Position numbers and translations under genes: made by a program. Under the pieces are notes generated by a model. That model was not told the origin of the DNA. It saw only the letters and a list, made by a program, of their open reading frames with translations, and made no database searches. DNA of 64,000 nucleotides from Limisphaerales bacterium (GTDB lineage: Bacteria; Verrucomicrobiota; Verrucomicrobiia; Limisphaerales; JAYPXF01), in contig JBLFYM010000001.1 of NCBI GenBank assembly GCA_047608975.1, forward strand, positions 66,816 to 130,815. The letters run 5' to 3'. The first letter of the stretch is position 1, and the number at the start of each line of letters is the position of its first letter. Positions 1 through 64,000 of this stretch are shown here, piece after piece.

Positions 1-428
1 CGGTGGGGGTGGTCCTCCCAGTCGTCGTGATTGCTCTTGTGGCATTTCGCACAGGTCTCGGCTCCGACGTAATCCGCCTTGCGAATATTGCTGCTGCCGC
101 CGGTGTCGAGCGCTTTTGCCACGACGTTGGTGGGCACTCCTTCCCAGTAGTAGCGAACTTCCCGCGCGGGGTCCCAGTGGTTCGCTCCGCTATCGGGCAA
201 AAACCAACGTGCCGGCTTTTCCTGTTTTTGGGGGGCGACTGGTGCCGCCACTGTGGAGACCGCTGCGGGGCGAACAGATGTCACCGGCGCAATTTTGGGT
301 TCTCGATTGAGGAACCAAAACGCCACCGCGCCGCAAATCGTCAGATAGAATAGCCAGACCCCGAGCGAAGGACCGCCGGCTCCATCCGGGGCGTTTTGAT
401 TGGGAGCATCTTTGTCGTCTTCGGGCAT
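1..428 (-). CDS. c-type cytochrome-like membrane-anchored protein, N-terminal part (continues past left edge)
   Basis: Absent from the ORF track because no stop lies in the window. Hand translation of the reverse strand from ATG 428-426 stays open to base 1: MPEDDKDAPNQNAPDGAGGPSLGVWLFYLTICGAVAFWFLNREPK...YVGAETCAKCHKSNHDDWEDHP. It shows one hydrophobic helix followed by a CxxCH haem-c attachment motif (CAKCH). Confidence 0.5.
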   Translation of the reverse strand, partial: MPEDDKDAPNQNAPDGAGGPSLGVWLFYLTICGAVAFWFLNREPKIAPVTSVRPAAVSTVAAPVAPQKQEKPARWFLPDSGANHWDPAREVRYYWEGVPTNVVAKALDTGGSSNIRKADYVGAETCAKCHKSNHDDWEDHPH

Positions 429-633
429 CGCAAAACTATGCTTCCTGCTGGGCGATCAGTAAAACGATTTTGCCCTTCCTCGATTCTGAACCCAGCCGCG
501 CCCGTCCCGCCGTGAAATCCGATCAGATTAGCTTCGGCGAATTCCAAGGCGCGAAGTATCGTCTAGGCTGTTCCCGCGCAATTCGATGAGGCGGGATATC
601 AGAAAACCTCATTCCAGAATCCTAAATACTTTC

Positions 634-1392
634 ATGAAAATTCTCACCCTGATCGCCTTCGTTCTCACCGCGAGTCTTCTATCCGCCGCGGAGACGTACG
701 AATTGAAAATCTACCATCTGAAGTCGGCGGCCGATGCCAAGTTGTGGGACGGCTGGATGTCGCATGCTGGTCTTCGGGATCTCAAGCAATCGGGGGCCAC
801 TCAAGTAGGGGCGTTCAAGGTCAAGCTGGCTGAAGATGCGGAAGACAGCCGACGTTTCGTGCTGGCGGTTTACCCCTCGACCGGTGCCATTCGTCCCTTC
901 GCGGCAGCTGCTGTGATCCCCAGGCAAGACGACGCGGGCGCCGAGGCCTATTTGGGAACCGGACCAAAGGAAGCTCCCTACACCCGCGTGGAATCCTCAT
1001 TGCTGACTGCGTTTCCGGGATTTTCCAAACTGATGGATCCGGCTGGGGACGGTGGCAAGGACCGTTACTTCGAACTCAGGACTTACGAAAATCCGAACGA
1101 AAGGGCGGCAGCCTTGAAGGTTGAAATGTTTGGCAAAGGCGGGGAGATCGCGGTTTTTAATGAAGTCGGATTGAAGTCGGTTTTCTATGGCAGCGCGCGC
1201 ATCGCGCAGAATCTTCCACAACTCACCTACATGGTCGTTCACGAGAACGAAGATGCCGCCAAGCAGGCATGGAGCGGTTTTGGGGAGTCCCCGTCTTGGG
1301 CGAAGCTGAAGAAGTTACAGCGTTACAAGGGGACCGTTTCGAAGATCTACAAACACATGCTCGTTGCGCTCCCGTTCTCAGAACTGAAGTAG
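634..1392 (+). CDS. NIPSNAP family protein with signal peptide
   Basis: ORF 586..1392. Internal ATG 634 gives a signal-like MKILTLIAFVLTASLLSAAE. Two NIPSNAP-type halves are present: YELKIYHLKSAADAKLWDGWM... and YFELRTYENPNERAAALKVEMFGKGGEIAVFNEVGL...YMVVHENEDAAKQAW. Confidence 0.75.
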   Translation: MKILTLIAFVLTASLLSAAETYELKIYHLKSAADAKLWDGWMSHAGLRDLKQSGATQVGAFKVKLAEDAEDSRRFVLAVYPSTGAIRPFAAAAVIPRQDDAGAEAYLGTGPKEAPYTRVESSLLTAFPGFSKLMDPAGDGGKDRYFELRTYENPNERAAALKVEMFGKGGEIAVFNEVGLKSVFYGSARIAQNLPQLTYMVVHENEDAAKQAWSGFGESPSWAKLKKLQRYKGTVSKIYKHMLVALPFSELK

Positions 1393-1411
1393 GATCGAGG
1401 CAGCGGACGGT

Positions 1412-2464
1412 TCAACGGACCGGCACGAACTTCAGCGGGTAGGTGGAATTCGACGCGTCTTGGGCGACGTAGAGGGAACCGTCCTTCGCCAGGCAGATTC
1501 CGTGCGGATGGTAGAAGGCGTGCGTGTTGTGCTGCATGGGTTGCAGTTTGCCGTCGACATATTTCGCAGGTTTGCCGCCCAGATTTGCGACGACCCTGAA
1601 ATCTTGATCGAGGACGGAAACATACCCGGGATTGTTGCGCGTCTTGGGCCAGTCATCACCGAGATGGGGCACGTAGATATGGCCACGGTGAAAAACGATG
1701 TCGCGTGGATTGCCGCCGGGCATGGGGATGGTGTCGATCCACTTTCCGTCGAGCGTGAACCGTTTGATCTTCTGCTGGTCGCTGAGGCCCAGAATCAGGA
1801 TGGGTTTCCTGGGGTTTTCGTAGTCGACGATTCCGCCATGCGGTCCCCAATGGGCGAGTTGCGCTTCGCCTTTGCCGAGATTGCCGCCAAAGGCGCTGAG
1901 ATATTTTCCATGGCGGTCAAACCGGAGGATGAAGTCGCTGCCATAGCCGTCGGGAACGAAGATGTCGCCGTTCTTCGTGGTGATCACCTCCGCGGGTTTG
2001 AACTTGTTGGGATCGGGGTAGAGTCCGGATCCGGTGGGGCAGGGGATCGTGAGCAGCACCCGTCCATCCAGTGTGGTCTTGAATACTTTGCCGTTGGCTG
2101 AGTTGTCCGCGATGAAAAGGTATTCTTGGTCACCTTCCCGAACCAGTGTCAGCCCGTGGGCACTTTTGGCGAACCTTCCCCAGACGTCGAGCACATCGCC
2201 CTTGGCATTGAGGACCACCACGCAGTTTTTCCGGCTGCCGTTCAGAAAGTAGAGTCTGCCTTTCCCGTCCTCGACGATCGCTTTGCCGTTGCCAATGGGA
2301 TATTGGCGTTTGTTTTTGCTGGCCCAGCCCGGAACGAGGCGGTAGCGAAACTCGCCTTCGCCGATTTCGAGGGGAACGGCGGCGGGTCTATACTCAGTCG
2401 AAGGGACGTGTTTGTCGTGTGCCAATGCCGTCACGCAGAGGAAGAGCAGAACGAGTCGGAACAT
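1412..2464 (-). CDS. secreted six-bladed beta-propeller (NHL-repeat-like) protein
   Basis: ORF 1412..2500. ATG 2464 gives the signal MFRLVLLFLCVTALA. Repeated blade-like segments: YLFIADNSANGKVFKTTLDGRVL, DIFVPDGYGSDFILRFDRHGKYL, PRDIVFHRGHIYVPHLGD, PHGICLAKDGSLYVAQD. Confidence 0.6.
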   Translation of the reverse strand: MFRLVLLFLCVTALAHDKHVPSTEYRPAAVPLEIGEGEFRYRLVPGWASKNKRQYPIGNGKAIVEDGKGRLYFLNGSRKNCVVVLNAKGDVLDVWGRFAKSAHGLTLVREGDQEYLFIADNSANGKVFKTTLDGRVLLTIPCPTGSGLYPDPNKFKPAEVITTKNGDIFVPDGYGSDFILRFDRHGKYLSAFGGNLGKGEAQLAHWGPHGGIVDYENPRKPILILGLSDQQKIKRFTLDGKWIDTIPMPGGNPRDIVFHRGHIYVPHLGDDWPKTRNNPGYVSVLDQDFRVVANLGGKPAKYVDGKLQPMQHNTHAFYHPHGICLAKDGSLYVAQDASNSTYPLKFVPVR

Positions 2465-2543
2465 GTTGCGAACGATGTGGGGAGGAGCGGGAGAATTCAA
2501 ACCGATTCCGCGTAGCGGCGAAAAGACCGCGAGGCTGAACCTA

Positions 2544-2993
2544 TCAACGACTGGCGTTATTGTTCTCTTCGGAGAGAATCCGCTCGTTGAGCAAATTGAG
2601 TGAGCCCATCAGCTTGCCGAGCGTCACGGGCTTGTAGAGCACGATCGAATCGTTGGTCTTGAAAAACGATTCTATCTTGGGATTGCCCTCGTAGCTGGTG
2701 ACGAAGATGAAGCGATTGCAGAGTTCGGGGCGGACGCGCTCCACGGCGACGTAAAACATGTCGCCCGGCATGTGGGGCATCATGATGTCGCAGATGATCG
2801 CATCGGCAGTGCTGCTCATGATGAACTTGAGGGCGTCGACTCCGTTGGGAGCGGTTTTCACCTTGAAGCCTTCGGTCCCCAGCAACTCCTGATACATCAT
2901 CGCCAGTTCCACATCGTCATCCACCACCAGAATGGTGTTGATGCGTCGGGTAGTTGGAGTTTGCAAGGAGAGTTGATCGCTCATTCGTAGCAC
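2544..2993 (-). CDS. single-domain response regulator (CheY-like receiver)
   Basis: ILVVDDDVELAMMY, phospho-acceptor context AIICDIMMPHMPG, conserved Lys in SIVLYKPV. No output domain. Confidence 0.85.
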   Translation of the reverse strand: MLRMSDQLSLQTPTTRRINTILVVDDDVELAMMYQELLGTEGFKVKTAPNGVDALKFIMSSTADAIICDIMMPHMPGDMFYVAVERVRPELCNRFIFVTSYEGNPKIESFFKTNDSIVLYKPVTLGKLMGSLNLLNERILSEENNNASR

Positions 2994-3261
2994 GCTGAAT
3001 AGCTGATGTGACCAAACGGAACCGAGATGCGCAATGTTAATGTCACGCTGACATCGCGCGAAATACCGGTTTCGCGCGGTCGCGATGGTAACAGAAACCA
3101 GGGCGAAATCGCCGTTGAACTATTGATTCACTCGTTTGCCTTCCTGAACGGGGCAACTGAGGTCGGCCACGATATCGTGGCTTGGCTTGTTGCCTTCTCC
3201 GCCACTGACTATGCTTCGCTTGAAGTCGGCATTGCGCGTATTGGCCGCTACTCACTTGCAC

Positions 3262-4614
3262 ATGGAAAACTTCCTCTATCTGACTTTGGGAATCGTCCTC
3301 GGCGGGGCCGTGGGCTGGCTGGCCGCGGGTCGGAAAGGAGGGGCTGGCCGCGGGGAGTTGGTTGGTGAGCTTCGTCAGCAGATCGAGCGGAAGGAGCAGG
3401 AAGTTGGCGAGATGGAACGGCGTGAAAAGGACCAGCGGGACGATCTGGCGGCCGCCCGGGAACGGCTTGTCCGGGCTGAGGCTCAACTCAAGGCGTCGCA
3501 GGACCGGCTGATTCAGCAGGAGGAGAGCCTAACCAGATCGATGGCGCAGATGCGGGAAACCTTTACCAACCTGAGCACCGAGACCCTGAAGCAGACCCAG
3601 CCGCAGATCATGCAGCTGATGGAGAAGACGATGGCGCAATATCGCACTGTCTCCCAGGGCGATATGGCTCATCGGGAGGAAGCCATTGCCACGCTGATCA
3701 AGCCGCTTGAGGAGCAGTTGAAGATCTATCAACTCCGGTTGCAACAGAGTGAGAACAATCGTTCCGAAGCTTTGGGAGATATCAAGAAGCACTTGGATGT
3801 GCTGGCTCATCAGAGCGAGACGCTTTCTTCGGAGACGCTGCAATTGCGGCGGGTGCTGAGTTCCAGTCAAGCCCGCGGCAGGTGGGGGGAGGAAACTCTT
3901 CGGCGGGTGGTGGAGGTTGCGGGTCTGAGTCAGCACTGTGAATTTCGCGAGCAGGTGAAAGGGGAGGAAGGAACTCCAGACCTGGTGGTTCAGCTTCCCG
4001 GTGAACGATTGATCCTGGTGGATTCTAAAGTTCCCGACTTTGACTTTCTGACCACTCTTGAACAGGCCGATGATCTGAAGCGCAAGGCGGCGTTGACGCT
4101 ACATGCAACCAAGATGAAGGCGACGATCAAGGCTTTGGCCGATCGGGACTATCCGAAACAGTTTCCGGGTTCGCTGGATTATGTCGTCTGTTTCCTGCCC
4201 GCGGAGTCGCTTTTCAGCGCCGCGTTGGAAGGAGACCGCGATCTGATTGTCTGGGCGGCCGAGCGCCGCATTCTTCTGTCCACGCCGGCATCGTTGATCG
4301 CGTTGCTGCGTTCGGTCTCGGTGAGCTGGCAGCAGCACGAGCAGACGGTGAACGCGCGGCGGATTGCCGAGGTTGCAGAAGAGCTGTTCAGTCGGGTTGC
4401 CACTTTTACCAATCACTTCGACAACATCCGTTCCGGATTGGAACGTGCGTCCAAGGCTTACAATGAAGCGGTCGGCAGCTATGAACGTTCCGTTCGTCCC
4501 AGTGGCGAACGCTTGCTCAAGCTGGGCGTGCCCGATGCGGGGAAGGATTGGGTGCAGGGTGAAATGCTGGAAGAGTCACTGCGGCCGGTGACGACGGGGA
4601 AGAAACTGAAGTAG
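3262..4614 (+). CDS. rmuC: DNA recombination protein RmuC
   Basis: ORF 3187..4614. ATG 3262 precedes a TM helix (MENFLYLTLGIVLGGAVGWLAAG), then a long coiled coil, then the RmuC core (LILVDSKVPDFDF, DYVVCFLPAESLFSAALEGD, ILLSTPASLIALLRSV). Confidence 0.85.
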   Translation: MENFLYLTLGIVLGGAVGWLAAGRKGGAGRGELVGELRQQIERKEQEVGEMERREKDQRDDLAAARERLVRAEAQLKASQDRLIQQEESLTRSMAQMRETFTNLSTETLKQTQPQIMQLMEKTMAQYRTVSQGDMAHREEAIATLIKPLEEQLKIYQLRLQQSENNRSEALGDIKKHLDVLAHQSETLSSETLQLRRVLSSSQARGRWGEETLRRVVEVAGLSQHCEFREQVKGEEGTPDLVVQLPGERLILVDSKVPDFDFLTTLEQADDLKRKAALTLHATKMKATIKALADRDYPKQFPGSLDYVVCFLPAESLFSAALEGDRDLIVWAAERRILLSTPASLIALLRSVSVSWQQHEQTVNARRIAEVAEELFSRVATFTNHFDNIRSGLERASKAYNEAVGSYERSVRPSGERLLKLGVPDAGKDWVQGEMLEESLRPVTTGKKLK

Positions 4615-4629
4615 CCGGAGGGAGGGGAA

Positions 4630-4722
4630 CTCCCAAGTTCAATCTCCAAAATAGGCTTCAAAACCCAAGCACCCATCAGAGAATGTCGGCGGGCTGGTGC
4701 GCTTCTGATTTTATTTGGAGAT
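4630..4722. repeat. imperfect inverted repeat of CTCCAA / TTGGAG units (dispersed intergenic family, weak copy)
   Basis: Left arm: CTCCCAAGTTCAATCTCCAAAATA, containing ATCTCCAAAATA at 4642-4653. Right arm: TATTTGGAGAT at 4712-4722, whose reverse complement is ATCTCCAAATA. Lies just after the rmuC stop. Confidence 0.35.
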
Positions 4723-4839
4723 GGGGGTTTATGGCTGGCTGATTGACTCAAGTGGGCGCTCCAGATCGTGGTGTCGAAGCATTACATTCGTGTTTGCTAC
4801 ACTATCGCTTGTGGTCACTTGAACGAATCAGCCCGCCAT

Positions 4840-4878
4840 CTTGGGGTTTGGATTGGGGTTTGAAGTTTGGAGCTTCGG
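4840..4878. repeat. TTGRRG-unit low-complexity patch (dispersed intergenic family)
   Basis: CTTGGGGTTTGGATTGGGGTTTGAAGTTTGGAGCTTCGG, about 120 bp upstream of the hybrid kinase start at 4996. Confidence 0.4.
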
Positions 4879-4995
4879 CTGACATCGCCTGTTCATCACG
4901 GCAACGAACACCCACTGAATAAGACAGATCCGTATTTTCAATTTGGAAAGTGGCCTGGAAAACGCTATAGCAATTCTCGTGTCGACCGGAATTTG

Positions 4996-7521
4996 ATGAC
5001 CGAACCCACAGCCCCAGCCCATTCCGCGCCTGCAGGCAAGGGAGATAACGCCAATCCGGAGGAGTACGCCGCCATGGTGTTGCTGGTGGACGATCAGGTC
5101 ATGGTCGCCGAAGCGATCCGTCGCAGTCTTGCGAATCAGCCGAACGTTGACTTCCATTATTGCATCGATCCGAACGAGGCAATCAGGCTGGCGATCCAGA
5201 TCAAACCGACTGTCATTCTCCAAGATCTTGTCATGCCCGGGATTGACGGCCTCACGCTGGTGAGAAATTTCCGCTCAAATCCCGCGACGAAGGACATCCC
5301 GATCATCGTTCTTTCGACCAAGGAAGAGCCAACCGTAAAAGGCCAGTCCTTTGCGGCGGGGGCAAACGATTATCTGGTCAAGCTGCCGGACAAGATCGAG
5401 TTGCTGGCCCGCATCCGCTACCACACCAAGGCCTACGTCAATCAACTCCAGCGCGATGATGCGTTCCGCGCGCTGCGTGAGAGTCAGCAACAGCTGGTTG
5501 ATAACAATACTCAGCTGATCTCGCTGAACCAGAAGTTTGAGGAGGCGACGCGCGCCAAGTCTGAATTCCTGGCCAACACGAGTCATGAAATCCGGACGCC
5601 GATGAACGGTATCTCGGGCATGACCGCTTTGCTGCGTGATACCGAGCTGACCAACGAGCAGCGGGATTACGTCGAAACTGTCCGCAGTTCCGCCGATGCC
5701 CTACTGACGATCATCAACGACATTCTTGATTTCTCGAAAATCGAGGCCGGTCATCTGGATCTGGAGAAGCATCCGTTCAATCTCCGCACCTGTATCGAAG
5801 AGGCGCTCGATCTGCTGGTGCCGAAGGCTCAGGAAAAGAGACTGGATCTGGTCTACGAGATGGACGAGGACGTCCCGCAGATTGTGAATGGCGACGTGAC
5901 TCGTCTGCGACAGATCGTTGTGAATTTGTTGAGCAACGCCGTGAAGTTTACTTCCAAAGGAGAAGTCACGGTGTTTGTCCGGAAGGTGACCGATATCAGC
6001 GAGCATCTGAAGGACGCTCCGCCAGCCAACGAGAACGAGATCTACCTGCACATTGGAATTCGGGATACCGGGATCGGCATTCCGGCGGACAAACTCGATC
6101 GGCTTTTCAAATCGTTCAGTCAGGTCGATGCCTCGACCACGCGTCAATACGGCGGAACCGGATTGGGGCTGGCCATCTGCAAACGCCTGTCAGAATTGAT
6201 GGGCGGCAAGATCTGGGTTGAAAGCTCAGCTGATGAGGGAAGCACCTTTCAGTTCATCATCCGCGCTGAGCGCTCACGCAATCAGCTTGAGAAAGCATCC
6301 AAGCTACCCGATTTTGCCGGCAAACGGGTGCTCGTTGTCGAAGACAGTGCCACCGCGCGCCGAGCTATTTCCACCGCCGCCAAAGCTGCGAACCTCATCT
6401 TGGAGGTAGCAGCCGATAGTGCAACGGCGCTGCAAATGATCGGAGGCAATGATTACGAAGCCGTGGTGCTTGATTTGCAACTGCCGGACAAGGAGGGCTT
6501 TTCCCTTGCCGGCGAGATTCGCGACCTTCCGAAAGGCAAAAATCTCCCCGTATTGCTGATGACGGACGTGCGCATCCGCTCGGATGATAAGCGCCCCGCC
6601 CAGAGCGGAATCTCGCTCTACGTCTACAAGCCGGTGCGGCCTTCGCAGTTTTACGACGCGGTGTCCCGGGCGATGGACGGACGGACCGTGGCCGAGAAGA
6701 AGGCGCCAATCAGTTCCGAGTTCGACGGCGAGATGGGCGCTCGTCTCCCGCTGAAGATTCTTTTGGCAGATGATAATCTGATCAATCAGAAGGTCGGGGT
6801 CAAGATGTTGGAGAAGCTGGGTTACCAGCCCGCCGTTGCCGCCAACGGCGTGGAGGTGTTGAAGGCACTCGATCAGCAGCCTTACGATGTAATTTTCCTC
6901 GATGTGCAGATGCCGGAGATGGATGGCTACGAAGCCTCACGTCGCATTCATCAGAAGTGGAGCGGCAGTCGTAGGCCGCTAATCATTGCCATGACGGGCA
7001 ACGCGCGTGAAGGCGACCGTGAACGTTGCCTGGATGCCGGCATGGATGATTACGTGGCCAAACCGGTTCGAGTGACCGAACTGCAGGCTGTACTCGAACG
7101 CTGGGGGCGCGTGCAAATGCAAGATGGTGACGAGGGCACTGTTGACGCCGCGGAAGCCCCGGCGATGTTGGACAAAACCATTCTGGCGGAACTGCGGGAC
7201 ATGAAATCGAAAGGCGGTGATCCATTGCTGTGGGAGCTGATCGATCTGTTCATCAACAATTCACGGCCGCATCTCGAACAGATCAAATCCACGGATGCAC
7301 CGGACAGTCAGCGCGCATTTGCGGCTCATATCTTCAGAGGTATGAGTTTGAATCTCGGGGCCAATATGCTGGGACAGCTATGTGAGGAGATTGAAGACCT
7401 TGCCAATGGCGGGAAGATGTCCGACGTAGATCCTCTGCTGCCGAAACTACAGAAGCTCTTCGACCAGACCCACGCTGAGTTCAATCAGATCTTGGTAAGC
7501 GAGCGCGGTCGCGGCGCGTAG
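4996..7521 (+). CDS. hybrid sensor histidine kinase / response regulator (REC-HisKA-HATPase-REC-REC-HPt)
   Basis: ORF 4867..7521, ATG 4996. REC ([10 protein letters not shown]...[12 protein letters not shown]); H-box [11 protein letters not shown]; N/G boxes [25 protein letters not shown]. Two more REC domains ([10 protein letters not shown]; [11 protein letters not shown]...[12 protein letters not shown]). HPt ([13 protein letters not shown]). Confidence 0.9.
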
Positions 7522-7616
7522 CAGTGAAATGGAGCGCGGAATTCATTCCGCCTCAGCGCCTCAGAGCACTTGGGGAGAATCCCCGCTTCCGATCACCTCA
7601 AAGCCGGGGCGCTTGC

Positions 7617-9020
7617 CTATTTCAATCCGCTGAAGAACGTGATGTAGGGTTGTCCTTTCGCCTCGCGTTGGATCATCAGGGCGAGTTCCATCGCGTGGTA
7701 ATCCCCCCACATCGAACTTTCCCCATTCGGAATCTTCTGGCCCGGTGCCGTGTAATCCCAGCCATTTGGACGATGGTAGATCGAATGCTGGATGAGCCCC
7801 TGATGTTTGGCATCCTCGGAGAGATATGGTTCCGAGAAGAGAGTGTCAGCGATGGTCAGGCCCGCCCGGGTGTAACGTTGTGGATTCACCACCTTGCGAC
7901 CGTTCTTGGTCAGCCAACGCCCGAGTCGGAGCATCCCTTGCGCAGCGATCGCAGCGGCTGAACTGTCAACCGGTTCCCAAGGGTTGTAAGGATTGGACTT
8001 CTGATCCAGGTGACGTGGCATCCGGTGCAGGTTTGGCGCGCCGGTGTCCCACATGGGAATTCCGTCACGGCAACAATTCTCCAGATAGAAATCAGCCGTT
8101 GCCATCGCGGCCTTGAGGAAACTCATCTCGAGCAGACCCGTGCTATACTTGGCCTTTTTGCGTCCGGACTGTTCTTTCCAATGACGGCTGCTGAGGAATT
8201 CCAACTGCTCAGCAAATCCGCAGATTGACCACGCAAGTCCACGTGTCCAGGTCGAGAATGGTGAGTAGCCCTGTTGGGTGCTGGGACAGCGAAAGACCCC
8301 GTTCTTCACGTTGAAGATGGCTTCGTGCACCGTGCGTCCGCGTAGATCGTAGTCGTCGCGGCCTTCACCGTAGTAGACCGAATAGCGGGCCGTGTTCACG
8401 GCGTGTTCAGCGAGTCTCTGCAGAAGTGAAATTGGTTGGTCCTGCTCGCCCATCAGCACATGCCCCAAGGTGTGAGCTGCCCCGAGCGAACGGCACGAGC
8501 GGATGGTATCCACGAACAGTGAATGGGCGCCGTTGAACGAGTGGATGAAGCCCGTGCCATCCTCCGTATCCGTCCAACGCGATGCCTGAACCGCACCGGA
8601 AACCTTCAGCGCGAGTTCACAGAAATTGCGCTCGCCTTCATCAGCCGGAATGCGGCCCTCGTGCATGAGCCGGAGCATATTCCCGTAGGTTGAAATATTG
8701 TTGAAGCCGTGATCGTGAACCCCGATGTGGGACACATGGCTCGCCATGTGTTTGATCGTGTTCTTTCGTCCCAGATCGAGGAACTTCCGTTCATCAGTGG
8801 CATCAAATTGCAGCAGCGCGCATCCGTATTGGAAGCCTTGCGTCCACTCCGTCCAACCCCGGGTCGTGTAGCGACCCTTCACGGTGAACACCGGCGTTCC
8901 GGTACCGGGTTTCGAACTGCGCTGAATACTCAGGATCTTTTTGTCCGCCAGTTCGAAAACCTTCGTGACCTTTTTCTCAAGTCGTTTCGCCGTGATTCGA
9001 TTGTCAATTCTGATCGCCAT
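7617..9020 (-). CDS. glycoside hydrolase family 88-like (unsaturated glucuronyl hydrolase family) protein
   Basis: ORF 7617..9053, ATG 9020 (MAIRIDN). GH88-type motifs: WTEWTQGFQYG, VHDHGFNNISTYG, QGYSPFSTWTRGLAWSICGF. No signal peptide seen. Confidence 0.7.
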   Translation of the reverse strand: MAIRIDNRITAKRLEKKVTKVFELADKKILSIQRSSKPGTGTPVFTVKGRYTTRGWTEWTQGFQYGCALLQFDATDERKFLDLGRKNTIKHMASHVSHIGVHDHGFNNISTYGNMLRLMHEGRIPADEGERNFCELALKVSGAVQASRWTDTEDGTGFIHSFNGAHSLFVDTIRSCRSLGAAHTLGHVLMGEQDQPISLLQRLAEHAVNTARYSVYYGEGRDDYDLRGRTVHEAIFNVKNGVFRCPSTQQGYSPFSTWTRGLAWSICGFAEQLEFLSSRHWKEQSGRKKAKYSTGLLEMSFLKAAMATADFYLENCCRDGIPMWDTGAPNLHRMPRHLDQKSNPYNPWEPVDSSAAAIAAQGMLRLGRWLTKNGRKVVNPQRYTRAGLTIADTLFSEPYLSEDAKHQGLIQHSIYHRPNGWDYTAPGQKIPNGESSMWGDYHAMELALMIQREAKGQPYITFFSGLK

Positions 9021-9223
9021 GATGTGCTGTCTTCGGGTGTCGCCTCGACGCAACCGAGATTAACTGCGGCGGGGGATTCGCAGCCAATACATTTTTCCGA
9101 TTGCAATGATCGCACCCTTGGATGGCCGCGCGATCTCGAAGCGAACCTTGGAATGCCTTGGTTTACCGCCTAATCTCAGGTCGATTACCACCGTCTTTTC
9201 TGCGTCCAATACCGATCTGCCCC

Positions 9224-12200
9224 ATGAACAAATCCAAAACTCAACTCTGCCTGGTTCTCTCCCTTGTGCTGACCGGTTCGGCAGTGGCCGCGGAATTGCC
9301 GGCGTCGCATGGTTCTCCGGTCGACTTTGAGCGGGAGATCGCCCCGATCTTTGGCAAGCATTGTCTGGAGTGCCACGGTGCAAAAAAGCAGAAAGGCGGA
9401 TTGCGCTTGGACGTGGGATCGCTCGCCTTGGCGGGTGGCGATGAAGGAAAAGTAATTGTCCCGGGGAACAGCGCGGCGAGCAAGCTGGTCGAACTGGTGA
9501 CGGGACTGAAAGAGGACGTCATGCCGCCCAAAGGGGAGCGGCTTGATGCAGTTCAGATTGCGAAGCTGCGCCGGTGGATCGACGACGGCGCGAAGTGGCC
9601 CGAGTCTGGGCACGCAGTCACCGTCAAATCGGATCATTGGGCGTTCCAGAAACCGGCTCGTCCGGTGGTGCCAATTTTGCCGGAGAACTCGTCCGCGAAT
9701 GCAATTGACGCGTTTGTGTTACGTAAGCTCGAGGAGGCTGGGATTGCCCCTTCACCAACTGCTGATCGCAGCACATTGATCCGCCGACTTTCGCTGGATC
9801 TGATCGGGCTGCCGCCAACGCTCGGCGAAGTTGATCAGTTTCTCTCGGACTCTTCTCCAGAAGCGTATGAGCAGCTGGCAGATCGTCTGCTCGCGTCCTC
9901 CCACTTTGGTGAACGCTGGGGACGCCACTGGCTGGATCTGGCGCGCTACGCTGACAGTGATGGCTATGAGAAAGACCGGGCGCGTCCCTATGCCTATGTC
10001 TTCCGGGACTGGGTGATCAAGGCGATCAACGATGATCTGCCCTTTGATGAGTTCAGTATTCAACAACTGGCCGGCGATCTTTTGCCGGACGCTTCGATGG
10101 AGCAGAAGATTGCCACCGGGTTCCACCGTCAGACTTTGACGAACACGGAAGGGGGAACCGACAAGGAGGAGTTCCGCTGCAAATCCGTCGTTGATCGGGT
10201 GAGCACAACCGCGACCACCTGGCTGGGCGTGACGATTGGCTGTGCCGAATGTCATTCGCACAAGTATGATCCCTTCACCCAGCGCGAGTTCTACCAGTTC
10301 TTCGCCTTCTTCAATGATGCTTCGGAAAAGAACATCCCCGCCCCACAGACTGATGAACTGAAGCGATATGAATCGGCGTTGAAGAAATGGCAGGGTGAAG
10401 TCGCAACGCACCAGGCGGCCTTGGGTAAGTATGAGACCAATGATCTGCCAAAAGCCTTCGCGGGGTGGGCAAATAAGACGACCGCCCCGAAGACTCGATG
10501 GCGCATTCTGAAACCTTCAAAAGTGACCTCTGCAAATGGCGCCACTCTGAAGGCGGACAAGGCAAACGTGGTGCTTTCGTCAGGTAAGAATCCCGGGGCC
10601 GACACGTATTCCGTCGAAGCCATGCCAACGTTGAAATCGATCCGGGGCATTCGCCTGGAGGCGATCGACGATCCGAGTTCGAAGAAAGGTCCTGGGCGCT
10701 CTTCAGATGGGAACTTTGTTCTGACACGATTCGCGCTGGAGCTGGTTCTCCCCGAAGGCAAGACCCAGAAGGTGGTTCTGCAGAATCCCAAAGCCAACTT
10801 CTCGCAGAGTAAGTTCGACGTGAAGTCGAGTATTCTCGGAAAAGCCAGCACGGGCTGGGCGGTCTCGCCGCGAAAGAATGAGAACCATGTGGCGGTCTAT
10901 GAGACGAAAGGGGCCGTCGCCATTCCAGAGGGAGCCACCCTTAGATTCACGCTGGAACACAAATACAAGACGACCTTTTTGCTGCAACGTTTTCGCTTGT
11001 CCGTGACGGATTCAGCGGCGCCTTTCATTCCCATCCGGTTTAATGACAAGATGTCATTGGCGTTGGCCAAGGCGCCGGCCAAACGGAGCAAGTCGGATCG
11101 TAAGCTGTTGTTGGCATACTTTCGCGACTCGATCGACAAGCCGCATGCGGCATTGAAAAAGAAGGTCGGCGATCATACTGCCAAAAAGCCGAAGTATCCC
11201 CCGACCTTCGCGGCCGCGATCGTGCGCGAAGCAAAAGGTCGGCAGACGCAGATTCACAAACGGGGCAATTTCATGGACAAGGGGGACAAGGTGGATCCGA
11301 TGACGCCCGCAGTGTTGCATCCGCTCAAGCCGCGCGATAAACGCGCGGATCGATTGGATTTGGCCCGGTGGCTGTTTGCCGCTGACAACCCGCTGACCGG
11401 GCGGGTCTCGGTGAATCACGTCTGGAAGCATCTGTTCGGGAGGGGACTGGTGAATACCGTGGATGATTTCGGGACGCGCGGTGAGTCACCGTCCCATCCG
11501 GAGTTGCTCGATTGGTTGGCCACCGAGTTCCCACGACTGGGCTGGAGTCGCAAGGCACTCATCAAGACGATTGTGATGTCCGCCACCTACCGTCAATCCT
11601 CGCAGCAGCGGCCGGAATTGCTGGAGCGCGATCCGCGGAATGTTTTGCTCGCCCGTCAAAGCCGTCTTCGTTTGTCCGCGGAAGTGGTAAGGGACTCGTA
11701 TCTCGCCGCCAGCGGGTTGCTGACACGGAAGATTGGTGGTCCGAGCATTCGCCCACCGCTGCCGAAGGACATCGCCGCGCTGGGATACGCGAACAGCGTC
11801 AAATGGGCCGAGAGCAAGGGCGCGGAGAAATATCGGCGCGGACTCTACATATTCTTCCAACGTTCCGTTCCCTATCCCATGTTGCTCACCTTTGACGCGC
11901 CGGATTCCACTTCGATCTGCACCGCACGCGAACGGTCAAATACACCTCTGCAGGCGCTGACACTTCTGAACGATCCGGTGTTCTTCGAATGTGCGCGGGC
12001 GCTGGGCAAACGGATCGATTCAGAAATTGATTCAGCCGACCACGTCGCAAAGCTTCGTCACGGCTTCAAGCTCTGCACTGCACGGGAACCGTCGGCGGCT
12101 GAGTTGGCTCGACTTGAACAGATGTTTGACCGCCAACTTTCACTGACCAAATCGAATCCAGAATTGGCCGCCCTGGCGCTGGGGGAGAAACCGACCGCAG

Positions 12201-12280
12201 CGAATCTGGCTGAGCGTGCGACCCTCGTTGCCTTGAGTCGGGTGATGCTCAACCTGGATGAATTTATTACCCGTGAGTAA
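9224..12280 (+). CDS. PSCyt1/PSCyt2(DUF1549)/PSD1(DUF1553) domain protein
   Basis: ORF 9122..12280. ATG 9224 gives the signal MNKSKTQLCLVLSLVLTGSAVAAE. Planctomycete cytochrome C motif FGKHCLECHGAKKQKGGLRLD. DUF1549-like NAIDAFVLRKLEEAGIAPSP...RRLSLDLIGLPPT. DUF1553-like NPLTGRVSVNHVWKHLFGRGLV and LTFDAPDSTSICTARERSNTPLQAL. Confidence 0.9.
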   Translation: MNKSKTQLCLVLSLVLTGSAVAAELPASHGSPVDFEREIAPIFGKHCLECHGAKKQKGGLRLDVGSLALAGGDEGKVIVPGNSAASKLVELVTGLKEDVMPPKGERLDAVQIAKLRRWIDDGAKWPESGHAVTVKSDHWAFQKPARPVVPILPENSSANAIDAFVLRKLEEAGIAPSPTADRSTLIRRLSLDLIGLPPTLGEVDQFLSDSSPEAYEQLADRLLASSHFGERWGRHWLDLARYADSDGYEKDRARPYAYVFRDWVIKAINDDLPFDEFSIQQLAGDLLPDASMEQKIATGFHRQTLTNTEGGTDKEEFRCKSVVDRVSTTATTWLGVTIGCAECHSHKYDPFTQREFYQFFAFFNDASEKNIPAPQTDELKRYESALKKWQGEVATHQAALGKYETNDLPKAFAGWANKTTAPKTRWRILKPSKVTSANGATLKADKANVVLSSGKNPGADTYSVEAMPTLKSIRGIRLEAIDDPSSKKGPGRSSDGNFVLTRFALELVLPEGKTQKVVLQNPKANFSQSKFDVKSSILGKASTGWAVSPRKNENHVAVYETKGAVAIPEGATLRFTLEHKYKTTFLLQRFRLSVTDSAAPFIPIRFNDKMSLALAKAPAKRSKSDRKLLLAYFRDSIDKPHAALKKKVGDHTAKKPKYPPTFAAAIVREAKGRQTQIHKRGNFMDKGDKVDPMTPAVLHPLKPRDKRADRLDLARWLFAADNPLTGRVSVNHVWKHLFGRGLVNTVDDFGTRGESPSHPELLDWLATEFPRLGWSRKALIKTIVMSATYRQSSQQRPELLERDPRNVLLARQSRLRLSAEVVRDSYLAASGLLTRKIGGPSIRPPLPKDIAALGYANSVKWAESKGAEKYRRGLYIFFQRSVPYPMLLTFDAPDSTSICTARERSNTPLQALTLLNDPVFFECARALGKRIDSEIDSADHVAKLRHGFKLCTAREPSAAELARLEQMFDRQLSLTKSNPELAALALGEKPTAANLAERATLVALSRVMLNLDEFITRE

Positions 12281-12283
12281 GCC

Positions 12284-13771
12284 ATGAATCCGAATATCTC
12301 TCCGCAGGAAACCATCGATCTCACGCGCCGCGACTTTCTCGCGACCACCGGCATGGGCACGCTTGCCTTGGCCAATCTGTTGCTCAAGGACGGGCTTATC
12401 GCTCCGGGCGCGATGGCAGCGGGCCGGTCGGATCCGCTCGCGCCGCGGCAACCGCATCTCCCCCCGAAAGCGAAGAACTGTATCCTGATCTATTTCGAAG
12501 GTGCGCCGAGTCACGTGGATCTCTTTGATCCAAAGCCGAAGTTGAACGAGATGGATGGCAAAGCCTTGCCGGATGAGATGTTGGAGAAAGTGCGCTTCGC
12601 GTTCATCAAAAAGGAAAGTGTCCGCCTGATGGGCTCGCCGCGGAAGTTTACGAAGTATGGGCAGTGCGGCATGGATCTCAGTGACTTGCTGCCGCATCTC
12701 GGTGGCGTGGCGGATGAGATTGCCTGGCTGCGGGGAATGCATACGACTCAGTTCAACCATCATCCCGGCCAGTTGCTGATGAATAGTGGTTCGCCGCTCT
12801 TTGGTCGGCCGACGATGGGTGCGTGGTTAAACTACGGATTGGGGAGTGAGTCCGAAGATTTGCCGGGTTACGTGGTGCTGACCGCCGGACGAGGATCGAG
12901 TGGCGGATCGAGTGCCTGGTCGAGTGGCTTCTTGCCGACGAGTTATGCCGGTGTGCTGTTTCGCAATAGCGGTGATCCGGTACTGAATCTCTCCAACCCG
13001 CCGGGATTCACGAAGGAGATGCAGCATCTCGGTTTGGATGCGATTGGTGATCTGAACAAGCTCCGCTTCAAGCACGTCGCCGACCCCGAGATCTCATCGC
13101 GGATTGCGGCTTACGAATTGGCGGGGAGGATGCAGGCGTCGGCTCCAGAACTGATGGATCTGTCCGGTGAATCCGAGACGACCAAGGAAGCCTACGGTCT
13201 CAACCGCACGACGCCGAACACCAAGAACCGGGGTGGGGGAGCCGGGACTTACGAAACCTTCGCGCGCAACTGCCTACTCGCGCGCCGACTGGTTGAACGC
13301 GGCACGCGCTGCGTGACTCTGCTGCACGCCTCATGGGATCACCATAGCAACCTCGATAACGAACTGCCGTTCTGCGCGGGAATGTGCGATCAGCCAATTG
13401 CCGCCCTCATCAACGATCTCAAGATGCGCGGAATGCTGGATGAGACCATGGTGATTTGGGCTTCAGAATTTGGCCGTACGCCGCTGGGTGAGAATCGGAG
13501 CACTCGCGGGGGCGTCACCGGGCGCGATCATCATCCGTATGCGTTCACGACCTGGGCGGCAGGCGGTGGGCTCAAGGGTGGTGAGATCGTCGGTGAAACG
13601 GACGATCTGGGTTGGGGCGTCACGAAGGATCCGATCACGCCTCACGATCTTCATGCGACCGTACTGAATCAGTTTGGGTTCAACGCCGAGGAACTGACGT
13701 ATCGGTTTCAGGGGTTGGACTTCCGTCTGACCGGATTCGAAGGCGCGAATATCATCAAACAGATTGTTTGA
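12284..13771 (+). CDS. DUF1501 domain protein (sulfatase-like fold) with twin-arginine signal
   Basis: RRDFLATTGMGTLALA; ILIYFEGAPSHVDLFDPKP; WDHHSNL; WASEFGRTP; GRDHHP. It starts 3 nt after the stop of 9224..12280, the classic DUF1553/DUF1501 pair. Confidence 0.9.
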   Translation: MNPNISPQETIDLTRRDFLATTGMGTLALANLLLKDGLIAPGAMAAGRSDPLAPRQPHLPPKAKNCILIYFEGAPSHVDLFDPKPKLNEMDGKALPDEMLEKVRFAFIKKESVRLMGSPRKFTKYGQCGMDLSDLLPHLGGVADEIAWLRGMHTTQFNHHPGQLLMNSGSPLFGRPTMGAWLNYGLGSESEDLPGYVVLTAGRGSSGGSSAWSSGFLPTSYAGVLFRNSGDPVLNLSNPPGFTKEMQHLGLDAIGDLNKLRFKHVADPEISSRIAAYELAGRMQASAPELMDLSGESETTKEAYGLNRTTPNTKNRGGGAGTYETFARNCLLARRLVERGTRCVTLLHASWDHHSNLDNELPFCAGMCDQPIAALINDLKMRGMLDETMVIWASEFGRTPLGENRSTRGGVTGRDHHPYAFTTWAAGGGLKGGEIVGETDDLGWGVTKDPITPHDLHATVLNQFGFNAEELTYRFQGLDFRLTGFEGANIIKQIV

Positions 13772-13808
13772 TGACGATCAGAGGGACTCTGGCTTCCAGA
13801 ATTGGCAG

Positions 13809-14228
13809 TTACCTTCGTTCGTTCGCGTAGCTCTCAAACTTCTCACGGATCTCATCGCGAACCCGCCGGAAACACGCCCTCGTTTCCTGTTCGTTTCCTT
13901 CGAACTTCGCCGGGTCGTCGAAGGGCCAGTGAAAGCGGTTTACCTGGCCGGGATACACCGGGCAGGCCTGGTCAGCGTTTCCGCAGACCGTGATCACTGT
14001 GTCGATCTCCTGATCCAGAAACTCGTTCATGTGCTTGGAACTGTGCGCACTGATATCGATATCGATTTCCTTTAGTGCTTCGATAGCCATGGGATGAACG
14101 TAGCCGGCAGGATTTGAGCCGGCGCTATGCACGTCGAGAAAACCTTCGCCAGCCTGGCGCAGAATCCCTTCGGCCATGTGGCTGCGACAGGAGTTTCCAG
14201 TGCAGAGAATCAGAACTTTAGGCAGCAT
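13809..14228 (-). CDS. arsC: arsenate reductase, LMW-PTPase / thioredoxin-coupled type
   Basis: P-loop ILCTGNSCRSHMAEG plus VITVCGNADQACPVYPG. 139 aa. Confidence 0.8.
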   Translation of the reverse strand: MLPKVLILCTGNSCRSHMAEGILRQAGEGFLDVHSAGSNPAGYVHPMAIEALKEIDIDISAHSSKHMNEFLDQEIDTVITVCGNADQACPVYPGQVNRFHWPFDDPAKFEGNEQETRACFRRVRDEIREKFESYANERR

Positions 14229-14282
14229 GCGTGAGCTTGAAATGTCGATCTCGGTTTGGCCAGCCGGAAGCGGAGTTGAGGC

Positions 14283-14341
14283 GAAACTCCAAACTCCAGT
14301 GGAGAACGCGCGGAAAGTCTCGGATTGGAGATTGGAGCTTT
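14283..14341. repeat. CTCCAA / TTGGAG inverted-unit intergenic element
   Basis: GAAACTCCAAACTCCAG (14283-14299), central GGAGAACGCGCGGAAAGTCTC, then GGATTGGAGATTGGAGCTTT (14322-14341). The left arm matches 54100-54116 at 15 of 17 positions. Confidence 0.5.
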
Positions 14342-14360
14342 AAACCCGCCCCGACATTCG

Positions 14361-15482
14361 TCAGTTCTCCCGCATATAGAGCTGCGCATTCTCCGCCTTT
14401 TCGGCGTGGGAAGTGCCGGGGTAGCGACGGATGATGCGATCGAGGGTTAGTCGGGCGGCGTCCGTGTCGCGCGCCACCCGGGATTGCCAGTCGGCGATCA
14501 TGTGAAGCCAGCGGCAGCAGTCATCCTTGGTGGTGCCGCGACCTCCGATCATCTTTTCCACTTCATCGATGGCGCAGGGGAGGTTGTTGTAATGCTCGAG
14601 ATAGATGAGTGCGAGCTGCTCCCGGGTATCCCAATCGTTCGGATGCTCGTTGAGGTGAGCGGTGAACTGCTCGGCCTGTTCTTCCGGATCGATCTGTTCG
14701 CGCTGGATCTGAACGGTTCCACCTTTCAACCCGATGTCTCGTTCGTATTCTGGCAGGACCTTTCCCTTCGGTTGATCTGCTGCTTCGAGCGTTTCACGAT
14801 CCACCATCTTCGCGATCCGTTGTTCGGCGCTGATGGCGGCTTTGCTGCCGTAGGCCTTTTCAACAATCTGTTCCAGGCATTCGACCGCCGCGTCCGGATC
14901 CTTGCCATACTTCAAATGCCAGTCCACCAGAGTGTTTAGTGCGTAGATCATTTGTTTTTTACTCACCTTGCGTTTACGGGCGACCACGCTTTGGATGAGG
15001 GCAGCGGCGACGGGAAGCTGGTCCATGTCTTCGGCCTGGATGCTGGCGATGAGCATGTAGCAATCGAAGTCGTGTTTGAATTGTTTGAGCTGGGCCTGAG
15101 CTTCGTCGAGCGCTTCCTCGTAGCGTCCCTGCTTACGTAGGGCTTCGGCTTTGGAGAGGCGGGCGGTCTTATCAACTTTTCCGCCCCTGTCCATTCCGCT
15201 CGTGAAAATGTTGCTGAGCATTTCGGCTGTTTCACCTCCCCAAAGGAGCAGATAAAGAAGTGCGATGCCGATTGAGTAGAGCAACCCGTAAGGTGGCTTC
15301 TTTTGCGCCTTTATGAACCACATCGTCACGAACACGGTGAGACCTATTTTGATCAGGAAATGGAGTTTGTTGTCCGCGTTTAGAAACAGTTTGAGAAGCA
15401 CCCACGCGGCGAGCGTGTAGCCAGCGTAGGTGAGGGCCTGATCTTGGGTGATCTTGGCAAGTAGGAGGGACTCAGGTGACAT
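14361..15482 (-). CDS. membrane protein with N-terminal TM helices and TPR-like helical repeats (hypothetical)
   Basis: 373-aa ORF. Hydrophobic segments: YAGYTLAAWVLLKLFL, IKIGLTVFVTMWFI, LLYSIGIALLYLLLWG. TPR-like helices: AEALRKQGRYEEALDEAQAQL, and C-terminal LTLDRIIRRYPGTSHAEKA. Confidence 0.55.
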   Translation of the reverse strand: MSPESLLLAKITQDQALTYAGYTLAAWVLLKLFLNADNKLHFLIKIGLTVFVTMWFIKAQKKPPYGLLYSIGIALLYLLLWGGETAEMLSNIFTSGMDRGGKVDKTARLSKAEALRKQGRYEEALDEAQAQLKQFKHDFDCYMLIASIQAEDMDQLPVAAALIQSVVARKRKVSKKQMIYALNTLVDWHLKYGKDPDAAVECLEQIVEKAYGSKAAISAEQRIAKMVDRETLEAADQPKGKVLPEYERDIGLKGGTVQIQREQIDPEEQAEQFTAHLNEHPNDWDTREQLALIYLEHYNNLPCAIDEVEKMIGGRGTTKDDCCRWLHMIADWQSRVARDTDAARLTLDRIIRRYPGTSHAEKAENAQLYMREN

Positions 15483-15555
15483 TGACCAGTGGGTTAAACC
15501 GAGAAATATCGGCGAGGTCGAGTTCGATCGCCGGATTCTTCAGATGCCGGGGTAC

Positions 15556-15601
15556 AAAAAAACCGGGGCAGCCAGTCTGAGGAAGACTGCAACCGCCCCG
15601 G
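15556..15601 (-). terminator. rho-independent terminator-like hairpin (minus strand)
   Basis: Minus-strand sense: CCGGGGCGGTTGCAGTC-TTCCTCA-GACTGGCTGCCCCGG followed by TTTTTTT (the A7 run at 15556-15562 on the plus strand). It lies about 75 nt upstream of the start of 14361..15482 and about 265 nt downstream of the stop of 15865..16161. Confidence 0.55.
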
Positions 15602-15864
15602 GGAGGTTTCAGAAACGAGGCACACATGTAGGATAGGAGGGTTCCCCGGAGTGGACTGTGCCGACCCAAACCGGAAAGTGAAACAGCCTCAAAAGAGCGT
15701 AATGCGCTTCATCGGCCAAATTCGTATCCTGCGATGGGATGAATAGACAACGGATTCTAATAAACGTCAAGTGTGATTATGAAATATTAATAAATGTAAT
15801 CTTCCTGTAACATTTCGAGGCTCCGGTAGACGTCTCTTAAGTTGTTGATATTGAGTGATTTAGG

Positions 15865-16161
15865 TCAATCTCCGAACAATCGTTTTAGTTCGTCGCGCGC
15901 TTTGGATGCGCGATCATCTCCAGTGGCGGCTCCCTTAAACTCACGTTTCGCCAACTCGAACCACTCGCAAAACGTGCCCATGTTCTTTTCCTGAACCGGT
16001 TCCGCCCGGCGATCCCGGCACTGTTGGGCGATGTTCGGGTCGTAGTTCAGGCAGTTCAGACAGACCCGGAGGTCGCTACGGCAGCTTGGGCACTGTTCGC
16101 CGCGACCGGGTTGTCCGCTGATCGTCCATTCGGTTCCACATTTCCAGCAATGTCGATTCAT
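15865..16161 (-). CDS. small zinc-ribbon protein (hypothetical)
   Basis: 98 aa with three CxxC pairs: CWKC, CPSC, CLNC. Confidence 0.55.
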   Translation of the reverse strand: MNRHCWKCGTEWTISGQPGRGEQCPSCRSDLRVCLNCLNYDPNIAQQCRDRRAEPVQEKNMGTFCEWFELAKREFKGAATGDDRASKARDELKRLFGD

Positions 16162-16286
16162 CGGGGGAGTTTAGCGAAGGTGAATGCGAGAGGCCACTTT
16201 GAGTTGGTTTATCAGTTCTGAGGCGGCCGCTGGACGGGTGAACAAGTTTTTCTTTCGACACCGATGTGGGGCGCGCAAAATCGGGG

Positions 16287-17192
16287 ATGGATTACTCGGA
16301 ACTTCTGGATGCGACGATCGATCATCTGGAGGAACAACAGGCGCGCGGGCAACGCTACGTCGATGTTGCGGACGCGACATTGGAGGCGCTCAATCGCCCG
16401 GTTCACAGTCCTGAGGCACCTGCTCGTCAGCAGAACACGGAGCGGGAGCGGCCGGGGGCGACGCGGCCGAGTTCGCGAGTTGGTTTCCAGCCGGCTCCGG
16501 TACCTCCCCCGGAGGTTCCCAAAGTTGATCTGTTCGTTTACGACCGGTCCAAGCCGCTTAGCCGGGAGGAAAAGGAGAATGCCATGGCAGATCTGCGCTC
16601 GCGCGCCATGCAATGCGTCAAATGTGACCAACTCGTTCGATCCCGTCAGAATGTCGTCTTTGGTGTCGGCAATATTCACACCGACCTGATGTTCATCGGA
16701 GAGGCTCCCGGGATGGATGAGGATCAGGCGGGTGAACCGTTTGTCGGTAAGGCCGGGCAACTGCTGAACAAGGTGCTTCAGACCATGGGATTGCAGCGGG
16801 AGAATATCTACATCGGCAATGTGCTCAAATGCCGCCCGGATACGCCCGGGCAGCGCTACGGAAATCGCAAACCCACACCGACGGAGATGAATACCTGCCT
16901 GCCCTATCTCCAAGCGCAGATTGATATCATCAGGCCCAAGGTGATTGTTTGTCTCGGGGGCACGGCGGTCGAAGGTCTGTTTGGCAAAGCCCAGACGGGT
17001 ATCATGAAATTGCGAGGGAACTGGATGACCTTCCGGGATATTCCCACCATGCCCACTTACCATCCTTCCTATCTTCTGCGCAATCAGGCGATCACCGAGA
17101 AGCGCAAACTTTGGGAAGACATGCTCCAGGTCATGGAGCGTCTGGAGATTTCAGTGACGGACAAACACCGCGGTTTCTTCTTGAAGGGCTGA
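16287..17192 (+). CDS. uracil-DNA glycosylase, family 4, with about 110-aa N-terminal extension
   Basis: ORF 16266..17192, ATG 16287. LMFIGEAPGMDEDQAGEPFVGKAGQLL, NVLKCRP, YHPSYLLRN, Cys cluster CVKC. Confidence 0.85.
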   Translation: MDYSELLDATIDHLEEQQARGQRYVDVADATLEALNRPVHSPEAPARQQNTERERPGATRPSSRVGFQPAPVPPPEVPKVDLFVYDRSKPLSREEKENAMADLRSRAMQCVKCDQLVRSRQNVVFGVGNIHTDLMFIGEAPGMDEDQAGEPFVGKAGQLLNKVLQTMGLQRENIYIGNVLKCRPDTPGQRYGNRKPTPTEMNTCLPYLQAQIDIIRPKVIVCLGGTAVEGLFGKAQTGIMKLRGNWMTFRDIPTMPTYHPSYLLRNQAITEKRKLWEDMLQVMERLEISVTDKHRGFFLKG

Positions 17193-17206
17193 GTCCCGAA
17201 GACAGT

Positions 17207-17692
17207 TTACGTTGGCGGTGGTTCGTCCTTGCCTTCGAACCACTGAGGGAATTCATGTTTTTGCATGCTGCCGAATTCCATCAGCTGGAGAACTTCGATT
17301 GCTTCCGCCAAGCCTGGATAGATGAAACCATACTCCTTCTGCATCGGTCCCCCTTTGGAGCCGTCATGCGTGGTGGTGTTGCCGTAGAGGAATTTGATCT
17401 GAGTGGGAATTTGATCGACAAGCGCGCTTTTGAATTTCAGGGCAGCACCCCGGCCGGAACAGTTTCGAAAAACGATGAGCGCGATGTCCGATTGGGTGAA
17501 TGAGAGAAGTCCGCGGTTTTCGGAGGCCAGATCTGCGATGAGTCCCAGTCTCTTTTGAAGTTGTTCAGGATCGAGTCCCAATACTTGGATCACCACAATC
17601 TCAACTTTGACCAGGCGTAGGGAGTCGTAGCCCGAGTCTGCCGCTGACGGTGATGATTTTCTCCCCAGAAGGTTCTTCAGAAACTCGATCAT
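17207..17692 (-). CDS. hypothetical protein
   Basis: 161-aa ORF lying convergent to the UDG gene. No motif I can name. Confidence 0.45.
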   Translation of the reverse strand: MIEFLKNLLGRKSSPSAADSGYDSLRLVKVEIVVIQVLGLDPEQLQKRLGLIADLASENRGLLSFTQSDIALIVFRNCSGRGAALKFKSALVDQIPTQIKFLYGNTTTHDGSKGGPMQKEYGFIYPGLAEAIEVLQLMEFGSMQKHEFPQWFEGKDEPPPT

Positions 17693-17775
17693 CCCGGCAG
17701 CAATATGCCTTTTCCGACCGGGACACGGCGAGCGCGAGTTTACATCGCTGACCGAGGCGGGTTAGGATCACGGCG

Positions 17776-18369
17776 ATGAAAGGGTTCAAGGCAATTGCCG
17801 CGATGTCGCGTAACCGGGTCATCGGTGATGGGAACACGATTCCCTGGCATTTGCCGGAAGATTTCAAATGGTTCAAACAGCAGACGACCGGTCACATCGT
17901 GCTGATGGGGCGAAAGACCTTTGAAAGTATTGGTCGACCGCTGCCAAACCGGAGAAACCTGGTGCTGACGCGGCATCCGAAAAAGCTGATTCACGATAAC
18001 GAAGGGATCTTTGGCCAGTTCAAGGAATGGCGGGGCGGCAAAGCGGTGGCGGAACATTTGAAGCGTCCCTATCAACTCTTCATTCCCAAGGTGAAGGCTC
18101 GTGGCGCGCAGGATCTGTTGGTGTTCAAATCAATGGAGTTCATCGATCCGGACGAATTCGAATGTGAGGTGTTTGTCGCGGGCGGTGCCCAGATTTATGA
18201 GCAGTTTCTGCCCCGCTGCACGGATCTTTACCTGACGGTGGTGAAACGCGAAGTGGCGGGAGATGCGTTATTCCCGGCGTTTGAGGACCAGTTTGAACTC
18301 GAGGCGATCCTGCGTGAGGAGGAGGAGTTCGAGATCCGTCATTATCGGAATTCGTCTTTGAACACCTGA
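17776..18369 (+). CDS. folA: dihydrofolate reductase (with internal insertion)
   Basis: AIAAMSRNRVIGDGNTIPWHLPEDFKWFKQQT, VLMGRKTFESIGRPLPNRRNLVLTR, VAGGAQIYEQFLP. Confidence 0.85.
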   Translation: MKGFKAIAAMSRNRVIGDGNTIPWHLPEDFKWFKQQTTGHIVLMGRKTFESIGRPLPNRRNLVLTRHPKKLIHDNEGIFGQFKEWRGGKAVAEHLKRPYQLFIPKVKARGAQDLLVFKSMEFIDPDEFECEVFVAGGAQIYEQFLPRCTDLYLTVVKREVAGDALFPAFEDQFELEAILREEEEFEIRHYRNSSLNT

Positions 18370-18409
18370 CGTCGGTTCTGTTTCTATTCCCCGGCGCTGC
18401 GCGCCATTA

Positions 18410-19987
18410 ATGTCACCCATTCTAAAATCATCCGGCGCAATGGCGATAGCGACTCTGTTGAGTCGGGTGCTGGGAATGGTGAGGGTGATTCTCTACGCGC
18501 GATTCATGGGAACCGGCGCCGTGGCCGGAGCTTTTGCACTGGCATTCGCAGTTCCGAATCTCTTTCGGCGATTGTTGGGGGAGGGGGCGTTGACGGCGGC
18601 GTTCGTTCCGCTGTTCAAGAGCACGGAAAAGAAGGAGGGAGAAGCCGCGATGTGGCGCGTGGCGAACGTGGTGATCTGCGGATTGCTGATTGTTTCGGCC
18701 GGGATTGTTCTGATCGTCTGGGGAGGGATCTCGATTGCGCTGACTTTCGGCGGATTTGACGGTCGGCTCCGTCTCGTTCTGGAACTGGTGCAGGTCATGT
18801 TTCCCTACATGCTGCTGGTCTGTGTGGCGGCGATCTTCATGGGGATACTCAATTCGCGCGGCCACTTCTTTCTGCCCGCGCTCGGCGCGACCTTGCTGAA
18901 TCTCGTAATGATTCCCACCGTGTTGTTTGTCGCGCCGCGTTGGGGCGTCGTGCTGGAAGATCAGATCTTTGCGCTCGCTTATGGCGTGTTGGTGGCAGGA
19001 GTGATTCAGGCGACGTTCATGATACCGGCCTTGCGTCGGGAAGGCTTTCGATTCATCTGGATCAAACCGTTTGGGGATCCGGTCGTGAAAGAGATCTGGG
19101 GACGGATGCTGCCGGGGCTGCTCGGGGTCGCCGCGTTTCAGATCAACGTTCTGCTGACGGGCATTATTGCCGGGATGGTGGACTTCGAAATCAACGCCGC
19201 GTTTGAATTCGCGGTGCGGCTGTTCGAGCTGCCGCAGGGACTGTTCGGAGTGTCGCTGGCCACGGTGATGCTGCCGATGCTGTCGGGACTTGCTGCGGAG
19301 AACAAGACGACGGAGTTCAAGGCCACGCTGAATCAGGGACTGGGTTACATCGTATTTGTGAACGCGTTGATGGGCGTGCTCCTGATCGTTTTGGCGGAAC
19401 CGATGGTGCGGCTGCTTTTTGAGGGCGGGAAATTCACGGAGGAATCAACCGTCGCGGTGGCGTCCGTGTTGGTCTGGCTCGGGGCGGCACTGGTCCCTTA
19501 CTCGATGAACTCCATTCTCACCCGCGCTTTTTTCGCGCTGGGCGAATACCGGATTCCGATGCGAATTACCGCCTTCTGCCTCGCACTGAATCTCGTGTTG
19601 GTCATGTCGCTGATCTGGCCGGGCAAACCGGCGGCCCCGGCGATGGCAAATTTTGCCACCACGGCGCTGAACACGGTGCTGTTGCTCTTCGCGCTGCGCC
19701 GCAAGCTAGGCCGGCTCGGGTTGTTGTCGCTCACCGCGATGGTGATCCAGGTGATCTGCGCGGTGGCGATGGCCGGAGCAGTCTGTTTGTTCCTCTATGG
19801 CTGGTGGGATCACCGCTTCGGCCATGCGACCCTGTGGCTGCAAATCGGTGAAGTGTTCGTGCCCGCCGGTTTGGCAACCTTGGCCTACATCCTGTTCGCC
19901 GGTTCACTCAAGATGGGAGTGATGAAGGAGCTCGTGGCGATGCTCCGGAAGCGCAAAGCTGTGGCGCAAACCGATAAGTCGGATTAA
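18410..19987 (+). CDS. murJ: lipid II flippase MurJ (MviN)
   Basis: SRVLGMVRVILYARFMGTG, AFAVPNLFRRLLGEGALTAAFVPLF. Polytopic membrane protein, 525 aa. Confidence 0.9.
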   Translation: MSPILKSSGAMAIATLLSRVLGMVRVILYARFMGTGAVAGAFALAFAVPNLFRRLLGEGALTAAFVPLFKSTEKKEGEAAMWRVANVVICGLLIVSAGIVLIVWGGISIALTFGGFDGRLRLVLELVQVMFPYMLLVCVAAIFMGILNSRGHFFLPALGATLLNLVMIPTVLFVAPRWGVVLEDQIFALAYGVLVAGVIQATFMIPALRREGFRFIWIKPFGDPVVKEIWGRMLPGLLGVAAFQINVLLTGIIAGMVDFEINAAFEFAVRLFELPQGLFGVSLATVMLPMLSGLAAENKTTEFKATLNQGLGYIVFVNALMGVLLIVLAEPMVRLLFEGGKFTEESTVAVASVLVWLGAALVPYSMNSILTRAFFALGEYRIPMRITAFCLALNLVLVMSLIWPGKPAAPAMANFATTALNTVLLLFALRRKLGRLGLLSLTAMVIQVICAVAMAGAVCLFLYGWWDHRFGHATLWLQIGEVFVPAGLATLAYILFAGSLKMGVMKELVAMLRKRKAVAQTDKSD

Positions 19988-20026
19988 TCGGCCCGATCAT
20001 TGCTTATAGAACGAATAATGCCTGTT

Positions 20027-20045
20027 GCAACTGAGTCTCAATTGC
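20027..20045. promoter_or_regulatory. 19-bp imperfect palindrome upstream of feoA (candidate metalloregulator operator)
   Basis: GCAACTGAG-T-CTCAATTGC, arms complementary at 8 of 9 positions, 17 bp upstream of the feoA start at 20062. A partial Fur-like GAATAATG lies at about 20013-20020. Confidence 0.3.
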
Positions 20046-20061
20046 CATAACTTCCAAAACC

Positions 20062-20355
20062 GTGACCGATACGAACGAACTTTATCCCGTAGAAGGCTGT
20101 GAAAAGCCCGAACTTTGCCCGCTTGATGCGGTCAAGGCGGGCACATTCGTTCGGATCAAGGAGCTTTCCGGATCGCCCGAAATTTCATCAAGATTGCGTG
20201 AAATGGGTTTCTGTGAGGAACAACGCGTGAAATTGCTCATGAAACACACAAATATTGTGTGTCAGGTGTGCAATGCCCGCCTCGGGATCAGTGCCCAGCT
20301 CGCCAAGACCATCCTTGTTCAACCCATCTCCGGCGGCCGTCGGCGGGCCGCCTGA
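20062..20355 (+). CDS. feoA: FeoA family protein
   Basis: Small SH3-like FeoA: LDAVKAGTFVRIKEL...RLREMGFCEEQRVKLL. Confidence 0.8.
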   Translation: MTDTNELYPVEGCEKPELCPLDAVKAGTFVRIKELSGSPEISSRLREMGFCEEQRVKLLMKHTNIVCQVCNARLGISAQLAKTILVQPISGGRRRAA

Positions 20356-20358
20356 ACC

Positions 20359-20598
20359 ATGGCAGACGAAGGCACACCGCTGACCTCACTGGAGGTTGGG
20401 GTCAAAGCGACCGTGGTTCGCATCGGAGTTTCCCCCGCCGACAAACCCCGTCTCATGGAGATGGGGGTTCTCAACGGGTCCAAGGTCGAGCTCATTCGCT
20501 TCGCGCCCCTTGGCGATCCCGTCGAGATCAAGGTTCGCGGTTACAATCTGAGTCTGCGCAAAGATGAGGCGGACAAGATCTTCGTTCGCCCCGCATAA
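20359..20598 (+). CDS. feoA: FeoA family protein (second copy)
   Basis: LTSLEVGVKATVVRI...RLMEMGVLNGSKVELIRFAPLGDPVEIKVRGYNLSLRKDEA. Confidence 0.8.
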   Translation: MADEGTPLTSLEVGVKATVVRIGVSPADKPRLMEMGVLNGSKVELIRFAPLGDPVEIKVRGYNLSLRKDEADKIFVRPA

Positions 20599-20604
20599 AA
20601 ATTC

Positions 20605-22917
20605 ATGTCATCCACCGACGGAAAAAAGTCGACCTCGGATATTTCATACGTCGCACTCACCGGGAATCCGAACTGCGGAAAGACCACGATCTTCAATTCC
20701 CTCACCGGCCTGCGGGCCAAAGTCGGGAATTACGCCGGCGTCACCGTTGAGCGGAAGGAAGGGAAGCTTCGCGGAGTCGATCGGTCGGATATCATGATCA
20801 TCGATCTACCGGGGACGTACAGTCTGAGCCCCAAGTCGATCGACGAACAAATTTCACGAGACATCCTGTTTCATCGCTTGGACGAAGTTCCGGCTCCGAC
20901 GGCAGTCGTCGTGGTGATCGATGGATCCAATCTGGAGCGGAATCTTTACTACGCCACGCAGGTCATCGAGCTGGGGTATCCGACTCTCATCGCGTTGAAC
21001 ATGATGGATGTGGCCGAGCAAAACGGTCACACCATCGATGAGAAGAAATTGGCACAGGAACTCGGTGTCGAGATCGTGCCCATGGTGGCCAACGAGAACG
21101 AGGGGATGAACGCTCTGCGCGATAAGATCGCTGAAGTGCTGAAGTCATCAACCGCGGCACCGAAGGAGTTTGCCGAGTTGCCCGAACCGTTCGCAAAAGA
21201 ACGGGCCGCCATCGCCGAACAGCTGGAAGGCGAATTCAAGCAGCGCCACACCTCCGCAGTTGCCGAGGCGCTCCTGGTTTTATCCGACGAGAAGGCGGAG
21301 GCAACGCACAGCGAGCGGTACCCGGCGGCGATCCAAAGTGCGATCAAATCCGGCCGTGAGCGTCTGGATCAGGCGGGGATCGATTGGCGTTGTGCCGCGA
21401 TCGAGGCGCGTTACGCGAGGATCGGTGAGATTCACGACGCCTGTGTCGAAGAGGAGATGGAGTTCAAGGAGACCTACAGTGACAAGCTGGATCAGGTCTT
21501 GACGCACAAGGTTTGGGGCCTGGCAATCTTCGTCGCAATCATGGCGGCGATGTTCCAAGGGATCTTCACGATCTCCGAATGGCCGATGAACTGGCTGGAA
21601 TCGGGTGTCGGAATGCTCGGGAATGTGGTCGGCGGCTTTATGCCGGAAGGGGACCTGCGTAGTCTGCTGGTGGACGGCGTTATCATGGGAGTAGGGGCGG
21701 TGGTTGTCTTTCTGCCGCAGATCTGTCTGCTGTTTCTCTTTATCGGAATTCTCGAAGACACGGGTTACATGTCGCGTGCGGCATTCCTGATGGACCGCCT
21801 GATGAGCAAGGTCGGGTTGCATGGAAAAAGCTTCATTCCGATGCTCAGTTCCTTCGGTTGCGCCATTCCGGGAATCATGGCGACGCGGACAATTGAAAAC
21901 CCCAAGGACCGATTGGTTACCATTCTCGTCGCCCCACTGATGAGCTGCTCAGCACGGTTGCCGGTCTATACCGTGCTTATCGCCGCCTGTGTGCCGGATA
22001 TCCGGGTGGGCGGAATGGGGCTTCAGGGATTGACGATGCTCGCGATGTATCTGCTCGGAATTATCGTGGCGTTGCTGATGGCGTGGCTGTTCAAGAAGAC
22101 GCTGCTAAAGGGGGACGTTCCGATGCTGATCATGGAATTGCCGCCGTATAAGAAACCGGTGGCGCTGGCCTTGCTGCGGCACATGTGGGAACGCTCCAAA
22201 ATATTTCTGAGACGCGCCGGCACGGTGATTCTTGGAATCAGTATCTTGCTTTGGTTCCTCGCGACCTATCCGCGGAACTCGGCGATCGACGAACGCTTCG
22301 CCGAGGAGCGCGCAACCACGGTGCAGCAGGCCTACTCCGGGCTGAGCAATGATGACGTCGATTCAAAGATCGATGAACTCGCAGCACTGCACTCCAAAGA
22401 AGGTTCTCCCGTGACGGCTCCAACCGAGATAGATTCGAAAGTCTGGGAGGAATTGGCTGCGCTCAACAAGGCCGAGTCCGGTGAGAAACTACGCACAAGC
22501 TTTGCCGGTCGTTTGGGCCAGTTGATCGAACCGGTGATCAAGCCGCTGGGCATGGATTGGAAGATCGGCATCGGATTGGTCGCATCATTTGCAGCCCGAG
22601 AGGTTTTTGTGAGCACGATGTCCACCGTCTACAATGTTGGCGAAGTGGATGATTCCGATTCGGGAACGCGAACCTTGGCGCAGACCCTTCGCGAGCAGAC
22701 CTGGCCGGACGGCTCACCGATTTACACCACCCTGGTGGCGGTCACGCTCATGGTGTTCTACGTCTTCGCGATGCAATGCGTGAGCACCATCGCGGTGGTG
22801 CGACGCGAAACCAACGGCTGGAAATGGCCAATCTTCCAATTCGTCTACATGACCGCGTTGGCTTACGTCTTGGCGTTGATCACCTACCACGGCGGGAAGC
22901 TGCTTGGTTGGGGGTAG
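20605..22917 (+). CDS. feoB: ferrous iron transporter FeoB
   Basis: G-domain VALTGNPNCGKTTIFNSLTG, IIDLPGTYSL, ALNMMD, followed by the polytopic membrane domain. 770 aa. Confidence 0.95.
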   Translation: MSSTDGKKSTSDISYVALTGNPNCGKTTIFNSLTGLRAKVGNYAGVTVERKEGKLRGVDRSDIMIIDLPGTYSLSPKSIDEQISRDILFHRLDEVPAPTAVVVVIDGSNLERNLYYATQVIELGYPTLIALNMMDVAEQNGHTIDEKKLAQELGVEIVPMVANENEGMNALRDKIAEVLKSSTAAPKEFAELPEPFAKERAAIAEQLEGEFKQRHTSAVAEALLVLSDEKAEATHSERYPAAIQSAIKSGRERLDQAGIDWRCAAIEARYARIGEIHDACVEEEMEFKETYSDKLDQVLTHKVWGLAIFVAIMAAMFQGIFTISEWPMNWLESGVGMLGNVVGGFMPEGDLRSLLVDGVIMGVGAVVVFLPQICLLFLFIGILEDTGYMSRAAFLMDRLMSKVGLHGKSFIPMLSSFGCAIPGIMATRTIENPKDRLVTILVAPLMSCSARLPVYTVLIAACVPDIRVGGMGLQGLTMLAMYLLGIIVALLMAWLFKKTLLKGDVPMLIMELPPYKKPVALALLRHMWERSKIFLRRAGTVILGISILLWFLATYPRNSAIDERFAEERATTVQQAYSGLSNDDVDSKIDELAALHSKEGSPVTAPTEIDSKVWEELAALNKAESGEKLRTSFAGRLGQLIEPVIKPLGMDWKIGIGLVASFAAREVFVSTMSTVYNVGEVDDSDSGTRTLAQTLREQTWPDGSPIYTTLVAVTLMVFYVFAMQCVSTIAVVRRETNGWKWPIFQFVYMTALAYVLALITYHGGKLLGWG

Positions 22918-22998
22918 CGCGAGAAGAACTTTAAACCGCTAGCCCCATTTAAGAGGGGGCTGCGATCATTCATTCCCGATAGGATTTCCGTTTGCCCC

Positions 22999-24276
22999 TC
23001 ACTCCGCCGCAAGGCTGGCGCAGACGAGTTCACGGTCGTTCCGGGCGAACACGTGTTTGTAGGCGTAAGCGGGATGGGACCAGACGACCAGTCGGCGGCG
23101 AAGTTGTTTTGGAGTGGGATCGATCAGTTTCGCGCGGCTGATCTCGTTGAAGCCGCCGGGTGAAAGTTCCGCGATGATCAATTCGCCGGCTTCGTTGAAC
23201 ATCCACGTCTTGGAGCCGTTCTGCACAAAGTGAATCGTGGACCAGCGATCCTGGGGAGTGGCAGTCTTGTCCTCCCAGATTCGCTTGCCGGTGCGAAGTT
23301 CCAGACAACGGAGTTCGCCATAGCTGTCCACCCCGTAGATGTAGTCGCCGAGCAGAGTAGGGGTGGAGATGATGGAGTGCAGCGCCTCGGTGCTGCGTTC
23401 GCTCTTGCCGCGTCGTCGCCAAACCTCGCGCACTTTCATCGATTTGGCATTGGGCTTGAGCATGAGCGAACCATCGTAGAAGCCAGTGAAGTAGAGCAGG
23501 TCCAGATGCTGGATCGGAGTTGCGATTCCGAGCGGTATTTTGCGTGCTTTGAAAGGGAATTCCCAATGTGGCTTGCCGGTCTGGGGGGCCAGTCCAACGA
23601 TTTGGTCACCGGTCCAGAACACGAGGGCTTTTTTGCCGGCCTGATTGATCATCGTAGGTGCGGCGTAGTTCGCCCGATCGTCCAGAGCTCGCCAGGCCTC
23701 TTTGCCTGAACGCTTGTCGAAGGCCACGACGCAGGCGCCTTTGCCACCGATCATTGCGATGACGAGATCACCATCGACGATCGGCGAGGAGGCAATCCCC
23801 CAGATGGGGAGTTTGATCTCGTACTCTTCGAAGCAATCGTGCTTCCAGATCACCTTGCCGGTCTTGGCGTCCAAACAGTGAAAGTCTCCCTTGGCTCCGA
23901 GCGCGTAGGCGCGTCCGTCATCGATGGTCACGGCGGCCCGGGGGCCGGCCGGGTAACTCACGTTGCGGTAGCTCACCGGGTATTCATGGGTCCACAGCAT
24001 TTTGCCGGTCTTGAAATCGACGCAATGCACACGTTCGAGTTCGGGATCCTCCACCCGATCTGTCACATAGACGCGACCATCGGCCACCGTGGGAGCCGAG
24101 TAGCCGCCACCGATGGGAACGCTCCAACGGCGCGCGATCTGTTTTTTGGGGAATGCCTCGATGATTCCGGTTTCCTTCCAGACGCCGTCCCGGTTGGGAC
24201 CGCGCCATTGTGGCCAATCGTCGGCGTGAACCGGGATGGCGATACACAGGAAGAGGAGAATTTGGAGTCGTTGCAT
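22999..24276 (-). CDS. PQQ-like beta-propeller repeat protein, secreted
   Basis: ORF 22999..24471. ATG 24276 gives MQRLQILLFLCIAIPVHA followed by the hallmark DDWPQWRGPNRDGVW. Repeated propeller blades follow. Confidence 0.8.
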   Translation of the reverse strand: MQRLQILLFLCIAIPVHADDWPQWRGPNRDGVWKETGIIEAFPKKQIARRWSVPIGGGYSAPTVADGRVYVTDRVEDPELERVHCVDFKTGKMLWTHEYPVSYRNVSYPAGPRAAVTIDDGRAYALGAKGDFHCLDAKTGKVIWKHDCFEEYEIKLPIWGIASSPIVDGDLVIAMIGGKGACVVAFDKRSGKEAWRALDDRANYAAPTMINQAGKKALVFWTGDQIVGLAPQTGKPHWEFPFKARKIPLGIATPIQHLDLLYFTGFYDGSLMLKPNAKSMKVREVWRRRGKSERSTEALHSIISTPTLLGDYIYGVDSYGELRCLELRTGKRIWEDKTATPQDRWSTIHFVQNGSKTWMFNEAGELIIAELSPGGFNEISRAKLIDPTPKQLRRRLVVWSHPAYAYKHVFARNDRELVCASLAAE

Positions 24277-24480
24277 GCGTTTCTCACGCTGAAGCGTGGA
24301 GGTTGTTCCGTCAATCAGATGATCTTGGAACTCGGGCTTGGGATTCGTTGCGGGACGCCTCTGGTTTCCAAAATCACGTGTTCTGTGGCCCGAGTGCGCA
24401 GTGAATAGCGGCCGGGGACAGCCACAGTCCAAGACGCTGTCGCGTTCGCGGATGCCCCGAATTGTGCCCAAACGGGTCTC

Positions 24481-26085
24481 TCAGTTGGGGGCGGCTACCT
24501 TTTCGATGACGTGAACGGGGTGTTCGTCGAGGAGGTTGAAATGGATCCCCTTGATTTTCTTCGGATCGAAGAAGTTGACGCCGGCGTAGAAATAGATGGG
24601 GGCGATGATGGCTTCGTCGTGGATGATCATCGACTCGGCCTGCTGCAACAGCTCGCGGCGTTTGGCGGTGTCCGTCTGAAGATTGGCGCTACGCATGATC
24701 TGATCGTACTTCGCATTCTTCCAGCCGGTGCGGTTGTTGCCATTGTTGCTCATGAACAGGTCGAGGAAGGTGTTGGCGTCGTTGTAATCTCCGATCCAGC
24801 TGCTGCGGCTGATATCGAAGTTCAGCTGGGACTGTTCGTTGAGATAGACCTTCCACTCGCTCTGTCTGATTTCCATCTTGATACCGAGTTCCTTCTTCCA
24901 CATCGCCTGTAGCTCCACCGAGATCTGCGCGTCGATCGGTGCGTTGTTCATAAGGTAGGTGAAGGTGGGAAATCCTTTTCCATCCGGGTAACCGGCTTCG
25001 GCGAGGAGCTTGCGCGCACGTTCAGGATTGTGCGGCAAGCCGGCCGGGGATTCGTAATCAGCTGTGCCTTTGGGGACAAAATGTTCGGCGACCTGCTCGC
25101 CGGCCTTCGTGATGTTGTTAACCAGTCGCTGCCGGTCGATTGCCATGGTGAGGGCTTGTCGGACGCGGACGTCATCGAACGGTTTGCGGGTGGTGTTGAA
25201 TCGAAAGAAGTAAGACCCGAGATAGCCGAAGGTATGGCAGTCCGGCCGTTTGCGGAGCACGTCCATGAGCGAGGATGGGATGAGGCTTTTGTCCCAGATG
25301 ATGTCGGCAGCGCCGGTGTCGTAGAGATTGAGGGCAGTGGTCGGAAATTTCATGGGGATGAAATCGACGACCTGACATGGAGGTAGCTTGCCGGACCAGT
25401 GGCGTGGGTTCGCGCGGACGCGGACACGGTCATTGAGCTTCCAGAAGTCGAGCATGTAGGGGCCGCTGACGGGAACAGGATGTTCGATGGTCCAGCGGTC
25501 ACCATGCTTTTCGATCCAGAATCGCGGGACAACCGCCAACGTGGGGAAGGCGCATAGATCGAGGAAGAATGCGGTCGGAGCATTGAGCTCGACCGCCAGT
25601 GTGTGGGCGTCAATCGTGTAAACGGCGACGTCTTTCGCGGTGTATTTTCGACCGGTGTCGGGATCGGATTTTCCGGTGTTGAAATTTTCTGCGTTCTTTA
25701 CGAAATACAGCTGCCCGGCGTAGTCCGCGGCGGTCATCGGATCGAGGACCCGTTGCCACGAATACACAACGTCAGCGGAGGTGATGGGGGTGCCGTTGGA
25801 CCATACGGCGTTCTTCCGCAGGTAAAATGTGTAGCGTTTCCCGTCGTCAGAGATTTCCCAACGCTCCGCGAGCGCCGGTTCGGCCCGGGCGGTTTCGGCC
25901 TTCAGTCGGGTCAATCCCTCGAACAGGCCACGGACGATTCGGGAATCGGAAATGCTGGTGATGAGCGCGGGATCGAGTGTTTCTGGTTCAGATCCGTTAA
26001 TGATGCGCAGATCTGCCGGTGGGACTGGTTCGCGGCAGCCGGTTGCGAGGAGACAGAGGGCGGGGAGGAGGAGGGCAAGCTTCAA
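24481..26085 (-). CDS. ABC transporter substrate-binding lipoprotein, family 5 (peptide/nickel type)
   Basis: ORF 24481..26247, but residues 1-54 translate a repeat element. TTG at 26085, preceded by GAGG, gives the lipobox MKLALLLPALCLLATGC. The body is OppA/DppA-like (INGSEPETLDPA, WSNGTPITSADVVYSW). Confidence 0.8.
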   Translation of the reverse strand: MKLALLLPALCLLATGCREPVPPADLRIINGSEPETLDPALITSISDSRIVRGLFEGLTRLKAETARAEPALAERWEISDDGKRYTFYLRKNAVWSNGTPITSADVVYSWQRVLDPMTAADYAGQLYFVKNAENFNTGKSDPDTGRKYTAKDVAVYTIDAHTLAVELNAPTAFFLDLCAFPTLAVVPRFWIEKHGDRWTIEHPVPVSGPYMLDFWKLNDRVRVRANPRHWSGKLPPCQVVDFIPMKFPTTALNLYDTGAADIIWDKSLIPSSLMDVLRKRPDCHTFGYLGSYFFRFNTTRKPFDDVRVRQALTMAIDRQRLVNNITKAGEQVAEHFVPKGTADYESPAGLPHNPERARKLLAEAGYPDGKGFPTFTYLMNNAPIDAQISVELQAMWKKELGIKMEIRQSEWKVYLNEQSQLNFDISRSSWIGDYNDANTFLDLFMSNNGNNRTGWKNAKYDQIMRSANLQTDTAKRRELLQQAESMIIHDEAIIAPIYFYAGVNFFDPKKIKGIHFNLLDEHPVHVIEKVAAPN

Positions 26086-26210
26086 GTAAGCCTCAATCTT
26101 CAAGCTCCACTCTGAACGCGCGTGGGTGTGCGGAGGGGAGCTGGCTTCACGCCCCTGGGTTGAGGCTTGAAGCGTACATGAAGTTTTGGATTTGAGGCTT
26201 GGAGCTTTCA
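26075..26210. repeat. CTCCAA / TTGGAG inverted-unit intergenic element
   Basis: Left arm 26075-26112: GCAAGCTTCAAGTAAGCCTCAATCTTCAAGCTCCACTC. A GC-rich core follows. Right arm 26159-26210: GTTGAGGCTTGAAGCGTACATGAAGTTTTGGATTTGAGGCTTGGAGCTTTCAG. The 16-mer TGAGGCTTGGAGCTTT (26193-26208) is identical to 54220-54235. Confidence 0.55.
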
Positions 26211-26304
26211 GACGCCTTGAATTCCTACGAATGACGCTGAACCGCAAACAAAAAACGCCCGCGATTCGATTTCTCGATTCGTGGGCGCTTGAAAGAGAAG
26301 GTTA

Positions 26305-26916
26305 TCAGTTCTTCTTGGCCGGGGGCACGACAACCGCATTCGTGGCTGCCTTCACTGCGTTGGTGGCAGTGGTCAGCACCTTGGTGGCCGCGGTGTCCGC
26401 CGAGACCTTCACGTTGTCGATGATGGACTGCAGCGTGGCGTTCTCGCCGGACTTCACGGCGTTTGCTGCGTTGGTGATCAGAATCGTGTTGGTGATGGCG
26501 TTGGTCACCGGGGTGACGTTCTGGGAACCAAATCCAACGTTCGTGACTCCTGGAGTCACTGTTGCGTTGGTGACTGCTGCGTTGGAGCTGGCCAAGCCGG
26601 TTGCGGGCAGCTGAATGGGACCGGCCGTCCCGCTCTCGGAGGCCAGTTGGTCGCGCACGGCGCTGTTACCCTTGCGGTTACCGGAGTTGAGCACGGAGAG
26701 GAGCAGGGCCAGACAGAGAAACAGAACTGTGCCCCATTTGGTCAGTTTCGTCATGGTGTTGCCAGCTCCCGCCCCGAAAAGGGCATCCGCGCCGGCGCCA
26801 CCAAAGGAAGAGCCCATGCCGGCGTCCTTCTTGGGTAGCTGCACGAGGATCAGGAGAATCAACAACAGGCAGTTGAAGAACAGGACGATACTTAGGAATC
26901 CAATCAGGTAGCTCAT
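26305..26916 (-). CDS. secG: preprotein translocase subunit SecG with long low-complexity C-terminal tail
   Basis: N-terminal about 78 aa is SecG-like: two TM helices flanking LPKKDAGMGSSFGGAGADALFGAG. The gene sits directly downstream of tpiA, a conserved arrangement. The remaining 125 aa or so are T/N/V/A-rich. Confidence 0.75.
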   Translation of the reverse strand: MSYLIGFLSIVLFFNCLLLILLILVQLPKKDAGMGSSFGGAGADALFGAGAGNTMTKLTKWGTVLFLCLALLLSVLNSGNRKGNSAVRDQLASESGTAGPIQLPATGLASSNAAVTNATVTPGVTNVGFGSQNVTPVTNAITNTILITNAANAVKSGENATLQSIIDNVKVSADTAATKVLTTATNAVKAATNAVVVPPAKKN

Positions 26917-26928
26917 TTTAAGTCTTTC

Positions 26929-27696
26929 TTAGTCGAGGCAGTTCTTGACGATGTCCGAGAAGCTGCGGACTTCCAGGGCGGCGCCTCCTACGAGGGCACC
27001 ATCAATGTCGGGTTGACCCAACAGCTCACGGGCGTTGTTGGGCTTCACGCTGCCGCCGTATTGAATGCGGACGCGTTTGGCGATTGCTTCGCCGAAAAGT
27101 TCAACGAGCACGCCGCGAATAAAGGCGTGGACGGCCTGGGCCTGTTCCGCACTGGCGGTCTTGCCGGTGCCGATCGCCCAGACGGGTTCGTAGGCGAGGA
27201 TGACGTCTTCCATCTGGCTGGCTTCGAGGCCCGCGAGGCTGCCACGAAGTTGGTTGCCAATGACGGTTTCGGTGTCGTCGGCTTCGCGTTGCTCCAAGGT
27301 TTCACCGACGCAGATGATCGGCTTGAGGGATGCTGCGAGAGCAACTTTGGCCTTGGTATTGACGAGTTCGTCACTCTCGTTCTGGTATGCGCGTCGTTCG
27401 GAGTGACCGAGGATCACGTAGCGAACGAGAAATTCCTTGAGCATGTTGGCGGAGATTTCGCCGGTGTAGGCACCGCCGGATTGCTCGCTCATGTTTTGGC
27501 AACCAAGGCGGATGTCGCTCTCGATGACTTCCTTGGAGGTTTCGCTGAGGGCCGTGTAGGGAGGGCACACGATCACGTCGATGTCCTTCAAGTTGCTAAG
27601 TTCCAACTTGAGGCCCTTCACTAGGTCGAGCGCTTCGGCAACTGTCTTGTTCATCTTCCAGTTGCCCGCAATTATGAGTTTTCGTTCTTTTTCCAT
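26929..27696 (-). CDS. tpiA: triose-phosphate isomerase
   Basis: IIAGNWKMNKT, ILGHSERR, AYEPVWAIGTGKTA. Confidence 0.95.
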   Translation of the reverse strand: MEKERKLIIAGNWKMNKTVAEALDLVKGLKLELSNLKDIDVIVCPPYTALSETSKEVIESDIRLGCQNMSEQSGGAYTGEISANMLKEFLVRYVILGHSERRAYQNESDELVNTKAKVALAASLKPIICVGETLEQREADDTETVIGNQLRGSLAGLEASQMEDVILAYEPVWAIGTGKTASAEQAQAVHAFIRGVLVELFGEAIAKRVRIQYGGSVKPNNARELLGQPDIDGALVGGAALEVRSFSDIVKNCLD

Positions 27697-27787
27697 GCGT
27701 TTTGGGTCGCAAAAGAGCCCAAGATTAAATAACAGAAATCTCTCTGCGTCCAGTCTCAGTTTTTAATCTTTTTTTGGGTTTCCCCGC

Positions 27788-29020
27788 CTATTTATCTGAC
27801 AAAGCCGCCACACCAGGCAGCTCTTTGCCTTCTAGAAATTCGAGACTGGCACCGCCGCCAGTGCTCATAAAGGTCACCTGATCACCAAGGCCGGCTTTGT
27901 TCAGCGCCTTTACGCTGTCGCCGCCGCCAATGATGCTGACGGCGCCGTTTTGCGTGGCATCGACCACGGCTTTCGCCACTGCGAGGGTGCCGGTTGCAAA
28001 GCGCGGGTCTTCAAAGATACCCATTGGACCGTTCCATAGCACTGTTTTTGCAGCGGCACACTCTTCGCTAAAAGTTTTGGCGGTTTCGGGTCCGATATCG
28101 ACGCCTTCAACCCCGTCCGGGATGTTGACGTCAGGATTGTTGCGGACATTCTTGAATTCCCACTGGCCGTCAACCTTGGCCGATTCAGTGACCGTATTGT
28201 CGCTTGGTAACAAGAACTTCACGCCCTTCTCTTTGGCCTTGTCGAGTGCCTGCTTGGCCACGTCGACCTTGTCCGGCTCAACCAGAGAAGTGCCGACTGT
28301 GTAGCCTTGCGCGAGTTTGAAAGTGTAGGCCATGGCTCCGCCAATCAGGATGGTGTCCGCCTTTTCGAGCAAGCGGTCGATCACCTTGATTTTGTCGGAA
28401 ACCTTGGCCCCACCGAGAATCACCACGAAGGGGCTCTCGGGGGAGTCGAGTTCTTCGCCGAGGAACTTCAGCTCGCGTTCCATGAGCAGACCCGCGACAG
28501 ACTGTCCGCCGCGCGCTTTCACGATGCGGGCGACCCCGGCTGTGGAGGCATGGTCGCGATGTGCTGCGCCGAAGGCGTCGTTGACGTAAACATCAGCCAC
28601 CTTGGCAAGATTCTCTGCAAAGGCCGCGTCGTTGGCCTCTTCTTCGCTGTGATAGCGGACGTTTTCCAACAACACGATGTCACCGGGTTGCATCTGCCCA
28701 ACGGTGTTTTCGACCTTCTCGCCAATGCATTGATCGACGAAGGCGACGGGGCGGCAAATCAGATCTGAGAGTTTTGCGGCGACCGGGCGCAGTGACATTG
28801 AAGGAACGCGCTCGCCCTTTGGACGACCCAGGTGGGCGGTCAGGATGACTTTGGCACCTTTCTCAACCAGCAGGTCGAGCGTGGGCAGTGTCGCCCGGAT
28901 ACGGGTGTCATCGTTGATGACCATTTCCCCGTCGGTTTCCTCCATCGGAACGTTGTAATCTACGCGCATGAATACGCGTTTGCCCTTCACATCAATGTCG
29001 TTGACTGTCAGTTTTGCCAT
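27788..29020 (-). CDS. pgk: phosphoglycerate kinase
   Basis: [37 protein letters not shown]. Confidence 0.95.
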
Positions 29021-29196
29021 AGAATCCTACTAAATGAGCGCGCAGGATAGCGAAGCGCATAGGCCAGTCAACGGAGGTTTTGATTTATTTGGGCAGCTCT
29101 GCCCGCCGCGCGTCACTTCCGAAAATCTCCACTCGCCCGGCGCTAGTTTATGGAGGGGTTTACAGCCGGGCAGCATTCTTCCTATCTTGGCCGGAC

Positions 29197-30723
29197 ATGC
29201 GTGACAGTGATATAGGCACAGTTTATCTGGTTGGTGCGGGGCCCGGCGATGCGGGGCTCCTGACGATGCGCGGGGCGGAATTGATTGGTCGGGCGGATGT
29301 CTTGGTCTACGACGCGCTCGTCAACCCGGAGTTGCTCAAGCTCGCTCCCGCGGACGCGGAAGTCATTTACGGGGGGAAACGCTCCAAAGATCACGCTATT
29401 CCACAGGGAGAACTGAATCAGCTGCTGGTCGACAAGGCCAAAGAAGGCAAGACGGTCGTCCGCTTGAAAGGCGGCGATTCCTACCTTTTTGGCCGGGGTG
29501 GAGAAGAAGCCGAAGAGTTGGCTGATGGGGGAGTGGAGTTTGAGGTGGTTCCTGGGATTTCCTCTTTTTATGCCGCGCCGAATTACGCCGGTATTCCGAT
29601 TACGCATCGCGAGCATTGTTCAAGCTTTACGGTTTTGACCGGGCACGAAGATCCTACGAAGGACGAGAGCGGTATTGATTGGAAGAATCTCGCGGAGAAT
29701 CCCGGCACCAAGGTGGTGCTGATGGGCGTGGAGCGCATCGGATCGATCGCCGAGAAACTGACCGCGAACGGCTTGGCCGCAGATACCCCAGTCTGCATGG
29801 TGCGCTGGGGTACGCGTGGCGATCAGGAAACGATTGAAGGCACTTTGGCCACGATCGCCGGAATCGTTGAAGATAAGAAATTCAAGTCGCCGGCAGTGAC
29901 CGTGATCGGTGGCGTCGTAAAGCTTCGGGAAAAGCTGAACTGGTTCGAGAAGCGCCCGCTGTTCGGAAAGCGCGTGGTCGTGACCAGGACACGTCAGCAG
30001 GCCAGTCAGCTAAGCCGTCAACTCAGCGAGCTCGGGGCAGAGGTTCTGGAGATTCCGACAATCCGGACCACCGCTCCAGACGATCCGCAGCCTTTGGTCG
30101 ATGCGCTCATGGGACTCAACTCCTACAGCTGGCTGGTATTCACGAGTCCGAACGGAGTGGAATGGTTCTTCGATTTTTTCTTCAAGGCTTTCGAAGATCT
30201 CCGCGATCTGGGTGGCCCGCGGATTGCGGCGGTCGGACCGGCGACGGCCGAGAAGCTGAAGGCAATGCACCTCAAGGTCGACGTGATGCCGGACAAATAT
30301 GTGACGGCCGACGTGGCGTCTGCGATCGACAAGTTTGAAAGCGTCGAGAATCTCAATGTGCTTTTGCCTCGCGCGCTGGTCGCCAATCCAGAGCTGTCCA
30401 GGGATTTGGAAGCGCTCGGCGCGATTGTGGATGACGTTCCCTGTTATCAGACGGTTCCGGAAACTGAAGACGTGAACGGAGCGGCGGCGAAGCTGACAGA
30501 TCAAGGCGCGGATTGGATCACCTTTACCAGCAGCTCAACCGTGGAGAACTTTCATGCCCGATTTGATCTGCCTGATCTGATCGAGACCTATCCTGAAATC
30601 AAGCTCGCCTCGATCGGGCCCGAGACCAGTCGCGCGATTCGCGCCCTGAATCTGGAGCCCACCGTGGAGGCGGATGAACACACCATCAAAGGCCTGGTTC
30701 AGGCGCTGCGATCGGCAGACTGA
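29197..30723 (+). CDS. cobA: uroporphyrinogen-III C-methyltransferase fused to uroporphyrinogen-III synthase (CobA/HemD)
   Basis: ORF 29080..30723, ATG 29197. SUMT part: VYLVGAGPGDAGLLT, LKGGDSYLFGRGGEE, VPGISS. The C-terminal half is HemD-like: RVVVTRTRQQASQL...VFTSPNGV...ITFTSSSTV. Confidence 0.9.
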   Translation: MRDSDIGTVYLVGAGPGDAGLLTMRGAELIGRADVLVYDALVNPELLKLAPADAEVIYGGKRSKDHAIPQGELNQLLVDKAKEGKTVVRLKGGDSYLFGRGGEEAEELADGGVEFEVVPGISSFYAAPNYAGIPITHREHCSSFTVLTGHEDPTKDESGIDWKNLAENPGTKVVLMGVERIGSIAEKLTANGLAADTPVCMVRWGTRGDQETIEGTLATIAGIVEDKKFKSPAVTVIGGVVKLREKLNWFEKRPLFGKRVVVTRTRQQASQLSRQLSELGAEVLEIPTIRTTAPDDPQPLVDALMGLNSYSWLVFTSPNGVEWFFDFFFKAFEDLRDLGGPRIAAVGPATAEKLKAMHLKVDVMPDKYVTADVASAIDKFESVENLNVLLPRALVANPELSRDLEALGAIVDDVPCYQTVPETEDVNGAAAKLTDQGADWITFTSSSTVENFHARFDLPDLIETYPEIKLASIGPETSRAIRALNLEPTVEADEHTIKGLVQALRSAD

Positions 30724-30753
30724 AAGCAAGTTGGAGTTCACGCTTCGGCGTGT

Positions 30754-30773
30754 TTCGGGCTGATAAGCCCGAA
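30754..30773. terminator. hairpin between convergent genes
   Basis: TTCGGGCT-GATA-AGCCCGAA, a perfect 8-bp stem lying between the cobA/hemD stop (30723) and the ppx-like stop (30792). The flanking T run is weak (GAGTTT). Confidence 0.35.
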
Positions 30774-30791
30774 CGAGTTTGGGCCGGCACA

Positions 30792-31727
30792 CTACTCTAA
30801 GAGCAAGCCGGTCCGTATTCCACGGGTGCTGACCAGAAGTCGTTCGAGATCGAGTTCTTCCATGATCGCGAGATAGATCGCGGCACCGAACGGAATTACA
30901 TCGGCCCGTTCGGCTGGGATTCCGCGCAATTCCTTTCGCTGTGCGAGCGGTAGGTTCCACAATTTCTCGTTCAGCTCGCGGAGCAGGGGACGTGCAAACA
31001 CAGTTGCCTCCAGTTGCGCGCGATCGAACTCATCGGTCTCGTGGTACATCCGGGCAAGAAAAGTGGTGGTTCCGCCAACCCCAACGATGTCTGAGAGATC
31101 TGCGGCTTCCTGATGCAGTCCCGAGCTGACGATCGGCTCCGATCTGAGGAATTGCCTCACGAGGTCGCAGCATTGTTCCAATCCCGCGGTTCCGGGCGGA
31201 TCGTCGAATGAGGCGGTGGACATCGTGCGAACAGATCCAAGGGGAACGCTGATCGAGAAGTTGGGTTGCTCGTCCTGTCCAATGATGAACTCGGTGCTGC
31301 CACCGCCGACGTCGGCAACAAAGATCGTATCCGCCAGACCCGGTTGGGATCGGACGCCGCGATACACCAAGGCGGCCTCACGCTCGCCGCTGATGATCTC
31401 CGGTTCCTGACCGGAAACATCTGCGATCGCCTTGCGGAACTCTTCGTGGTTCTCGGCGTCCCGCGCGGCGCTGGTGGCAATAATCTTGAAGGAGGGGGAA
31501 TTGAGCGTGGAGGCAGTGCTTAGAAATCCTTCGATGACTTCCGCCGTGCGGGCGATGGCATCCGGTCGAAGTCGCTTGGTTTCATAGAGGCCGCGACCGA
31601 GTCGGGTCTGCGTGCTTCGTTCAAACAGCGGTTCAATCTGTTGCTGGTTGTCGATGCGGGCGACCAGCACCTTCACGGAGTTCGTTCCGATGTCGATGAC
31701 GGTGCGTACCTGAGATTCCTCTGCCAT
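30792..31727 (-). CDS. Ppx/GppA family phosphatase
   Basis: ASKHA-fold motifs VIDIGTNSVKVLVARI and VADVGGGSTEFIIG. 311 aa. Confidence 0.85.
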   Translation of the reverse strand: MAEESQVRTVIDIGTNSVKVLVARIDNQQQIEPLFERSTQTRLGRGLYETKRLRPDAIARTAEVIEGFLSTASTLNSPSFKIIATSAARDAENHEEFRKAIADVSGQEPEIISGEREAALVYRGVRSQPGLADTIFVADVGGGSTEFIIGQDEQPNFSISVPLGSVRTMSTASFDDPPGTAGLEQCCDLVRQFLRSEPIVSSGLHQEAADLSDIVGVGGTTTFLARMYHETDEFDRAQLEATVFARPLLRELNEKLWNLPLAQRKELRGIPAERADVIPFGAAIYLAIMEELDLERLLVSTRGIRTGLLLE

Positions 31728-31772
31728 GGCCGGAGCAATTTTGGGGGACGGATAGCGGATGTGGAAAACGGA

Positions 31773-32540
31773 CTATTTCCGCAGGATAGTGGTGATCTTT
31801 CGCCGGAGAAGGCGTTGGATTTTCTCCGCGGGCTGTTCGGCGTTCACGATGCTGAATTTGTATATTTCCTGGAGGTGAAGAAACGCGTCGACGAGCAGTC
31901 CCTGGTATCCCAGGAAGCTGTCGAACATGTCGCGTGACAGGCCCAGATCCATGCCGCTTTCCCAGTAGTCGAGTGACTGGTTCTTGGCGAAATTCCGCTG
32001 CACCAATGTTTCCGGAGTGGTCTGCAGATAGAACACCCCGTCGGGTTCCAGCGCGATGTCGTAGAGATTTCGCAGCCACGCGATATCCATGCCGCGCACC
32101 AGATCTCGAGCCATCAACGTGTAGATGTAGCGGTCGGCCAGCACGATCGATCCGGCCTTCAACGCCGGAATGATCAGGTTCTCCAACTGATCCGCGAAGT
32201 CGGTCGCGTAGAAAAGACTGAGGGTGGTTCGGCTGAGGATGTTGCCTTCCTGCGCCGTCTGAAGTTCCTCGCTGACGAGCGAGGAACGCTTCAAACCGAC
32301 CTGCACCGTCGAATGTCCGCCGCCTTCAAGCCATTCCACGAGTTCGTTGATCTGGGTGGAGCGACCGGAGCCGTCCGCTCCCTCAATGACGAAGAGCTTT
32401 CCCGCGAGCTTGCGCAAATCTACGCCCGGGATGCCGTGACCGTAGAAACGCTTGGCTGAACGTCCGGGGATTACAACGTCCAGATTGGGGTTGATGGTCC
32501 GCTTGCGCTTCGTTTTGGAAGTCGTCGTCCGCGTAGCCAT
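31773..32540 (-). CDS. thymidylate kinase-like P-loop kinase (non-canonical), paralogue A
   Basis: FVIEGADGSGRSTQ (Walker A), ATDFAD, LADRYIYTLMARDLVRG, DYWESGMDL. The canonical TREPGGT dTMP-site motif is not visible. Confidence 0.7.
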   Translation of the reverse strand: MATRTTTSKTKRKRTINPNLDVVIPGRSAKRFYGHGIPGVDLRKLAGKLFVIEGADGSGRSTQINELVEWLEGGGHSTVQVGLKRSSLVSEELQTAQEGNILSRTTLSLFYATDFADQLENLIIPALKAGSIVLADRYIYTLMARDLVRGMDIAWLRNLYDIALEPDGVFYLQTTPETLVQRNFAKNQSLDYWESGMDLGLSRDMFDSFLGYQGLLVDAFLHLQEIYKFSIVNAEQPAEKIQRLLRRKITTILRK

Positions 32541-32543
32541 GGT

Positions 32544-33227
32544 TCAGCTGCCGGTGGCAAATTGTTCGAGATCGATCTTGTCCGCGACCAGTCGACGCAC
32601 GAGGGCCTGCTGCGGTTCGATGCTGTCGTTGGCGTCCATGACGGTGAATTTGTATTCCGAACTCATGGCCAGATACTGTTCCAGCATTCGGCCCTGAAAG
32701 ATTCGGAAACTCTCTTCGATGTCGGTGGACAGGTTGAGATCCATTCCTGCCTCAAAATACTTCAATTGCGGACGCCCATCGAGGATCCGTGCCAGAGAAA
32801 CCTCCAGGCGGGCCTGAAAGAAGAACGTCACGTCTGGCTTTGCGGCAAATCTATAAAGGCCACGTACCCAGTCAGGCGGCACGCCGCGAACAACATCACG
32901 TGCAAAGGCTGTGTAGGCGTAGCGGTCACAGAGCACGAGGTAGCCGGCGCGGAGCAGGGGAACCAGTTGGCGCTCGTAACGATCGGCGAAGTCCGTGGCG
33001 TGAATCAGGCTAAAGGTCGTGGGTGTCAACAGGGTACGGTTTTTACCCTTGCTGGTGGCGCTCTTCACGAGCTTGGAGGAGTTCCATTCGGAGAAGTAAA
33101 CCTTGAGGCCGGAGAGTTCGAGCCAGCGTTTCAATAGGTAAATCTGGGTGGACTTCCCGGAACCATCCAAACCCTCAACAGCAATCAACCTGCCAGGAAA
33201 ACCCAATTCACCAAACGTCTTGTTCAT
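32544..33227 (-). CDS. thymidylate kinase-like P-loop kinase (non-canonical), paralogue B
   Basis: ORF 32544..33593 is over-extended. ATG 33227 gives MNKTFGELGFPGRLIAVEGLDGSGKSTQ. Also ATDFAD, LCDRYAYTAFARDVVRG, KYFEAGMDL. It ends 3 nt before paralogue A starts. Confidence 0.7.
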   Translation of the reverse strand: MNKTFGELGFPGRLIAVEGLDGSGKSTQIYLLKRWLELSGLKVYFSEWNSSKLVKSATSKGKNRTLLTPTTFSLIHATDFADRYERQLVPLLRAGYLVLCDRYAYTAFARDVVRGVPPDWVRGLYRFAAKPDVTFFFQARLEVSLARILDGRPQLKYFEAGMDLNLSTDIEESFRIFQGRMLEQYLAMSSEYKFTVMDANDSIEPQQALVRRLVADKIDLEQFATGS

Positions 33228-33348
33228 CCGATAGGTTTTTGAGCCTAAGTAGAGGCTTGCGGAATGACAAAGCAAAACCGAGTTGGAGGAGATGAGAAGC
33301 AGAGTTCGCGCTTGCAAATGGGCAGTTCTGATTTTGAATGGACTCCTG

Positions 33349-34746
33349 ATGTCTGCTGAACCAGCTAGTTTCAAATTTTCCCGGCGCGGGATTCTCCGCG
33401 CGGGGGCGTTGGGCGTTGCGGGCATCACCTTGGCTGATGTGTTGCGGCTGGAAGCGGCGGCGGGAATTCGTTCGTCACACAAGGCAGTGATCAACGTGCA
33501 TCTCGATGGCGGTCCTCCGCAAATGGATCTCATCGATCCCAAGCCGGACGCGCCGCGCGAACAACGGGGGGAGTTTGAATCCATTTCGACCAACGTGCCC
33601 GGTATTCATCTGACCGAGCTGATGCCGCAGATGGCGAAAGCGGCGGACAAGTTTGTCTTTCTGCGGTCACTGGTCGGAGCGGCCGGCCGCCACGACGCGT
33701 TTCAATGTCAGTCCGGGTTTAGCTTCAAGGATCTGTCCGGAATCGGTGGCCGTCCGGCGATGGGCTGTGTGGTGTCACAGCTGCAAGGCCAACCTACGGA
33801 CGCGATGCCCGCCTTCGTCGATTTGATGCAAGGCCGCCCCTTGGCGCGAAATAGTGCCCGCCCGGGTTTTCTGGGGCCTGCCTATCGGCCGTTCCGACCG
33901 GATCTGTCCCACTTGTTCAAGCGTCAGTTGGAACCGGGGATGCAGAGCGAGTTGGCGCGCCTCGGGAATAATCACACGCTGCAGCTTGAACTCACGGAAG
34001 GACTTACCGTGGGGCGGCTGGAAGGTCGCATGTCACTTGCCAAGGATTTTGATCTGCTCCGTCGCAACGTCGATCGAAGTGGTTCGATGGAAGCATTGGA
34101 CAAGTTTTCCCAACAGGCTTTGGGTATTCTGACATCCGGCCGGGTGGCCCGGGCGCTTGATCTGGAATCAGAGGATCGCCGGGTGTTGGACCGGTTTTCG
34201 CCGCGCATGAAGCGGGTTGATCCCACGCATTACACCACTGAGGGACCCGGTGCGGCGCGGAAGTTCTTGCTGGCCCGGCGGATGGTCGAGGCCGGCGCGC
34301 GATGTGTCAGCATTTCCCTCAGCGATTTCGACACACATCGGTCGAATGCCGAGCGAATGAGATTTCTCGGTCCGCTGATGGATCATTCGTTGGCCGCGCT
34401 CGTTTCAGATCTGGAAGAGCGCGGAATGCTCGACGATGTGATGATCATCGCCTGGGGCGAGTTTGGTCGCACACCCAAGGTGAATGACAAGGGCGGGCGG
34501 GATCACTGGCCGCGCGTGGCGATGGGAATCATGGCAGGCGGAGGGATTCGCGGCGGACAGGTGATCGGCTCCACCGATAAATACGCGTCGGAAGCGACCA
34601 GCAGCCCCGTGCATTATCAGGACGTCATCGCGACGCTCTATCAGCATCTCGGGATTGATGCGCGGAATGTGACGCTTACGGACACGACGGGCCGACCTCA
34701 GTATCTCGTGGATATCGGCGCACCGATCGCCCGGCTCTTCGCGTAG
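33349..34746 (+). CDS. DUF1501 domain protein with twin-arginine signal (no adjacent DUF1553 partner)
   Basis: ORF 33283..34746, ATG 33349: MSAEPASFKFSRRGILRAGALGVAGITLA. Also VINVHLDGGPPQMDLIDPKP, FDTHRSN, WGEFGRTP, GRDHWP. Confidence 0.85.
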   Translation: MSAEPASFKFSRRGILRAGALGVAGITLADVLRLEAAAGIRSSHKAVINVHLDGGPPQMDLIDPKPDAPREQRGEFESISTNVPGIHLTELMPQMAKAADKFVFLRSLVGAAGRHDAFQCQSGFSFKDLSGIGGRPAMGCVVSQLQGQPTDAMPAFVDLMQGRPLARNSARPGFLGPAYRPFRPDLSHLFKRQLEPGMQSELARLGNNHTLQLELTEGLTVGRLEGRMSLAKDFDLLRRNVDRSGSMEALDKFSQQALGILTSGRVARALDLESEDRRVLDRFSPRMKRVDPTHYTTEGPGAARKFLLARRMVEAGARCVSISLSDFDTHRSNAERMRFLGPLMDHSLAALVSDLEERGMLDDVMIIAWGEFGRTPKVNDKGGRDHWPRVAMGIMAGGGIRGGQVIGSTDKYASEATSSPVHYQDVIATLYQHLGIDARNVTLTDTTGRPQYLVDIGAPIARLFA

Positions 34747-34850
34747 TCGTTACCTCGGGGTAGCAGCGAGCGTGAGCGAGCAGGTCTTTGCGGTGAAATC
34801 CACTCGCTCACGCCCCAGTGGACATTGGCTTTCCCTGATGCTCCCGCATC

Positions 34851-34884
34851 AAAAAAACGCGCCGGGTGATACCCGGCGCGTTTT
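34851..34884. terminator. bidirectional rho-independent terminator
   Basis: AAAAAAA-CGCGCCGGGT-GAT-ACCCGGCGCG-TTTT. An 11-bp GC-rich stem (34857-34867 / 34871-34881) is flanked by A7 and T4, between convergent genes ending at 34746 (+) and 34924 (-). Confidence 0.65.
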
Positions 34885-34923
34885 GCAATTCGCTCAATCG
34901 TTTTTCGAACTGTCGAAGAACGA

Positions 34924-36177
34924 TTACTTGTAGGCACCCATGGCGGGCGCGTCGGGATTGACCTCAGGGCCGAAGTATCGGAGACAGACGAGGGGCTCGG
35001 TGGTGCTGGTGTTCTCGAAGGTGACTCCGGATTTTGCCCCGGCTTCGGTACAGAAGTACTCGTCCTCAGTAAGCTCGGTGAAGCGGATGAGTTTCGGACT
35101 GTTCAACGGCTGGCCATTGATCGTGCCTTTGCCCTGCGTGCAGACGAGACCGTAGGCACCTTTGTCGGTGATCGTGCATTTCTGGCCGGGATCGACCGTC
35201 AATTCCTTGGCGGTGAAGTATTGCGTCTTCTTGATGCGACCGTAGACGATCCAACGATCGACATAGCCTTCAGCGGCGGTGTCGGCGACGGGGATCGGTT
35301 CGAGGTAGTGGTTGTCCTTGAAGTTTGGATCGCAGTTTCCTTCCCAATCGAGCTGGTTGACGATGAAGTCCAGATCCTTGTGTTTGGACTTGGGCATGTC
35401 CTTGACCAGGAGACTCCAGGGTACTTCGCGGCCTTCCACGAGTGACTGATACATTCCGAAGACATCTGAACCCCATTGTGGTTCGTAGGTGCAGAGTGAA
35501 CCGGGAGCGTGCAGGACACAGGGCGGAATCAACCAGCCGGTGCCGGGCTTCAGGCGGTAGGCTCGGCTGAGGTCCAAGATGCCGTTGTCACCTTTGTTCC
35601 AGTTCTCCAGGCACTTCCGGACCTGAGCCTTGGTGGTACCGGGTTCCAGCCCCATGAAGGTGTAAGGGAAGTTGTTGCCCACGTTGTTGTGCTGGGGCGG
35701 AAAGTAGTAGGATTCGGGTTTGCCTTCCTGCTTCACCAGCTTCGCCTGCGCGGCGCTTTGATGCATGTGATGCGGGATTGGGCCCATGTTGTCGAAGAAC
35801 TTGGAGTAGACCGGCCACTTGCCATACTTCTTCCAAATCTTGCTGCCGATGATCGTGGGGCCGCATTCCGACACGGCTTGGCGCAGGGTGAAGCGGCGCT
35901 TGCCGGCGACGACGTAGCTGAGGCCTTCGTCAGGGGTGCGATTGTCGTTTGCCGCCTCAGTGGTGGAGCCGAACCAGCGTTCGTCGATGCCGCCGCGATT
36001 CAGCCCGTAAGCGTAGGTGTCATCCGGGTGAAGTTTCAGCCGCAGTCCGGGTTGCAGGAAAGAGCGGGGGACCCAACAAGGAGCGAGCCGCAGGAGTCCT
36101 CCGGTTTCTTCAAGGCAGGCATCGACGATTTTTCCGACGCCCTTTTTGACTGTCTTTAATGAAGTAACTGTATTCAT
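34924..36177 (-). CDS. class I mannose-6-phosphate isomerase-like cupin protein (function uncertain)
   Basis: YSKFFDNMGPIPHHMHQ...GKPESYYF resembles the PMI type I pattern (K.LD....LS.QVHP....GK.E.WY). A later cupin His lies in PPCVLHAPGS. 417 aa. Confidence 0.5.
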   Translation of the reverse strand: MNTVTSLKTVKKGVGKIVDACLEETGGLLRLAPCWVPRSFLQPGLRLKLHPDDTYAYGLNRGGIDERWFGSTTEAANDNRTPDEGLSYVVAGKRRFTLRQAVSECGPTIIGSKIWKKYGKWPVYSKFFDNMGPIPHHMHQSAAQAKLVKQEGKPESYYFPPQHNNVGNNFPYTFMGLEPGTTKAQVRKCLENWNKGDNGILDLSRAYRLKPGTGWLIPPCVLHAPGSLCTYEPQWGSDVFGMYQSLVEGREVPWSLLVKDMPKSKHKDLDFIVNQLDWEGNCDPNFKDNHYLEPIPVADTAAEGYVDRWIVYGRIKKTQYFTAKELTVDPGQKCTITDKGAYGLVCTQGKGTINGQPLNSPKLIRFTELTEDEYFCTEAGAKSGVTFENTSTTEPLVCLRYFGPEVNPDAPAMGAYK

Positions 36178-36263
36178 GAATTTGTGCGCGGGAGCGTGTC
36201 AGAAATGAAAAAAGGTGACAAGTTTTGGTGGTGCGGTGCTGGAATTGCTGTCTTCCGATTCGG

Positions 36264-36977
36264 CTACATCCACCAATGCGTCAGGACGGGGGCCACGATC
36301 AACGCGGGTAGGTAGTTTGCCAGCGGAACCCGGCCGACGCCGAGGATGACGAGAATGATCGGCAAGATCAGCATGCCACCGGTGACCTGGATCGACCTGA
36401 GCATTTCGGGGTCGAGGTGGGGCGCGATCACGCCGGCGCAGAGCGTGAGCGTTCCTTGGTAGGATATGACCGGAACGGCGGCCAAAGCGGCACCCCAACC
36501 GAACATGGCGGTGAAGCCGATGGTGGCAGTTCCGTCCATGATGCCTTTCACAGCAAGAATGTTGTAGTCCCCGTGGAGACCGTCCTGAATCGAACCGATG
36601 ATCGCCATGGGACCGACACAGAACAGGATCGTGCAGGTGACGAAGCCTTCATTGAATTTGTTGTTGCTGGTGTCGCTCCCAGCCATCTTTTCCTTCGCAT
36701 ACTCGCCCAGCTTGTTTAGACCTTTTTGAAGCCGAAGCAGCATCCCGATCGCGTTTCCGAGCACCATTGACAGCATCGCGATGCCGAACTGGCCGAGACC
36801 GTGCAGGAAGCCGCCATGAAGTCCGGCGAACATCATCTGGGTCGCGACGAAGAGGGTGGCGAGAACCAGGAGCAGTTTGATTTTTCCCTGCACCGCCGGG
36901 GTGATTCGTTCAGCGGCGAAGGCTCCGATGAGCCCGCCGAGAATGATGCACACGCCGTTGATAAGAGTTCCGATCAC
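36264..36977 (-). CDS. DUF554 family membrane protein
   Basis: ORF 36264..37115. GTG at 36977 gives (M)IGTLINGVCIILGGLIGAF, like YqgA/YdfK N-termini. Also CVGPMAIIGSIQDGLHGDYNILAVKGIMDG. Confidence 0.75.
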   Translation of the reverse strand: MIGTLINGVCIILGGLIGAFAAERITPAVQGKIKLLLVLATLFVATQMMFAGLHGGFLHGLGQFGIAMLSMVLGNAIGMLLRLQKGLNKLGEYAKEKMAGSDTSNNKFNEGFVTCTILFCVGPMAIIGSIQDGLHGDYNILAVKGIMDGTATIGFTAMFGWGAALAAVPVISYQGTLTLCAGVIAPHLDPEMLRSIQVTGGMLILPIILVILGVGRVPLANYLPALIVAPVLTHWWM

Positions 36978-37137
36978 GCAGCAAACTGAATCATGCCTGC
37001 CAAAACGCTGAAAGCTGAATTTGCTCCGGGCAATGCTCTTCGTTCTCCTGCGCTTGCCCTGCTGACTGACTTGAATTCCGCAGAGTTTGCAAATCCTGCC
37101 GCTGTGGATTACCACACTCCTCCAAATGCGTTTCGAT

Positions 37138-37827
37138 ATGAGCGATCTCGAATACCTGAGCGAATTGGGCCCGGTGGCCTATCTCCTCGCTGCGCTTTGC
37201 CTCTTCGTAGTGGCGATCGGGAGATTGACCAAGAACCGACCCCGGTCCCGATTGCCAACCATCATCACCGGTATTCTCGGAATTGCTGTCGGCGTCATGG
37301 CCTGTTACGGATTTACCCGCATTGCCCGGCTGCAGGTCGTTTCCAAAAGTGACTATCAACGACTGCGAGAGGAACAGCGAAACAACCGATACCGACGATT
37401 CCAACGGCAGCAGATTTCTCAGCCACGCGATCAGGGGGAACGTCCTCGCTACGGTGGGCGGATGGATCTGGTGGAACGCGTGCGCAAGCTTTCCGCATTG
37501 ACCGGCGGTGTGAATCTGGAGCTTGAGACTTCGAAAGCAGTTGCGATTTCTACCATGCTGGAAGCAATTGCCTCCCGTCCCACGATCACAAACGAGGAGG
37601 CCAATGAGATGATTGAGGAACTCCGGGGCAAGCTGACACCGGGGCAGTGGCAGTTGGTGAACGGCTTTTCACTGCCGCGGGAAATGAGCGCACTGACTGG
37701 TCGACAGCGAGCTGATGGGAACCCATTTTTTTCGGAAACAGACGCGAAGTTGATCCACGATTTCCGTGAACGATATTCGGCTGACACCGCCCCAGTCCGC
37801 TCACTCTCCGAAATTCTCGATCGCTGA
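37138..37827 (+). CDS. hypothetical membrane-anchored protein
   Basis: ORF 37087..37827 (TTG), ATG at 37138. Two hydrophobic helices (VAYLLAALCLFVVAI, IITGILGIAVGVMACYGF) are followed by an R/Q-rich linker and a helical C-terminal domain. Confidence 0.45.
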   Translation: MSDLEYLSELGPVAYLLAALCLFVVAIGRLTKNRPRSRLPTIITGILGIAVGVMACYGFTRIARLQVVSKSDYQRLREEQRNNRYRRFQRQQISQPRDQGERPRYGGRMDLVERVRKLSALTGGVNLELETSKAVAISTMLEAIASRPTITNEEANEMIEELRGKLTPGQWQLVNGFSLPREMSALTGRQRADGNPFFSETDAKLIHDFRERYSADTAPVRSLSEILDR

Positions 37828-37859
37828 GCGATGGGCGGATGCCCCGGCCGCGATCCGCG

Positions 37860-38270
37860 TCACAGCGGAGTCAGCTTGATCGTCGTGTTACCCAGCACGG
37901 TATGGCAGGATGTGCACTGTGCCTGAAGGCCTTTGAATCCCGCTGCGAGTGCCTTGCTGTCTCTGGCTTCAATCGATTTCTCCAGCTGCGCAATCGGCCC
38001 GGCCTTCAACACGGCCAGGAGCGGGAGCAGATCCAACTTTTCTCCGTTGGCCGCTTTGCGGGTGGTCCGGGAGTTGATCGCCGTCTCAACCTCGGTTGTC
38101 ATGCTGCGCAGCGACGCGAGCGCGGTCGCCCAGTCGCCGGCCAGGCTGGCCTTGGACGCAGCGGCGAGAGCAAGATCAGCGAGGCGCATGTGTTTGCGGG
38201 TCTTGGTGGTGCAGCCGGTCAACAGCAGCACACCGGCGAGACAGACGACACAGATGGCGTGTTTGTACAT
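37860..38270 (-). CDS. class II c-type cytochrome (cytochrome c-prime-like) lipoprotein
   Basis: ORF 37860..38309. ATG 38270 gives MYKHAICVVCLAGVLLLTGC (lipobox). The body is helical, with a single CxxCH (CTSCH) 17 residues from the C-terminus, as in four-helix-bundle class II cytochromes c. Confidence 0.6.
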   Translation of the reverse strand: MYKHAICVVCLAGVLLLTGCTTKTRKHMRLADLALAAASKASLAGDWATALASLRSMTTEVETAINSRTTRKAANGEKLDLLPLLAVLKAGPIAQLEKSIEARDSKALAAGFKGLQAQCTSCHTVLGNTTIKLTPL

Positions 38271-38346
38271 TGAAAAAAGATGTCGGTCGGCTTTGACACC
38301 GACCGACACACAGTCGGACTAAAACGGTTGTGCGGGCAAGCGGAGC

Positions 38347-39672
38347 TTACACTGCCGAGACACGGTAGCCCTTGCGATACTTCCGCGTCAGATGCTTGTT
38401 GGCCGCGGGCTGATTCGTGATCTTCAGCTTCTTGGCATCAAATTTCAGCGTCTCCTTCGGGAAGAACGCAGCCACGTTCCCCAACTGAACAGCTTCCGTG
38501 AGGTGCCCGCCATACTCGAATCCGTCGCTCGGTTGTTTGCCGTTGAGGCATCCATCAATCCAACCGTGGTAGTGATTGAGACCGGGTTCGGATTTGATTT
38601 CGAAATCCGGTTTGTTGACGAACGGAGTCGCAACATGCGGCACAAAAAGATTTCCGCCTTCACCCACCATGATCGAACCACCACGCGGCCACCGCTGTCC
38701 GGCGGCGAGCTTGGCAATACTGTCACTCGGGCGCCGGCCACCATCATACCAGGTGATCTTCAGCGTATCGCCCGCCGTGTATTGGGTGCCCGGCACGACG
38801 TATTCCAAAGTCTCCTGCGCCGGCCAGACTTCGTTGTTAATGCCGGAATGATCCGAGCGGACACTGATGGGATCACCGGTGATTTTCAGCGAGGTGTAAA
38901 CCGGATCCAACAGATGACAGCCAAAGTCACCAATCGCGCCGGAACCAAAATCCTGCCAATCGCGCCAGGCGAAGGGATGGTAGATGCGGTTGCCACCGTA
39001 AGGTCGCTCAGGCGCGACACTCAGCCATTGGTCCCAGTTCAATCCGGCCGGCTTCGGTTCGTTGTTGGTGGGGCGATCAAGCTGTCCACTGCGGCCATGA
39101 CCGGTGGTGCCCACCCAGGAATGAACCTCTCGAATCTTGCCGACGACACCATCCTGTATGAGCTTCACTGCAGTTTGATAAGCGCTGTGCGAGTGGATTT
39201 GATTTCCCATCCGCGTGATCACTCCGTGCTTCTTGGCGGCCAGACGCATCTGACGAGCTTCCCAAACGGTCCGGGTCAGGGGTTTCTGGCAGTAGACATG
39301 TTTTCCCCGAGCCATCGCATCCAGGCTGATGATCGCGTGCGTATGATCGGGGGTTGAAACGGTGACCGCGTCGATCTTGTCCCCCATCGAGTCCAGCATC
39401 TCGCGGTAATCCTGAAAGATCTTCGCCTTGGGATGCTTCTTACGCACCTTCGCCGTCCGGTCCAGGTCGACATCAGCAAACGCCACGGGATCGAGCTTCT
39501 TGTGACTCGTCATCTCAATGATGTCCGAGAAGCCTTTGCCGTCTGCCCCGATACCGGCATAAGCCAGCTTGGAGTTGAGGTTGCGCCCGCGAACGATCGC
39601 GGGGGCGGCTACGATTGCGGCCGCCGAGGTGGCCAGAAATGAACGACGGGAAGATTTTGGGACAGGTGACAT
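38347..39672 (-). CDS. Gfo/Idh/MocA family oxidoreductase with twin-arginine signal
   Basis: ORF 38347..39816, ATG 39672: MSPVPKSSRRSFLATSAAAIVAAPAIVRG. Rossmann region AYAGIGADGKG; the family motif is in the HVYCQKPL context. Confidence 0.85.
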   Translation of the reverse strand: MSPVPKSSRRSFLATSAAAIVAAPAIVRGRNLNSKLAYAGIGADGKGFSDIIEMTSHKKLDPVAFADVDLDRTAKVRKKHPKAKIFQDYREMLDSMGDKIDAVTVSTPDHTHAIISLDAMARGKHVYCQKPLTRTVWEARQMRLAAKKHGVITRMGNQIHSHSAYQTAVKLIQDGVVGKIREVHSWVGTTGHGRSGQLDRPTNNEPKPAGLNWDQWLSVAPERPYGGNRIYHPFAWRDWQDFGSGAIGDFGCHLLDPVYTSLKITGDPISVRSDHSGINNEVWPAQETLEYVVPGTQYTAGDTLKITWYDGGRRPSDSIAKLAAGQRWPRGGSIMVGEGGNLFVPHVATPFVNKPDFEIKSEPGLNHYHGWIDGCLNGKQPSDGFEYGGHLTEAVQLGNVAAFFPKETLKFDAKKLKITNQPAANKHLTRKYRKGYRVSAV

Positions 39673-39733
39673 GGGAGGGATAGTGGCCGACCGTTTCGTG
39701 GGATCAAGCCCTAGTTCACTCCTGATCTTAATC

Positions 39734-40339
39734 CTATTTGGAGCCTTTGGCCCGCTGCCGAACGAGTCCGAGCATCCGGCCGTTGAGTGGCTGGACAGGG
39801 CGATAGTTGTGATCATACAAGGCGCGGAACTTTTTGAGCTGCGCCTCAGAGATCGACAAGGGCTTTGGGTAGACGAACCAACGAAGACCTTCGGTTGCCG
39901 GCGGGGTCGTCAACGATCCTTGGTAGCTGAAAAGCGCAGAGTCTTTTGGCACCAGCGAAGAAACGTCCACCTGAGCCATCACATCCATTTTGTGTTTTCC
40001 GGGTTTGTCAGGCAGATGCCTGATGATCGGTTCCAGTTGCCCGTTCTTCTTTCCTTTCTGAAAGAATACCCCGCCGACCAACAGATGCTCGCGATCGTCC
40101 TTGTGAACGAGATGCATTTCCAGATCCCGATATTTTCCGTTGATCGTGTGCTCACTCAGGCTGTGAAAGTGGAACTGCACAAGGTGATACTCCCGCCCGT
40201 CATATTTCACGCTGCTCTGGGCATGGACAATCTCTTGGATGGTGTGCCCATTGTTCACCACATCGATAGTGTCAGATTTGTAAGAGACCTTCAGCGGCAC
40301 ACCTCGCGACCTGATCGCCACTCCCGGCCAAGGCAACAC
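39734..40339 (-). CDS. alpha-carbonic anhydrase, N-terminally truncated (possible pseudogene)
   Basis: The C-terminal 200 aa of ORF 39734..40996 are alpha-CA: VVNNGHTIQ, YHLVQFHFHSLSEHTINGKYRDLEMHLVH, YQGSLTTPP, NYRPVQPLNGR. Homology fades by about 40366 (RLAACRGG). No ATG or signal peptide is available, because the divergent sulfatase gene starts at 40385. The first in-frame GTG is at 40339. Confidence 0.6.
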   Translation of the reverse strand: MLPWPGVAIRSRGVPLKVSYKSDTIDVVNNGHTIQEIVHAQSSVKYDGREYHLVQFHFHSLSEHTINGKYRDLEMHLVHKDDREHLLVGGVFFQKGKKNGQLEPIIRHLPDKPGKHKMDVMAQVDVSSLVPKDSALFSYQGSLTTPPATEGLRWFVYPKPLSISEAQLKKFRALYDHNYRPVQPLNGRMLGLVRQRAKGSK

Positions 40340-40384
40340 TCCACCTCGACAAGCCGCCAGACGATACCGCAACCTGACCGAGCA

Positions 40385-42517
40385 ATGAAAAAGCACTTTC
40401 TCGTCTTTGCCACGATGGCGTTCCTCAACGTCCCGCTCATGGCGGCGCTCAAGCTGAGCGTGGCCGGTGATTCGGAACAGTTGCCCCAACTCAGCAGGAC
40501 CGGTGGCTGGACCAAGGTGTCCAGCGGGAATGACAAAGGTCAGACAATTGAGCTGAACGAGTCCGGCAATCTTCAGGGGATTCTTTTGCAGCTGGGCGCG
40601 GTTGATACCGCGAAAGATCTGACCGTGTCGATTCTCGGTACGGCCGGCGGATTTCCAACCGGCAAGCCCTTCTTCTCGGACACCGGAGATTTGCCGCCGG
40701 AAATCCGGGAGGGAGAATCGCTCACGGTGGAATTTCAATCCGCCTTGCCGTTGGAGCCAGGGACCTATGCCATCGTCGTGTCCTCTCAAGGTTCCAACCT
40801 CAAGTTGCGCATGAGCAGCGCCAATGGATATCCCGCGGGACGGGCCATCCGAAAGAACGCCAGTTCGAAAGGGAAATGGACCGGTGCGGGAGGCGCGGGC
40901 AGTGATCTGATCTTCCGATTGTTGGGTAGTGTTGAAGGAACAAGTATTCAGGCTTCCGGCTACTCTGCAGTTCCCACAATTGAATTGCTGAAACACAAAA
41001 ACCCCGCCTTCAAACCGTCGCAGCTATCGGATCTGAAACGCCAACCCAACATCGTCACGATCATGGTGGATGATCTGGGCTGGAACCAACTCGGGGTCAC
41101 GCAGTCCACGATGGGAACCAACCCCAAGATCTACCAGACGCCGAATCTGGCCAAGCTTGCGACCGGTGGGCTCAGCTTCACCCATGCTTACACCCAACCG
41201 AATTGCGCCCCGACGCGGGCAGCGATGCTCTCCGGGCAATACCCCGCGCGAATTCACAACGACGTTTACATTGTGGGTAATCTCAATCGCAATGGAGGTG
41301 GCGGTATCTCCCGGAAGAACGCGAAGTTCCTCGGTCCGGAACAGACGGAGAACGTGGCGGCGGAAGCGATCACAGTTGCCGAGGCACTCCGGGAAAACGG
41401 GTATGCGACGGCCCACATCGGCAAATACCATGTCGGTGGCCACGGCGGTGACGAAACTCTGCCCGAGAATGTTGGCTTCGATGTCAACATCGGTGGTTTC
41501 AGCCAAGGGCATCAACCGGTTTGTTTCGCCCGGATGAAGGACGGTGAATGGGAATTCAGCAAACTCGGTCGCGGAGATTTTGATCGTTTCGGTGCCCCTT
41601 ATACCGAGGCCTATCTGAAGAAATACAATTTCCCCAGGTCGCTGCTCAATACGCCGAAGCATGTCAGCGATGCGTTGTCCGATGCCATGGAGGAAACGTT
41701 GCGGTCTTTCGCCAAGGGCAAGAAGCCATTCTATCTTCAACTCCATCCCTACGCTGTGCACGGGCCGGTAAAGTCGCGACCGGATCTGAAAGCGGCCGCT
41801 GGTGGTGACGAACTCGCGGGTTTCGTAAGCAGCATCGACCTGACTCTCGGCCGCCTTCAGCAGGTGATCGCCGATCCCAACGGCGATGGCGACACCCGTG
41901 ACAGCCTCGTCGATAACACCCTGATCCTCTTCACCTCGGACAACGGCGGCACGCACAAGGACAACCTCCCGCTGCGAGGCAAGAAAGGCATGTTCACCGA
42001 GGGCGGCGTGCGGGTGCCCCTGATTGCGTATTGGCCGGGAGTGATTCCCGCCAACACCGTGACGGATCACATGGTGCATTCCGTTGATTATTACCCGACC
42101 TATCTGAAACTGGCCGGCGACCGTTGGACTCCACCTGCTTCCGGACATCCACTCGACGGCGAATCGTTTGCCGATGTTCTGCTCGATCCAAACCTCAAAC
42201 GCAGCCGCGATCCTATCTTCTATCTGTTTCCCGGCTACATGGACGTCCGCGCCCAGCCTTGTGTCGTCGTCATCGACGAGGTTAAAGGCCAGCGCCACAA
42301 ACTTCTTTACTTCTATGAAGCGGACGGCTGGGAACTCTACAACCTGAGTGAAGACATCGGGGAGAAATCCAACCTCATCAGCAGCGAGCCCGCCATCGCC
42401 GCGGCCCTTTCCAAGAAGATCCGCACCTGGCTTACCCAACAACACCCAACCTGGAAACCAAAGTATCCTTTGAACAAGGAAAGTGGTGAACCAGCCGGCC
42501 CGCCTCCGGTATTGTGA
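40385..42517 (+). CDS. sulfatase (formylglycine-dependent) with about 215-aa N-terminal domain of unknown type
   Basis: The true start is inside ORF 39569..42517: ATG 40385 gives the signal MKKHFLVFATMAFLNVPLMAA. Sulfatase core: PNIVTIMVDDLGWNQLG, CAPTRAAMLSGQYP (CxPxR), GKYHVGG, FTSDNGG. Confidence 0.9.
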   Translation: MKKHFLVFATMAFLNVPLMAALKLSVAGDSEQLPQLSRTGGWTKVSSGNDKGQTIELNESGNLQGILLQLGAVDTAKDLTVSILGTAGGFPTGKPFFSDTGDLPPEIREGESLTVEFQSALPLEPGTYAIVVSSQGSNLKLRMSSANGYPAGRAIRKNASSKGKWTGAGGAGSDLIFRLLGSVEGTSIQASGYSAVPTIELLKHKNPAFKPSQLSDLKRQPNIVTIMVDDLGWNQLGVTQSTMGTNPKIYQTPNLAKLATGGLSFTHAYTQPNCAPTRAAMLSGQYPARIHNDVYIVGNLNRNGGGGISRKNAKFLGPEQTENVAAEAITVAEALRENGYATAHIGKYHVGGHGGDETLPENVGFDVNIGGFSQGHQPVCFARMKDGEWEFSKLGRGDFDRFGAPYTEAYLKKYNFPRSLLNTPKHVSDALSDAMEETLRSFAKGKKPFYLQLHPYAVHGPVKSRPDLKAAAGGDELAGFVSSIDLTLGRLQQVIADPNGDGDTRDSLVDNTLILFTSDNGGTHKDNLPLRGKKGMFTEGGVRVPLIAYWPGVIPANTVTDHMVHSVDYYPTYLKLAGDRWTPPASGHPLDGESFADVLLDPNLKRSRDPIFYLFPGYMDVRAQPCVVVIDEVKGQRHKLLYFYEADGWELYNLSEDIGEKSNLISSEPAIAAALSKKIRTWLTQQHPTWKPKYPLNKESGEPAGPPPVL

Positions 42518-42670
42518 TCACCCATCCGAAAGTGCCTTGCCGTTTCCCGGCGCGATATCCAATTGCCTCGTAACGGCTTGGTGTCCTTCGTGGTCTGTCG
42601 CCTTGGTACGGCGTGGCACAGACTTCAAAATCCTTGCCGGAATTCTTCGGATGCGAACAATGCACCGCAC

Positions 42671-45600
42671 ATGAAACGCATCAGAGGCATTCTGGCACTG
42701 ACCCTATGTTTTCTGTCTGCATCCGGTTTTGCCGCCGCGCCCGCCAAGCTGAAGGCTCTGCTCGTGGCCGGGGGGTGTTGTCACGATTACAAAGGGCAGT
42801 ACAAGGTTCTTTCCGAAGGCATCCAAGCCCGCGCCAACGTGCAGGTGGATGTCTGGTGGACGGATGACCGGAGCACCAACCCGCCGCTCGACCTCTACGA
42901 CAATCCCGACTGGGCCAAAGGCTACGACGTGATCATTCACGACGAATGTGCCGCGGGTAACAAGGACCTGGAGGTCTTTCAGCGAATCCTCGACGCCCAC
43001 AAGACCATTCCCGCCATTCATCTGCATTGCGCGATGCACAGCTTTCGGAATGGCACGGACGGGTGGTTTAAGCACCTCGGTCTGCAGTCATCCAGTCACG
43101 GTCCCCAGGCCCCTATCGAGGTGAAGTTCAGCAAGAGCGCGCATCCCATCACCGCCACCCTCAAGGACTGGACCACGATCCGCGAAGAACTCTACAATAA
43201 CCTCAAAACCTTCGGCATCACCCCGCTTGCGACCGGTAAGCAGGTCATCAAACGCAAGGGCAAGGAACAGGTCGTGGAGCACATCGTCGTTTGGACGAAC
43301 GAGAAGCATGGTGCCCGCAGCTTCAGCACCACCTTGGGGCACAACACCGAGACCGTCGCCGATCCGCGCTACCTCGAACTCGTTACCCGCGGTCTGCTTT
43401 GGGCCTGTGACCAGTTGGACCCCTCTGTTCTAGGCAAGCCTTACCAGGGTGAAAACAAGATCACCTTCGTCAAAGCCAAACCCCAGAAGGCGAAGCCCGC
43501 TCCGAAGGACGCCACGCTGGTAACCGTGACCGCCAGTAGTGTCCAGGGTGGTCGCGATCCGTGGATGGCCATCGATGGCAACAAGAAAACCCGTTGGTGC
43601 GCCGCCAACAGCAGCAAGCCGCAATCGCTACAACTCGAGTTCGACAAGCCGCAGGAACTCACCGGCGTGAACATCAACTGGGAGAGCCAGACTACCACTT
43701 ACGGCTACAAACTTGAGAGTTCCCTCGACGGTGAAAAATGGAATCTTGTGCACGACGCCACCGGCAACCGGGAACCGGGGGATACTTCCGACAAATTCCC
43801 CGCCGCCAAACTCAAGTTCCTCCGTGTCACCGGCACGAGCGCTGGCAGTTGGATCAGCCTTTGGGAACTCACCGTCCAAGGCAAAGGTATCAAATCCCTC
43901 TACCCGAAACTCGACCAGAAGACCGCCGCCAAACTCAAGACCGCTGCTAACGATCCACTCAAAGCCGGCGGCAACATCAAGCCCCAGATCGTCAAACTCA
44001 CGGCGGCAGAAGAAGCTGCAATTTTGAAGGACGTCAAAGTTCCCGAGGGATTCGAAGCCACACTTTTCGCCCCGTCACAAACCGCGAACTACCCGGTCTA
44101 TGTCGCTGCATCCCCCGGCGGCGATCTCTACGTCTCCAGCGACGGCAATGGTTCACTGGGCCGCAATCCCAATCGTGGTCGCATCCTCCGCCTCCGCGAT
44201 AATGACGGTGATGGTCGCGCTGACGAAGTGACCGAATTTGTAAAGAACATCGATTCGCCGCGCGGAATCATCTGGGATCACGACCGCCTCTACGTGCTGC
44301 ACCCACCGCACATCACTGTCTATTTCGATCGGGACGGGGACGGCATCGCCGAGAGTTCCAAACGTCTCATCCAGGGCATCGCCTTCGGCTTCGGCAATCG
44401 TCCGCCCGATCATACGACCAACGGACTCGAACTCGGCACCGACGGTTGGATCTACATCGCCGGTGGCGACTTCGGATTCATGGAAGCCCGCGGCACCGAC
44501 GGTCGCCGACTCCAACACCGGGGTGGGGGAGTCATCCGTTTTCGCCCTGACGGCACGGGTCTGGAAATCTTCGCGACCGGCACCCGCAACATCCTCGGCA
44601 CGCCCATGAGCCCGCTCCTCGACCTCTTCGCCCGCGACAACACCAACGACGGCGGCGGTTGGGACGTTCGCTTCCATCACTTCAGTGGACTCGAAGACCA
44701 TGGCTACCCGCGCCTCTACAAAAACTTCGCCAACGAACACATTCACCCGCTCGCCGACTACGGTGGCGGTTCCGGCTGTGGCAGCGTCTACATCCACGAA
44801 CCCGGATTCCCCACCGAATGGGCTCATGCCCCCTTTACCTGCGACTGGGGCCGCGCCGGACTCTTCCGCCACAGCGTCAAACGCCAAGGTGCCGGATTCA
44901 TCGAGACCGAAGCTCCGAAGACCTTCATCAAAGTGACCCGTCCCACCGACGCCGATGTGGACGGCATGAGCCGCGTCTACCAGGCCAGCTGGAAAGGCCC
45001 GGCCACCTTCAACTGGGCGGGACCTGACCACGGCTACATCACCCGCGTCACGCCGAAGGCCTTCAAGGCAAAGGCTCTCCCTGATTTCGACAAGCTCGAG
45101 GACGCTCAACTGATTCAGCTCCTTGAATCTCCCAGCCACATTCGCGCTCTCACGGCCCAGCGCACTCTGCTCCGTCGCGATGTTTCCGAGGTCACCACCA
45201 AATCGCTGATGGGATTGGCCAGCAACAAATCCAAAGAACTCCGCGCCCGCGTGGGAGCCCTCTACGCCATCACCCAACGCGGCATCGACAGCAGCCACAG
45301 TGAAAGCGTCATCAAGACCGTTTCCCCGCTCGCAAAAGACGCCACCATCCAACCTTTTCTACTGCGCGCCCTCGGCGACATGGGCATCGACCAATTGACC
45401 AAAGGCAAAACCGGTCCTGCCCCCGCTGATCTGTTGATCGCCGGAGCCAGGAGCAACGATCCCCGGACACGGGTCGAAGCCATCATCGCCGCTACGCGCC
45501 AGCAGAACCAAGCCGCAGCTGAGACCATTGCCCAAAGTCTCGGACACCCAGATCCGGTCATTGCCCACACCGCCTTCCGTGCCTTGACCAAACTGATCTC

Positions 45601-47077
45601 GCCCGGTCCCGCGTTGGCTATTCTCGACACCGCCGCCAGCTCGGAAGCCCAACGTGCCGGCGCATCGCACGCCCTCATGCGCATGCACAAGAAAGACGTT
45701 ATTGATGCCCTTATCAAACGCCTGCCCTCCGCTTCGAAAGAATCGCAGCCATTTATCCAGGCCGCTCTGTGCCGTCTCTATCACCGCGAAGCGGATTGGA
45801 CCGGCGACTCCTGGGGCACCCGCCCTGACACGCGCGGCCCCTACTACCAACTGGAAACTTGGGACGAATCTGCAAGCATCCTCAGTGCTCTCAAAACCGC
45901 TTTGGTCAAAGCCACGGCCGGTGAAGCTGCTCAGTTGATCACTGAGATGAACCGCAATCGCATCCACGACAATGACGCCCTCAACCGCATCATTCAGGTC
46001 GCGACTGATGACGACGCCCACGTCATCACCGCAGTCGCCCAACTCGCGGCGGCGAAAGACATCCCAGCCAAAGCTGTCCCCCTGCTCATCAAAGCTGCGC
46101 GCCGGGAAGACACCCCACCAATGGTTCTCTCGCAGACCATCGAATGTCTCAACAAGGTCAACCTCCCGGAGGCCCTCGCAGCAACCCTTTCTGCCCTTTC
46201 AGTTCTGGATCACGTCAAAGGCGCGGGCAAAGCACAGAGTGCCGCGCAAAATGCCTTTCTGAAGAATCGAAACCTCGACAACCAATACGCGGCCCTCGCC
46301 GAGCTTGCGGCCAAGGACACCGAATCCGGTGAAACGCGTTGGGCCCACGCCGGCCTGCTGGAACTCGCCTCTCGCAAAAACTCAGGCCCCGAGGCCAAAG
46401 CCCACGCCACCAAGGAAATTGACCTCGCCTGGCAGGACCCGGCCCGCCGCGTCCTCCTGATGAAACTCGCCGGAGACCTGAGGAACCATCATCTGGACGC
46501 CCGCATCGCCGCCGCCATGAACGACTTCGATCCCGATGTCGTCAAGGTAGCCAAAGCCGCCGCCAGGCGATTGAAAATCCAGCCCCCCGGTGCCGACAAA
46601 ACTCCCAAGTTGGAAACGCTGAAGCTCGAAGATGCGTTGGCTCAGGCCATCAAGTTGAAAGGTGACCCCGCCCTCGGCGAAGCCGTGTTCATGAAGGCCG
46701 CCTGCGCCTCCTGTCACACCGTCAGTCAAGACCAGCCGCTAAAAGGTCCCTACCTCGGGAATATCGCCAACACCTACCGTCGCAACGACCTCGCACTATC
46801 CATCCTCGATCCCAACAAAATCATCGCTCAAGGCTTCGCCACGCACTCCATCACGATGGCCAATGAATTCGAATATACCGGCTTCATCACCAAGGAAGCC
46901 GCCGACCAGATCACGCTCCGAGACGTCACCGCACGAGAACACATCCTGAGGAAATCTGAGATTGAACAACGGAAGACGCTGCCAAACTCCATCATGCCCC
47001 CCGGCCTGTTGAACGCCTTCTCCCTCAAAGAGTTCGCGAGTTTGCTAGACTATTTGGAAGGTCTTTCGAAGAATTGA
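42671..47077 (+). CDS. giant secreted multidomain protein: ThuA-like / F5-8 type C (discoidin) / beta-propeller dehydrogenase-like / HEAT repeats / C-terminal haem-binding (CxxCH) domain
   Basis: ORF 42563..47077. ATG 42671 gives MKRIRGILALTLCFLSASGFAAAP. ThuA-like: KALLVAGGCCHDY...IHLHCAMHSF. Discoidin-like: AIDGNKKTRWCA...LQLEFDKPQELTGVNINW. Pirellula/Verrucomicrobium-type dehydrogenase domain: VPEGFEATLFA...DGRADE. HEAT-like repeats follow. C-terminal GEAVFMKAACASCHTV. Confidence 0.85.
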   Translation: MKRIRGILALTLCFLSASGFAAAPAKLKALLVAGGCCHDYKGQYKVLSEGIQARANVQVDVWWTDDRSTNPPLDLYDNPDWAKGYDVIIHDECAAGNKDLEVFQRILDAHKTIPAIHLHCAMHSFRNGTDGWFKHLGLQSSSHGPQAPIEVKFSKSAHPITATLKDWTTIREELYNNLKTFGITPLATGKQVIKRKGKEQVVEHIVVWTNEKHGARSFSTTLGHNTETVADPRYLELVTRGLLWACDQLDPSVLGKPYQGENKITFVKAKPQKAKPAPKDATLVTVTASSVQGGRDPWMAIDGNKKTRWCAANSSKPQSLQLEFDKPQELTGVNINWESQTTTYGYKLESSLDGEKWNLVHDATGNREPGDTSDKFPAAKLKFLRVTGTSAGSWISLWELTVQGKGIKSLYPKLDQKTAAKLKTAANDPLKAGGNIKPQIVKLTAAEEAAILKDVKVPEGFEATLFAPSQTANYPVYVAASPGGDLYVSSDGNGSLGRNPNRGRILRLRDNDGDGRADEVTEFVKNIDSPRGIIWDHDRLYVLHPPHITVYFDRDGDGIAESSKRLIQGIAFGFGNRPPDHTTNGLELGTDGWIYIAGGDFGFMEARGTDGRRLQHRGGGVIRFRPDGTGLEIFATGTRNILGTPMSPLLDLFARDNTNDGGGWDVRFHHFSGLEDHGYPRLYKNFANEHIHPLADYGGGSGCGSVYIHEPGFPTEWAHAPFTCDWGRAGLFRHSVKRQGAGFIETEAPKTFIKVTRPTDADVDGMSRVYQASWKGPATFNWAGPDHGYITRVTPKAFKAKALPDFDKLEDAQLIQLLESPSHIRALTAQRTLLRRDVSEVTTKSLMGLASNKSKELRARVGALYAITQRGIDSSHSESVIKTVSPLAKDATIQPFLLRALGDMGIDQLTKGKTGPAPADLLIAGARSNDPRTRVEAIIAATRQQNQAAAETIAQSLGHPDPVIAHTAFRALTKLISPGPALAILDTAASSEAQRAGASHALMRMHKKDVIDALIKRLPSASKESQPFIQAALCRLYHREADWTGDSWGTRPDTRGPYYQLETWDESASILSALKTALVKATAGEAAQLITEMNRNRIHDNDALNRIIQVATDDDAHVITAVAQLAAAKDIPAKAVPLLIKAARREDTPPMVLSQTIECLNKVNLPEALAATLSALSVLDHVKGAGKAQSAAQNAFLKNRNLDNQYAALAELAAKDTESGETRWAHAGLLELASRKNSGPEAKAHATKEIDLAWQDPARRVLLMKLAGDLRNHHLDARIAAAMNDFDPDVVKVAKAAARRLKIQPPGADKTPKLETLKLEDALAQAIKLKGDPALGEAVFMKAACASCHTVSQDQPLKGPYLGNIANTYRRNDLALSILDPNKIIAQGFATHSITMANEFEYTGFITKEAADQITLRDVTAREHILRKSEIEQRKTLPNSIMPPGLLNAFSLKEFASLLDYLEGLSKN

Positions 47078-47094
47078 GCCGAAGACTTTTCGAC

Positions 47095-47826
47095 ATGGGA
47101 GAACCTCGTTTACTGATCATGGGTGGGTGCAACGGTGCCGGCAAAACAACCTTGGCTCGCGAACTCTTGCCTATGCTTGGGATCGCTCGGTTCCTGAATG
47201 CGGATGAAATTGCGCGAGGTCTTTCTCCTTTGGACATCTCGCTTGCAAACGTGAGTGCGGGGCGCTTGCTGTTGGCGGAGGTGGCGAGTCTGATTCAAAC
47301 CGGCAAAGAGTTCGCGATGGAATCCACACTGAGCGGTCGGGCGCAGGTCCGCCTGATCCAGCGGGCGAAGGAATCGGGCTATCGATTTGTTTTGCACTAC
47401 GTCCTGCTGGACTCTGCCAAACAATCCAGCGAACGCGTGAAACTGAGGACATCGCTGGGGGGCCACGATGTGCCTGAAGCAGATCTTGCCCGACGGTTCG
47501 ACCGGAGCGTTGCGAATTTTTGTGAAAACTACCTTCCGCTTGCGGACGACTGGGTGGTATGGGAAAATTCAAATCCACCGGCGCGGCAAATCGCGTCGGA
47601 CCAGACTCATTCCAAAGAACAAATCATCGCCATGTTAAAAGGCACTCATCTTCAGGAAACACCCGACGCCAATCAATCGGAACAGGTCCGCCTTGGCTTG
47701 GAGGCGAGCCGACGCGCGACGGCAAAGATGCTCGATTACTACCGCCGCATGGGCGTGAAGGTGACCCCGCAGATGACTTTGGCTGATCCTGATGAAGTCT
47801 TGGATGTCCCGCGTGGGGTGCTTTAA
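47095..47826 (+). CDS. zeta-toxin-like / COG4185-type P-loop kinase
   Basis: ORF 47074..47826 (its TTG overlaps the upstream TGA); ATG at 47095. Walker A LIMGGCNGAGKTTLA, FLNADEIA, and the kinase-core context VLHYVLLDSAKQSSERV. Confidence 0.65.
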   Translation: MGEPRLLIMGGCNGAGKTTLARELLPMLGIARFLNADEIARGLSPLDISLANVSAGRLLLAEVASLIQTGKEFAMESTLSGRAQVRLIQRAKESGYRFVLHYVLLDSAKQSSERVKLRTSLGGHDVPEADLARRFDRSVANFCENYLPLADDWVVWENSNPPARQIASDQTHSKEQIIAMLKGTHLQETPDANQSEQVRLGLEASRRATAKMLDYYRRMGVKVTPQMTLADPDEVLDVPRGVL

Positions 47827-47972
47827 GGGGCTCTCGCGATTCTGTTCGGAACTTTGTTGGTGCGGTGTGTGGATCAAATAGAACTGGAAGGTCGGATTTC
47901 CTCAAGATCGCCCAATTCACTTGAGGATCGACCGGATCATTCATTTTGGCTTAAAGGTTTCCCGATCAAACC

Positions 47973-49235
47973 GTGAGTAGAAATCAAAGAAAATCTGAGG
48001 CAAATCCGGACTATCCGATGGGCATATTGATCGCCTATGGACCCGACGGCACAACTGCCACAAAGTTGGTGGCTTCAGTGGTGGGGGATCCGGGCGGCGA
48101 GATCGTTGGTCTTGATCGCTGGATCGTCGAAGGCGGAGATATTCGCGGAGTGCCCACCATCACGGACGAAGTGGCAGAGTTCTTCAAGCGGCACCACGTG
48201 CGGAAAACTCACACGCAAGAGGCGCTTGCCGGATGCCCGCATGAGGAGGGGAAGGATTATCCGATGCGGCGCAAGTGCCCGCACTGTCCGTTTTGGCATG
48301 GGATCAACCGCTTCACCTACGAACCGATCATCGAGCCGCCGGCGACCCGGTCGGTGGAGCAGGTCATCGAGGAATTGTCGGAGACGCGTGATCTGCAGCC
48401 CTTGCTGGCTCTCGAGAGTGCGGATGGCCATCGTGAAGCTCTTACCGGTCCACTCCTGACCGTGCTTGAGCGAGGGATTGGCGATCCGGCGGGAACTCCT
48501 GAACGAGAGGCGACGCTCTTTACGTATGCCCTCTATCTGTTGGCCAAATGGCGAGAGACGCGCGCCTATCCCTTGGTGCTTCGCTGGCTTTCGCTTCCGG
48601 GTGAGGGGGCGTTTGACATTGCCGGTGACATCGTGACCCAGGATGGCGCGAGGATTTTGGCGGCGGTGTGCGATGGTGATTTGGAACCGATCAAGCAGTT
48701 GGTATTGAATCGCGACGCCAGTGAGTCTGGCCGGGGCATCGCGGTGGATGCCTTGGGTTTGCTGGGTGTCTGGGCGGAGGTGCCGAAGCGAAGTGTCGAT
48801 GAATACCTGTTGTGGTTGGCCAAGGAAGGATTGGAACGGACCGGCGGTTATCTTTGGGGTGCGTTGGCGTCCGCCTGCGTCGATACCGAAGTGATTGAGG
48901 CAATTCCGCATTTGCGGAGGGCGTATGAAGAAAGGCTGATTGATCCGGACTTCATCAGCATCGAGGAACTTGATGAAGTGGAACGTGGCCCGCGCGGCAA
49001 ATGGATTGAGCGCGAGCAGGATTTGCGTCCTCCGATTACCGACATCGCCGAAGCCACGCGTTGGTGGGGCAATTTCGGGAAATCGGAAATTGAACGCGAC
49101 GCGAAGGATTCTCTGTTTGAAAAAATGGAATCAGAAAGCGTCACTCTTCCCCCCGCGGTATCGCCGAAGGTGGGGCGTAACTCGCCCTGCCCCTGTGGCA
49201 GCGGAAAGAAGTTCAAGCAGTGCTGTGGTAACTAG
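47973..49235 (+). CDS. DUF1186 domain protein with C-terminal SEC-C metal-binding motif
   Basis: C-terminal SPCPCGSGKKFKQCCG (SEC-C motif). The central region resembles DUF1186 (LFTYALYLLAKWRETRAYPLVLRWLSLPGE...). The N-terminus carries a Cys/His cluster, CPHEEGKDYPMRRKCPHCPFWHG. Start is GTG 47973 or ATG 48018. Confidence 0.7.
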   Translation: MSRNQRKSEANPDYPMGILIAYGPDGTTATKLVASVVGDPGGEIVGLDRWIVEGGDIRGVPTITDEVAEFFKRHHVRKTHTQEALAGCPHEEGKDYPMRRKCPHCPFWHGINRFTYEPIIEPPATRSVEQVIEELSETRDLQPLLALESADGHREALTGPLLTVLERGIGDPAGTPEREATLFTYALYLLAKWRETRAYPLVLRWLSLPGEGAFDIAGDIVTQDGARILAAVCDGDLEPIKQLVLNRDASESGRGIAVDALGLLGVWAEVPKRSVDEYLLWLAKEGLERTGGYLWGALASACVDTEVIEAIPHLRRAYEERLIDPDFISIEELDEVERGPRGKWIEREQDLRPPITDIAEATRWWGNFGKSEIERDAKDSLFEKMESESVTLPPAVSPKVGRNSPCPCGSGKKFKQCCGN

Positions 49236-49325
49236 TACCGGGGGCTATCTGTTCTGGGTGATCTATTCATTACGTTCACTTTCTCATGAACTGGTCAGGA
49301 AATCTAGCACGCCTCAGAAAATGGA

Positions 49326-50246
49326 TTAAGACTTTTGAGAGGGATGGCTTTTGTCTTGGACTACCTGCGCTTGTTGGCGACCGTAATCTTCCAGTAAACT
49401 GTTTAGTGGTTTTGTTTCCTTGTTTTCGTCTGCTACTAAATAGTCCAAAACAGCCGTTGCCGTCGTAGGGTTCGTTGCGAATGGGACTTGGTATACATCA
49501 CAAAGTCTACCCAGGGCTTCTATGTCCGCATGGTGAGGATGTGCTGATAGTGGATCACGAAAGAAAATAATGCCTTTGATATTGTCTGTGGAAATCATCT
49601 GGCCGATTGCCTGGTCTCCGCCTAGTGGGCCTGACTTTACTTTTTTGGATAAGACAATTTGCGCTTCTTTATATAATAACGTTCCAGTGGTTCCAGTGGC
49701 CACGAGTGGGAATTTGTTTATTTTATTCAGGTTAGATTTGACGAATTGAACCAACGATTCCTTCATCTCGTTATGCGCTACTAACCCCAGATATTTAACG
49801 TTATCTTGAGTGAAGAATATTTTATTAGCGGTAGCGTTCTTTTTATACAGGTCTTCGAAGATATACTTGCACTTGAGGGCTACTTTTGAGTCCTGGCGCA
49901 GGAGTGTTTCATACGCGGTAAGGTCAAATTCCAAAACCTCTGTGGGTTCCATGGCAACAGCGTCAGCAGTCCGCTTTCCCTGGTCCGAAAACATAGCTTC
50001 GCCAAATACCTCTCCTTTAGACAAGCTTGCTATCAAGTGATTATCATGATGAATATTCACTTGTCCACTGATGGTGAACATCAGGGAAGTAGCAGGTTCT
50101 CCTCCCTTGAGGATAATCGCTTTTTCACCATACTTACGTGTGGTCGACACGCCGATTAGCTGAAGAATTTCATGATTCGCCAATCGTCCAGCTAATGGAG
50201 TAGTTTTTGAGAGAATACCAATTAAATCTGCACTCGTTTTGCTCAT
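49326..50246 (-). CDS. mgsA: cyclic-nucleotide-binding domain / methylglyoxal synthase fusion protein
   Basis: N-terminal cNMP-binding barrel with phosphate-binding cassette GEVFGEAMF...GKRTADAVA. C-terminal MGS domain: LGLVAHNEMK, LVATGTTGTLL, SGPLGGDQAIGQMI, IIFFRDPLSAHPHHADIEAL. Confidence 0.8.
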   Translation of the reverse strand: MSKTSADLIGILSKTTPLAGRLANHEILQLIGVSTTRKYGEKAIILKGGEPATSLMFTISGQVNIHHDNHLIASLSKGEVFGEAMFSDQGKRTADAVAMEPTEVLEFDLTAYETLLRQDSKVALKCKYIFEDLYKKNATANKIFFTQDNVKYLGLVAHNEMKESLVQFVKSNLNKINKFPLVATGTTGTLLYKEAQIVLSKKVKSGPLGGDQAIGQMISTDNIKGIIFFRDPLSAHPHHADIEALGRLCDVYQVPFATNPTTATAVLDYLVADENKETKPLNSLLEDYGRQQAQVVQDKSHPSQKS

Positions 50247-50269
50247 TTTAATCCTTTCGAGGTTTGATC

Positions 50270-50311
50270 ATAGTAGTTGGAGAATAGTAGTTGGAGAATA
50301 GTAGTTGGAGA
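50270..50311. repeat. perfect tandem repeat, 14 bp x 3
   Basis: ATAGTAGTTGGAGA repeated three times without a mismatch (50270-50283, 50284-50297, 50298-50311), 24 bp upstream of the start codon at 50246. Confidence 0.95.
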
Positions 50312-50488
50312 ATTCAAAATGCTTAACGTCGGTTGATTAAGTGTCGTATCTATCCTTTCTTTCAAGCTGTAGCAATGAATAAATACTTTTGTTCCATCAC
50401 AAAAATACGTCCGCAACAAACGATCGTTGTGAAGACAAAGATTAGTGGACTCACGCCTTGGCCCGAGCAATTCCTGCGGCGGATGGGT

Positions 50489-51823
50489 CTATTTCTTTTT
50501 CCCGAGGTCCTTGATCATCTGGCAGATGTACTCGACGTTTTCGAGTGACTCGGTAATCGCTTTCGGGAGGTCGGTGGCGATCTGGCGGGAATCGGCGCTG
50601 GTCAGTAGATCAGGGTTCTCTTCCGACGGGCTGCCCGGAGTGACGGAATCGACGAGCTTTTGCTGCTCGGCGAGCATGGGGGTGATGCGATTGACAGTGT
50701 CTTTGACGTAGTGGATGCGGTGGGAAAGGGTTTGGAGCGGCGATTGGAGGCGCGTCGCCAGATCTTGCGAATCGGTGGCGGTGGATTCACGGGCTTCGAG
50801 GAGTTTCTTGGTGAGGAAAGCGGTCTGGGATTCCATCTCCTTATGCTTGGAGAGATCGCGGGCGACGATGACGAGATGGGGTTCGTTGTCGATCTTCTCG
50901 CGGATGGCGCAAACGCGAGCTTCAAGGTGGCGCCAGGTACCATTCTTGTGTTGGAGGCGGAATTCCAGGATCTGGCAGGTTTCCTGATTGATGCAGGCGG
51001 AGATGGAGGCGGTGGCTGCCTCCGTGTCGTCAGGATGCAGCCATTCGAAAATCGAACTGTCCTGCGAACCCTCGAGATTGCGCCCGAGGTTTTTCATGAC
51101 GGAAGGGCTGAAGTATTCGGGCTTCCCTTCGACGCTCATCACGATGATGAGGTCGGCGGCGTTCTCGGCGATCAGTTTGAACCGTTCCTCGCTGAGGCGC
51201 AGTCGTTGTTCGGAGCGTTGATAGTTGTCGACGTTTTGTTGGAGGATGCTGATGGAGTTCCGCAGATCGTTGGTGCGCGCATTGATGATGTCTTCGAGCT
51301 GGTCGAATCGCAGTCGGGCTTCCTGCTGCAGGCGCCACTTCTCGGTCATCGCACAGGCAAGCTGCAGGACTTCCACGTTGTCGAACGGTTTCTTGAGGAT
51401 GACGAGGCGGTCGGATTGGCCGAACTTGCCGATCATTTCGTCCCAGGAATAATCTGAGTAGGCTGTGCAAATGACGACCTGAAGGTCGGGGTCGGCTTCC
51501 CAGAGGTGGGTGGTAGTTTCGATCCCGTCCCAGCCTGGTGGCATCCGGACATCGACGAAGGCGAGCGCGAAGGGTGCCTTTTGGGCGAGCGCTTCCTTGG
51601 TCTGCTCGAGCGCTTCCTGGCCTTGGGATGCGAAGGTGAGTTCGTAATCTGTGTAGTTTGCCTTGGCCGGGGCATCTTCGCCAAACAACGCAGACTCGGC
51701 CGCCTCGAGTTCCGAATCTCCGGCGGGAGCGTTGGCGAGGATCTTACGGAAATCTTCGTGAATGGCCTGATTGTCATCGACGATCAGAATTCGTCGATTT
51801 TTTGGGATGGTTTGCTCGCTCAA
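50489..51823 (-). CDS. response regulator with PAS domain and helical C-terminal region (no recognisable enzymatic output)
   Basis: REC: RILIVDDNQAIHEDFRKIL...LAFVDVRMPPGWDG...LKKP. A coiled coil follows, then PAS (ERFKLIAENAADLIIVMS...HKNGTWRHLEARV). The TTG start overlaps the upstream stop (TTGA) and is preceded by AAGGA. Confidence 0.8.
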   Translation of the reverse strand: MSEQTIPKNRRILIVDDNQAIHEDFRKILANAPAGDSELEAAESALFGEDAPAKANYTDYELTFASQGQEALEQTKEALAQKAPFALAFVDVRMPPGWDGIETTTHLWEADPDLQVVICTAYSDYSWDEMIGKFGQSDRLVILKKPFDNVEVLQLACAMTEKWRLQQEARLRFDQLEDIINARTNDLRNSISILQQNVDNYQRSEQRLRLSEERFKLIAENAADLIIVMSVEGKPEYFSPSVMKNLGRNLEGSQDSSIFEWLHPDDTEAATASISACINQETCQILEFRLQHKNGTWRHLEARVCAIREKIDNEPHLVIVARDLSKHKEMESQTAFLTKKLLEARESTATDSQDLATRLQSPLQTLSHRIHYVKDTVNRITPMLAEQQKLVDSVTPGSPSEENPDLLTSADSRQIATDLPKAITESLENVEYICQMIKDLGKKK

Positions 51824-53931
51824 TTTGTTTCCTTCTCAAAAAGTTTTGTGGGGAGTTTCACGACGAACATGGCTCCTTTGCCCAGACCTTCGCTTTCGGC
51901 GCTGATGGAACCGCCCATTTCCGTAACGGCTAGCGCGCTGCTGTGCAATCCAAACCCGTGGCCGTCCTTCTTGGTGGTGAATCCGTGGGCGAAGATGGTT
52001 TCCAGGTTTTCCTTGGAAATGCCTTTTCCCGTATCGCGCACGCTGATCTCCACGCCGTCTTCATTCAGCTGCCGGGCGGTGATGTAGAGTTTCTTGGGGG
52101 AGGCTTCGAGCATTGCCTGCTTGGAGTTGCGGATCAGGTTCACGAGCACCTGGAGGAGCTTGTTCTTGACCACAAAGATCGGCGGAGTCGCCTCGATCTG
52201 CTTCACCACATCCACGTCGTGCCGGCTGAGTGAGGAATCTTCCATGTTGAGGGCCTGATCGATCAGCTCCGTGGGGGCGATCAGCTCGATGGTGCCGCCG
52301 ACTTTGGCGTAGCCCTGCTGGGTGGCAATGATTTCGCCGATGTGATCGACGTTCTTGCGCATTTCGGACAGTTCGTTCAGGAGGGCGTCCCGTTCGTCCC
52401 GCAGAACCCCCGCAAGTTTTTCGAGGAAAGTGGGAATCTGACGCCCTTTCTCGTTTTCCGTCAGAAAGGCACTGAGGTTGTCCTTGTTTGCATTGAGCAG
52501 GCGGCACACCCGATCGAGATTGGAAGTCTTGGAACGCCGGATCTTTTCGGAGACGACATTGGCAGACACATTCACACTGTTGAGCACGTTGCCGACATTG
52601 TGCAGCACGCCGGTGGCGACTTCGGCCATGCCGGCCAGGCGCGAGGTTTCGACAAGGTCCTCGTTCTTTTCCTGAAGTTCGCGTTCGGTGCGTTTGAGTT
52701 CCGTGATGTCTCGTGAAATCCCAATGAGACCACTGATCTCCTGCATCGAATCGTAGATGGGGACCTTGGTGACGGACGCCCAGATGGTTTCGCCGGAGGG
52801 GCTTTTCTGCTTTTCCATCTTGTTCACCATGGGTTTGCCGGTAGCCATGATCAGCTCCTCATCCTGCATGAACTGCCGGGCGAGGTCGGGGGGGTGAAAG
52901 TTGAAATCGGTTTTTCCGACCACCTGTTCGGGGTTTTCCACGCCCAGCCGTTCAGCCAAGGCCTTGCTGACTTTCATGAAGCGGGACTGGGTGTTTTTGA
53001 AATAGATACGGTCAGGCATGTGGTCGAGCAGGGCCTGCAGGAGTTCGCGGTATTGCGCCATCTCCAGCTCGGCTTCGACCAGTTCGGTGATGTCCTTGGC
53101 GATGCCGAAGGTTCCGATGACGCGTCCGTCGGGATTGCGCCAAGGAATCCGGGAGGTGAGAACCCAGGAAGATTTGCCATCGGGGGTGGTCTCGCGTTCC
53201 TTCTTCCCGAGGATCGGTTTGCCGCTGCGAATGACGTCCTGATCGTCAGCGAAAGTGGCGAGTGCGTGTTCCTCGGAAAAGAAATCGAAATCGCTTTTTC
53301 CAACTGCGGCTGCGGGCCCCTCCAAACCGAACTGACGGGCGAGGGAATCGCTACTGCGGACATAGTGGGATTCCGTGTCCTTGAAGAAAAGTCGGTCGGG
53401 GGAGTTCTTCATGAACGCTTCGATGAGCGAGCGTTCGTATTCCGCGTCTTCTCCAAACCCGCCTTTGGCCGCCATGAGCCGGGTGTTCCCCGCCGCCTGC
53501 TGATGGCATTCCAGCCGAGCTTTGGTCACCAACGCAGAAACGATATAACGTAACGTGATGGCGCTCGGATGCACCAGCGGTACTACCCGATCCGAGGCTC
53601 CGAATTGCCGCGTCCAGTCGTCGGCCTCGATGTCGGCCTCGGCGTCCTGAACCACCAAGATCTGTAGATTCGGATGTCGTATCCAAAGATCGCCGGCGGT
53701 ATCCAGCCCGGTGCCATTCGGCATCTTCCGGGGGCTGAGAATTACGACCGAGGTACCCGAGATGTCAGATTCGCCGGCGACTGCGCTCTCGAGTTCGCCG
53801 CTGGTCGGAACGGCAGCGTAATGGGCCAGTTCGGGGTGATCTTTCTCAATCTGCTCCAATAACGCCGAGACGGTTCCGTTCTCATCCCATACGAGAACGC
53901 TGGCCGGGGTCGGTGGCGCTGAAGATTCCAT
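51820..53931 (-). CDS. sensor histidine kinase with N-terminal pseudo-receiver and two PAS domains
   Basis: H-box-like [18 protein letters not shown] boxes [23 protein letters not shown]. Two PAS domains ([12 protein letters not shown]...; [13 protein letters not shown]...). The N-terminal REC-like fold has Ser at the acceptor position ([14 protein letters not shown]). Confidence 0.85.
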
Positions 53932-54099
53932 GCTGTGGTTGTGGACCCGAAGGTCGCCTGAGCGATAAGAGGAGTGTAGAGATCAGGTCCGGGCACTCAA
54001 GCCCAACCTGACAATTACACTGGATTTTTGTGCATTGAAACTGGGGTGAAAGCGGGGAGGGGATCATTTTTCCGATGCGGGTCATTCGGTTCGTCAGGG

Positions 54100-54237
54100 G
54101 AAACTCCGGACTCCAAAAAACAAGCTCAAATAAAATTTAGGATTCAAAATCCAATTAAACTCGCCCGCTTCAACCCGCACCCGCGGATTGAAGCTTGGAG
54201 ATTATTTGGAGCTTGTTTTTGAGGCTTGGAGCTTTTT
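54100..54237. repeat. CTCCAA / TTGGAG inverted-unit intergenic element (best copy)
   Basis: Left arm: GAAACTCCGGACTCCAAAAAACAAGCTCAAATAAAATTTAGGATTCAAAATCCAAT. Core: TAAACTCGCCCGCTTCAACCCGCACCCGC. Right arm: GGATTGAAGCTTGGAGATTATTTGGAGCTTGTTTTTGAGGCTTGGAGCTTTTT. The arms are imperfect reverse complements of each other. Confidence 0.6.
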
Positions 54238-54309
54238 CAAATTCCGCCCGCTCGGCATTGTCTCGTCCGTCTCCGCCTCAACTTTTTACAGAGACACTGG
54301 ATTTTGCCT

Positions 54310-55593
54310 TCAGAAGGTAGGTTCCCAGCCGGGGCGGTAAGAGCGTTTCCAATATTTCATCGCTTCCGGATTATCGATCGGTTTACCGGTCTTTTGATCG
54401 ATGTTGAGGACGCTGTTGCTGCGATACGCGATGTTGCCGAGGTGGCACCAGATCGAGCTGATCTGGGCGTCGCGGATATCGGCATTGAGCGGTTTGTCGT
54501 CGCGGATAGCATCGGCGAGATTCTGGAAATGAGGATCTTGGTTGCTGCTGCCTTTGATCCGTTCGATCTCTTTGCCGCGGAGATCGTGGATGACAAAATC
54601 CGCATTGCTGAAGCCCATGATCCCTTCGGTCCCGTAAAACGCGACGAATGGGGTGGGTTCGCTTTTCCGGGGGTGACAACTGCTGGCCTCCCATGTCGCT
54701 CCAGCGTCGCCGCAATGGTAGGTGGCGTAAGCAGTGTCGGGAGTTTCCTGGTCATCATCAAAGTGGTAACGGCTGCCCATGCAGGAAACCTGCTTCGGGT
54801 ATTTTACACCGAGACCCCAGCGGCAGATATCGAGGGCGTGGATCCCGTTGTTGGCGAGTTCGCCACCACCGTAATGCCAGTGCCAGTGCCAGTTGTAGTG
54901 AAGGAGATTGTCCTTGTAGGGGCGTTCCGGCGTCGGGCCCTGCCACATCTCCCAATTCAACCAGTCGGGAACCGGCGCGGGTTTGCCCTTGCCGATCGTT
55001 CCCCGGGCACTTTTGTACCAGGTGCGGGTGTAGAGAACTTTTCCGATGGCACCGGCCTTGAGCCGTTCGATTCCCTCGCGGTAGTGGGGCATGCTCCGGC
55101 GCTGGTTGCCCATCTGCACCTTGCGTTTGTGCTTATCGGCCGCCTCCATGAGGGCCTGGGATTCCCAGGCATTGTGACTGCCGGGTTTCTCCACATAGAC
55201 GTGTTTGCCCGCGTTGATCGCCATGATCGCGGCGGGTGTGTGCCAGAAGTTTGGGGTGGCGATGGAGATGATGTTCACATCGCGGTCCTCAAAGATACGC
55301 CGCATGTCGGTGACGCCCTTCACCTTGCGCTTTTTTTGGCGGGATTCGACCGACTTTGTCGCAGAGGCGAGGCGAGTCTCATCCACTTCGCAGACATATC
55401 CGACTTCGACGTTCTTGCGTGTCAGCCAGGATCCCACATGGGACATGCCGCGGCGCAATCCGACGACCCCCACGGTCAGGCGATCTCCGGGACTTCCGTC
55501 GGCAAACACTGCCGGCGGGGTGGAGGCGGCCAGCATGGCTCCGATGGCTCCGGTTTTTTGAACGAAACTACGACGGGTCTCTTTGTTATTCAT
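54310..55593 (-). CDS. Gfo/Idh/MocA family oxidoreductase with twin-arginine signal
   Basis: MNNKETRRSFVQKTGAIGAMLAAS; Rossmann LTVGVVGLRRGMSH; HVYVEKPGSHN. The 468-aa plus-strand ORF 54226..55632 is its antisense shadow. Confidence 0.85.
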   Translation of the reverse strand: MNNKETRRSFVQKTGAIGAMLAASTPPAVFADGSPGDRLTVGVVGLRRGMSHVGSWLTRKNVEVGYVCEVDETRLASATKSVESRQKKRKVKGVTDMRRIFEDRDVNIISIATPNFWHTPAAIMAINAGKHVYVEKPGSHNAWESQALMEAADKHKRKVQMGNQRRSMPHYREGIERLKAGAIGKVLYTRTWYKSARGTIGKGKPAPVPDWLNWEMWQGPTPERPYKDNLLHYNWHWHWHYGGGELANNGIHALDICRWGLGVKYPKQVSCMGSRYHFDDDQETPDTAYATYHCGDAGATWEASSCHPRKSEPTPFVAFYGTEGIMGFSNADFVIHDLRGKEIERIKGSSNQDPHFQNLADAIRDDKPLNADIRDAQISSIWCHLGNIAYRSNSVLNIDQKTGKPIDNPEAMKYWKRSYRPGWEPTF

Positions 55594-55742
55594 GGGTTGG
55601 GCAAATATGTCTTACGGACGTCTTGGGTCTGAGGAGCTTGATAGGTTTAGCTCTCCACAAAGTCAAAATCCAAAAGTGAACTCATTTTGGTCACGATCTG
55701 GCGGCAGTTCGATTTCGCAGTGGGACATCACTGCTTTCCGGG

Positions 55743-56210
55743 ATGGGTCAGGCGGATCGCGCGGAGATCGATTGTGCGGGCACCGGGGATTTCCAAGGCA
55801 TTCACCTGCATTTCCACGGCCCCTTTGCGGAGCTTCATTGTTCCAAGTTCCAGCCATGTCCAGATCGCCGCGATAGCGATCACTGAACCCGGGTTCGCGG
55901 GTGGCATTTTGCCAGGCCGCTCGCCACGGGCGTGAGTTTCTGGGCCCGGATGAGCGCAGCGAAGGGGTGGATACTCCTGACACTGGTGTCCAATTCCGGC
56001 CCGGATCGACAGACCGTGATGACGGCAAAATCCGCGGTTGAGGTCGGGAGAGAGTGGAAACTGATCCGATTCCCGGTGACGGCATTCCATTCGCGTTCCT
56101 TCGTGGATGTGGATCGGGCGACGATTGAATTCATCGGCGAGGGGCCGACCGAGTTTTTCCTGGATGATCTGCAACTTGAGGGACGCTGGCGGCCGTTTGG
56201 GCTGCGCTGA
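55743..56210 (+). pseudogene. possible decayed gene for a jelly-roll / carbohydrate-binding-like domain, interrupted by in-frame TGA at 55884
   Basis: A single reading frame gives MGQADRAEIDCAGTGDFQGIHLHFHGPFAELHCSKFQPCPDRRDSDH-TGA-TRVRGWHFARPLATGVSFWARMSAAKGWILLTLVSNSG...IRFPVTAFH...IEFIGEGPTEFFLDDLQLEG. The tail pattern (G.SFW...; F.LDD..L) is typical of CBM/CIA30-like domains. Only the part after the stop (55932..56210) appears in the ORF track. Confidence 0.3.
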
Positions 56211-56311
56211 CTCGGGTGATCTTCAAAGGACGTTGGCCTCGGGGCCGTCGGATTATCGAGAATCCTAAAGGGCGGCGTGAATTCGATTTGTTCGCCTGCC
56301 CCTGAAATCCA

Positions 56312-56340
56312 TTGACGCTCTCAGGGTGCGTCTCTATTTT
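56312..56340 (+). promoter_or_regulatory. sigma-70-like promoter candidate for gltA
   Basis: TTGACG (56312-56317), a 17-nt spacer, then TATTTT (56335-56340), 46 bp upstream of ATG 56386. Confidence 0.3.
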
Positions 56341-56385
56341 TGTGCTCCTTAAAACACAAAACTAAAAACAGATGCGAATTATCAG

Positions 56386-57507
56386 ATGAGTGCAGCAGGA
56401 AAAGGTCTGGATGGAATTATAGCGGCCAGTACGAAGCTTAGCGACGTAAGGGGACAGGAAGGCGTGCTGATTTACAATGGTTACAACATTGATGAGTTGG
56501 CCGGGCATGTGAGTTTTGAGGAAGTTGTTCACCTTCTTCACTATGGAACACTGCCGAACCGCGCGCAGCTGGATGCGTTGCACGCGACGCTTCGCGGCCT
56601 ACGCGAACTTCCCCAGGGAGTGATCGATATCATCAAGAGTCTTCCCAGCGATGCTCCTCCGATGCATGCCATTCGCACGGCGGTTTCGGCTTTGGGCTGC
56701 ACGGATAGCAATGCGGACGACCAGACTTTGACGGTTCAGCAACGGCAGGCGCTGCGGTTGATCGCCCAGATCCCGGTTGCGATGGCCGCTTTCCACCGTC
56801 ACCGGCAGGGCAAGGAAGTCATCGCGCCCGATCTGGAATTGGGCGAAGCCGCCAACTTCCTCTACATGATGGATGGGGAGAAAGCATCCGACGAAGCCGT
56901 GTCGACCCTGGACATGTGCTATGTCCTTCACGCCGATCATGGCATGAACGCTTCGACGTTCAGTGCGCGAGTCACAATTTCGACCCTGAGCGACATGTAT
57001 TCTGCGGTGACCACGGCGATCGGCACCCTCAAGGGCCCGCTCCATGGCGGTGCCAACGAAGGCGTCATCAAGATGCTTCAGGAGATTGGCAGCCTCGACA
57101 AGGTCGATGCGTTCATCGATGAGGCCTTGGAGAAGAAGCTGAAGATCATGGGCATTGGGCATCGTGTCTACAAGGTGCTCGATCCCCGAGCTCCGCACCT
57201 GAAGCGCATGGCGCACATCCTGAGTTCCAAGCTGGGTGAGCCAAAATGGATTGCCATGAGCGAACGCATCGCCGAATTGATGCTGGAGAAGAAGAACCTC
57301 AATGCGAACGTCGATTTCTATTCGGCCACGGTTTACTACTCCTTGGGAATTCCAACCGATCTGTTCACTCCAATTTTTGCGATCGCACGCGCGGCCGGTT
57401 GGACCGCACACGTGTTGGAGCAGTTGGCTGACAACCGGCTGATTCGCCCGCAGAGCGAATACGTCGGGCCCGTTGGCCTGAAGGTGGTTCCCGTCGATCA
57501 ACGATAA
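56386..57507 (+). CDS. gltA: citrate synthase
   Basis: GLDGIIAASTKLSDV, HADHGMNASTF, GPLHGGANE, GIGHRVYKVLDPRA. Confidence 0.9.
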   Translation: MSAAGKGLDGIIAASTKLSDVRGQEGVLIYNGYNIDELAGHVSFEEVVHLLHYGTLPNRAQLDALHATLRGLRELPQGVIDIIKSLPSDAPPMHAIRTAVSALGCTDSNADDQTLTVQQRQALRLIAQIPVAMAAFHRHRQGKEVIAPDLELGEAANFLYMMDGEKASDEAVSTLDMCYVLHADHGMNASTFSARVTISTLSDMYSAVTTAIGTLKGPLHGGANEGVIKMLQEIGSLDKVDAFIDEALEKKLKIMGIGHRVYKVLDPRAPHLKRMAHILSSKLGEPKWIAMSERIAELMLEKKNLNANVDFYSATVYYSLGIPTDLFTPIFAIARAAGWTAHVLEQLADNRLIRPQSEYVGPVGLKVVPVDQR

Positions 57508-57580
57508 TTTCAGACAGCCGCCCGAATCTTGGTTCCACCGTGGAACCCGAGGTGATGGCGGCTGATTGGTGCTTTAATAT

Positions 57581-58789
57581 ATGAATATTCACGAATATCA
57601 GGCCAAAGAGCTATTCAGCCAGTACGGCGTTGCAGTTCCGAATGGCGAGTCCTGCGATACGGCCGAGAAGGCCCGCGCGATCGCGGATCGGCTGATGGCC
57701 GACGGATCGGAAATGCTGGTCGTCAAGTCACAGATTCACGCTGGCGGTCGCGGCAAGGGAACGTTTAAGAGCGGCTTTCAGGGCGGCGTCAAGCTGACCA
57801 AATCCGCCGAAGAACTTGAAGAGTTCGCCCGCAGCATGCTGGGTGAAGTGTTGGTGACCAAACAAACTGGTGAAGAAGGCCGGCTGGTCTCCACGCTGTT
57901 GGTTGCGGACGCCCCGGAGATCAAGAACGAACTGTATTTTGCGGTACTTCTGGATCGCGCCACTTCCAGACCCCTGATCATGGCCAGCACCGAAGGCGGT
58001 GTAGACATCGAGGAGGTCGCTGAATCCACGCCCGAAAAGATCGTTAAGGAATGGATCGATCCGGCGCGCGGACTTTATCCATATCAGGCCCGCAAAGTCG
58101 CGGTGGCACTGGGACTCGGCGGCAAGCTGCTCAATTCGGCCAGCAAGCTCATCATGGCCACCTACAAGACCTGGTGGGAATGCGATGCTTCCATGGTTGA
58201 GATTAATCCGCTTTGCATCATCGAGGATGCCGATGGCACCCAGTCGATCATGGCCGTGGATGCGAAAGTCTCTTTCGACGACAACGCGCTTTATCGACAC
58301 AAGGATATCCAAGCCATGCGCGATCTGGCTGAAGAGGCTGATCTGGAGATCGAGGCCAGCAAGTATGACCTGAACTACATCAAGCTGGATGGCAACATTG
58401 CCTGCCTGGTGAATGGCGCGGGGCTCGCAATGGCCACGATGGACATCATCAAACATTTCGGCGGTGAACCGGCCAATTTTCTTGATGTGGGCGGTGGTGC
58501 CAGCAAGGAACAGGTGAGCGCGGCATTCAAGATCATCCTGAGCGACCCGAATGTGAACGGCATCATGGTGAATATTTTCGGAGGCATCATGGATTGCAAC
58601 GTTATCGCCAGCGGCATCGTTGCCGCGGTAAAGGAAACGGGACTCACGTTGCCCCTGGTCGTCCGACTTGAAGGCAACAACGTGGCGGCTGGCAAACAAA
58701 CCCTGGCAGATTCAGGTCTGACCATCGTTACCGGTGATTCAATGGCTGACGCCGCTCAGAAAATCGTCGCAGAAGTCGCGGCAGCATAA
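57581..58789 (+). CDS. sucC: succinyl-CoA synthetase beta subunit
   Basis: [20 protein letters not shown]-grasp region, [22 protein letters not shown]. Confidence 0.95.
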
Positions 58790-58798
58790 GGACAAGAC

Positions 58799-59698
58799 AT
58801 GGCAATTCTAGTTACTCCCGAAACGAAAATTTTAGTGCAGGGCATCACCGGTGGATTCGGTGGACGCCATGCAAAACTCAGTCTGGACTACGGCAGTCAG
58901 GTCGTCGCCGGCGTCACGCCCGGCAAGGGCGGTCAGACCTTTGATCATGGCGATATCAGCGTGCCGATCTTTGACACCGTGGCTGAAGCTGCCGCAGAAA
59001 CCGGTGCCACGACCAGTGCCGTGTTCGTTCCGCCTCCGTTCGCGGCCGACGCGATCTTGGAAGGTGCGGACGCCGGATTGGAACTCGTGGTGGCGATCAC
59101 TGAAGGAATTCCAGTTCGCGACATGGTCCGGGTAAAACGCGCCCTGGAAGGCATGAGCACCCGATTGATTGGCCCAAACTGTCCGGGTGTTGTGACACCT
59201 GGCACGGGCGAAAATTCTCAGGGTGGCTGCCGTATCGGCATCGCGCCCGGTTACATTCACAAGGCCGGCAACATTGGAGTGTTGTCGCGTAGCGGAACGC
59301 TTACGTATGAGGCGGTTTGGCAGCTCACCTGTCGCGATGTAGGGCAGTCGACCTGTGTCGGAATTGGCGGCGATCCGGTGAACGGAACGTCGCATCTGGA
59401 TGTGATCAAGATGTTCATGGAGGATGACGATACCACGGGCATCATCATGATCGGTGAAATTGGCGGTGACGCCGAAGAGGAGGCGGCTGCGTGGATCAAA
59501 GAACACGGGACCAAACCGGTTGCCGGTTTTATCGCGGGCACTACTGCGCCTCCCGGACGACGAATGGGGCACGCCGGGGCAATCGTATCTGGCGGCAAAG
59601 GAACGGCGGAAGCGAAGATCGAAGCGTTCAAGGAAGCCGGAATCGCAGTTGCTGCAACTCCGAGTGAGATGGCTGATACGTTGCTTGAGATGATGTAG
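58799..59698 (+). CDS. sucD: succinyl-CoA synthetase alpha subunit
   Basis: [45 protein letters not shown]. Confidence 0.95.
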
Positions 59699-59760
59699 GG
59701 TGGAGGATCCGTCTTATCAGACGAATCGGACCCCTTAGCCTGAGCCTGCCAATTGGGCGC

Positions 59761-62067
59761 TCAGCTCTCTCGGCTGAGCACTTTGTGCACGATGAGCAGC
59801 AGGCGTTCCGTTGAAAATGGTTTTGCCAGAAACTCGACATTCGCGTCGGGGGCGGCCTCGTTGACGGTCGCCTTTTCGGCTTCGAGGAGTCCGCTGATGG
59901 CGATGAATCTTACGCTCGTTTCCATTTTCCGTAGCGATCGGATCAGTGCCGCGCCATCCATGACGGGCATCATGATGTCGGTTATCACCACGGAAATTTC
60001 GGCGCGATGCCGCATAAACTCGGTGAGGCCTTCCGTGCCGTCGTTGGCGGTCAAAACGTTGTAGCCGTACTTCTCCAAAGTCGCCTGCGTGATCTCGCGG
60101 AAGGCGGCTTCGTCGTCGACCAGAAGAATAGTCTCACCGTTGCCGCGCGGCAGGGTGGGGCGGCTTGATTTCGCCGGGCTGGTGATGGGCGCGGTGGTGA
60201 CCGCCGGGATGAAAATCTTGAAGCGGCTCCCGCGTCCTTGCTCACTTTCGACGACCGCGAATCCTTCGTGGTTTGCGAGGATGGTTTGCACGGTGGTGAG
60301 TCCCAGTCCGGATCCTTGGCCGTGTTCCTTGGTGGTGTAGAACGGGTCGAAGATTCGCTTCTGCACGTCTGCCGGCATACCCATGCCCGTATCGGCCACG
60401 GTAATCTGAACGTGCAGGCCGGGGTGACCGCCGTTGCGAAGCAGGGGATCGTTTTCCTTGAGCAGAATGTTTTCTGCGGAGACATGGATGCGTCCGCCCT
60501 CCGGCATCGCATCCCGGGCATTCACACAGAGGTTCATCAGCACCTGGTGGAGTTGCGTGGGATCACCGATCACCGGCCAGAGATCATCGGCCACAGTGGT
60601 TTGAATCTGGATGGATCGGTTGAGCTTTTGCTTGAGAATTGTGGAGATCTCACCGATGAGATGGGAGGCCGAGGTCTCAATGCGGTCCCCTTCATCACCG
60701 CGGGCGAAGGGGAGCACCTGCTTGATCAGGTTCGCGCCGCGTTGGGTGGTGGATTCCATCGTATCCAACCAGCGCAACCCTTCGCTGTCATCCACGCGCA
60801 GGCGCAAAAGCTGCGAGGCGAGAATGATGGGCGCCAACATGTTGTTCAGCTCGTGCGCAATGCCGCTGGACAACGCGCCCAGGCTTTCCAAGCGCTGGGA
60901 GCGGAGAAAGTGAGATTCACTGATCTTCTTGTCCGTGACGTCGGTGTTGATGATCAGTTGGGACTTCGGTTTGCCGTCCTGATCCTTGACCAAAGTCCAG
61001 CGGCTCTGGATGAGAATTTCTTTGCCATCGCGCGTGCGGTGGCGATGTTCGCCCTTCCACTCGCCCTTGTGCCGGACCACCTCACGGGCTTCCGTCACCT
61101 GGTCGGGAATTTCGGTTCCGTGCAAAAGTTCGTGTAGGTTCTTTCCCAGTGTCTCTTCGGAACTCCAGCCGTAGAGATGCTCGGCACCCTTGTTCCAGTA
61201 GACTACGCCATCATTCATGTCACAGACCGTGATGGCGTCCTGCGCCTTGTCGAGGAGGGCCGCCTGGGCGCGGATCTGTTCCTCGGCATGGCTGCGATCG
61301 GTGATGTCGCGCGAGACCAGGATGACGCTGGTGACCGCGCCGCGCTCATTGCAGACGACATTGATCTGTGATTCCAGGCTGCGTAGCGATTGGTCGGCGA
61401 GTTGGAGCCGGAATTCAATCGTTCGGCCCGTGCCGGTGCGGATGGTTTCCTTGAGGGCTTGGGCGAACGAATCGCGATCCTGTTCATGCACGAGCTCCGC
61501 AAAACATACTCCGGGAGTGGCGGCAGGTTCATTCAGCAGAGTTCTCAGTGAGGGGCTGCAATATTGCCAGTCACCATTGTTGTCCAACTGCACGATGAGG
61601 TCGGACACATTGTCGGTGATTTGCCGGAGACGTTCTTCGCTGAGGCGGAGCTGATCCTCGGCTGCTTCTCGGCGAGCGCGTTCCTCGACCTCCCTCACCG
61701 CCCGACGCACAGAAGGAACGAGGCGTTCGATTCGCTGCTTGAGGACGTAGTCGGTTGCGCCCTGTTTGAGGCTTTCCACCGCCCGTTCCTCACCCATCAC
61801 GCCGGACAGCAGGATGAAGGGGATCTGCGGGCAGGTGTCCTGCGCGATTTTCAGAGCGGAAAGGCCGTCGAACGAGGGTAGGGAATAGTCAGACAGAATA
61901 AGATCGAAGTTGCCGGCTTCAACGGCTTCCACGAACTGATCGCGGCGGTCCACCATGATGAACTCGGAGGCGAGCTTTTCTTCCTTGAGCAGGCCTTTGA
62001 CCAATTCGCGGTCAGCGGGGCTGTCTTCCAGGTAAATGACTCTCAAAGGACGGTTGGCTGTGGTCAT
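59761..62067 (-). CDS. hybrid sensor histidine kinase (REC-PAS-PAS-HisKA-HATPase-REC)
   Basis: N-terminal REC (VIYLEDSPADRELV...ILSDYSLPSFDG), two PAS domains, H-box IAHELNNMLAPI, NLCVNARDAM, DTGMGM, GSGLGLT, C-terminal REC (ILLVDDEAAFRE...VITDIMMPVMDG). Confidence 0.9.
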   Translation of the reverse strand: MTTANRPLRVIYLEDSPADRELVKGLLKEEKLASEFIMVDRRDQFVEAVEAGNFDLILSDYSLPSFDGLSALKIAQDTCPQIPFILLSGVMGEERAVESLKQGATDYVLKQRIERLVPSVRRAVREVEERARREAAEDQLRLSEERLRQITDNVSDLIVQLDNNGDWQYCSPSLRTLLNEPAATPGVCFAELVHEQDRDSFAQALKETIRTGTGRTIEFRLQLADQSLRSLESQINVVCNERGAVTSVILVSRDITDRSHAEEQIRAQAALLDKAQDAITVCDMNDGVVYWNKGAEHLYGWSSEETLGKNLHELLHGTEIPDQVTEAREVVRHKGEWKGEHRHRTRDGKEILIQSRWTLVKDQDGKPKSQLIINTDVTDKKISESHFLRSQRLESLGALSSGIAHELNNMLAPIILASQLLRLRVDDSEGLRWLDTMESTTQRGANLIKQVLPFARGDEGDRIETSASHLIGEISTILKQKLNRSIQIQTTVADDLWPVIGDPTQLHQVLMNLCVNARDAMPEGGRIHVSAENILLKENDPLLRNGGHPGLHVQITVADTGMGMPADVQKRIFDPFYTTKEHGQGSGLGLTTVQTILANHEGFAVVESEQGRGSRFKIFIPAVTTAPITSPAKSSRPTLPRGNGETILLVDDEAAFREITQATLEKYGYNVLTANDGTEGLTEFMRHRAEISVVITDIMMPVMDGAALIRSLRKMETSVRFIAISGLLEAEKATVNEAAPDANVEFLAKPFSTERLLLIVHKVLSRES

Positions 62068-62139
62068 TTGTTAACGTCGGGAATGCGATATTGCTGGGCG
62101 TGACACAGAGTGGAACTTTGGCCTGACCGGGGCTTACGC

Positions 62140-62589
62140 TCAGGGCTGTGCTGCGTTTAGATGAGGCGGCTGGTTGGTTCGCCCCCAGAAAGAAGCGATC
62201 TGTTGCACGGTTTTGATGAATTCGTCGAAATCGACCGGCTTTACCATGTAAGCATTGACGCCGTTGCTGTAACTCCGGAGGACGTCTGCTTCTTCCCGGG
62301 AGGAGGTGAGCTTGACGACCGGTGGCTTCGCCAAGCTTGGGTCGGCTCGCATTGCCTCCAAAACTTCCAAGCCGCTGACTTTGGGTATCTTGATGTCGAG
62401 CAGCGTGACTGCGGGCAAACTTTCGGGCCGATCCGAATAGCTCCCCGGCATCCTTAAATACTCCAAGGCTTCCTCGCCTTCGCGAACAACCGCAACTTCA
62501 TCGGCGAGATTTTTGTCCGCCAAAGCGCACAAAGCCAACTCAACATCGTTGGGGTTGGCTTCGGCGAGAAGTATGCGTTGGGGGCTCAT
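62140..62589 (-). CDS. single-domain response regulator
   Basis: ILLAEANPNDVELA, TLLDIKIPKVSG, AYMVKPV. It lies directly upstream of, and codirectional with, the hybrid kinase. Confidence 0.85.
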   Translation of the reverse strand: MSPQRILLAEANPNDVELALCALADKNLADEVAVVREGEEALEYLRMPGSYSDRPESLPAVTLLDIKIPKVSGLEVLEAMRADPSLAKPPVVKLTSSREEADVLRSYSNGVNAYMVKPVDFDEFIKTVQQIASFWGRTNQPPHLNAAQP

Positions 62590-62751
62590 TCAGTGTGGTG
62601 ATTTTGACGCGCGAACTGCGACGGGCAAAGCTATTTTTGATTTGGGATGGCAATGCTTCGGCCTGATTGGGCGGATTCGAGCAGCCAAGGGGCGCGAATA
62701 GGCAAGTGTGAGTTCTTGTTGGAACCCGAACTATGCCTAAACTCTCAAACA

Positions 62752-64000
62752 ATGATCCGATTCTGCCGTATCCTTCTCGTGCTGGGTTTGTCGTCCATGC
62801 TCCCTGTCCGTGCTGCCGATCAGCGTCCCAATTTCATCGTGGTACTCTGCGATGATCTGGGTTACGGCGATTTGCACTGCTATGGCAACGATGAGTTGCA
62901 TACGCCCAACCTGGATCGGTTTGCGCAAGAGGGCTTGCGACTCACGAGTTGTTATTCCTCGCATCCGAACTGCTCGCCTTCCCGCACTGGCCTGATGACT
63001 GGCAGGACTCCGTTTCGGGTTGGGATACACAATTGGATTCCGATGCTTTCGCCCATGCATGTCCCGCCGAACGAAATCACGATTGCGACGTTGCTGCGCG
63101 ATTCGGGATACGACACGGCGTTGAGCGGAAAATGGCATCTGAATGGCCGATTCAATCTCACCGGTCAGCCGCAACCTGGTGATCATGGTTTCAATCACTG
63201 GTTTGCCACCCAGAACAACTGTCTGCCCAACCATCGCAATCCGTATAATTTTGTTCGCAACGGTATTCCGCTCGGACCGCTCAAGGGATACGCGGCCCAT
63301 CTGGTCACTGATGAAGCGGTGTTCTGGTTGCGAGAGGTCAGGGATCAGCAGAAGCCGTTCTTCCTGTTTGTGTCCTATCATGAACCGCACGAACCCATCG
63401 CCACCGATCCCAAGTATGAGAAACTCTATCCTTCCGAAGATCCGAGCTATGCGCCGCATCACGGGAATATCACGCAGATGGACGATGGGTTTGGTCGTCT
63501 GCTGAAGGCCGTTGATGACCTGGGCTTACGCAAGAACACGCTGGTCTTTTTCACCAGCGACAATGGGCCTGCCAAGACCGGCTTTCATCCGAATGGCTCG
63601 AGCGGGCCGTTGCGTGACAAGAAAGGCTTTATCGCCGATGGCGGGATTCGGGTGCCCGGGATCCTTCGCTGGCCCGGTCGGACCAAACCAGGAACTGTGT
63701 CCGATACTCCAATCATTGGGACGGACGTGTTGCCGACCTTCTGCGAAATCGCCGGTGTTGATTTGCCGAAAGACAGACCCTTGGATGGGGCGAGTTTTCT
63801 GCCCTTGTTTGCAGGGGAACCCATCCGCAGGAGCACGCCGATGTACTGGCACTTCTACGCGGCTGGAGGTGCTCAAAATGTCGCGATACGAATGGGTGAC
63901 TGGAAGCTGAGCGCGGAAATGGATGCGGGCCCGCCCCAGCAACGCGCCGGAATCGTGGCCGCAGACCAACAGACGATCAAGACTGCGGGACTCGGGAAGA
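62752..64000 (+). CDS. sulfatase (formylglycine-dependent), N-terminal about 416 aa; continues past right edge
   Basis: Not in the ORF track (no stop in the window). Hand translation from ATG 62752: MIRFCRILLVLGLSSMLPVRAADQRPNFIVVLCDDLGYGDLHCYG...SSHPNCSPSRTGLMTGR (CxPxR)...LSGKWHLNG...FTSDNGPA. The frame is open to base 64000. ORF 62737..63462 (-) is its antisense shadow. Confidence 0.85.
   Translation, partial: MIRFCRILLVLGLSSMLPVRAADQRPNFIVVLCDDLGYGDLHCYGNDELHTPNLDRFAQEGLRLTSCYSSHPNCSPSRTGLMTGRTPFRVGIHNWIPMLSPMHVPPNEITIATLLRDSGYDTALSGKWHLNGRFNLTGQPQPGDHGFNHWFATQNNCLPNHRNPYNFVRNGIPLGPLKGYAAHLVTDEAVFWLREVRDQQKPFFLFVSYHEPHEPIATDPKYEKLYPSEDPSYAPHHGNITQMDDGFGRLLKAVDDLGLRKNTLVFFTSDNGPAKTGFHPNGSSGPLRDKKGFIADGGIRVPGILRWPGRTKPGTVSDTPIIGTDVLPTFCEIAGVDLPKDRPLDGASFLPLFAGEPIRRSTPMYWHFYAAGGAQNVAIRMGDWKLSAEMDAGPPQQRAGIVAADQQTIKTAGLGK

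Follow-up and report, generated by a model that had tools for sequence, protein, structure and literature searches.

The three-gene locus very probably encodes a bacterial family-3 polyphosphate kinase (PPK3), here from the Verrucomicrobiota, together with an exopolyphosphatase. Genes A and B encode two members of the thymidylate kinase (Tmk) fold that, from their sequences, are unequal, one being presumably catalytic and the other probably regulatory. The operon is genuine and belongs to a type described before, as a verrucomicrobial copy of PPK3 plus exopolyphosphatase. Throughout, the window is the whole 64-kb stretch of DNA that was analysed.

The archaeal PPK3 of Sulfolobus acidocaldarius is a heteromeric enzyme in which Saci_2019 is the catalytic subunit (cPPK3, c) and Saci_2020 the regulatory subunit (rPPK3, r) (Höfmann et al., JBC 2026, PMC12995831). 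The two proteins form an α2β2 complex that acts as a polyphosphate (polyP)-dependent ADP kinase, synthesizes polyP and is devoid of dTMP kinase activity; its catalytic subunit is activated by the second one (PMC12995831). The operon order in this archaeon is sixA-ppx-cPPK3-rPPK3-CHAD (PMC12995831), a layout that was re-read directly in loci L088 and L089. According to that paper, PPK3 is chiefly crenarchaeal and otherwise confined to "a few taxonomically scattered bacteria"; Verrucomicrobiota are named neither there nor in the preprint (PMC12995831).

Organization of the locus

The initial annotation had described three codirectional genes separated by gaps of 3 and 45 nt. Both points were confirmed, since all three open reading frames lie on the minus strand, with positions 32541-32543 between the A stop and the B start and 31728-31772 between the B stop and the ppx start. 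An operon association with polyP genes is seen in the position of ppx, 45 nt downstream of B. Gene A is the ATG-started part of a longer minus-strand open reading frame (32544..33593), and the ATG at 33227 was accepted as the correct start because an identical 227-aa public protein (P0001) and homologues start there. Gene spacing suggests that A, B and ppx are co-transcribed, and the intergenic region preceding gene A is presumed from its position to be the promoter region of the operon. A promoter and terminator (sigma-70) consensus scan of positions 30500-33700 returned nothing above shuffle expectation. Genes for SixA, CHAD and Pst proteins, a canonical tmk, PPK1 and PPK2 were all absent from the 64-kb window.

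Table 1 Features of the PPK3-like locus (positions within the window).
Feature	Position	Strand	Description
Gene A	32544-33227	minus	cPPK3-like catalytic subunit, 227 aa
Gene B	31773-32540	minus	rPPK3-like presumed regulatory subunit, 255 aa
ppx	30792-31727	minus	Short two-domain Ppx/GppA-family phosphatase, 311 aa
N-terminal extension of B (aa 1-45)	32406-32540	minus	Net charge +9, FYGHGIP motif
Intergenic region between gene A and divergent DUF1501 gene (+)	33228-33348		From position only

Relationship of A and B to thymidylate kinases

Both proteins matched Pfam Thymidylate_kin (PF02223) with scores of 73.7 bits (A) and 72.3 bits (B), well over the gathering score of 27. This was the only Pfam family matched by either protein at E ≤ 0.01, PPK2 (PF03976) included in the search, and A and B are 41% identical to each other over 205 aa (E = 5e-53). 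The motifs that had been quoted for the pair were found in the translations, namely the P-loop motifs VEGLDGSGKSTQ (A) and IEGADGSGRSTQ (B), ATDFAD in both proteins, the DRY-region motifs DRYAYTAFARDVVRG (A) and DRYIYTLMARDLVRG (B), and the GMDL segment, which reads YFEAGMDL in A and YWESGMDL in B. The reported absence of TREPGGT also held: where Tmk has this loop, the alignment shows a gap and then EWNSS for A, and a gap and then GLKRS for B. The proposal that the GMDL segment replaces the Arg-rich lid stood in part; the segment is present, but the replacement is not complete, and lid arginines are kept in both A (R147/R152) and B (R182). The E-[AS]-G-x-D segment is instead an insertion of approximately 10 residues directly after the lid, and archaeal cPPK3 has it too.

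Canonical Tmk (TIGR00041; E. coli b1098, PDB 4tmk) shares with A and B its fold, P-loop, DRX motif, lid arginine, length and PF02223 match. In contrast to canonical Tmk, A and B form an obligate unequal pair, carry the post-lid insertion and lack the TREPGG loop, and they are only 25-28% identical to it by tblastn. Both fell below the cut-off of the NCBIfam dTMP-kinase equivalog TIGR00041 (83.25 bits), with 79.2 bits for A and 79.8 bits for B. In the alignment, four residues of the base site of E. coli Tmk were replaced in A and B (F74 by H or Y, R78 by F, Y108 by A and Q109 by R); we take these four, from the E. coli structure, to be dTMP contacts. The best solved relative of both proteins was Sulfurisphaera tokodaii ST1543 (A, E = 1.3e-57; B, E = 3.4e-37), while true Tmk structures matched A and B at E ~1e-12. 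Neither paralogue grouped with bona fide Tmk in profiles, PDB matches or trees, in agreement with the non-housekeeping role suggested initially.

These results bear on the simplest alternative, in which A, or both A and B, would be a housekeeping thymidylate kinase (dTMP + ATP to dTDP) and the neighbouring ppx a coincidence. In its favour are the Pfam scores, the name 'dTMP kinase' given to homologues in public annotations, the lack of a further tmk in the 64-kb window, and ST1543 itself, which was first described as an unusual thymidylate kinase. That earlier assay of ST1543, however, followed ADP formation only, and by 31P-NMR Saci_2019 formed no dTDP, whereas the separate canonical enzyme Saci_0893 did (PMC12995831). 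The scores below the equivalog cut-off and the replacement of thymine and phosphate-acceptor site residues also speak against it, and for Tmk one would not expect a strictly conserved pair of unequal paralogues, a repeated association with ppx or a fusion with a Ppx domain. We therefore regard a housekeeping role as highly improbable; on the sequence evidence, neither A nor B is a housekeeping Tmk.

Gene A resembles the catalytic subunit

The A protein has an intact Walker A motif (GSGKST, K25), the DRY motif (R102) and the lid residues R147, R152 and K156, and carries the EWNSS and EAGMDL family motifs. Among 120 homologues of A, GSGKST was present in all 120 and DRY in 119. A is 47% identical to ST1543 (PDB 2plr/5h70). 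In BLAST comparisons, the two archaeal c subunits scored 187 and 197 bits with A versus 139 and 136 bits with B, the values for Saci_2019 being 187 and 139 bits, respectively. Thirteen Lys/Arg positions are conserved across all c-type groups, and A has 13/13. A carries a net charge of +3, the core of B one of -6. A clade of A and archaeal cPPK3 excluded the r-types in 89.5% of 200 neighbor-joining (NJ) bootstraps. These results point to A as an orthologue of cPPK3 (Saci_2019/STK_15430).

Gene B resembles the regulatory subunit

B has arginine in place of the Walker A lysine (GSGRST, R60) and keeps the DRY motif (D136-R137-Y138). The same combination predominates among B homologues (GSGRST in 117/120, DRY in 120/120). 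The B-types lack six basic residues of the c-types, K62, R64, R83, R86, R152 and K156 in A numbering, and these positions read Q97, G99, Q118, N121, N187 and D191 in B. Three of the replacements, Q83, N86 and D156 (A numbering), are identical in B-types and archaeal rPPK3. The basic residues proposed to line a putative polyP cleft would accordingly be a property of c subunits, in which they are conserved, and not of r subunits. The archaeal r subunits (Saci_2020 and that of S. tokodaii) matched B with 102 and 115 bits versus 75 and 84 bits for A. An r clade uniting B with archaeal rPPK3 received NJ bootstrap support of 52-60%. B thus appears to be an orthologue of rPPK3 (Saci_2020). [quoted passage not shown] In the first, computed from BLOSUM62 distances, the two archaeal rPPK3s did not join B but branched off first within the PPK3 clade, probably because of long branches combined with a single outgroup. 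Because this tree was doubtful, we relied on reciprocal BLAST, on the shared substitutions and on the 200-replicate bootstrap with corrected distances. Other r-type sequences nested inside the bacterial r set in the NJ tree.

An AlphaFold2 model of B had a pLDDT of 88.9, and in Foldseek its top matches were the ST1543 chains, with TM-scores of 0.86-0.93 normalised to the target. B-types also carry an N-terminal extension (median 33 aa, median net charge +5 among 120 homologues), and 93 of the 120 have the FYGHGIP motif; the alignments show no such extension in archaeal rPPK3. In the model, residues 1-20 are disordered, and the following blocks have mean confidences of 80 (residues 21-30) and 94 (residues 31-40) and no regular secondary structure.

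Replacement of the DRX arginine was given as the explanation for the inactivity of rPPK3 (PMC12995831). This trait is not found in B, which keeps the arginine. DGY occurred in both archaeal rPPK3s that were read, and only there, and it is with these two that the published DRX claim was compared. The DRY motif, R145, R149 and R182 are conserved in all 40 B-type proteins sampled, so B could still bind nucleotide or even catalyse. In that case the heteromeric kinase would have two active sites, with B as a slower or differently specific catalytic subunit or a nucleotide-sensing one (for example for GDP/AMP, or as an ATP/ADP sensor). The Walker A change is conservative and fixed in 117/120 homologues, not decaying, and the B-types are 65-75% identical across Verrucomicrobiota, which indicates strong constraint. 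Against two active sites, an arginine in place of the Walker A lysine as a rule severely impairs phosphoryl transfer by P-loop kinases. B is also without the six basic residues present in every catalytic type, the P-loop of the r half is fully degenerate in the natural fusions that were read, and Saci_2020 alone is inactive (PMC12995831). A second active site is thus unlikely, and most likely B is non-catalytic, with no transfer of its own.

A regulatory B need not be a dead scaffold. It retains the DRY, ARD/VRG and lid arginines, its Walker A Lys-to-Arg change is strictly conserved and it has a conserved basic N-terminal arm with FYGHGIP (about +5 to +9), and the bacterial r subunit might be an energy-charge sensor that binds nucleotide, or a subunit that tethers polyP or granules, gating the direction of the catalytic subunit. 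The Walker A Lys-to-Arg change would then be the ancestral mark of rPPK3, and the DRX loss in Sulfolobus a decay that came later and in one lineage. We put this forward tentatively, as possible but on the doubtful side.

Conservation of the gene pair and natural fusions

A pattern scan of species representatives returned at least 551 matching stretches, and the best 80 of these were nearly all from Verrucomicrobiota, mainly the Limisphaerales/Pedosphaera group. Clustering at 50% identity gave 339 clusters with E ≤ 1e-30. Of 80 verrucomicrobial species genomes, 79 had c and r next to each other, in the order c then r, and c-r adjacency was also found in three other lineages. The link to ppx that had been proposed held for a part of the group; in 25/67 verrucomicrobial genomes a ppx gene followed the pair on the same strand at a distance of no more than 3 kb (30/67 when counted anywhere within the locus), and more than half had no linkage. 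Linkage to ppx was also found in Sulfolobales and in an Acidobacteriota MAG.

The two subunits also occur in single chains, which, together with the adjacency of their genes, is indirect support for a heteromer. P0363 is a natural c-r fusion, and P0384 and P0406 each combine two Tmk-like domains with a Ppx-GppA domain III. In P0363 and P0384, the two fusions that were read, the Walker A motif of the r half is degenerate (GH, GV). In the MAFFT alignment, all single-domain homologues aligned to the first half of P0363. A further candidate, P0123 (444 aa), was rejected as a fusion; its gene call appears to be frameshifted, with a junk middle and a truncated r half.

In relatives, a ROK kinase gene lies between r and ppx. 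It was considered as a polyphosphate glucokinase and not called one, because its match to that profile was weak (43 bits against a cut-off of 250). Its score in the ROK glucokinase subfamily was 229.5 bits, below the cut-off of 260.35.

The Ppx/GppA phosphatase

The third gene had been read as a Ppx/GppA phosphatase, and Pfam PF02541 indeed matched its product over residues 21-310 (174 bits). The protein lacks the C-terminal HD-like domains III/IV. Its best PDB match, over the whole length, was the 308-315 aa Aquifex aeolicus PPX/GppA (2j4r, 1t6c; E = 5e-31), to which its DIG(T/S)NS, GGGSTE and GxGGT motifs align. Both are short, actin-like two-domain phosphatases of approximately 310 aa with equal phosphate-binding motifs, but they are distant in sequence. 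The score with the exopolyphosphatase profile TIGR03706 was 225.6 bits, below the cut-off of 307.

If the product were instead a pppGpp 5'-phosphohydrolase, the Tmk-like pair could phosphorylate a guanine or modified nucleotide and the locus would serve alarmone metabolism. Some members of the Ppx/GppA family are GppA enzymes, the 'exopolyphosphatase only' score is below its cut-off, and the nearest solved relative, A. aeolicus PPX/GppA, binds ppGpp. Yet nucleotide-base pocket residues are conserved in neither A nor B, the intervening ROK gene of relatives encodes a sugar kinase, and in the loci that were read gene by gene no called gene was of the RelA/SpoT type. The characterised orthologue, SaPPK3, uses polyP with ADP and, more weakly, with GDP, and no NMP kinase activity was reported for it (PMC12995831). 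An alarmone function consequently retains very little probability, and PPK3 with an exopolyphosphatase is the reading that we carry forward.

Discussion

The closest known system is SaPPK3, together with ST1543/STK_15430, the S. tokodaii cPPK3 and orthologue of Saci_2019, whose structure is solved (PDB 2plr, 4nzy, 4rzx, 5h70). Like the verrucomicrobial locus, it has two neighbouring Tmk-fold genes, c before r, and a Ppx/GppA gene in the same operon. The identity between A and cPPK3 is 45-47%, and A has every conserved basic residue of the c-types; B is approximately 30% identical to rPPK3 and has Q83/N86/D156 in common with it. In both systems the dTMP-site residues are gone and the EAGxD lid insertion is present. 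The bacterial locus differs in that B keeps the DRX arginine, which is glycine in both archaeal rPPK3s, and carries the Walker A Lys-to-Arg change, which S. tokodaii rPPK3 has and Saci_2020 does not. It differs further in the basic N-terminal extension of B (approximately 45 aa, with FYGHGIP), in its ppx, which is downstream and encodes 311 aa here and is upstream and encodes 411-417 aa in the archaeal operon, in the absence of SixA and CHAD genes, and in its host, a mesophilic verrucomicrobium. By analogy with these orthologues, the bacterial pair may be expected to have the same activity as archaeal PPK3, to lack dTMP kinase activity likewise and to share its α2β2 state and its activation by the second subunit.

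An analogy to PPK3 has been drawn with the two-domain class II PPK2 (P. aeruginosa PA3455), which combines an inactive and an active P-loop module (PMC12995831). PPK2 likewise catalyses polyP-dependent nucleotide phosphorylation, but it belongs to another P-loop kinase family, to which A and B have no match; in the present locus each module is a polypeptide of its own, and the characterised PPK3 uses ADP, not AMP, as acceptor. The "PPK3" of biocatalysis papers is presumably a different enzyme again, a PPK2-family enzyme of Ruegeria pomeroyi.

In the proposed mechanism, ATP or ADP would be bound in A by the Tmk P-loop, the DRY arginine and the lid, and conserved basic residues that replace the dTMP pocket would hold the end of a polyP chain. 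Given these two sites, A is proposed to move phosphate reversibly between polyP and ADP/ATP. B would assemble with A (α2β2 in Sulfolobus) and probably raise its activity, and the short Ppx/GppA protein would trim polyP to orthophosphate. The operon may in this way set the polyP level, with polyP being drawn on for ATP when the ATP/ADP ratio falls.

As the PPK3 family is already published and explains the basic biology of the locus, the finding is confirmatory and not surprising. If bacterial pairs act like SaPPK3, many soil and freshwater bacteria would make and spend polyP through an enzyme annotated as "dTMP kinase", and genome-based inference of both phosphorus cycling and thymidylate metabolism would be affected. 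A different catalytic residue is altered in the bacterial r subunit than in the archaeal one, which offers a mutational handle on how r activates c.

Arrangement of the operon and its neighbors

The three genes of the operon lie on the minus strand and encode two paralogous thymidylate kinase-like proteins, designated A and B, and a Ppx/GppA phosphatase. The open reading frames agreed with the initial annotation, which had described three codirectional genes with gaps of 3 nt (A-B) and 45 nt (B-ppx), and all of the motifs that it quoted for A and B were found in the sequences. Gene A is the ATG-started portion of a longer TTG ORF; the ATG at 33227 was accepted as the correct start because an identical 227-aa public protein and homologues start there. 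A and B are 41% identical across 205 residues. Around the operon lie common housekeeping genes or genes of PVC type, among them tpiA, pgk, secG, a fused uroporphyrin-III methyltransferase/synthase gene and genes for DUF1501 and DUF554. A consensus scan for promoters and terminators around the operon (30500-33700) returned nothing above shuffle expectation.

Features of the window and of related loci
Feature	Location	Strand	Description
Gene A	window 32544-33227	-	Thymidylate_kin; 227 aa; 73.7 bits (Pfam)
Gene B	window 31773-32540	-	Thymidylate_kin; 255 aa; 72.3 bits (Pfam)
ppx	window 30792-31727	-	Ppx-GppA; 311 aa; 174 bits (Pfam)
DUF1501 gene	window 33283-34746	+	divergent from the operon
PSCyt1/PSCyt2/PSD1 and DUF1501 genes	window 9122-13771	+	DUF1549/DUF1553 gene, then DUF1501 gene
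417-aa ORF	window 34924-36177	-	two genes upstream of the operon
1504-aa ORF	window 42563-47077
Zeta-toxin/AAA_33 ORF	window 47074-47826	+	250 aa; P-loop kinase-like
306-aa protein gene	window 49326-50246	-	cyclic-nucleotide-binding and MGS-like domains
Sensory genes	window 50489-53931		response-regulator/PAS gene and PAS histidine kinase gene
Saci_2020	L088:5621-6250		S. acidocaldarius rPPK3
S. tokodaii rPPK3	L089:5626-6240
Region of the short B gene	L001:10688-12371		B of 233 aa; ENA metagenome contig with an identical A protein
ROK kinase	L005:11487-12470		verrucomicrobial locus
Sensory pair	L005:6348-8261		OmpR-type response regulator and PAS histidine kinase

The divergent DUF1501 gene is the second in the window, and the pairing of such a gene with a PSCyt1/PSCyt2/PSD1 gene, as also seen here, is typical of PVC genomes. 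The 417-aa ORF has no Pfam hit on record and was kept in 4/4 near-identical contigs. Further along, the Zeta-toxin-like ORF begins 4 nt before the stop of the 1504-aa ORF; at the matching end, the L001 gene call (1472 aa, extending past the locus) contains ThuA, F5/F8-type C and DUF7133 domains, with weaker cytochrome c and HEAT matches. The gene for the 306-aa protein adjoins the two sensory genes of the window.

Comparison with canonical thymidylate kinases

A and B scored 79.2 and 79.8 bits, respectively, both just below the NCBI curated dTMP-kinase cut-off of 83.25. For both, the top solved structure was ST1543 of Sulfurisphaera tokodaii (2plr, 4nzy, 4rzx, 5h70; E=1.3e-57 for A and 3.4e-37 for B), labelled a 'probable thymidylate kinase', while genuine Tmks among the solved structures reached about 1e-12 at best. 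B as modelled by AlphaFold2 (pLDDT 88.9) superposed best on the ST1543 chains, with a target-normalised TM of 0.86-0.93, ahead of all true Tmks. Alignment to E. coli Tmk indicated that the TREPGG loop is replaced in A and B, as are four base-site residues that, from the E. coli structure, we take to contact dTMP (F74 to H or Y, R78 to F, Y108 to A and Q109 to R). Neighbor-joining (NJ) trees with E. coli Tmk as the root put a long branch between Tmk and every sequence of the family 3 polyphosphate kinase (PPK3) type. No canonical tmk, PPK1 or PPK2 was found within the 64-kb window. The scores below cut-off, the best match to ST1543 and the replaced dTMP-site residues argue for the original proposal that the pair is not a housekeeping dTMP kinase.

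Assignment of A and B to the subunits of PPK3

[quoted passage not shown] Saci_2019 is the catalytic subunit (cPPK3), and Saci_2020 is the regulatory subunit (rPPK3), which has no activity by itself but, present 1:1 with Saci_2019, increases activity roughly tenfold; the two assemble as an a2b2 complex, whose reaction is reversible with ATP formation from polyP and ADP strongly favoured (PMC12995831). dTDP is made by neither protein, and the real Tmk is encoded by a separate third gene, Saci_0893 (PMC12995831). ST1543 (STK_15430) is the cPPK3 orthologue; the previous study that described it as a Tmk followed ADP formation alone. [quoted passage not shown] In the loci of S. acidocaldarius and S. 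tokodaii alike, the gene order is sixA-ppx-cPPK3-rPPK3, and the next gene (~210 aa) is without a Pfam match as called here; in S. acidocaldarius this gene, Saci_2021, encodes a CHAD-domain protein (PMC12995831).

By reciprocal BLAST, the archaeal catalytic subunits scored higher to A than to B (Saci_2019, 187 and 139 bits; STK_15430, 197 and 136 bits), and the regulatory subunits scored higher to B than to A (Saci_2020, 102 and 75 bits; the S. tokodaii subunit, 115 and 84 bits). Basic columns were compared in 141 sequences, and a column was counted when 80% or more of the members of every catalytic-type group (verrucomicrobial, Sulfolobales and others) had K/R. A retains all 13 conserved columns, and six of the 13 are replaced in B-type proteins (K62 to Q, R64 to G, R83 to Q, R86 to N, R152 to N and K156 to D), three of them identically in archaeal rPPK3s (Q83, N86 and D156). 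A carries a net charge of +3, and the core of B one of -6. This pattern agrees with the published observation that the basic polyP cleft is kept in cPPK3 and not in rPPK3 (PMC12995831). A and the archaeal cPPK3s formed a clade free of r-type sequences in 89.5% of 200 NJ bootstraps, and bacterial and archaeal r-types formed one clade in 52-60% of 200. These comparisons assign A to cPPK3 with high confidence, and B to rPPK3 with good but not complete confidence, as orthologues.

Distribution and conservation of the gene neighborhood

A pattern scan of species-representative genomes returned at least 600 stretches, 551 of them confirmed relatives. Nearly all of the best 80 of these at least 551 relatives were labelled Verrucomicrobiota, the best matches being Limisphaerales/Pedosphaera-type MAGs, and by these sequence matches the family is widespread in that phylum. 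The source organism itself belongs to Verrucomicrobiota, the public protein identical to A being labelled as that of a 'Verrucomicrobiia bacterium' MAG. Outside it, an Acidobacteriota ('Acidoferrales') MAG carried the c-r pair followed by a long-form PPX, and two further contigs carried the pair alone.

The expectation of a conserved neighborhood held for the kinase pair but only in part for ppx. Among the best 80 loci, a second Tmk-like gene directly followed the A-type gene in 79, the exception being a short contig; it scored as B-type in 78, and that of L065, a verrucomicrobial locus, scored nearer A. Of the 67 loci with sufficient downstream sequence, 25 had ppx on the same strand within 3 kb, and five more had it elsewhere in the locus. 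A ROK-family sugar kinase gene lay directly after the r gene in 33/67, and c-r-ROK-ppx was the commonest layout where ppx was kept (for example, L005); the window and the verrucomicrobial locus L022 read c-r-ppx without ROK. The L005 ROK kinase scored 229.5 bits against the ROK glucokinase subfamily, under the cut-off of 260.35, and matched polyphosphate glucokinase weakly (43 bits, cut-off 250). On the same 5.7-Mb contig, the sensory pair lies ~1.7 kb upstream of c-r on the same strand; unlike in L005, no response regulator/histidine kinase pair was found beside the PPK3 operon in the window.

The ppx product of the window is a short two-domain Ppx/GppA enzyme in which the HD-like domains III and IV are missing. 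Its nearest match, Aquifex aeolicus PPX/GppA (308-315 aa), aligned over the full length and at the phosphate-binding motifs (E=5e-31). The window enzyme scored under the NCBI 'exopolyphosphatase only' cut-off, so it may prefer either polyP or pppGpp.

When 1.84 billion cluster representatives were searched exhaustively with HMMER, 339 clusters matched at E<=1e-30. Among these homologues, P0363 (460 aa) is a single-chain tandem of c-type and r-type Tmk-like domains, and P0384 and P0406 join two such domains to an HD-like Ppx-GppA domain III; these three fusions constitute Rosetta-stone evidence for the c-r and kinase-Ppx links. P0384, P0406 and P0408 span 650-696 aa, P0408 being grouped with the tandem fusions by similar size and two matched stretches alone. 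PPK3-like Tmk domains also occur within large multidomain proteins (P0436, P0448 and P0469, 1030-1237 aa; P0458 and P0466, 1610-2575 aa). One large type combines an MFS transporter, a Tmk-like domain and a DUF2252/APH kinase-like domain; the other combines an 'InPase' inorganic pyrophosphatase with a Tmk-like domain, with an additional ART-PolyVal domain in P0458.

Features of the regulatory subunit

Inactivity of rPPK3s has been explained by replacement of the DRX arginine (PMC12995831), and both archaeal rPPK3s (Saci_2020 and S. tokodaii) read DGY, as that paper states. B differs from this description in that DRY is kept, as in 120/120 close homologues; the following two arginines and the lid arginine were kept in 40/40 sampled B-type sequences. 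The Walker-A lysine is replaced by arginine (GSGRST) in 117/120 B-type proteins, and the K-then-R order across the c-r pair was found in 73/80 verrucomicrobial genomes (the best 80 of at least 551). Three other lineages likewise have the Walker-A arginine in their r gene, as does S. tokodaii rPPK3 (GSGRT), while Saci_2020 retains lysine (SSGKT); in the two fusions read, the P-loop of the r half has degenerated further (GH in P0363, GV in P0384). Because B-types, other lineages, S. tokodaii and the fusions are all altered, Walker-A alteration looks like a more general hallmark of the r subunit than DRX loss in this limited sample.

Verrucomicrobial B-types also carry a basic N-terminal extension, whereas archaeal rPPK3s do not. 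This extension measures 33 aa at the median, with a net charge of +5 (45 aa and +9 for B), and 93/120 B-type homologues contain the motif FYGHGIP. AlphaFold confidence climbs from 80 to 94 over the segment bearing this motif, which is modelled without regular secondary structure. The shorter B gene of L001, as in the homologous protein P0121, is missing 22 residues of the extension, FYGHGIP among them, and the ppx gene of L001 is called at just 143 aa; these shortenings may reflect strain variation or assembly damage.

Proposed function of the locus

We infer that A and B function as in archaeal PPK3 because A is 45-47% identical with the catalytic-type residues all kept, and B about 30%. A would hold ATP/ADP via the Tmk P-loop, DRY arginine and lid, and its conserved basic residues, replacing the dTMP pocket, would grip the polyP end, so that phosphate could move reversibly between polyP and ADP/ATP. 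B would bind and activate A, the two probably forming an a2b2 complex, and the Ppx enzyme would hydrolyse polyP to Pi. The locus very probably encodes a PPK3-type polyP kinase and its exopolyphosphatase. The analysis supports the initial annotation's heteromeric, polyP-linked kinase, a reading arrived at independently of the 2024-2026 publications on PPK3. The locus is a bacterial representative of that published family, to which it adds modestly: a spread through Verrucomicrobiota, an r subunit with the DRX arginine and a Walker-A lysine-to-arginine change, and a conserved basic N-terminal arm on this subunit.

Follow-up and report, generated by a model that had tools for sequence, protein, structure and literature searches.

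The locus at 49236..50488 of the 64,000-nt stretch of marine Limisphaerales DNA analyzed in the present study (hereafter, the window) raises the question of whether a gene labeled simply as methylglyoxal synthase (MGS) encodes an enzyme under direct second-messenger control, and whether this gene is native to the genome carrying it. Methylglyoxal, made by MGS, is a toxic electrophile; the canonical enzyme is a homohexamer that converts DHAP to methylglyoxal and phosphate, and it is a stand-alone protein of 125–180 aa. To our knowledge, the only known regulation of MGS is phosphate/DHAP allostery, with the addition of Crh in Bacillus. The MgsA of B. subtilis is reportedly regulated by this HPr-like protein (Landmann et al. 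2011), which shows that the methylglyoxal bypass can be tied to carbon-status signaling and not to phosphate and DHAP alone; the control by Crh acts in trans through protein–protein interaction, whereas the protein considered here carries a small-molecule sensor domain in cis. The explanation that we regard as probable, though with considerable reserve, is that its MGS activity is gated by the fused N-terminal cyclic-nucleotide sensor, and that a Limisphaerales (Verrucomicrobiia) host acquired the gene laterally, in a cassette made up of this one gene and the region upstream of it.

The coding sequence (49326..50246, minus strand) starts with ATG and encodes 306 aa, exactly as given in the preliminary description of this DNA, which had joined a cyclic-nucleotide-binding (cNMP) barrel to an MGS domain in this open reading frame. 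All of the motifs quoted there were found in the translation, namely GEVFGEAMFSDQGKRTADAVA at residues 78–98, VAHNEMK at 156–162, LVATGTTG at 181–188, SGPLGGDQ at 205–212 and FFRDPLSAHPHHAD at 228–241, and the search with the Pfam cNMP_binding and MGS models returned both domains with significant scores. An exact-sequence look-up identified the protein as NCBI MFT4687904.1 of a Limisphaerales MAG, labeled "methylglyoxal synthase"; this plain database label conceals both the sensor domain and an Asp-to-Asn change in the active site. The AF2 model had an overall pLDDT of 82, with low confidence in the hinge (residues 141–150) and the C-terminal tail, and in Foldseek searches each half was matched separately, one by MGS structures and the other by the cNMP-binding domains of CRP and PKG. 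Purifying selection acts on both halves of the fusion: whole-gene dN/dS was 0.14–0.15 in comparisons with homologues 88% and 83% identical, with omega of 0.26 for the cNMP-binding half and 0.044–0.056 for the MGS half.

The cyclic-nucleotide-binding module, delimited by Pfam, AF2 (pLDDT ≈ 90) and Foldseek, spans residues 5–140 (49827..50234, minus strand). The preliminary assignment of a cNMP-binding domain to the first 140 residues was substantiated by a significant match of Pfam PF00027 to residues 37–119, covering profile positions 2–89 of 89 (E = 2.9e-16, 59.7 bits against a cut-off of 27.5). The modeled module consists of N-terminal helices, an eight-stranded barrel and a B/C helix prolonged as a long helix of residues 120–140, and it was matched by Foldseek to the cNMP-binding domains of CRP, GlxR, PKG and PKA-R. 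In the phosphate-binding cassette of such domains, Gly-Glu contacts the ribose (2′-OH) and Arg contacts the phosphate. The corresponding cassette of the fusion (residues 78–98; 49953..50015, minus strand), recognized by conservation and by alignment with PKG, contains Gly82-Glu83 and Arg92-Thr93; G82 and E83 were invariant and R92 was retained in at least 90% of the 34 diverse fusion proteins from which all residue conservation was scored, and its FGE and RTA pair with FGE…RTA of both CNB-A and CNB-B of PKG in the PDB sequence alignment. A cAMP or cGMP site would lie at Glu83/Arg92. The residue following the cassette Arg is T, I, V, M or F among the 34 fusions, so nucleotide specificity is unreadable from the sequence, and Thr93 was rejected as a marker of cGMP specificity for this variability.

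The conservation of the cassette, its exact alignment with the PKG cassettes and a Pfam score of twice the gathering cut-off all weigh against an N-terminal domain that is not a cAMP/cGMP sensor at all, being instead, as is the case for some domains of the CRP/FNR type, a receptor of another ligand, or an oligomerization module acting via the long C-helix, with MGS regulated otherwise. This alternative was judged unlikely, even though the best Foldseek matches of the N-terminal half include the non-cAMP CRP-family sensors DNR and CLP (c-di-GMP), the helix of residues 120–140 resembles the CRP dimerization helix, and there is no cyclase gene nearby. The candidate cyclic-nucleotide sensor shares with the domains of the CRP/FNR and PKA/PKG types the barrel with its B/C helix, the canonical cassette and the sensor–helix–effector logic; in those proteins the effector is either a DNA-binding domain of the HTH type or a kinase, whereas here it is a metabolic lyase. 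The CRP equivalog NF008732 scored 37.6 against a cut-off of 266, in the sensor part only, and no HTH family was found by the Pfam scan of the fusion protein, the C-terminal half of which is MGS.

The MGS domain itself occupies residues 149–277 (49416..49802, minus strand). The NCBIfam equivalog NF003559 matched exactly this region (148.1 bits; cut-off 84), and Pfam PF02142 (MGS) matched residues 165–258 (E = 2.6e-13, 50.3 bits against 24.1); MGS matches in the PDB sequence search had E = 2.6e-32. The structure, modeled with pLDDT ≈ 90 within the domain, was superimposed by Foldseek on 2X8W, 8U2V and 1WO8 with TM scores of 0.88–0.92 (target-normalized) and rmsd of 1.5–2.1 Å. Thus, the fusion has the fold of canonical MgsA (EC 4.2.3.3; E. 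coli 1B93/1EGH/1IK4, Thermus sp. GH5 2X8W, B. subtilis 6F2C, Borrelia 8U2V), with TM ≈ 0.9 and 38–48% identity, from which it differs in the extra N-terminal cNMP-binding module of 145 residues.

Alignment to E. coli MgsA, the sequence of which was verified against PDB 1B93, placed D211, H238, D231 and D241 at Asp71 (the catalytic base), His98, Asp91 and Asp101, and K162, T184, T186, T187, S205 and G206 at the phosphate-binding Lys23, Thr45, Thr47, Thr48, Ser65 and Gly66. His158-Asn159 (codons CAT AAC; 49770..49775, minus strand) corresponds to His19-Asp20, of which His is present and Asp is absent, so that all E. coli active-site residues are kept save Asp20, replaced by Asn159; the preliminary reading of Asn at this position was therefore correct. 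H158, K162, T184, G206, G209, G210, D231, H238 and D241 were invariant across the fusions, and D211 was found in at least 90% of them. The substitution is far from being an individual feature of this protein: His-Asn outnumbered His-Asp by 119 to 6 among the cNMP-fused homologues and, judging by these alignments, is a hallmark of the whole cNMP–MGS family, and in the nearest 150 representative clusters 82 carried His-Asn versus 50 with His-Asp. A compensating acidic residue at the next position (HNE) was also considered as a general rule and fails beyond the cNMP-fused clade; HNE occurs in 122 of 199 members of that clade, and other His-Asn representatives show N, H or E.

The functional cost of such a change has been determined in Thermus MGS, where D10N (equivalent to E. 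coli D20N) decreased kcat from 326 to 0.41 s−1, i.e., ≈ 800-fold (PMC4133812), so the basal activity of the fusion may be very low or its chemistry altered. The earlier claim of a complete MGS domain consequently holds for the other catalytic and phosphate-binding residues and needs this caveat for Asn159. It could be supposed that the domain is crippled or repurposed through Asn159, so that the protein binds DHAP or phosphate in response to cNMP, or acts as a scaffold or a regulator, without methylglyoxal production. Besides the Thermus mutant, this supposition is favored by the score for TIGR00160, an older and stricter equivalog (133.9, below the cut-off of 146.9), by the His-Asp pair of the matched solved MGS structures in all alignments shown, and by the use of MGS-like domains as effector-binding modules elsewhere, for which a passage of PMC4655335 offers carbamoyl phosphate synthetase as an example. 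At the same time, the invariance or near-invariance of the remaining catalytic and phosphate-binding residues throughout the family, an MGS-half omega of ≈ 0.05, the NF003559 score and the His-Asn majority, which is easier to reconcile with a natural variant that is active than with decay in one lineage after another, are at odds with it, and little credence was given to the loss of synthase function as compared with an active, regulated MGS.

The same position is relevant to the mode of regulation. In E. coli MGS, the intersubunit salt bridge Asp20-Arg150 is the proposed route of phosphate allostery (PMC4133812). The counterparts in the fusion are Asn159 and Gln294/Val295, there being no Arg150 equivalent, and since both partners are replaced, this bridge is absent from the fusion. 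In the proposed mechanism, binding of cAMP or cGMP at Glu83/Arg92 would reposition the B/C helix (residues 109–140), and the movement would be transmitted through the hinge of about ten residues to strand β1 (152–157), leading directly to the active-site His158-Asn159-x-x-Lys162. Because this path reaches the active site, the ligand could switch either catalysis or the oligomeric state. Second-messenger gating of MGS activity, as deduced from this arrangement, would take over from, or act alongside, the phosphate control that is canonical for the DHAP-to-methylglyoxal bypass.

The distribution of the fusion was much broader than the preliminary description had implied. The rarity suggested there was wrong: metagenomes abound in MGS proteins with N-terminal extensions, and the homologues, hundreds in number, come from marine Verrucomicrobiota, Trichodesmium erythraeum IMS101, marine Synechococcus, Planctomycetota, Bacteroidota and others (the MAG taxonomy labels are uncertain), all annotated merely as "methylglyoxal synthase". 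The orthologue of T. erythraeum IMS101 is a protein of 322 aa (NC_008312; locus L021, 9971–10939). The architecture is thus common, and no characterization of it was found in the literature: the searches, Asp20 among their subjects, returned no work on cNMP- or EF-hand-linked MGS; the one paper found that mentions both cNMP and MGS lists them as separate Leptospira genes, and the other matches were Sll0036 and papers on engineering. Sll0036 of Synechocystis sp. PCC 6803 contains an MGS motif and an NADK-like motif, and its authors propose regulation via the extra domain (PMC11897720). This protein resembles the fusion in joining MGS to a putative ligand-binding module, but the NADK-like partner is C-terminal to MGS, the lineage is different and a cNMP-binding domain is absent; being an MGS plus NADK-like fusion, it was dismissed as a characterized precedent.

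Sister fusions of the EF-hand–MGS and EF-hand–cNMP–MGS types also exist, with EF-hand pairs attached to the same His-Asn type of MGS, so classical second-messenger sensors have been joined to MGS repeatedly, as would be expected if MGS were a regulated output. We tentatively extend this to a widespread unrecognized class, the existence of which we hold somewhat less probable than its opposite, in which His-Asn MGS lacking the phosphate-allostery bridge would be gated by cNMP, by Ca2+ through EF-hands or by both, would produce methylglyoxal as a signaled output, and would have spread laterally among marine bacteria. Were the gating confirmed, it would for the first time connect cAMP/cGMP signaling (Ca2+ in the sister architectures) directly to the methylglyoxal bypass, and the cNMP effectors of bacteria, namely transcription factors, channels and acetyltransferases, would gain a further class. 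Methylglyoxal would then be deliberately signaled, for example to brake growth, to relieve overflow or to recycle phosphate, rather than arise as a passive result of sugar-phosphate stress, in Trichodesmium and marine Synechococcus among others. This hypothesis is directly testable, because culturable, ecologically important marine cyanobacteria (T. erythraeum IMS101, Synechococcus) carry the fusion.

The origin of the gene was approached through its composition. The hand counts of G+C from which an AT-rich islet and horizontal acquisition had been proposed were exactly right in six of six cases, and the computed GC, GC3 and codon-usage profiles all set the gene well apart from the remainder of the window. 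The gene, with a GC of 0.433 versus 0.572 ± 0.018 for 43 genes of the window (z = −7.6), was the strongest compositional outlier; its GC3 was 0.427 versus 0.683 ± 0.051 (z = −5.0), its codon-usage divergence was the largest among the 43 (z = 3.7), and the 1-kb segment 49501–50500 had the minimum GC of the entire 64 kb (0.421, with the next lowest at 0.515). An assembly chimera was ruled out, since at least 21 contigs, each assembled independently and coming from different samples, show the identical arrangement.

Comparison with the loci of the closest homologues, none of them syntenic, also supported horizontal acquisition. A segment including the gene and its upstream region (49319..50440, minus strand) is shared, with 83.7% nucleotide identity, with the MED719 MAG, the nearest genome (locus L010; blastn and tblastx against L010–L019). 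Homology to L010 is limited to the gene (88% aa and 84% nt identity) and ≈ 190 nt upstream, stops ≈ 15 nt past the stop codon, and is surrounded by unrelated context: the L010 flanking genes have at most 54% identity to anything in the window, in contrast to 88% for the fusion gene. Another homologue (83% aa, locus L092) likewise has different neighbors, and the homologues of 83–88% identity occupy three unrelated contexts in hosts with GC of 0.48 versus 0.57. The segment 49319..50440, i.e., the promoter region together with the gene, is probably the unit of lateral transfer, and these comparisons support the lateral acquisition of a single-gene cassette.

Low GC could have another cause, if the gene were an old resident kept AT-rich by, for instance, the level of its expression, the structure of its mRNA or the amino acids that it encodes. 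In many lineages the gene is indeed richer in AT than its host, lying 4–19 GC points under its flanks in most higher-GC hosts; the arrangement is fixed in all of the 21 or more population contigs, and integrase, tRNA and target-site duplication are all absent from the islet. More broadly, there was no tRNA in the window and no mobility gene, the islet neighbors being HK, RR-PAS and DUF1186 genes, and the repeats flanking the islet were just short ones at chance level. A metagenome scan with the DUF1186 neighbor revealed no empty site, since the nearest DUF1186 relatives were at most 66% identical and none was syntenic. Amino-acid composition is ruled out as the cause, since no other gene of the window deviates so far in GC3 and synonymous codon usage. 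Low GC is also not intrinsic to the family, because high-GC hosts carry the gene ameliorated to GC 0.60–0.62. Given also the equally AT-rich non-coding stretch upstream that travels with the gene, and the unrelated contexts of its close homologues in hosts of unequal GC, long residence seemed improbable beside lateral acquisition.

The neighborhood lends no functional support, because no nucleotide cyclase or glyoxalase genes are present within ≈ 10 kb of the fusion gene and the neighborhoods are not conserved; a conserved operon was excluded by their differences among five homologue loci (L001, L004, L007, L010 and L092). Downstream, an intergenic spacer (49236..49325, GC 0.456) separates the cNMP–MGS gene from the convergent DUF1186/SEC-C gene. 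The upstream intergenic region (50247..50488, minus strand) has a GC of 0.405, and its part ≈ 50247–50440, conserved with L010 (blastn and the L010/L011 upstream alignment), is the probable site of a promoter and 5′ UTR belonging to the gene itself. An RBS-like AAGGA is located at 50252–50256; the scan for promoters and terminators gave background level, and the conserved upstream region had no Rfam match to a riboswitch or known RNA at E ≤ 1. A perfect 14-bp tandem repeat, TTCTCCAACTACTA, was detected by TRF in 3.1 copies at 50270..50313 (minus strand), 24–67 nt upstream of the ATG, and its copy number varies in the population, with one, two or three copies in same-species contigs (L090–L096).

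The open reading frame at 49326..50246 on the minus strand encodes a protein of 306 aa, starts with ATG and carries an AAGGA ribosome-binding motif 5–6 nt before this codon; its NCBI record, MFT4687904.1, is named "methylglyoxal synthase" and belongs to a Limisphaerales (Verrucomicrobiia) MAG. The frame and all of the sequence motifs quoted in the preliminary description were recovered, and the proposed fusion of a cNMP-binding barrel to a methylglyoxal synthase (MGS) domain was confirmed by Pfam matches to cNMP_binding in the N-terminal half (residues 37–119, E = 2.9e-16, 59.7 bits, gathering score 27.5) and to MGS in the C-terminal half (residues 165–258, E = 2.6e-13, 50.3 bits, gathering score 24.1). 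The NCBIfam equivalog NF003559 (methylglyoxal synthase) scored 148.1 bits over residues 149–277 (cut-off 84), and the older equivalog TIGR00160 reached 133.9 bits, slightly under its cut-off of 146.9. The closest solved structures were methylglyoxal synthases for the C-terminal half (8U2V at E = 2.6e-32, 2XW6, 2X8W, 6F2C and 1B93) and the cNMP-binding domains of PKG, PKA-R and CRP for the N-terminal half. An AlphaFold2 model computed with 34 family members as input (mean pLDDT 82, pTM 0.71, each domain near 90) placed the barrel first, followed by a long helix (120–140), a low-confidence hinge (141–150) and the first MGS strand. In Foldseek, the C-terminal half matched MGS structures with TM 0.88–0.92 and rmsd 1.5–2 Å, the N-terminal half matched the CRP, GlxR and PKG sensors, and no solved chain among the matches spanned both halves.

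The E. coli MgsA sequence, checked against PDB 1B93, was aligned to the protein. His19, Lys23, Thr45/47/48, Ser65-Gly66, Asp71, Asp91, His98 and Asp101 of the E. coli enzyme correspond to His158, Lys162, Thr184/186/187, Ser205-Gly206, Asp211, Asp231, His238 and Asp241, respectively; Asp20 corresponds to Asn159, as had been noticed earlier, and Asp149-Arg150 to Gln294-Val295 in the low-confidence C-terminal tail. When 34 diverse members of the fusion family were aligned, the mapped MGS residues were invariant or at least 90% conserved, and in the sensor cassette Gly82-Glu83 was invariant and Arg92 at least 90% conserved. When the cassette was compared with CNB-A and CNB-B of PKG, FGE paired with FGE and RTA with RTA. 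The residue following the cassette Arg may be T, I, V, M or F across the family, and because of this variability the sequence gives no preference between cAMP and cGMP. Relative to homologues of 88% and 83% identity, dN/dS was 0.14–0.15 for the whole gene, 0.26 for the sensor half and 0.044–0.056 for the MGS half; selection therefore maintains both halves. At the sequence level, the cNMP-binding cassette is intact and the MGS active site essentially so.

The Asp-to-Asn change is a hallmark of the fusion family and not peculiar to this protein: of the retrieved homologues, 119 cNMP-fused proteins carried His-Asn and six His-Asp at the positions of E. coli His19-Asp20. In the homologue set P0121–P0269, 19 of the 29 stand-alone MGS representatives had His-Asp, His-Asn proteins were mostly longer and multidomain, and long multidomain proteins were mostly of the His-Asn type (odds ratio 4.4, p ≈ 0.001, in a sample biased towards the query). 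In about 50 of the long His-Asn proteins the N-terminal extension matches nothing in Pfam, and further fusion partners in this set were Isochorismatase, CoaE, HIT, DEP and Na_Pi_cotrans. The intersubunit Asp20-Arg150 salt bridge of E. coli MGS has been proposed to carry the allosteric phosphate signal round the hexamer, and the equivalent D10N change in the Thermus enzyme lowered kcat from 326 to 0.41 s−1 with Km little altered (PMC4133812). A neutral change is thus unlikely. Owing to Asn159, catalysis by the MGS domain may be weak, or the domain may have been repurposed; however, every other catalytic residue is extremely conserved, which favours the reading preferred here, according to which natural enzymes of the His-Asn type may have given up allosteric control by phosphate and possess a low basal activity modulated by the fused sensor.

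Such sensor modulation could proceed through the sensor–helix–hinge–β1 topology, in which the modelled hinge lies six to ten residues from His158-Asn159-x-x-Lys162. On binding of a nucleotide the B/C helix would move, as it does in CRP, PKA and PKG; its shift would change either the active site or the interface within the hexamer and so gate the formation of methylglyoxal and phosphate from DHAP. Control by nucleotide might replace or supplement the phosphate control exerted through the Asp20-Arg150 bridge in E. coli, and candidate physiological roles would be an overflow valve, phosphate recycling or a growth brake.

A search of 5.8 billion proteins gave 584 matches; almost all of the best 120 contained both Pfam domains within 295–310 aa, and the named proteins among these 120 were labelled only "methylglyoxal synthase". 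Representatives at 50% identity, searched exhaustively, included 3949 relatives, and among 119 longer representatives cNMP_binding was present in 26 and EF-hand domains in approximately 22. Pfam confirmed EF-hand-MGS proteins (P0141, P0148 and P0163) as well as proteins that combine an EF-hand pair with both cNMP_binding and MGS (P0132 and P0134), all with MGS of the His-Asn type; these fusions point to methylglyoxal synthases gated by Ca2+ or by two signals. The loci L039 (Cytophagales) and L041 (Flavobacteriales) may be compared with these five, and the EF-hand-only proteins may come from eukaryotic plankton. That EF-hand pairs have been attached independently to the same His-Asn domain speaks for MGS being the regulated output of second-messenger sensors. 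With one genome per species, the cNMP-MGS fusion was found in marine Verrucomicrobiota (the nearest, at 88%, being the "Pedosphaera sp. MED719" MAG), Opitutia, Trichodesmium erythraeum IMS101 (322 aa, complete genome), many marine Synechococcus, Cyanobium, Hormoscilla, Rhodopirellula, Brocadiaceae, several Proteobacteria, Fibrobacterales, Cytophagales, Flavobacteriales, Spirochaetales and MAGs labelled Planctomycetota, Latescibacterota and Gemmatimonadetes, the taxonomic labels of MAG hosts being taken cautiously. Note that in the Verrucomicrobiota MAG cluster2_bin.127 (L011, 10001–10060) the homologous frame meets a stop 17 codons past the conserved ATG, and the called protein, P0008, is accordingly shorter (273 aa). 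A frameshift, an error in sequencing or use of a different start could each account for it.

The preliminary description had considered that the architecture might be common and already characterised. It is indeed common, as these searches demonstrate; as to the second part, no description of cNMP-MGS or EF-hand-MGS was found in the openly accessible literature. This is a large family, present in databases, for which biochemical characterisation was not found in the literature, and the gene itself is ordinary within it; within the reach of computation, the preliminary interpretation is supported. The nearest published case is Synechocystis Sll0036, in which MGS is fused to an NADK-like domain; its authors likewise suspect that the added domain serves regulation (PMC11897720). 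The family offers a directly testable, apparently unreported link from second-messenger signalling to the methylglyoxal bypass.

The AT-rich character of the gene and its flanks was reproduced by computation, and all six earlier hand counts of G+C were exactly correct. The 1-kb interval 49501–50500 had the lowest GC in the 64 kb (0.421; next lowest 0.515). Among 43 non-overlapping long ORFs of the window, the gene stood out in GC (0.433 vs 0.572 ± 0.018, z = −7.6), in GC3 (0.427 vs 0.683 ± 0.051, z = −5.0) and in having the largest synonymous-codon divergence (z = 3.7); the 242-nt spacer upstream was as AT-rich as the gene (GC 0.405). Three much weaker dips, at ~53950–54400 and ~56200–56650 (0.47–0.50, 300-nt windows) and ~15000–16000 (0.515, 1-kb window), appear from the gene list to be intergenic.

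The suggested horizontal acquisition was supported by these deviations together with the unrelated contexts of the homologues. The MED719 homologue (locus L010; 88% aa and 83.7% nt identity) has only 49319–50440 of the window in common, i.e., the gene with ~190 nt upstream and ~15 nt downstream, in host DNA of GC 0.48 vs 0.57 for the window, and the rest of its 20 kb showed at most 54% aa identity to anything in the window. Another homologue (L092, 83%) adjoins an Mrr/ResIII helicase, and the more distant loci all differ as well. The gene was 4–19 GC points lower than its flanks in Verrucomicrobiota, allied MAGs and marine Synechococcus, close to them in low-GC hosts and ameliorated to 0.60–0.62 in high-GC hosts. 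Neither an integrase nor a tRNA was found at the islet (49236–50488), its flanks had no convincing repeat, and no empty site was found in relatives. The genes beside the MGS homologue in L010 (5500–9200) have their best window matches (~48–54% aa) at 9700–13800, a block 36 kb from the window's MGS gene; the matches may reflect orthology, and with it a rearrangement, or paralogy.

Contigs from different samples, at least 21 of them, show the same local arrangement (histidine kinase, receiver-PAS gene, spacer and cNMP-MGS, convergent with DUF1186/SEC-C), and therefore the islet is no assembly artefact. Directly upstream on the same strand, 50489–53931 (−) contains overlapping genes for a PAS-PAS histidine kinase (703 aa, no Pfam match to HisKA) and a receiver-PAS protein (444 aa, no recognisable output domain). 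Read-through into the cNMP-MGS gene is possible; that the gene has a conserved upstream region of its own and stands in other contexts elsewhere argues against a functional operon. Additionally, the stretch 42563–47826 holds two genes that overlap by 4 nt, one for a 1504-aa multidomain protein (ThuA, F5/8 type C, DUF7133, HEAT repeats and, at the C-terminus, cytochrome c) and, downstream, one for a Zeta-toxin/AAA_33-like kinase, and this pair is kept in all population contigs.

A 14-bp unit, TTCTCCAACTACTA, is repeated perfectly in tandem at 50270–50313 (−), 24–67 nt upstream of the start codon. In the natural population, one copy was present in contig L091, two in L090, L093 and L094, and three in L095, L096 and the window; the 88%-identical homologue in L010 has one diverged copy. 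The repeat could adjust the spacing within the promoter or 5′ UTR in the fashion of a contingency locus, or it could be neutral slippage.
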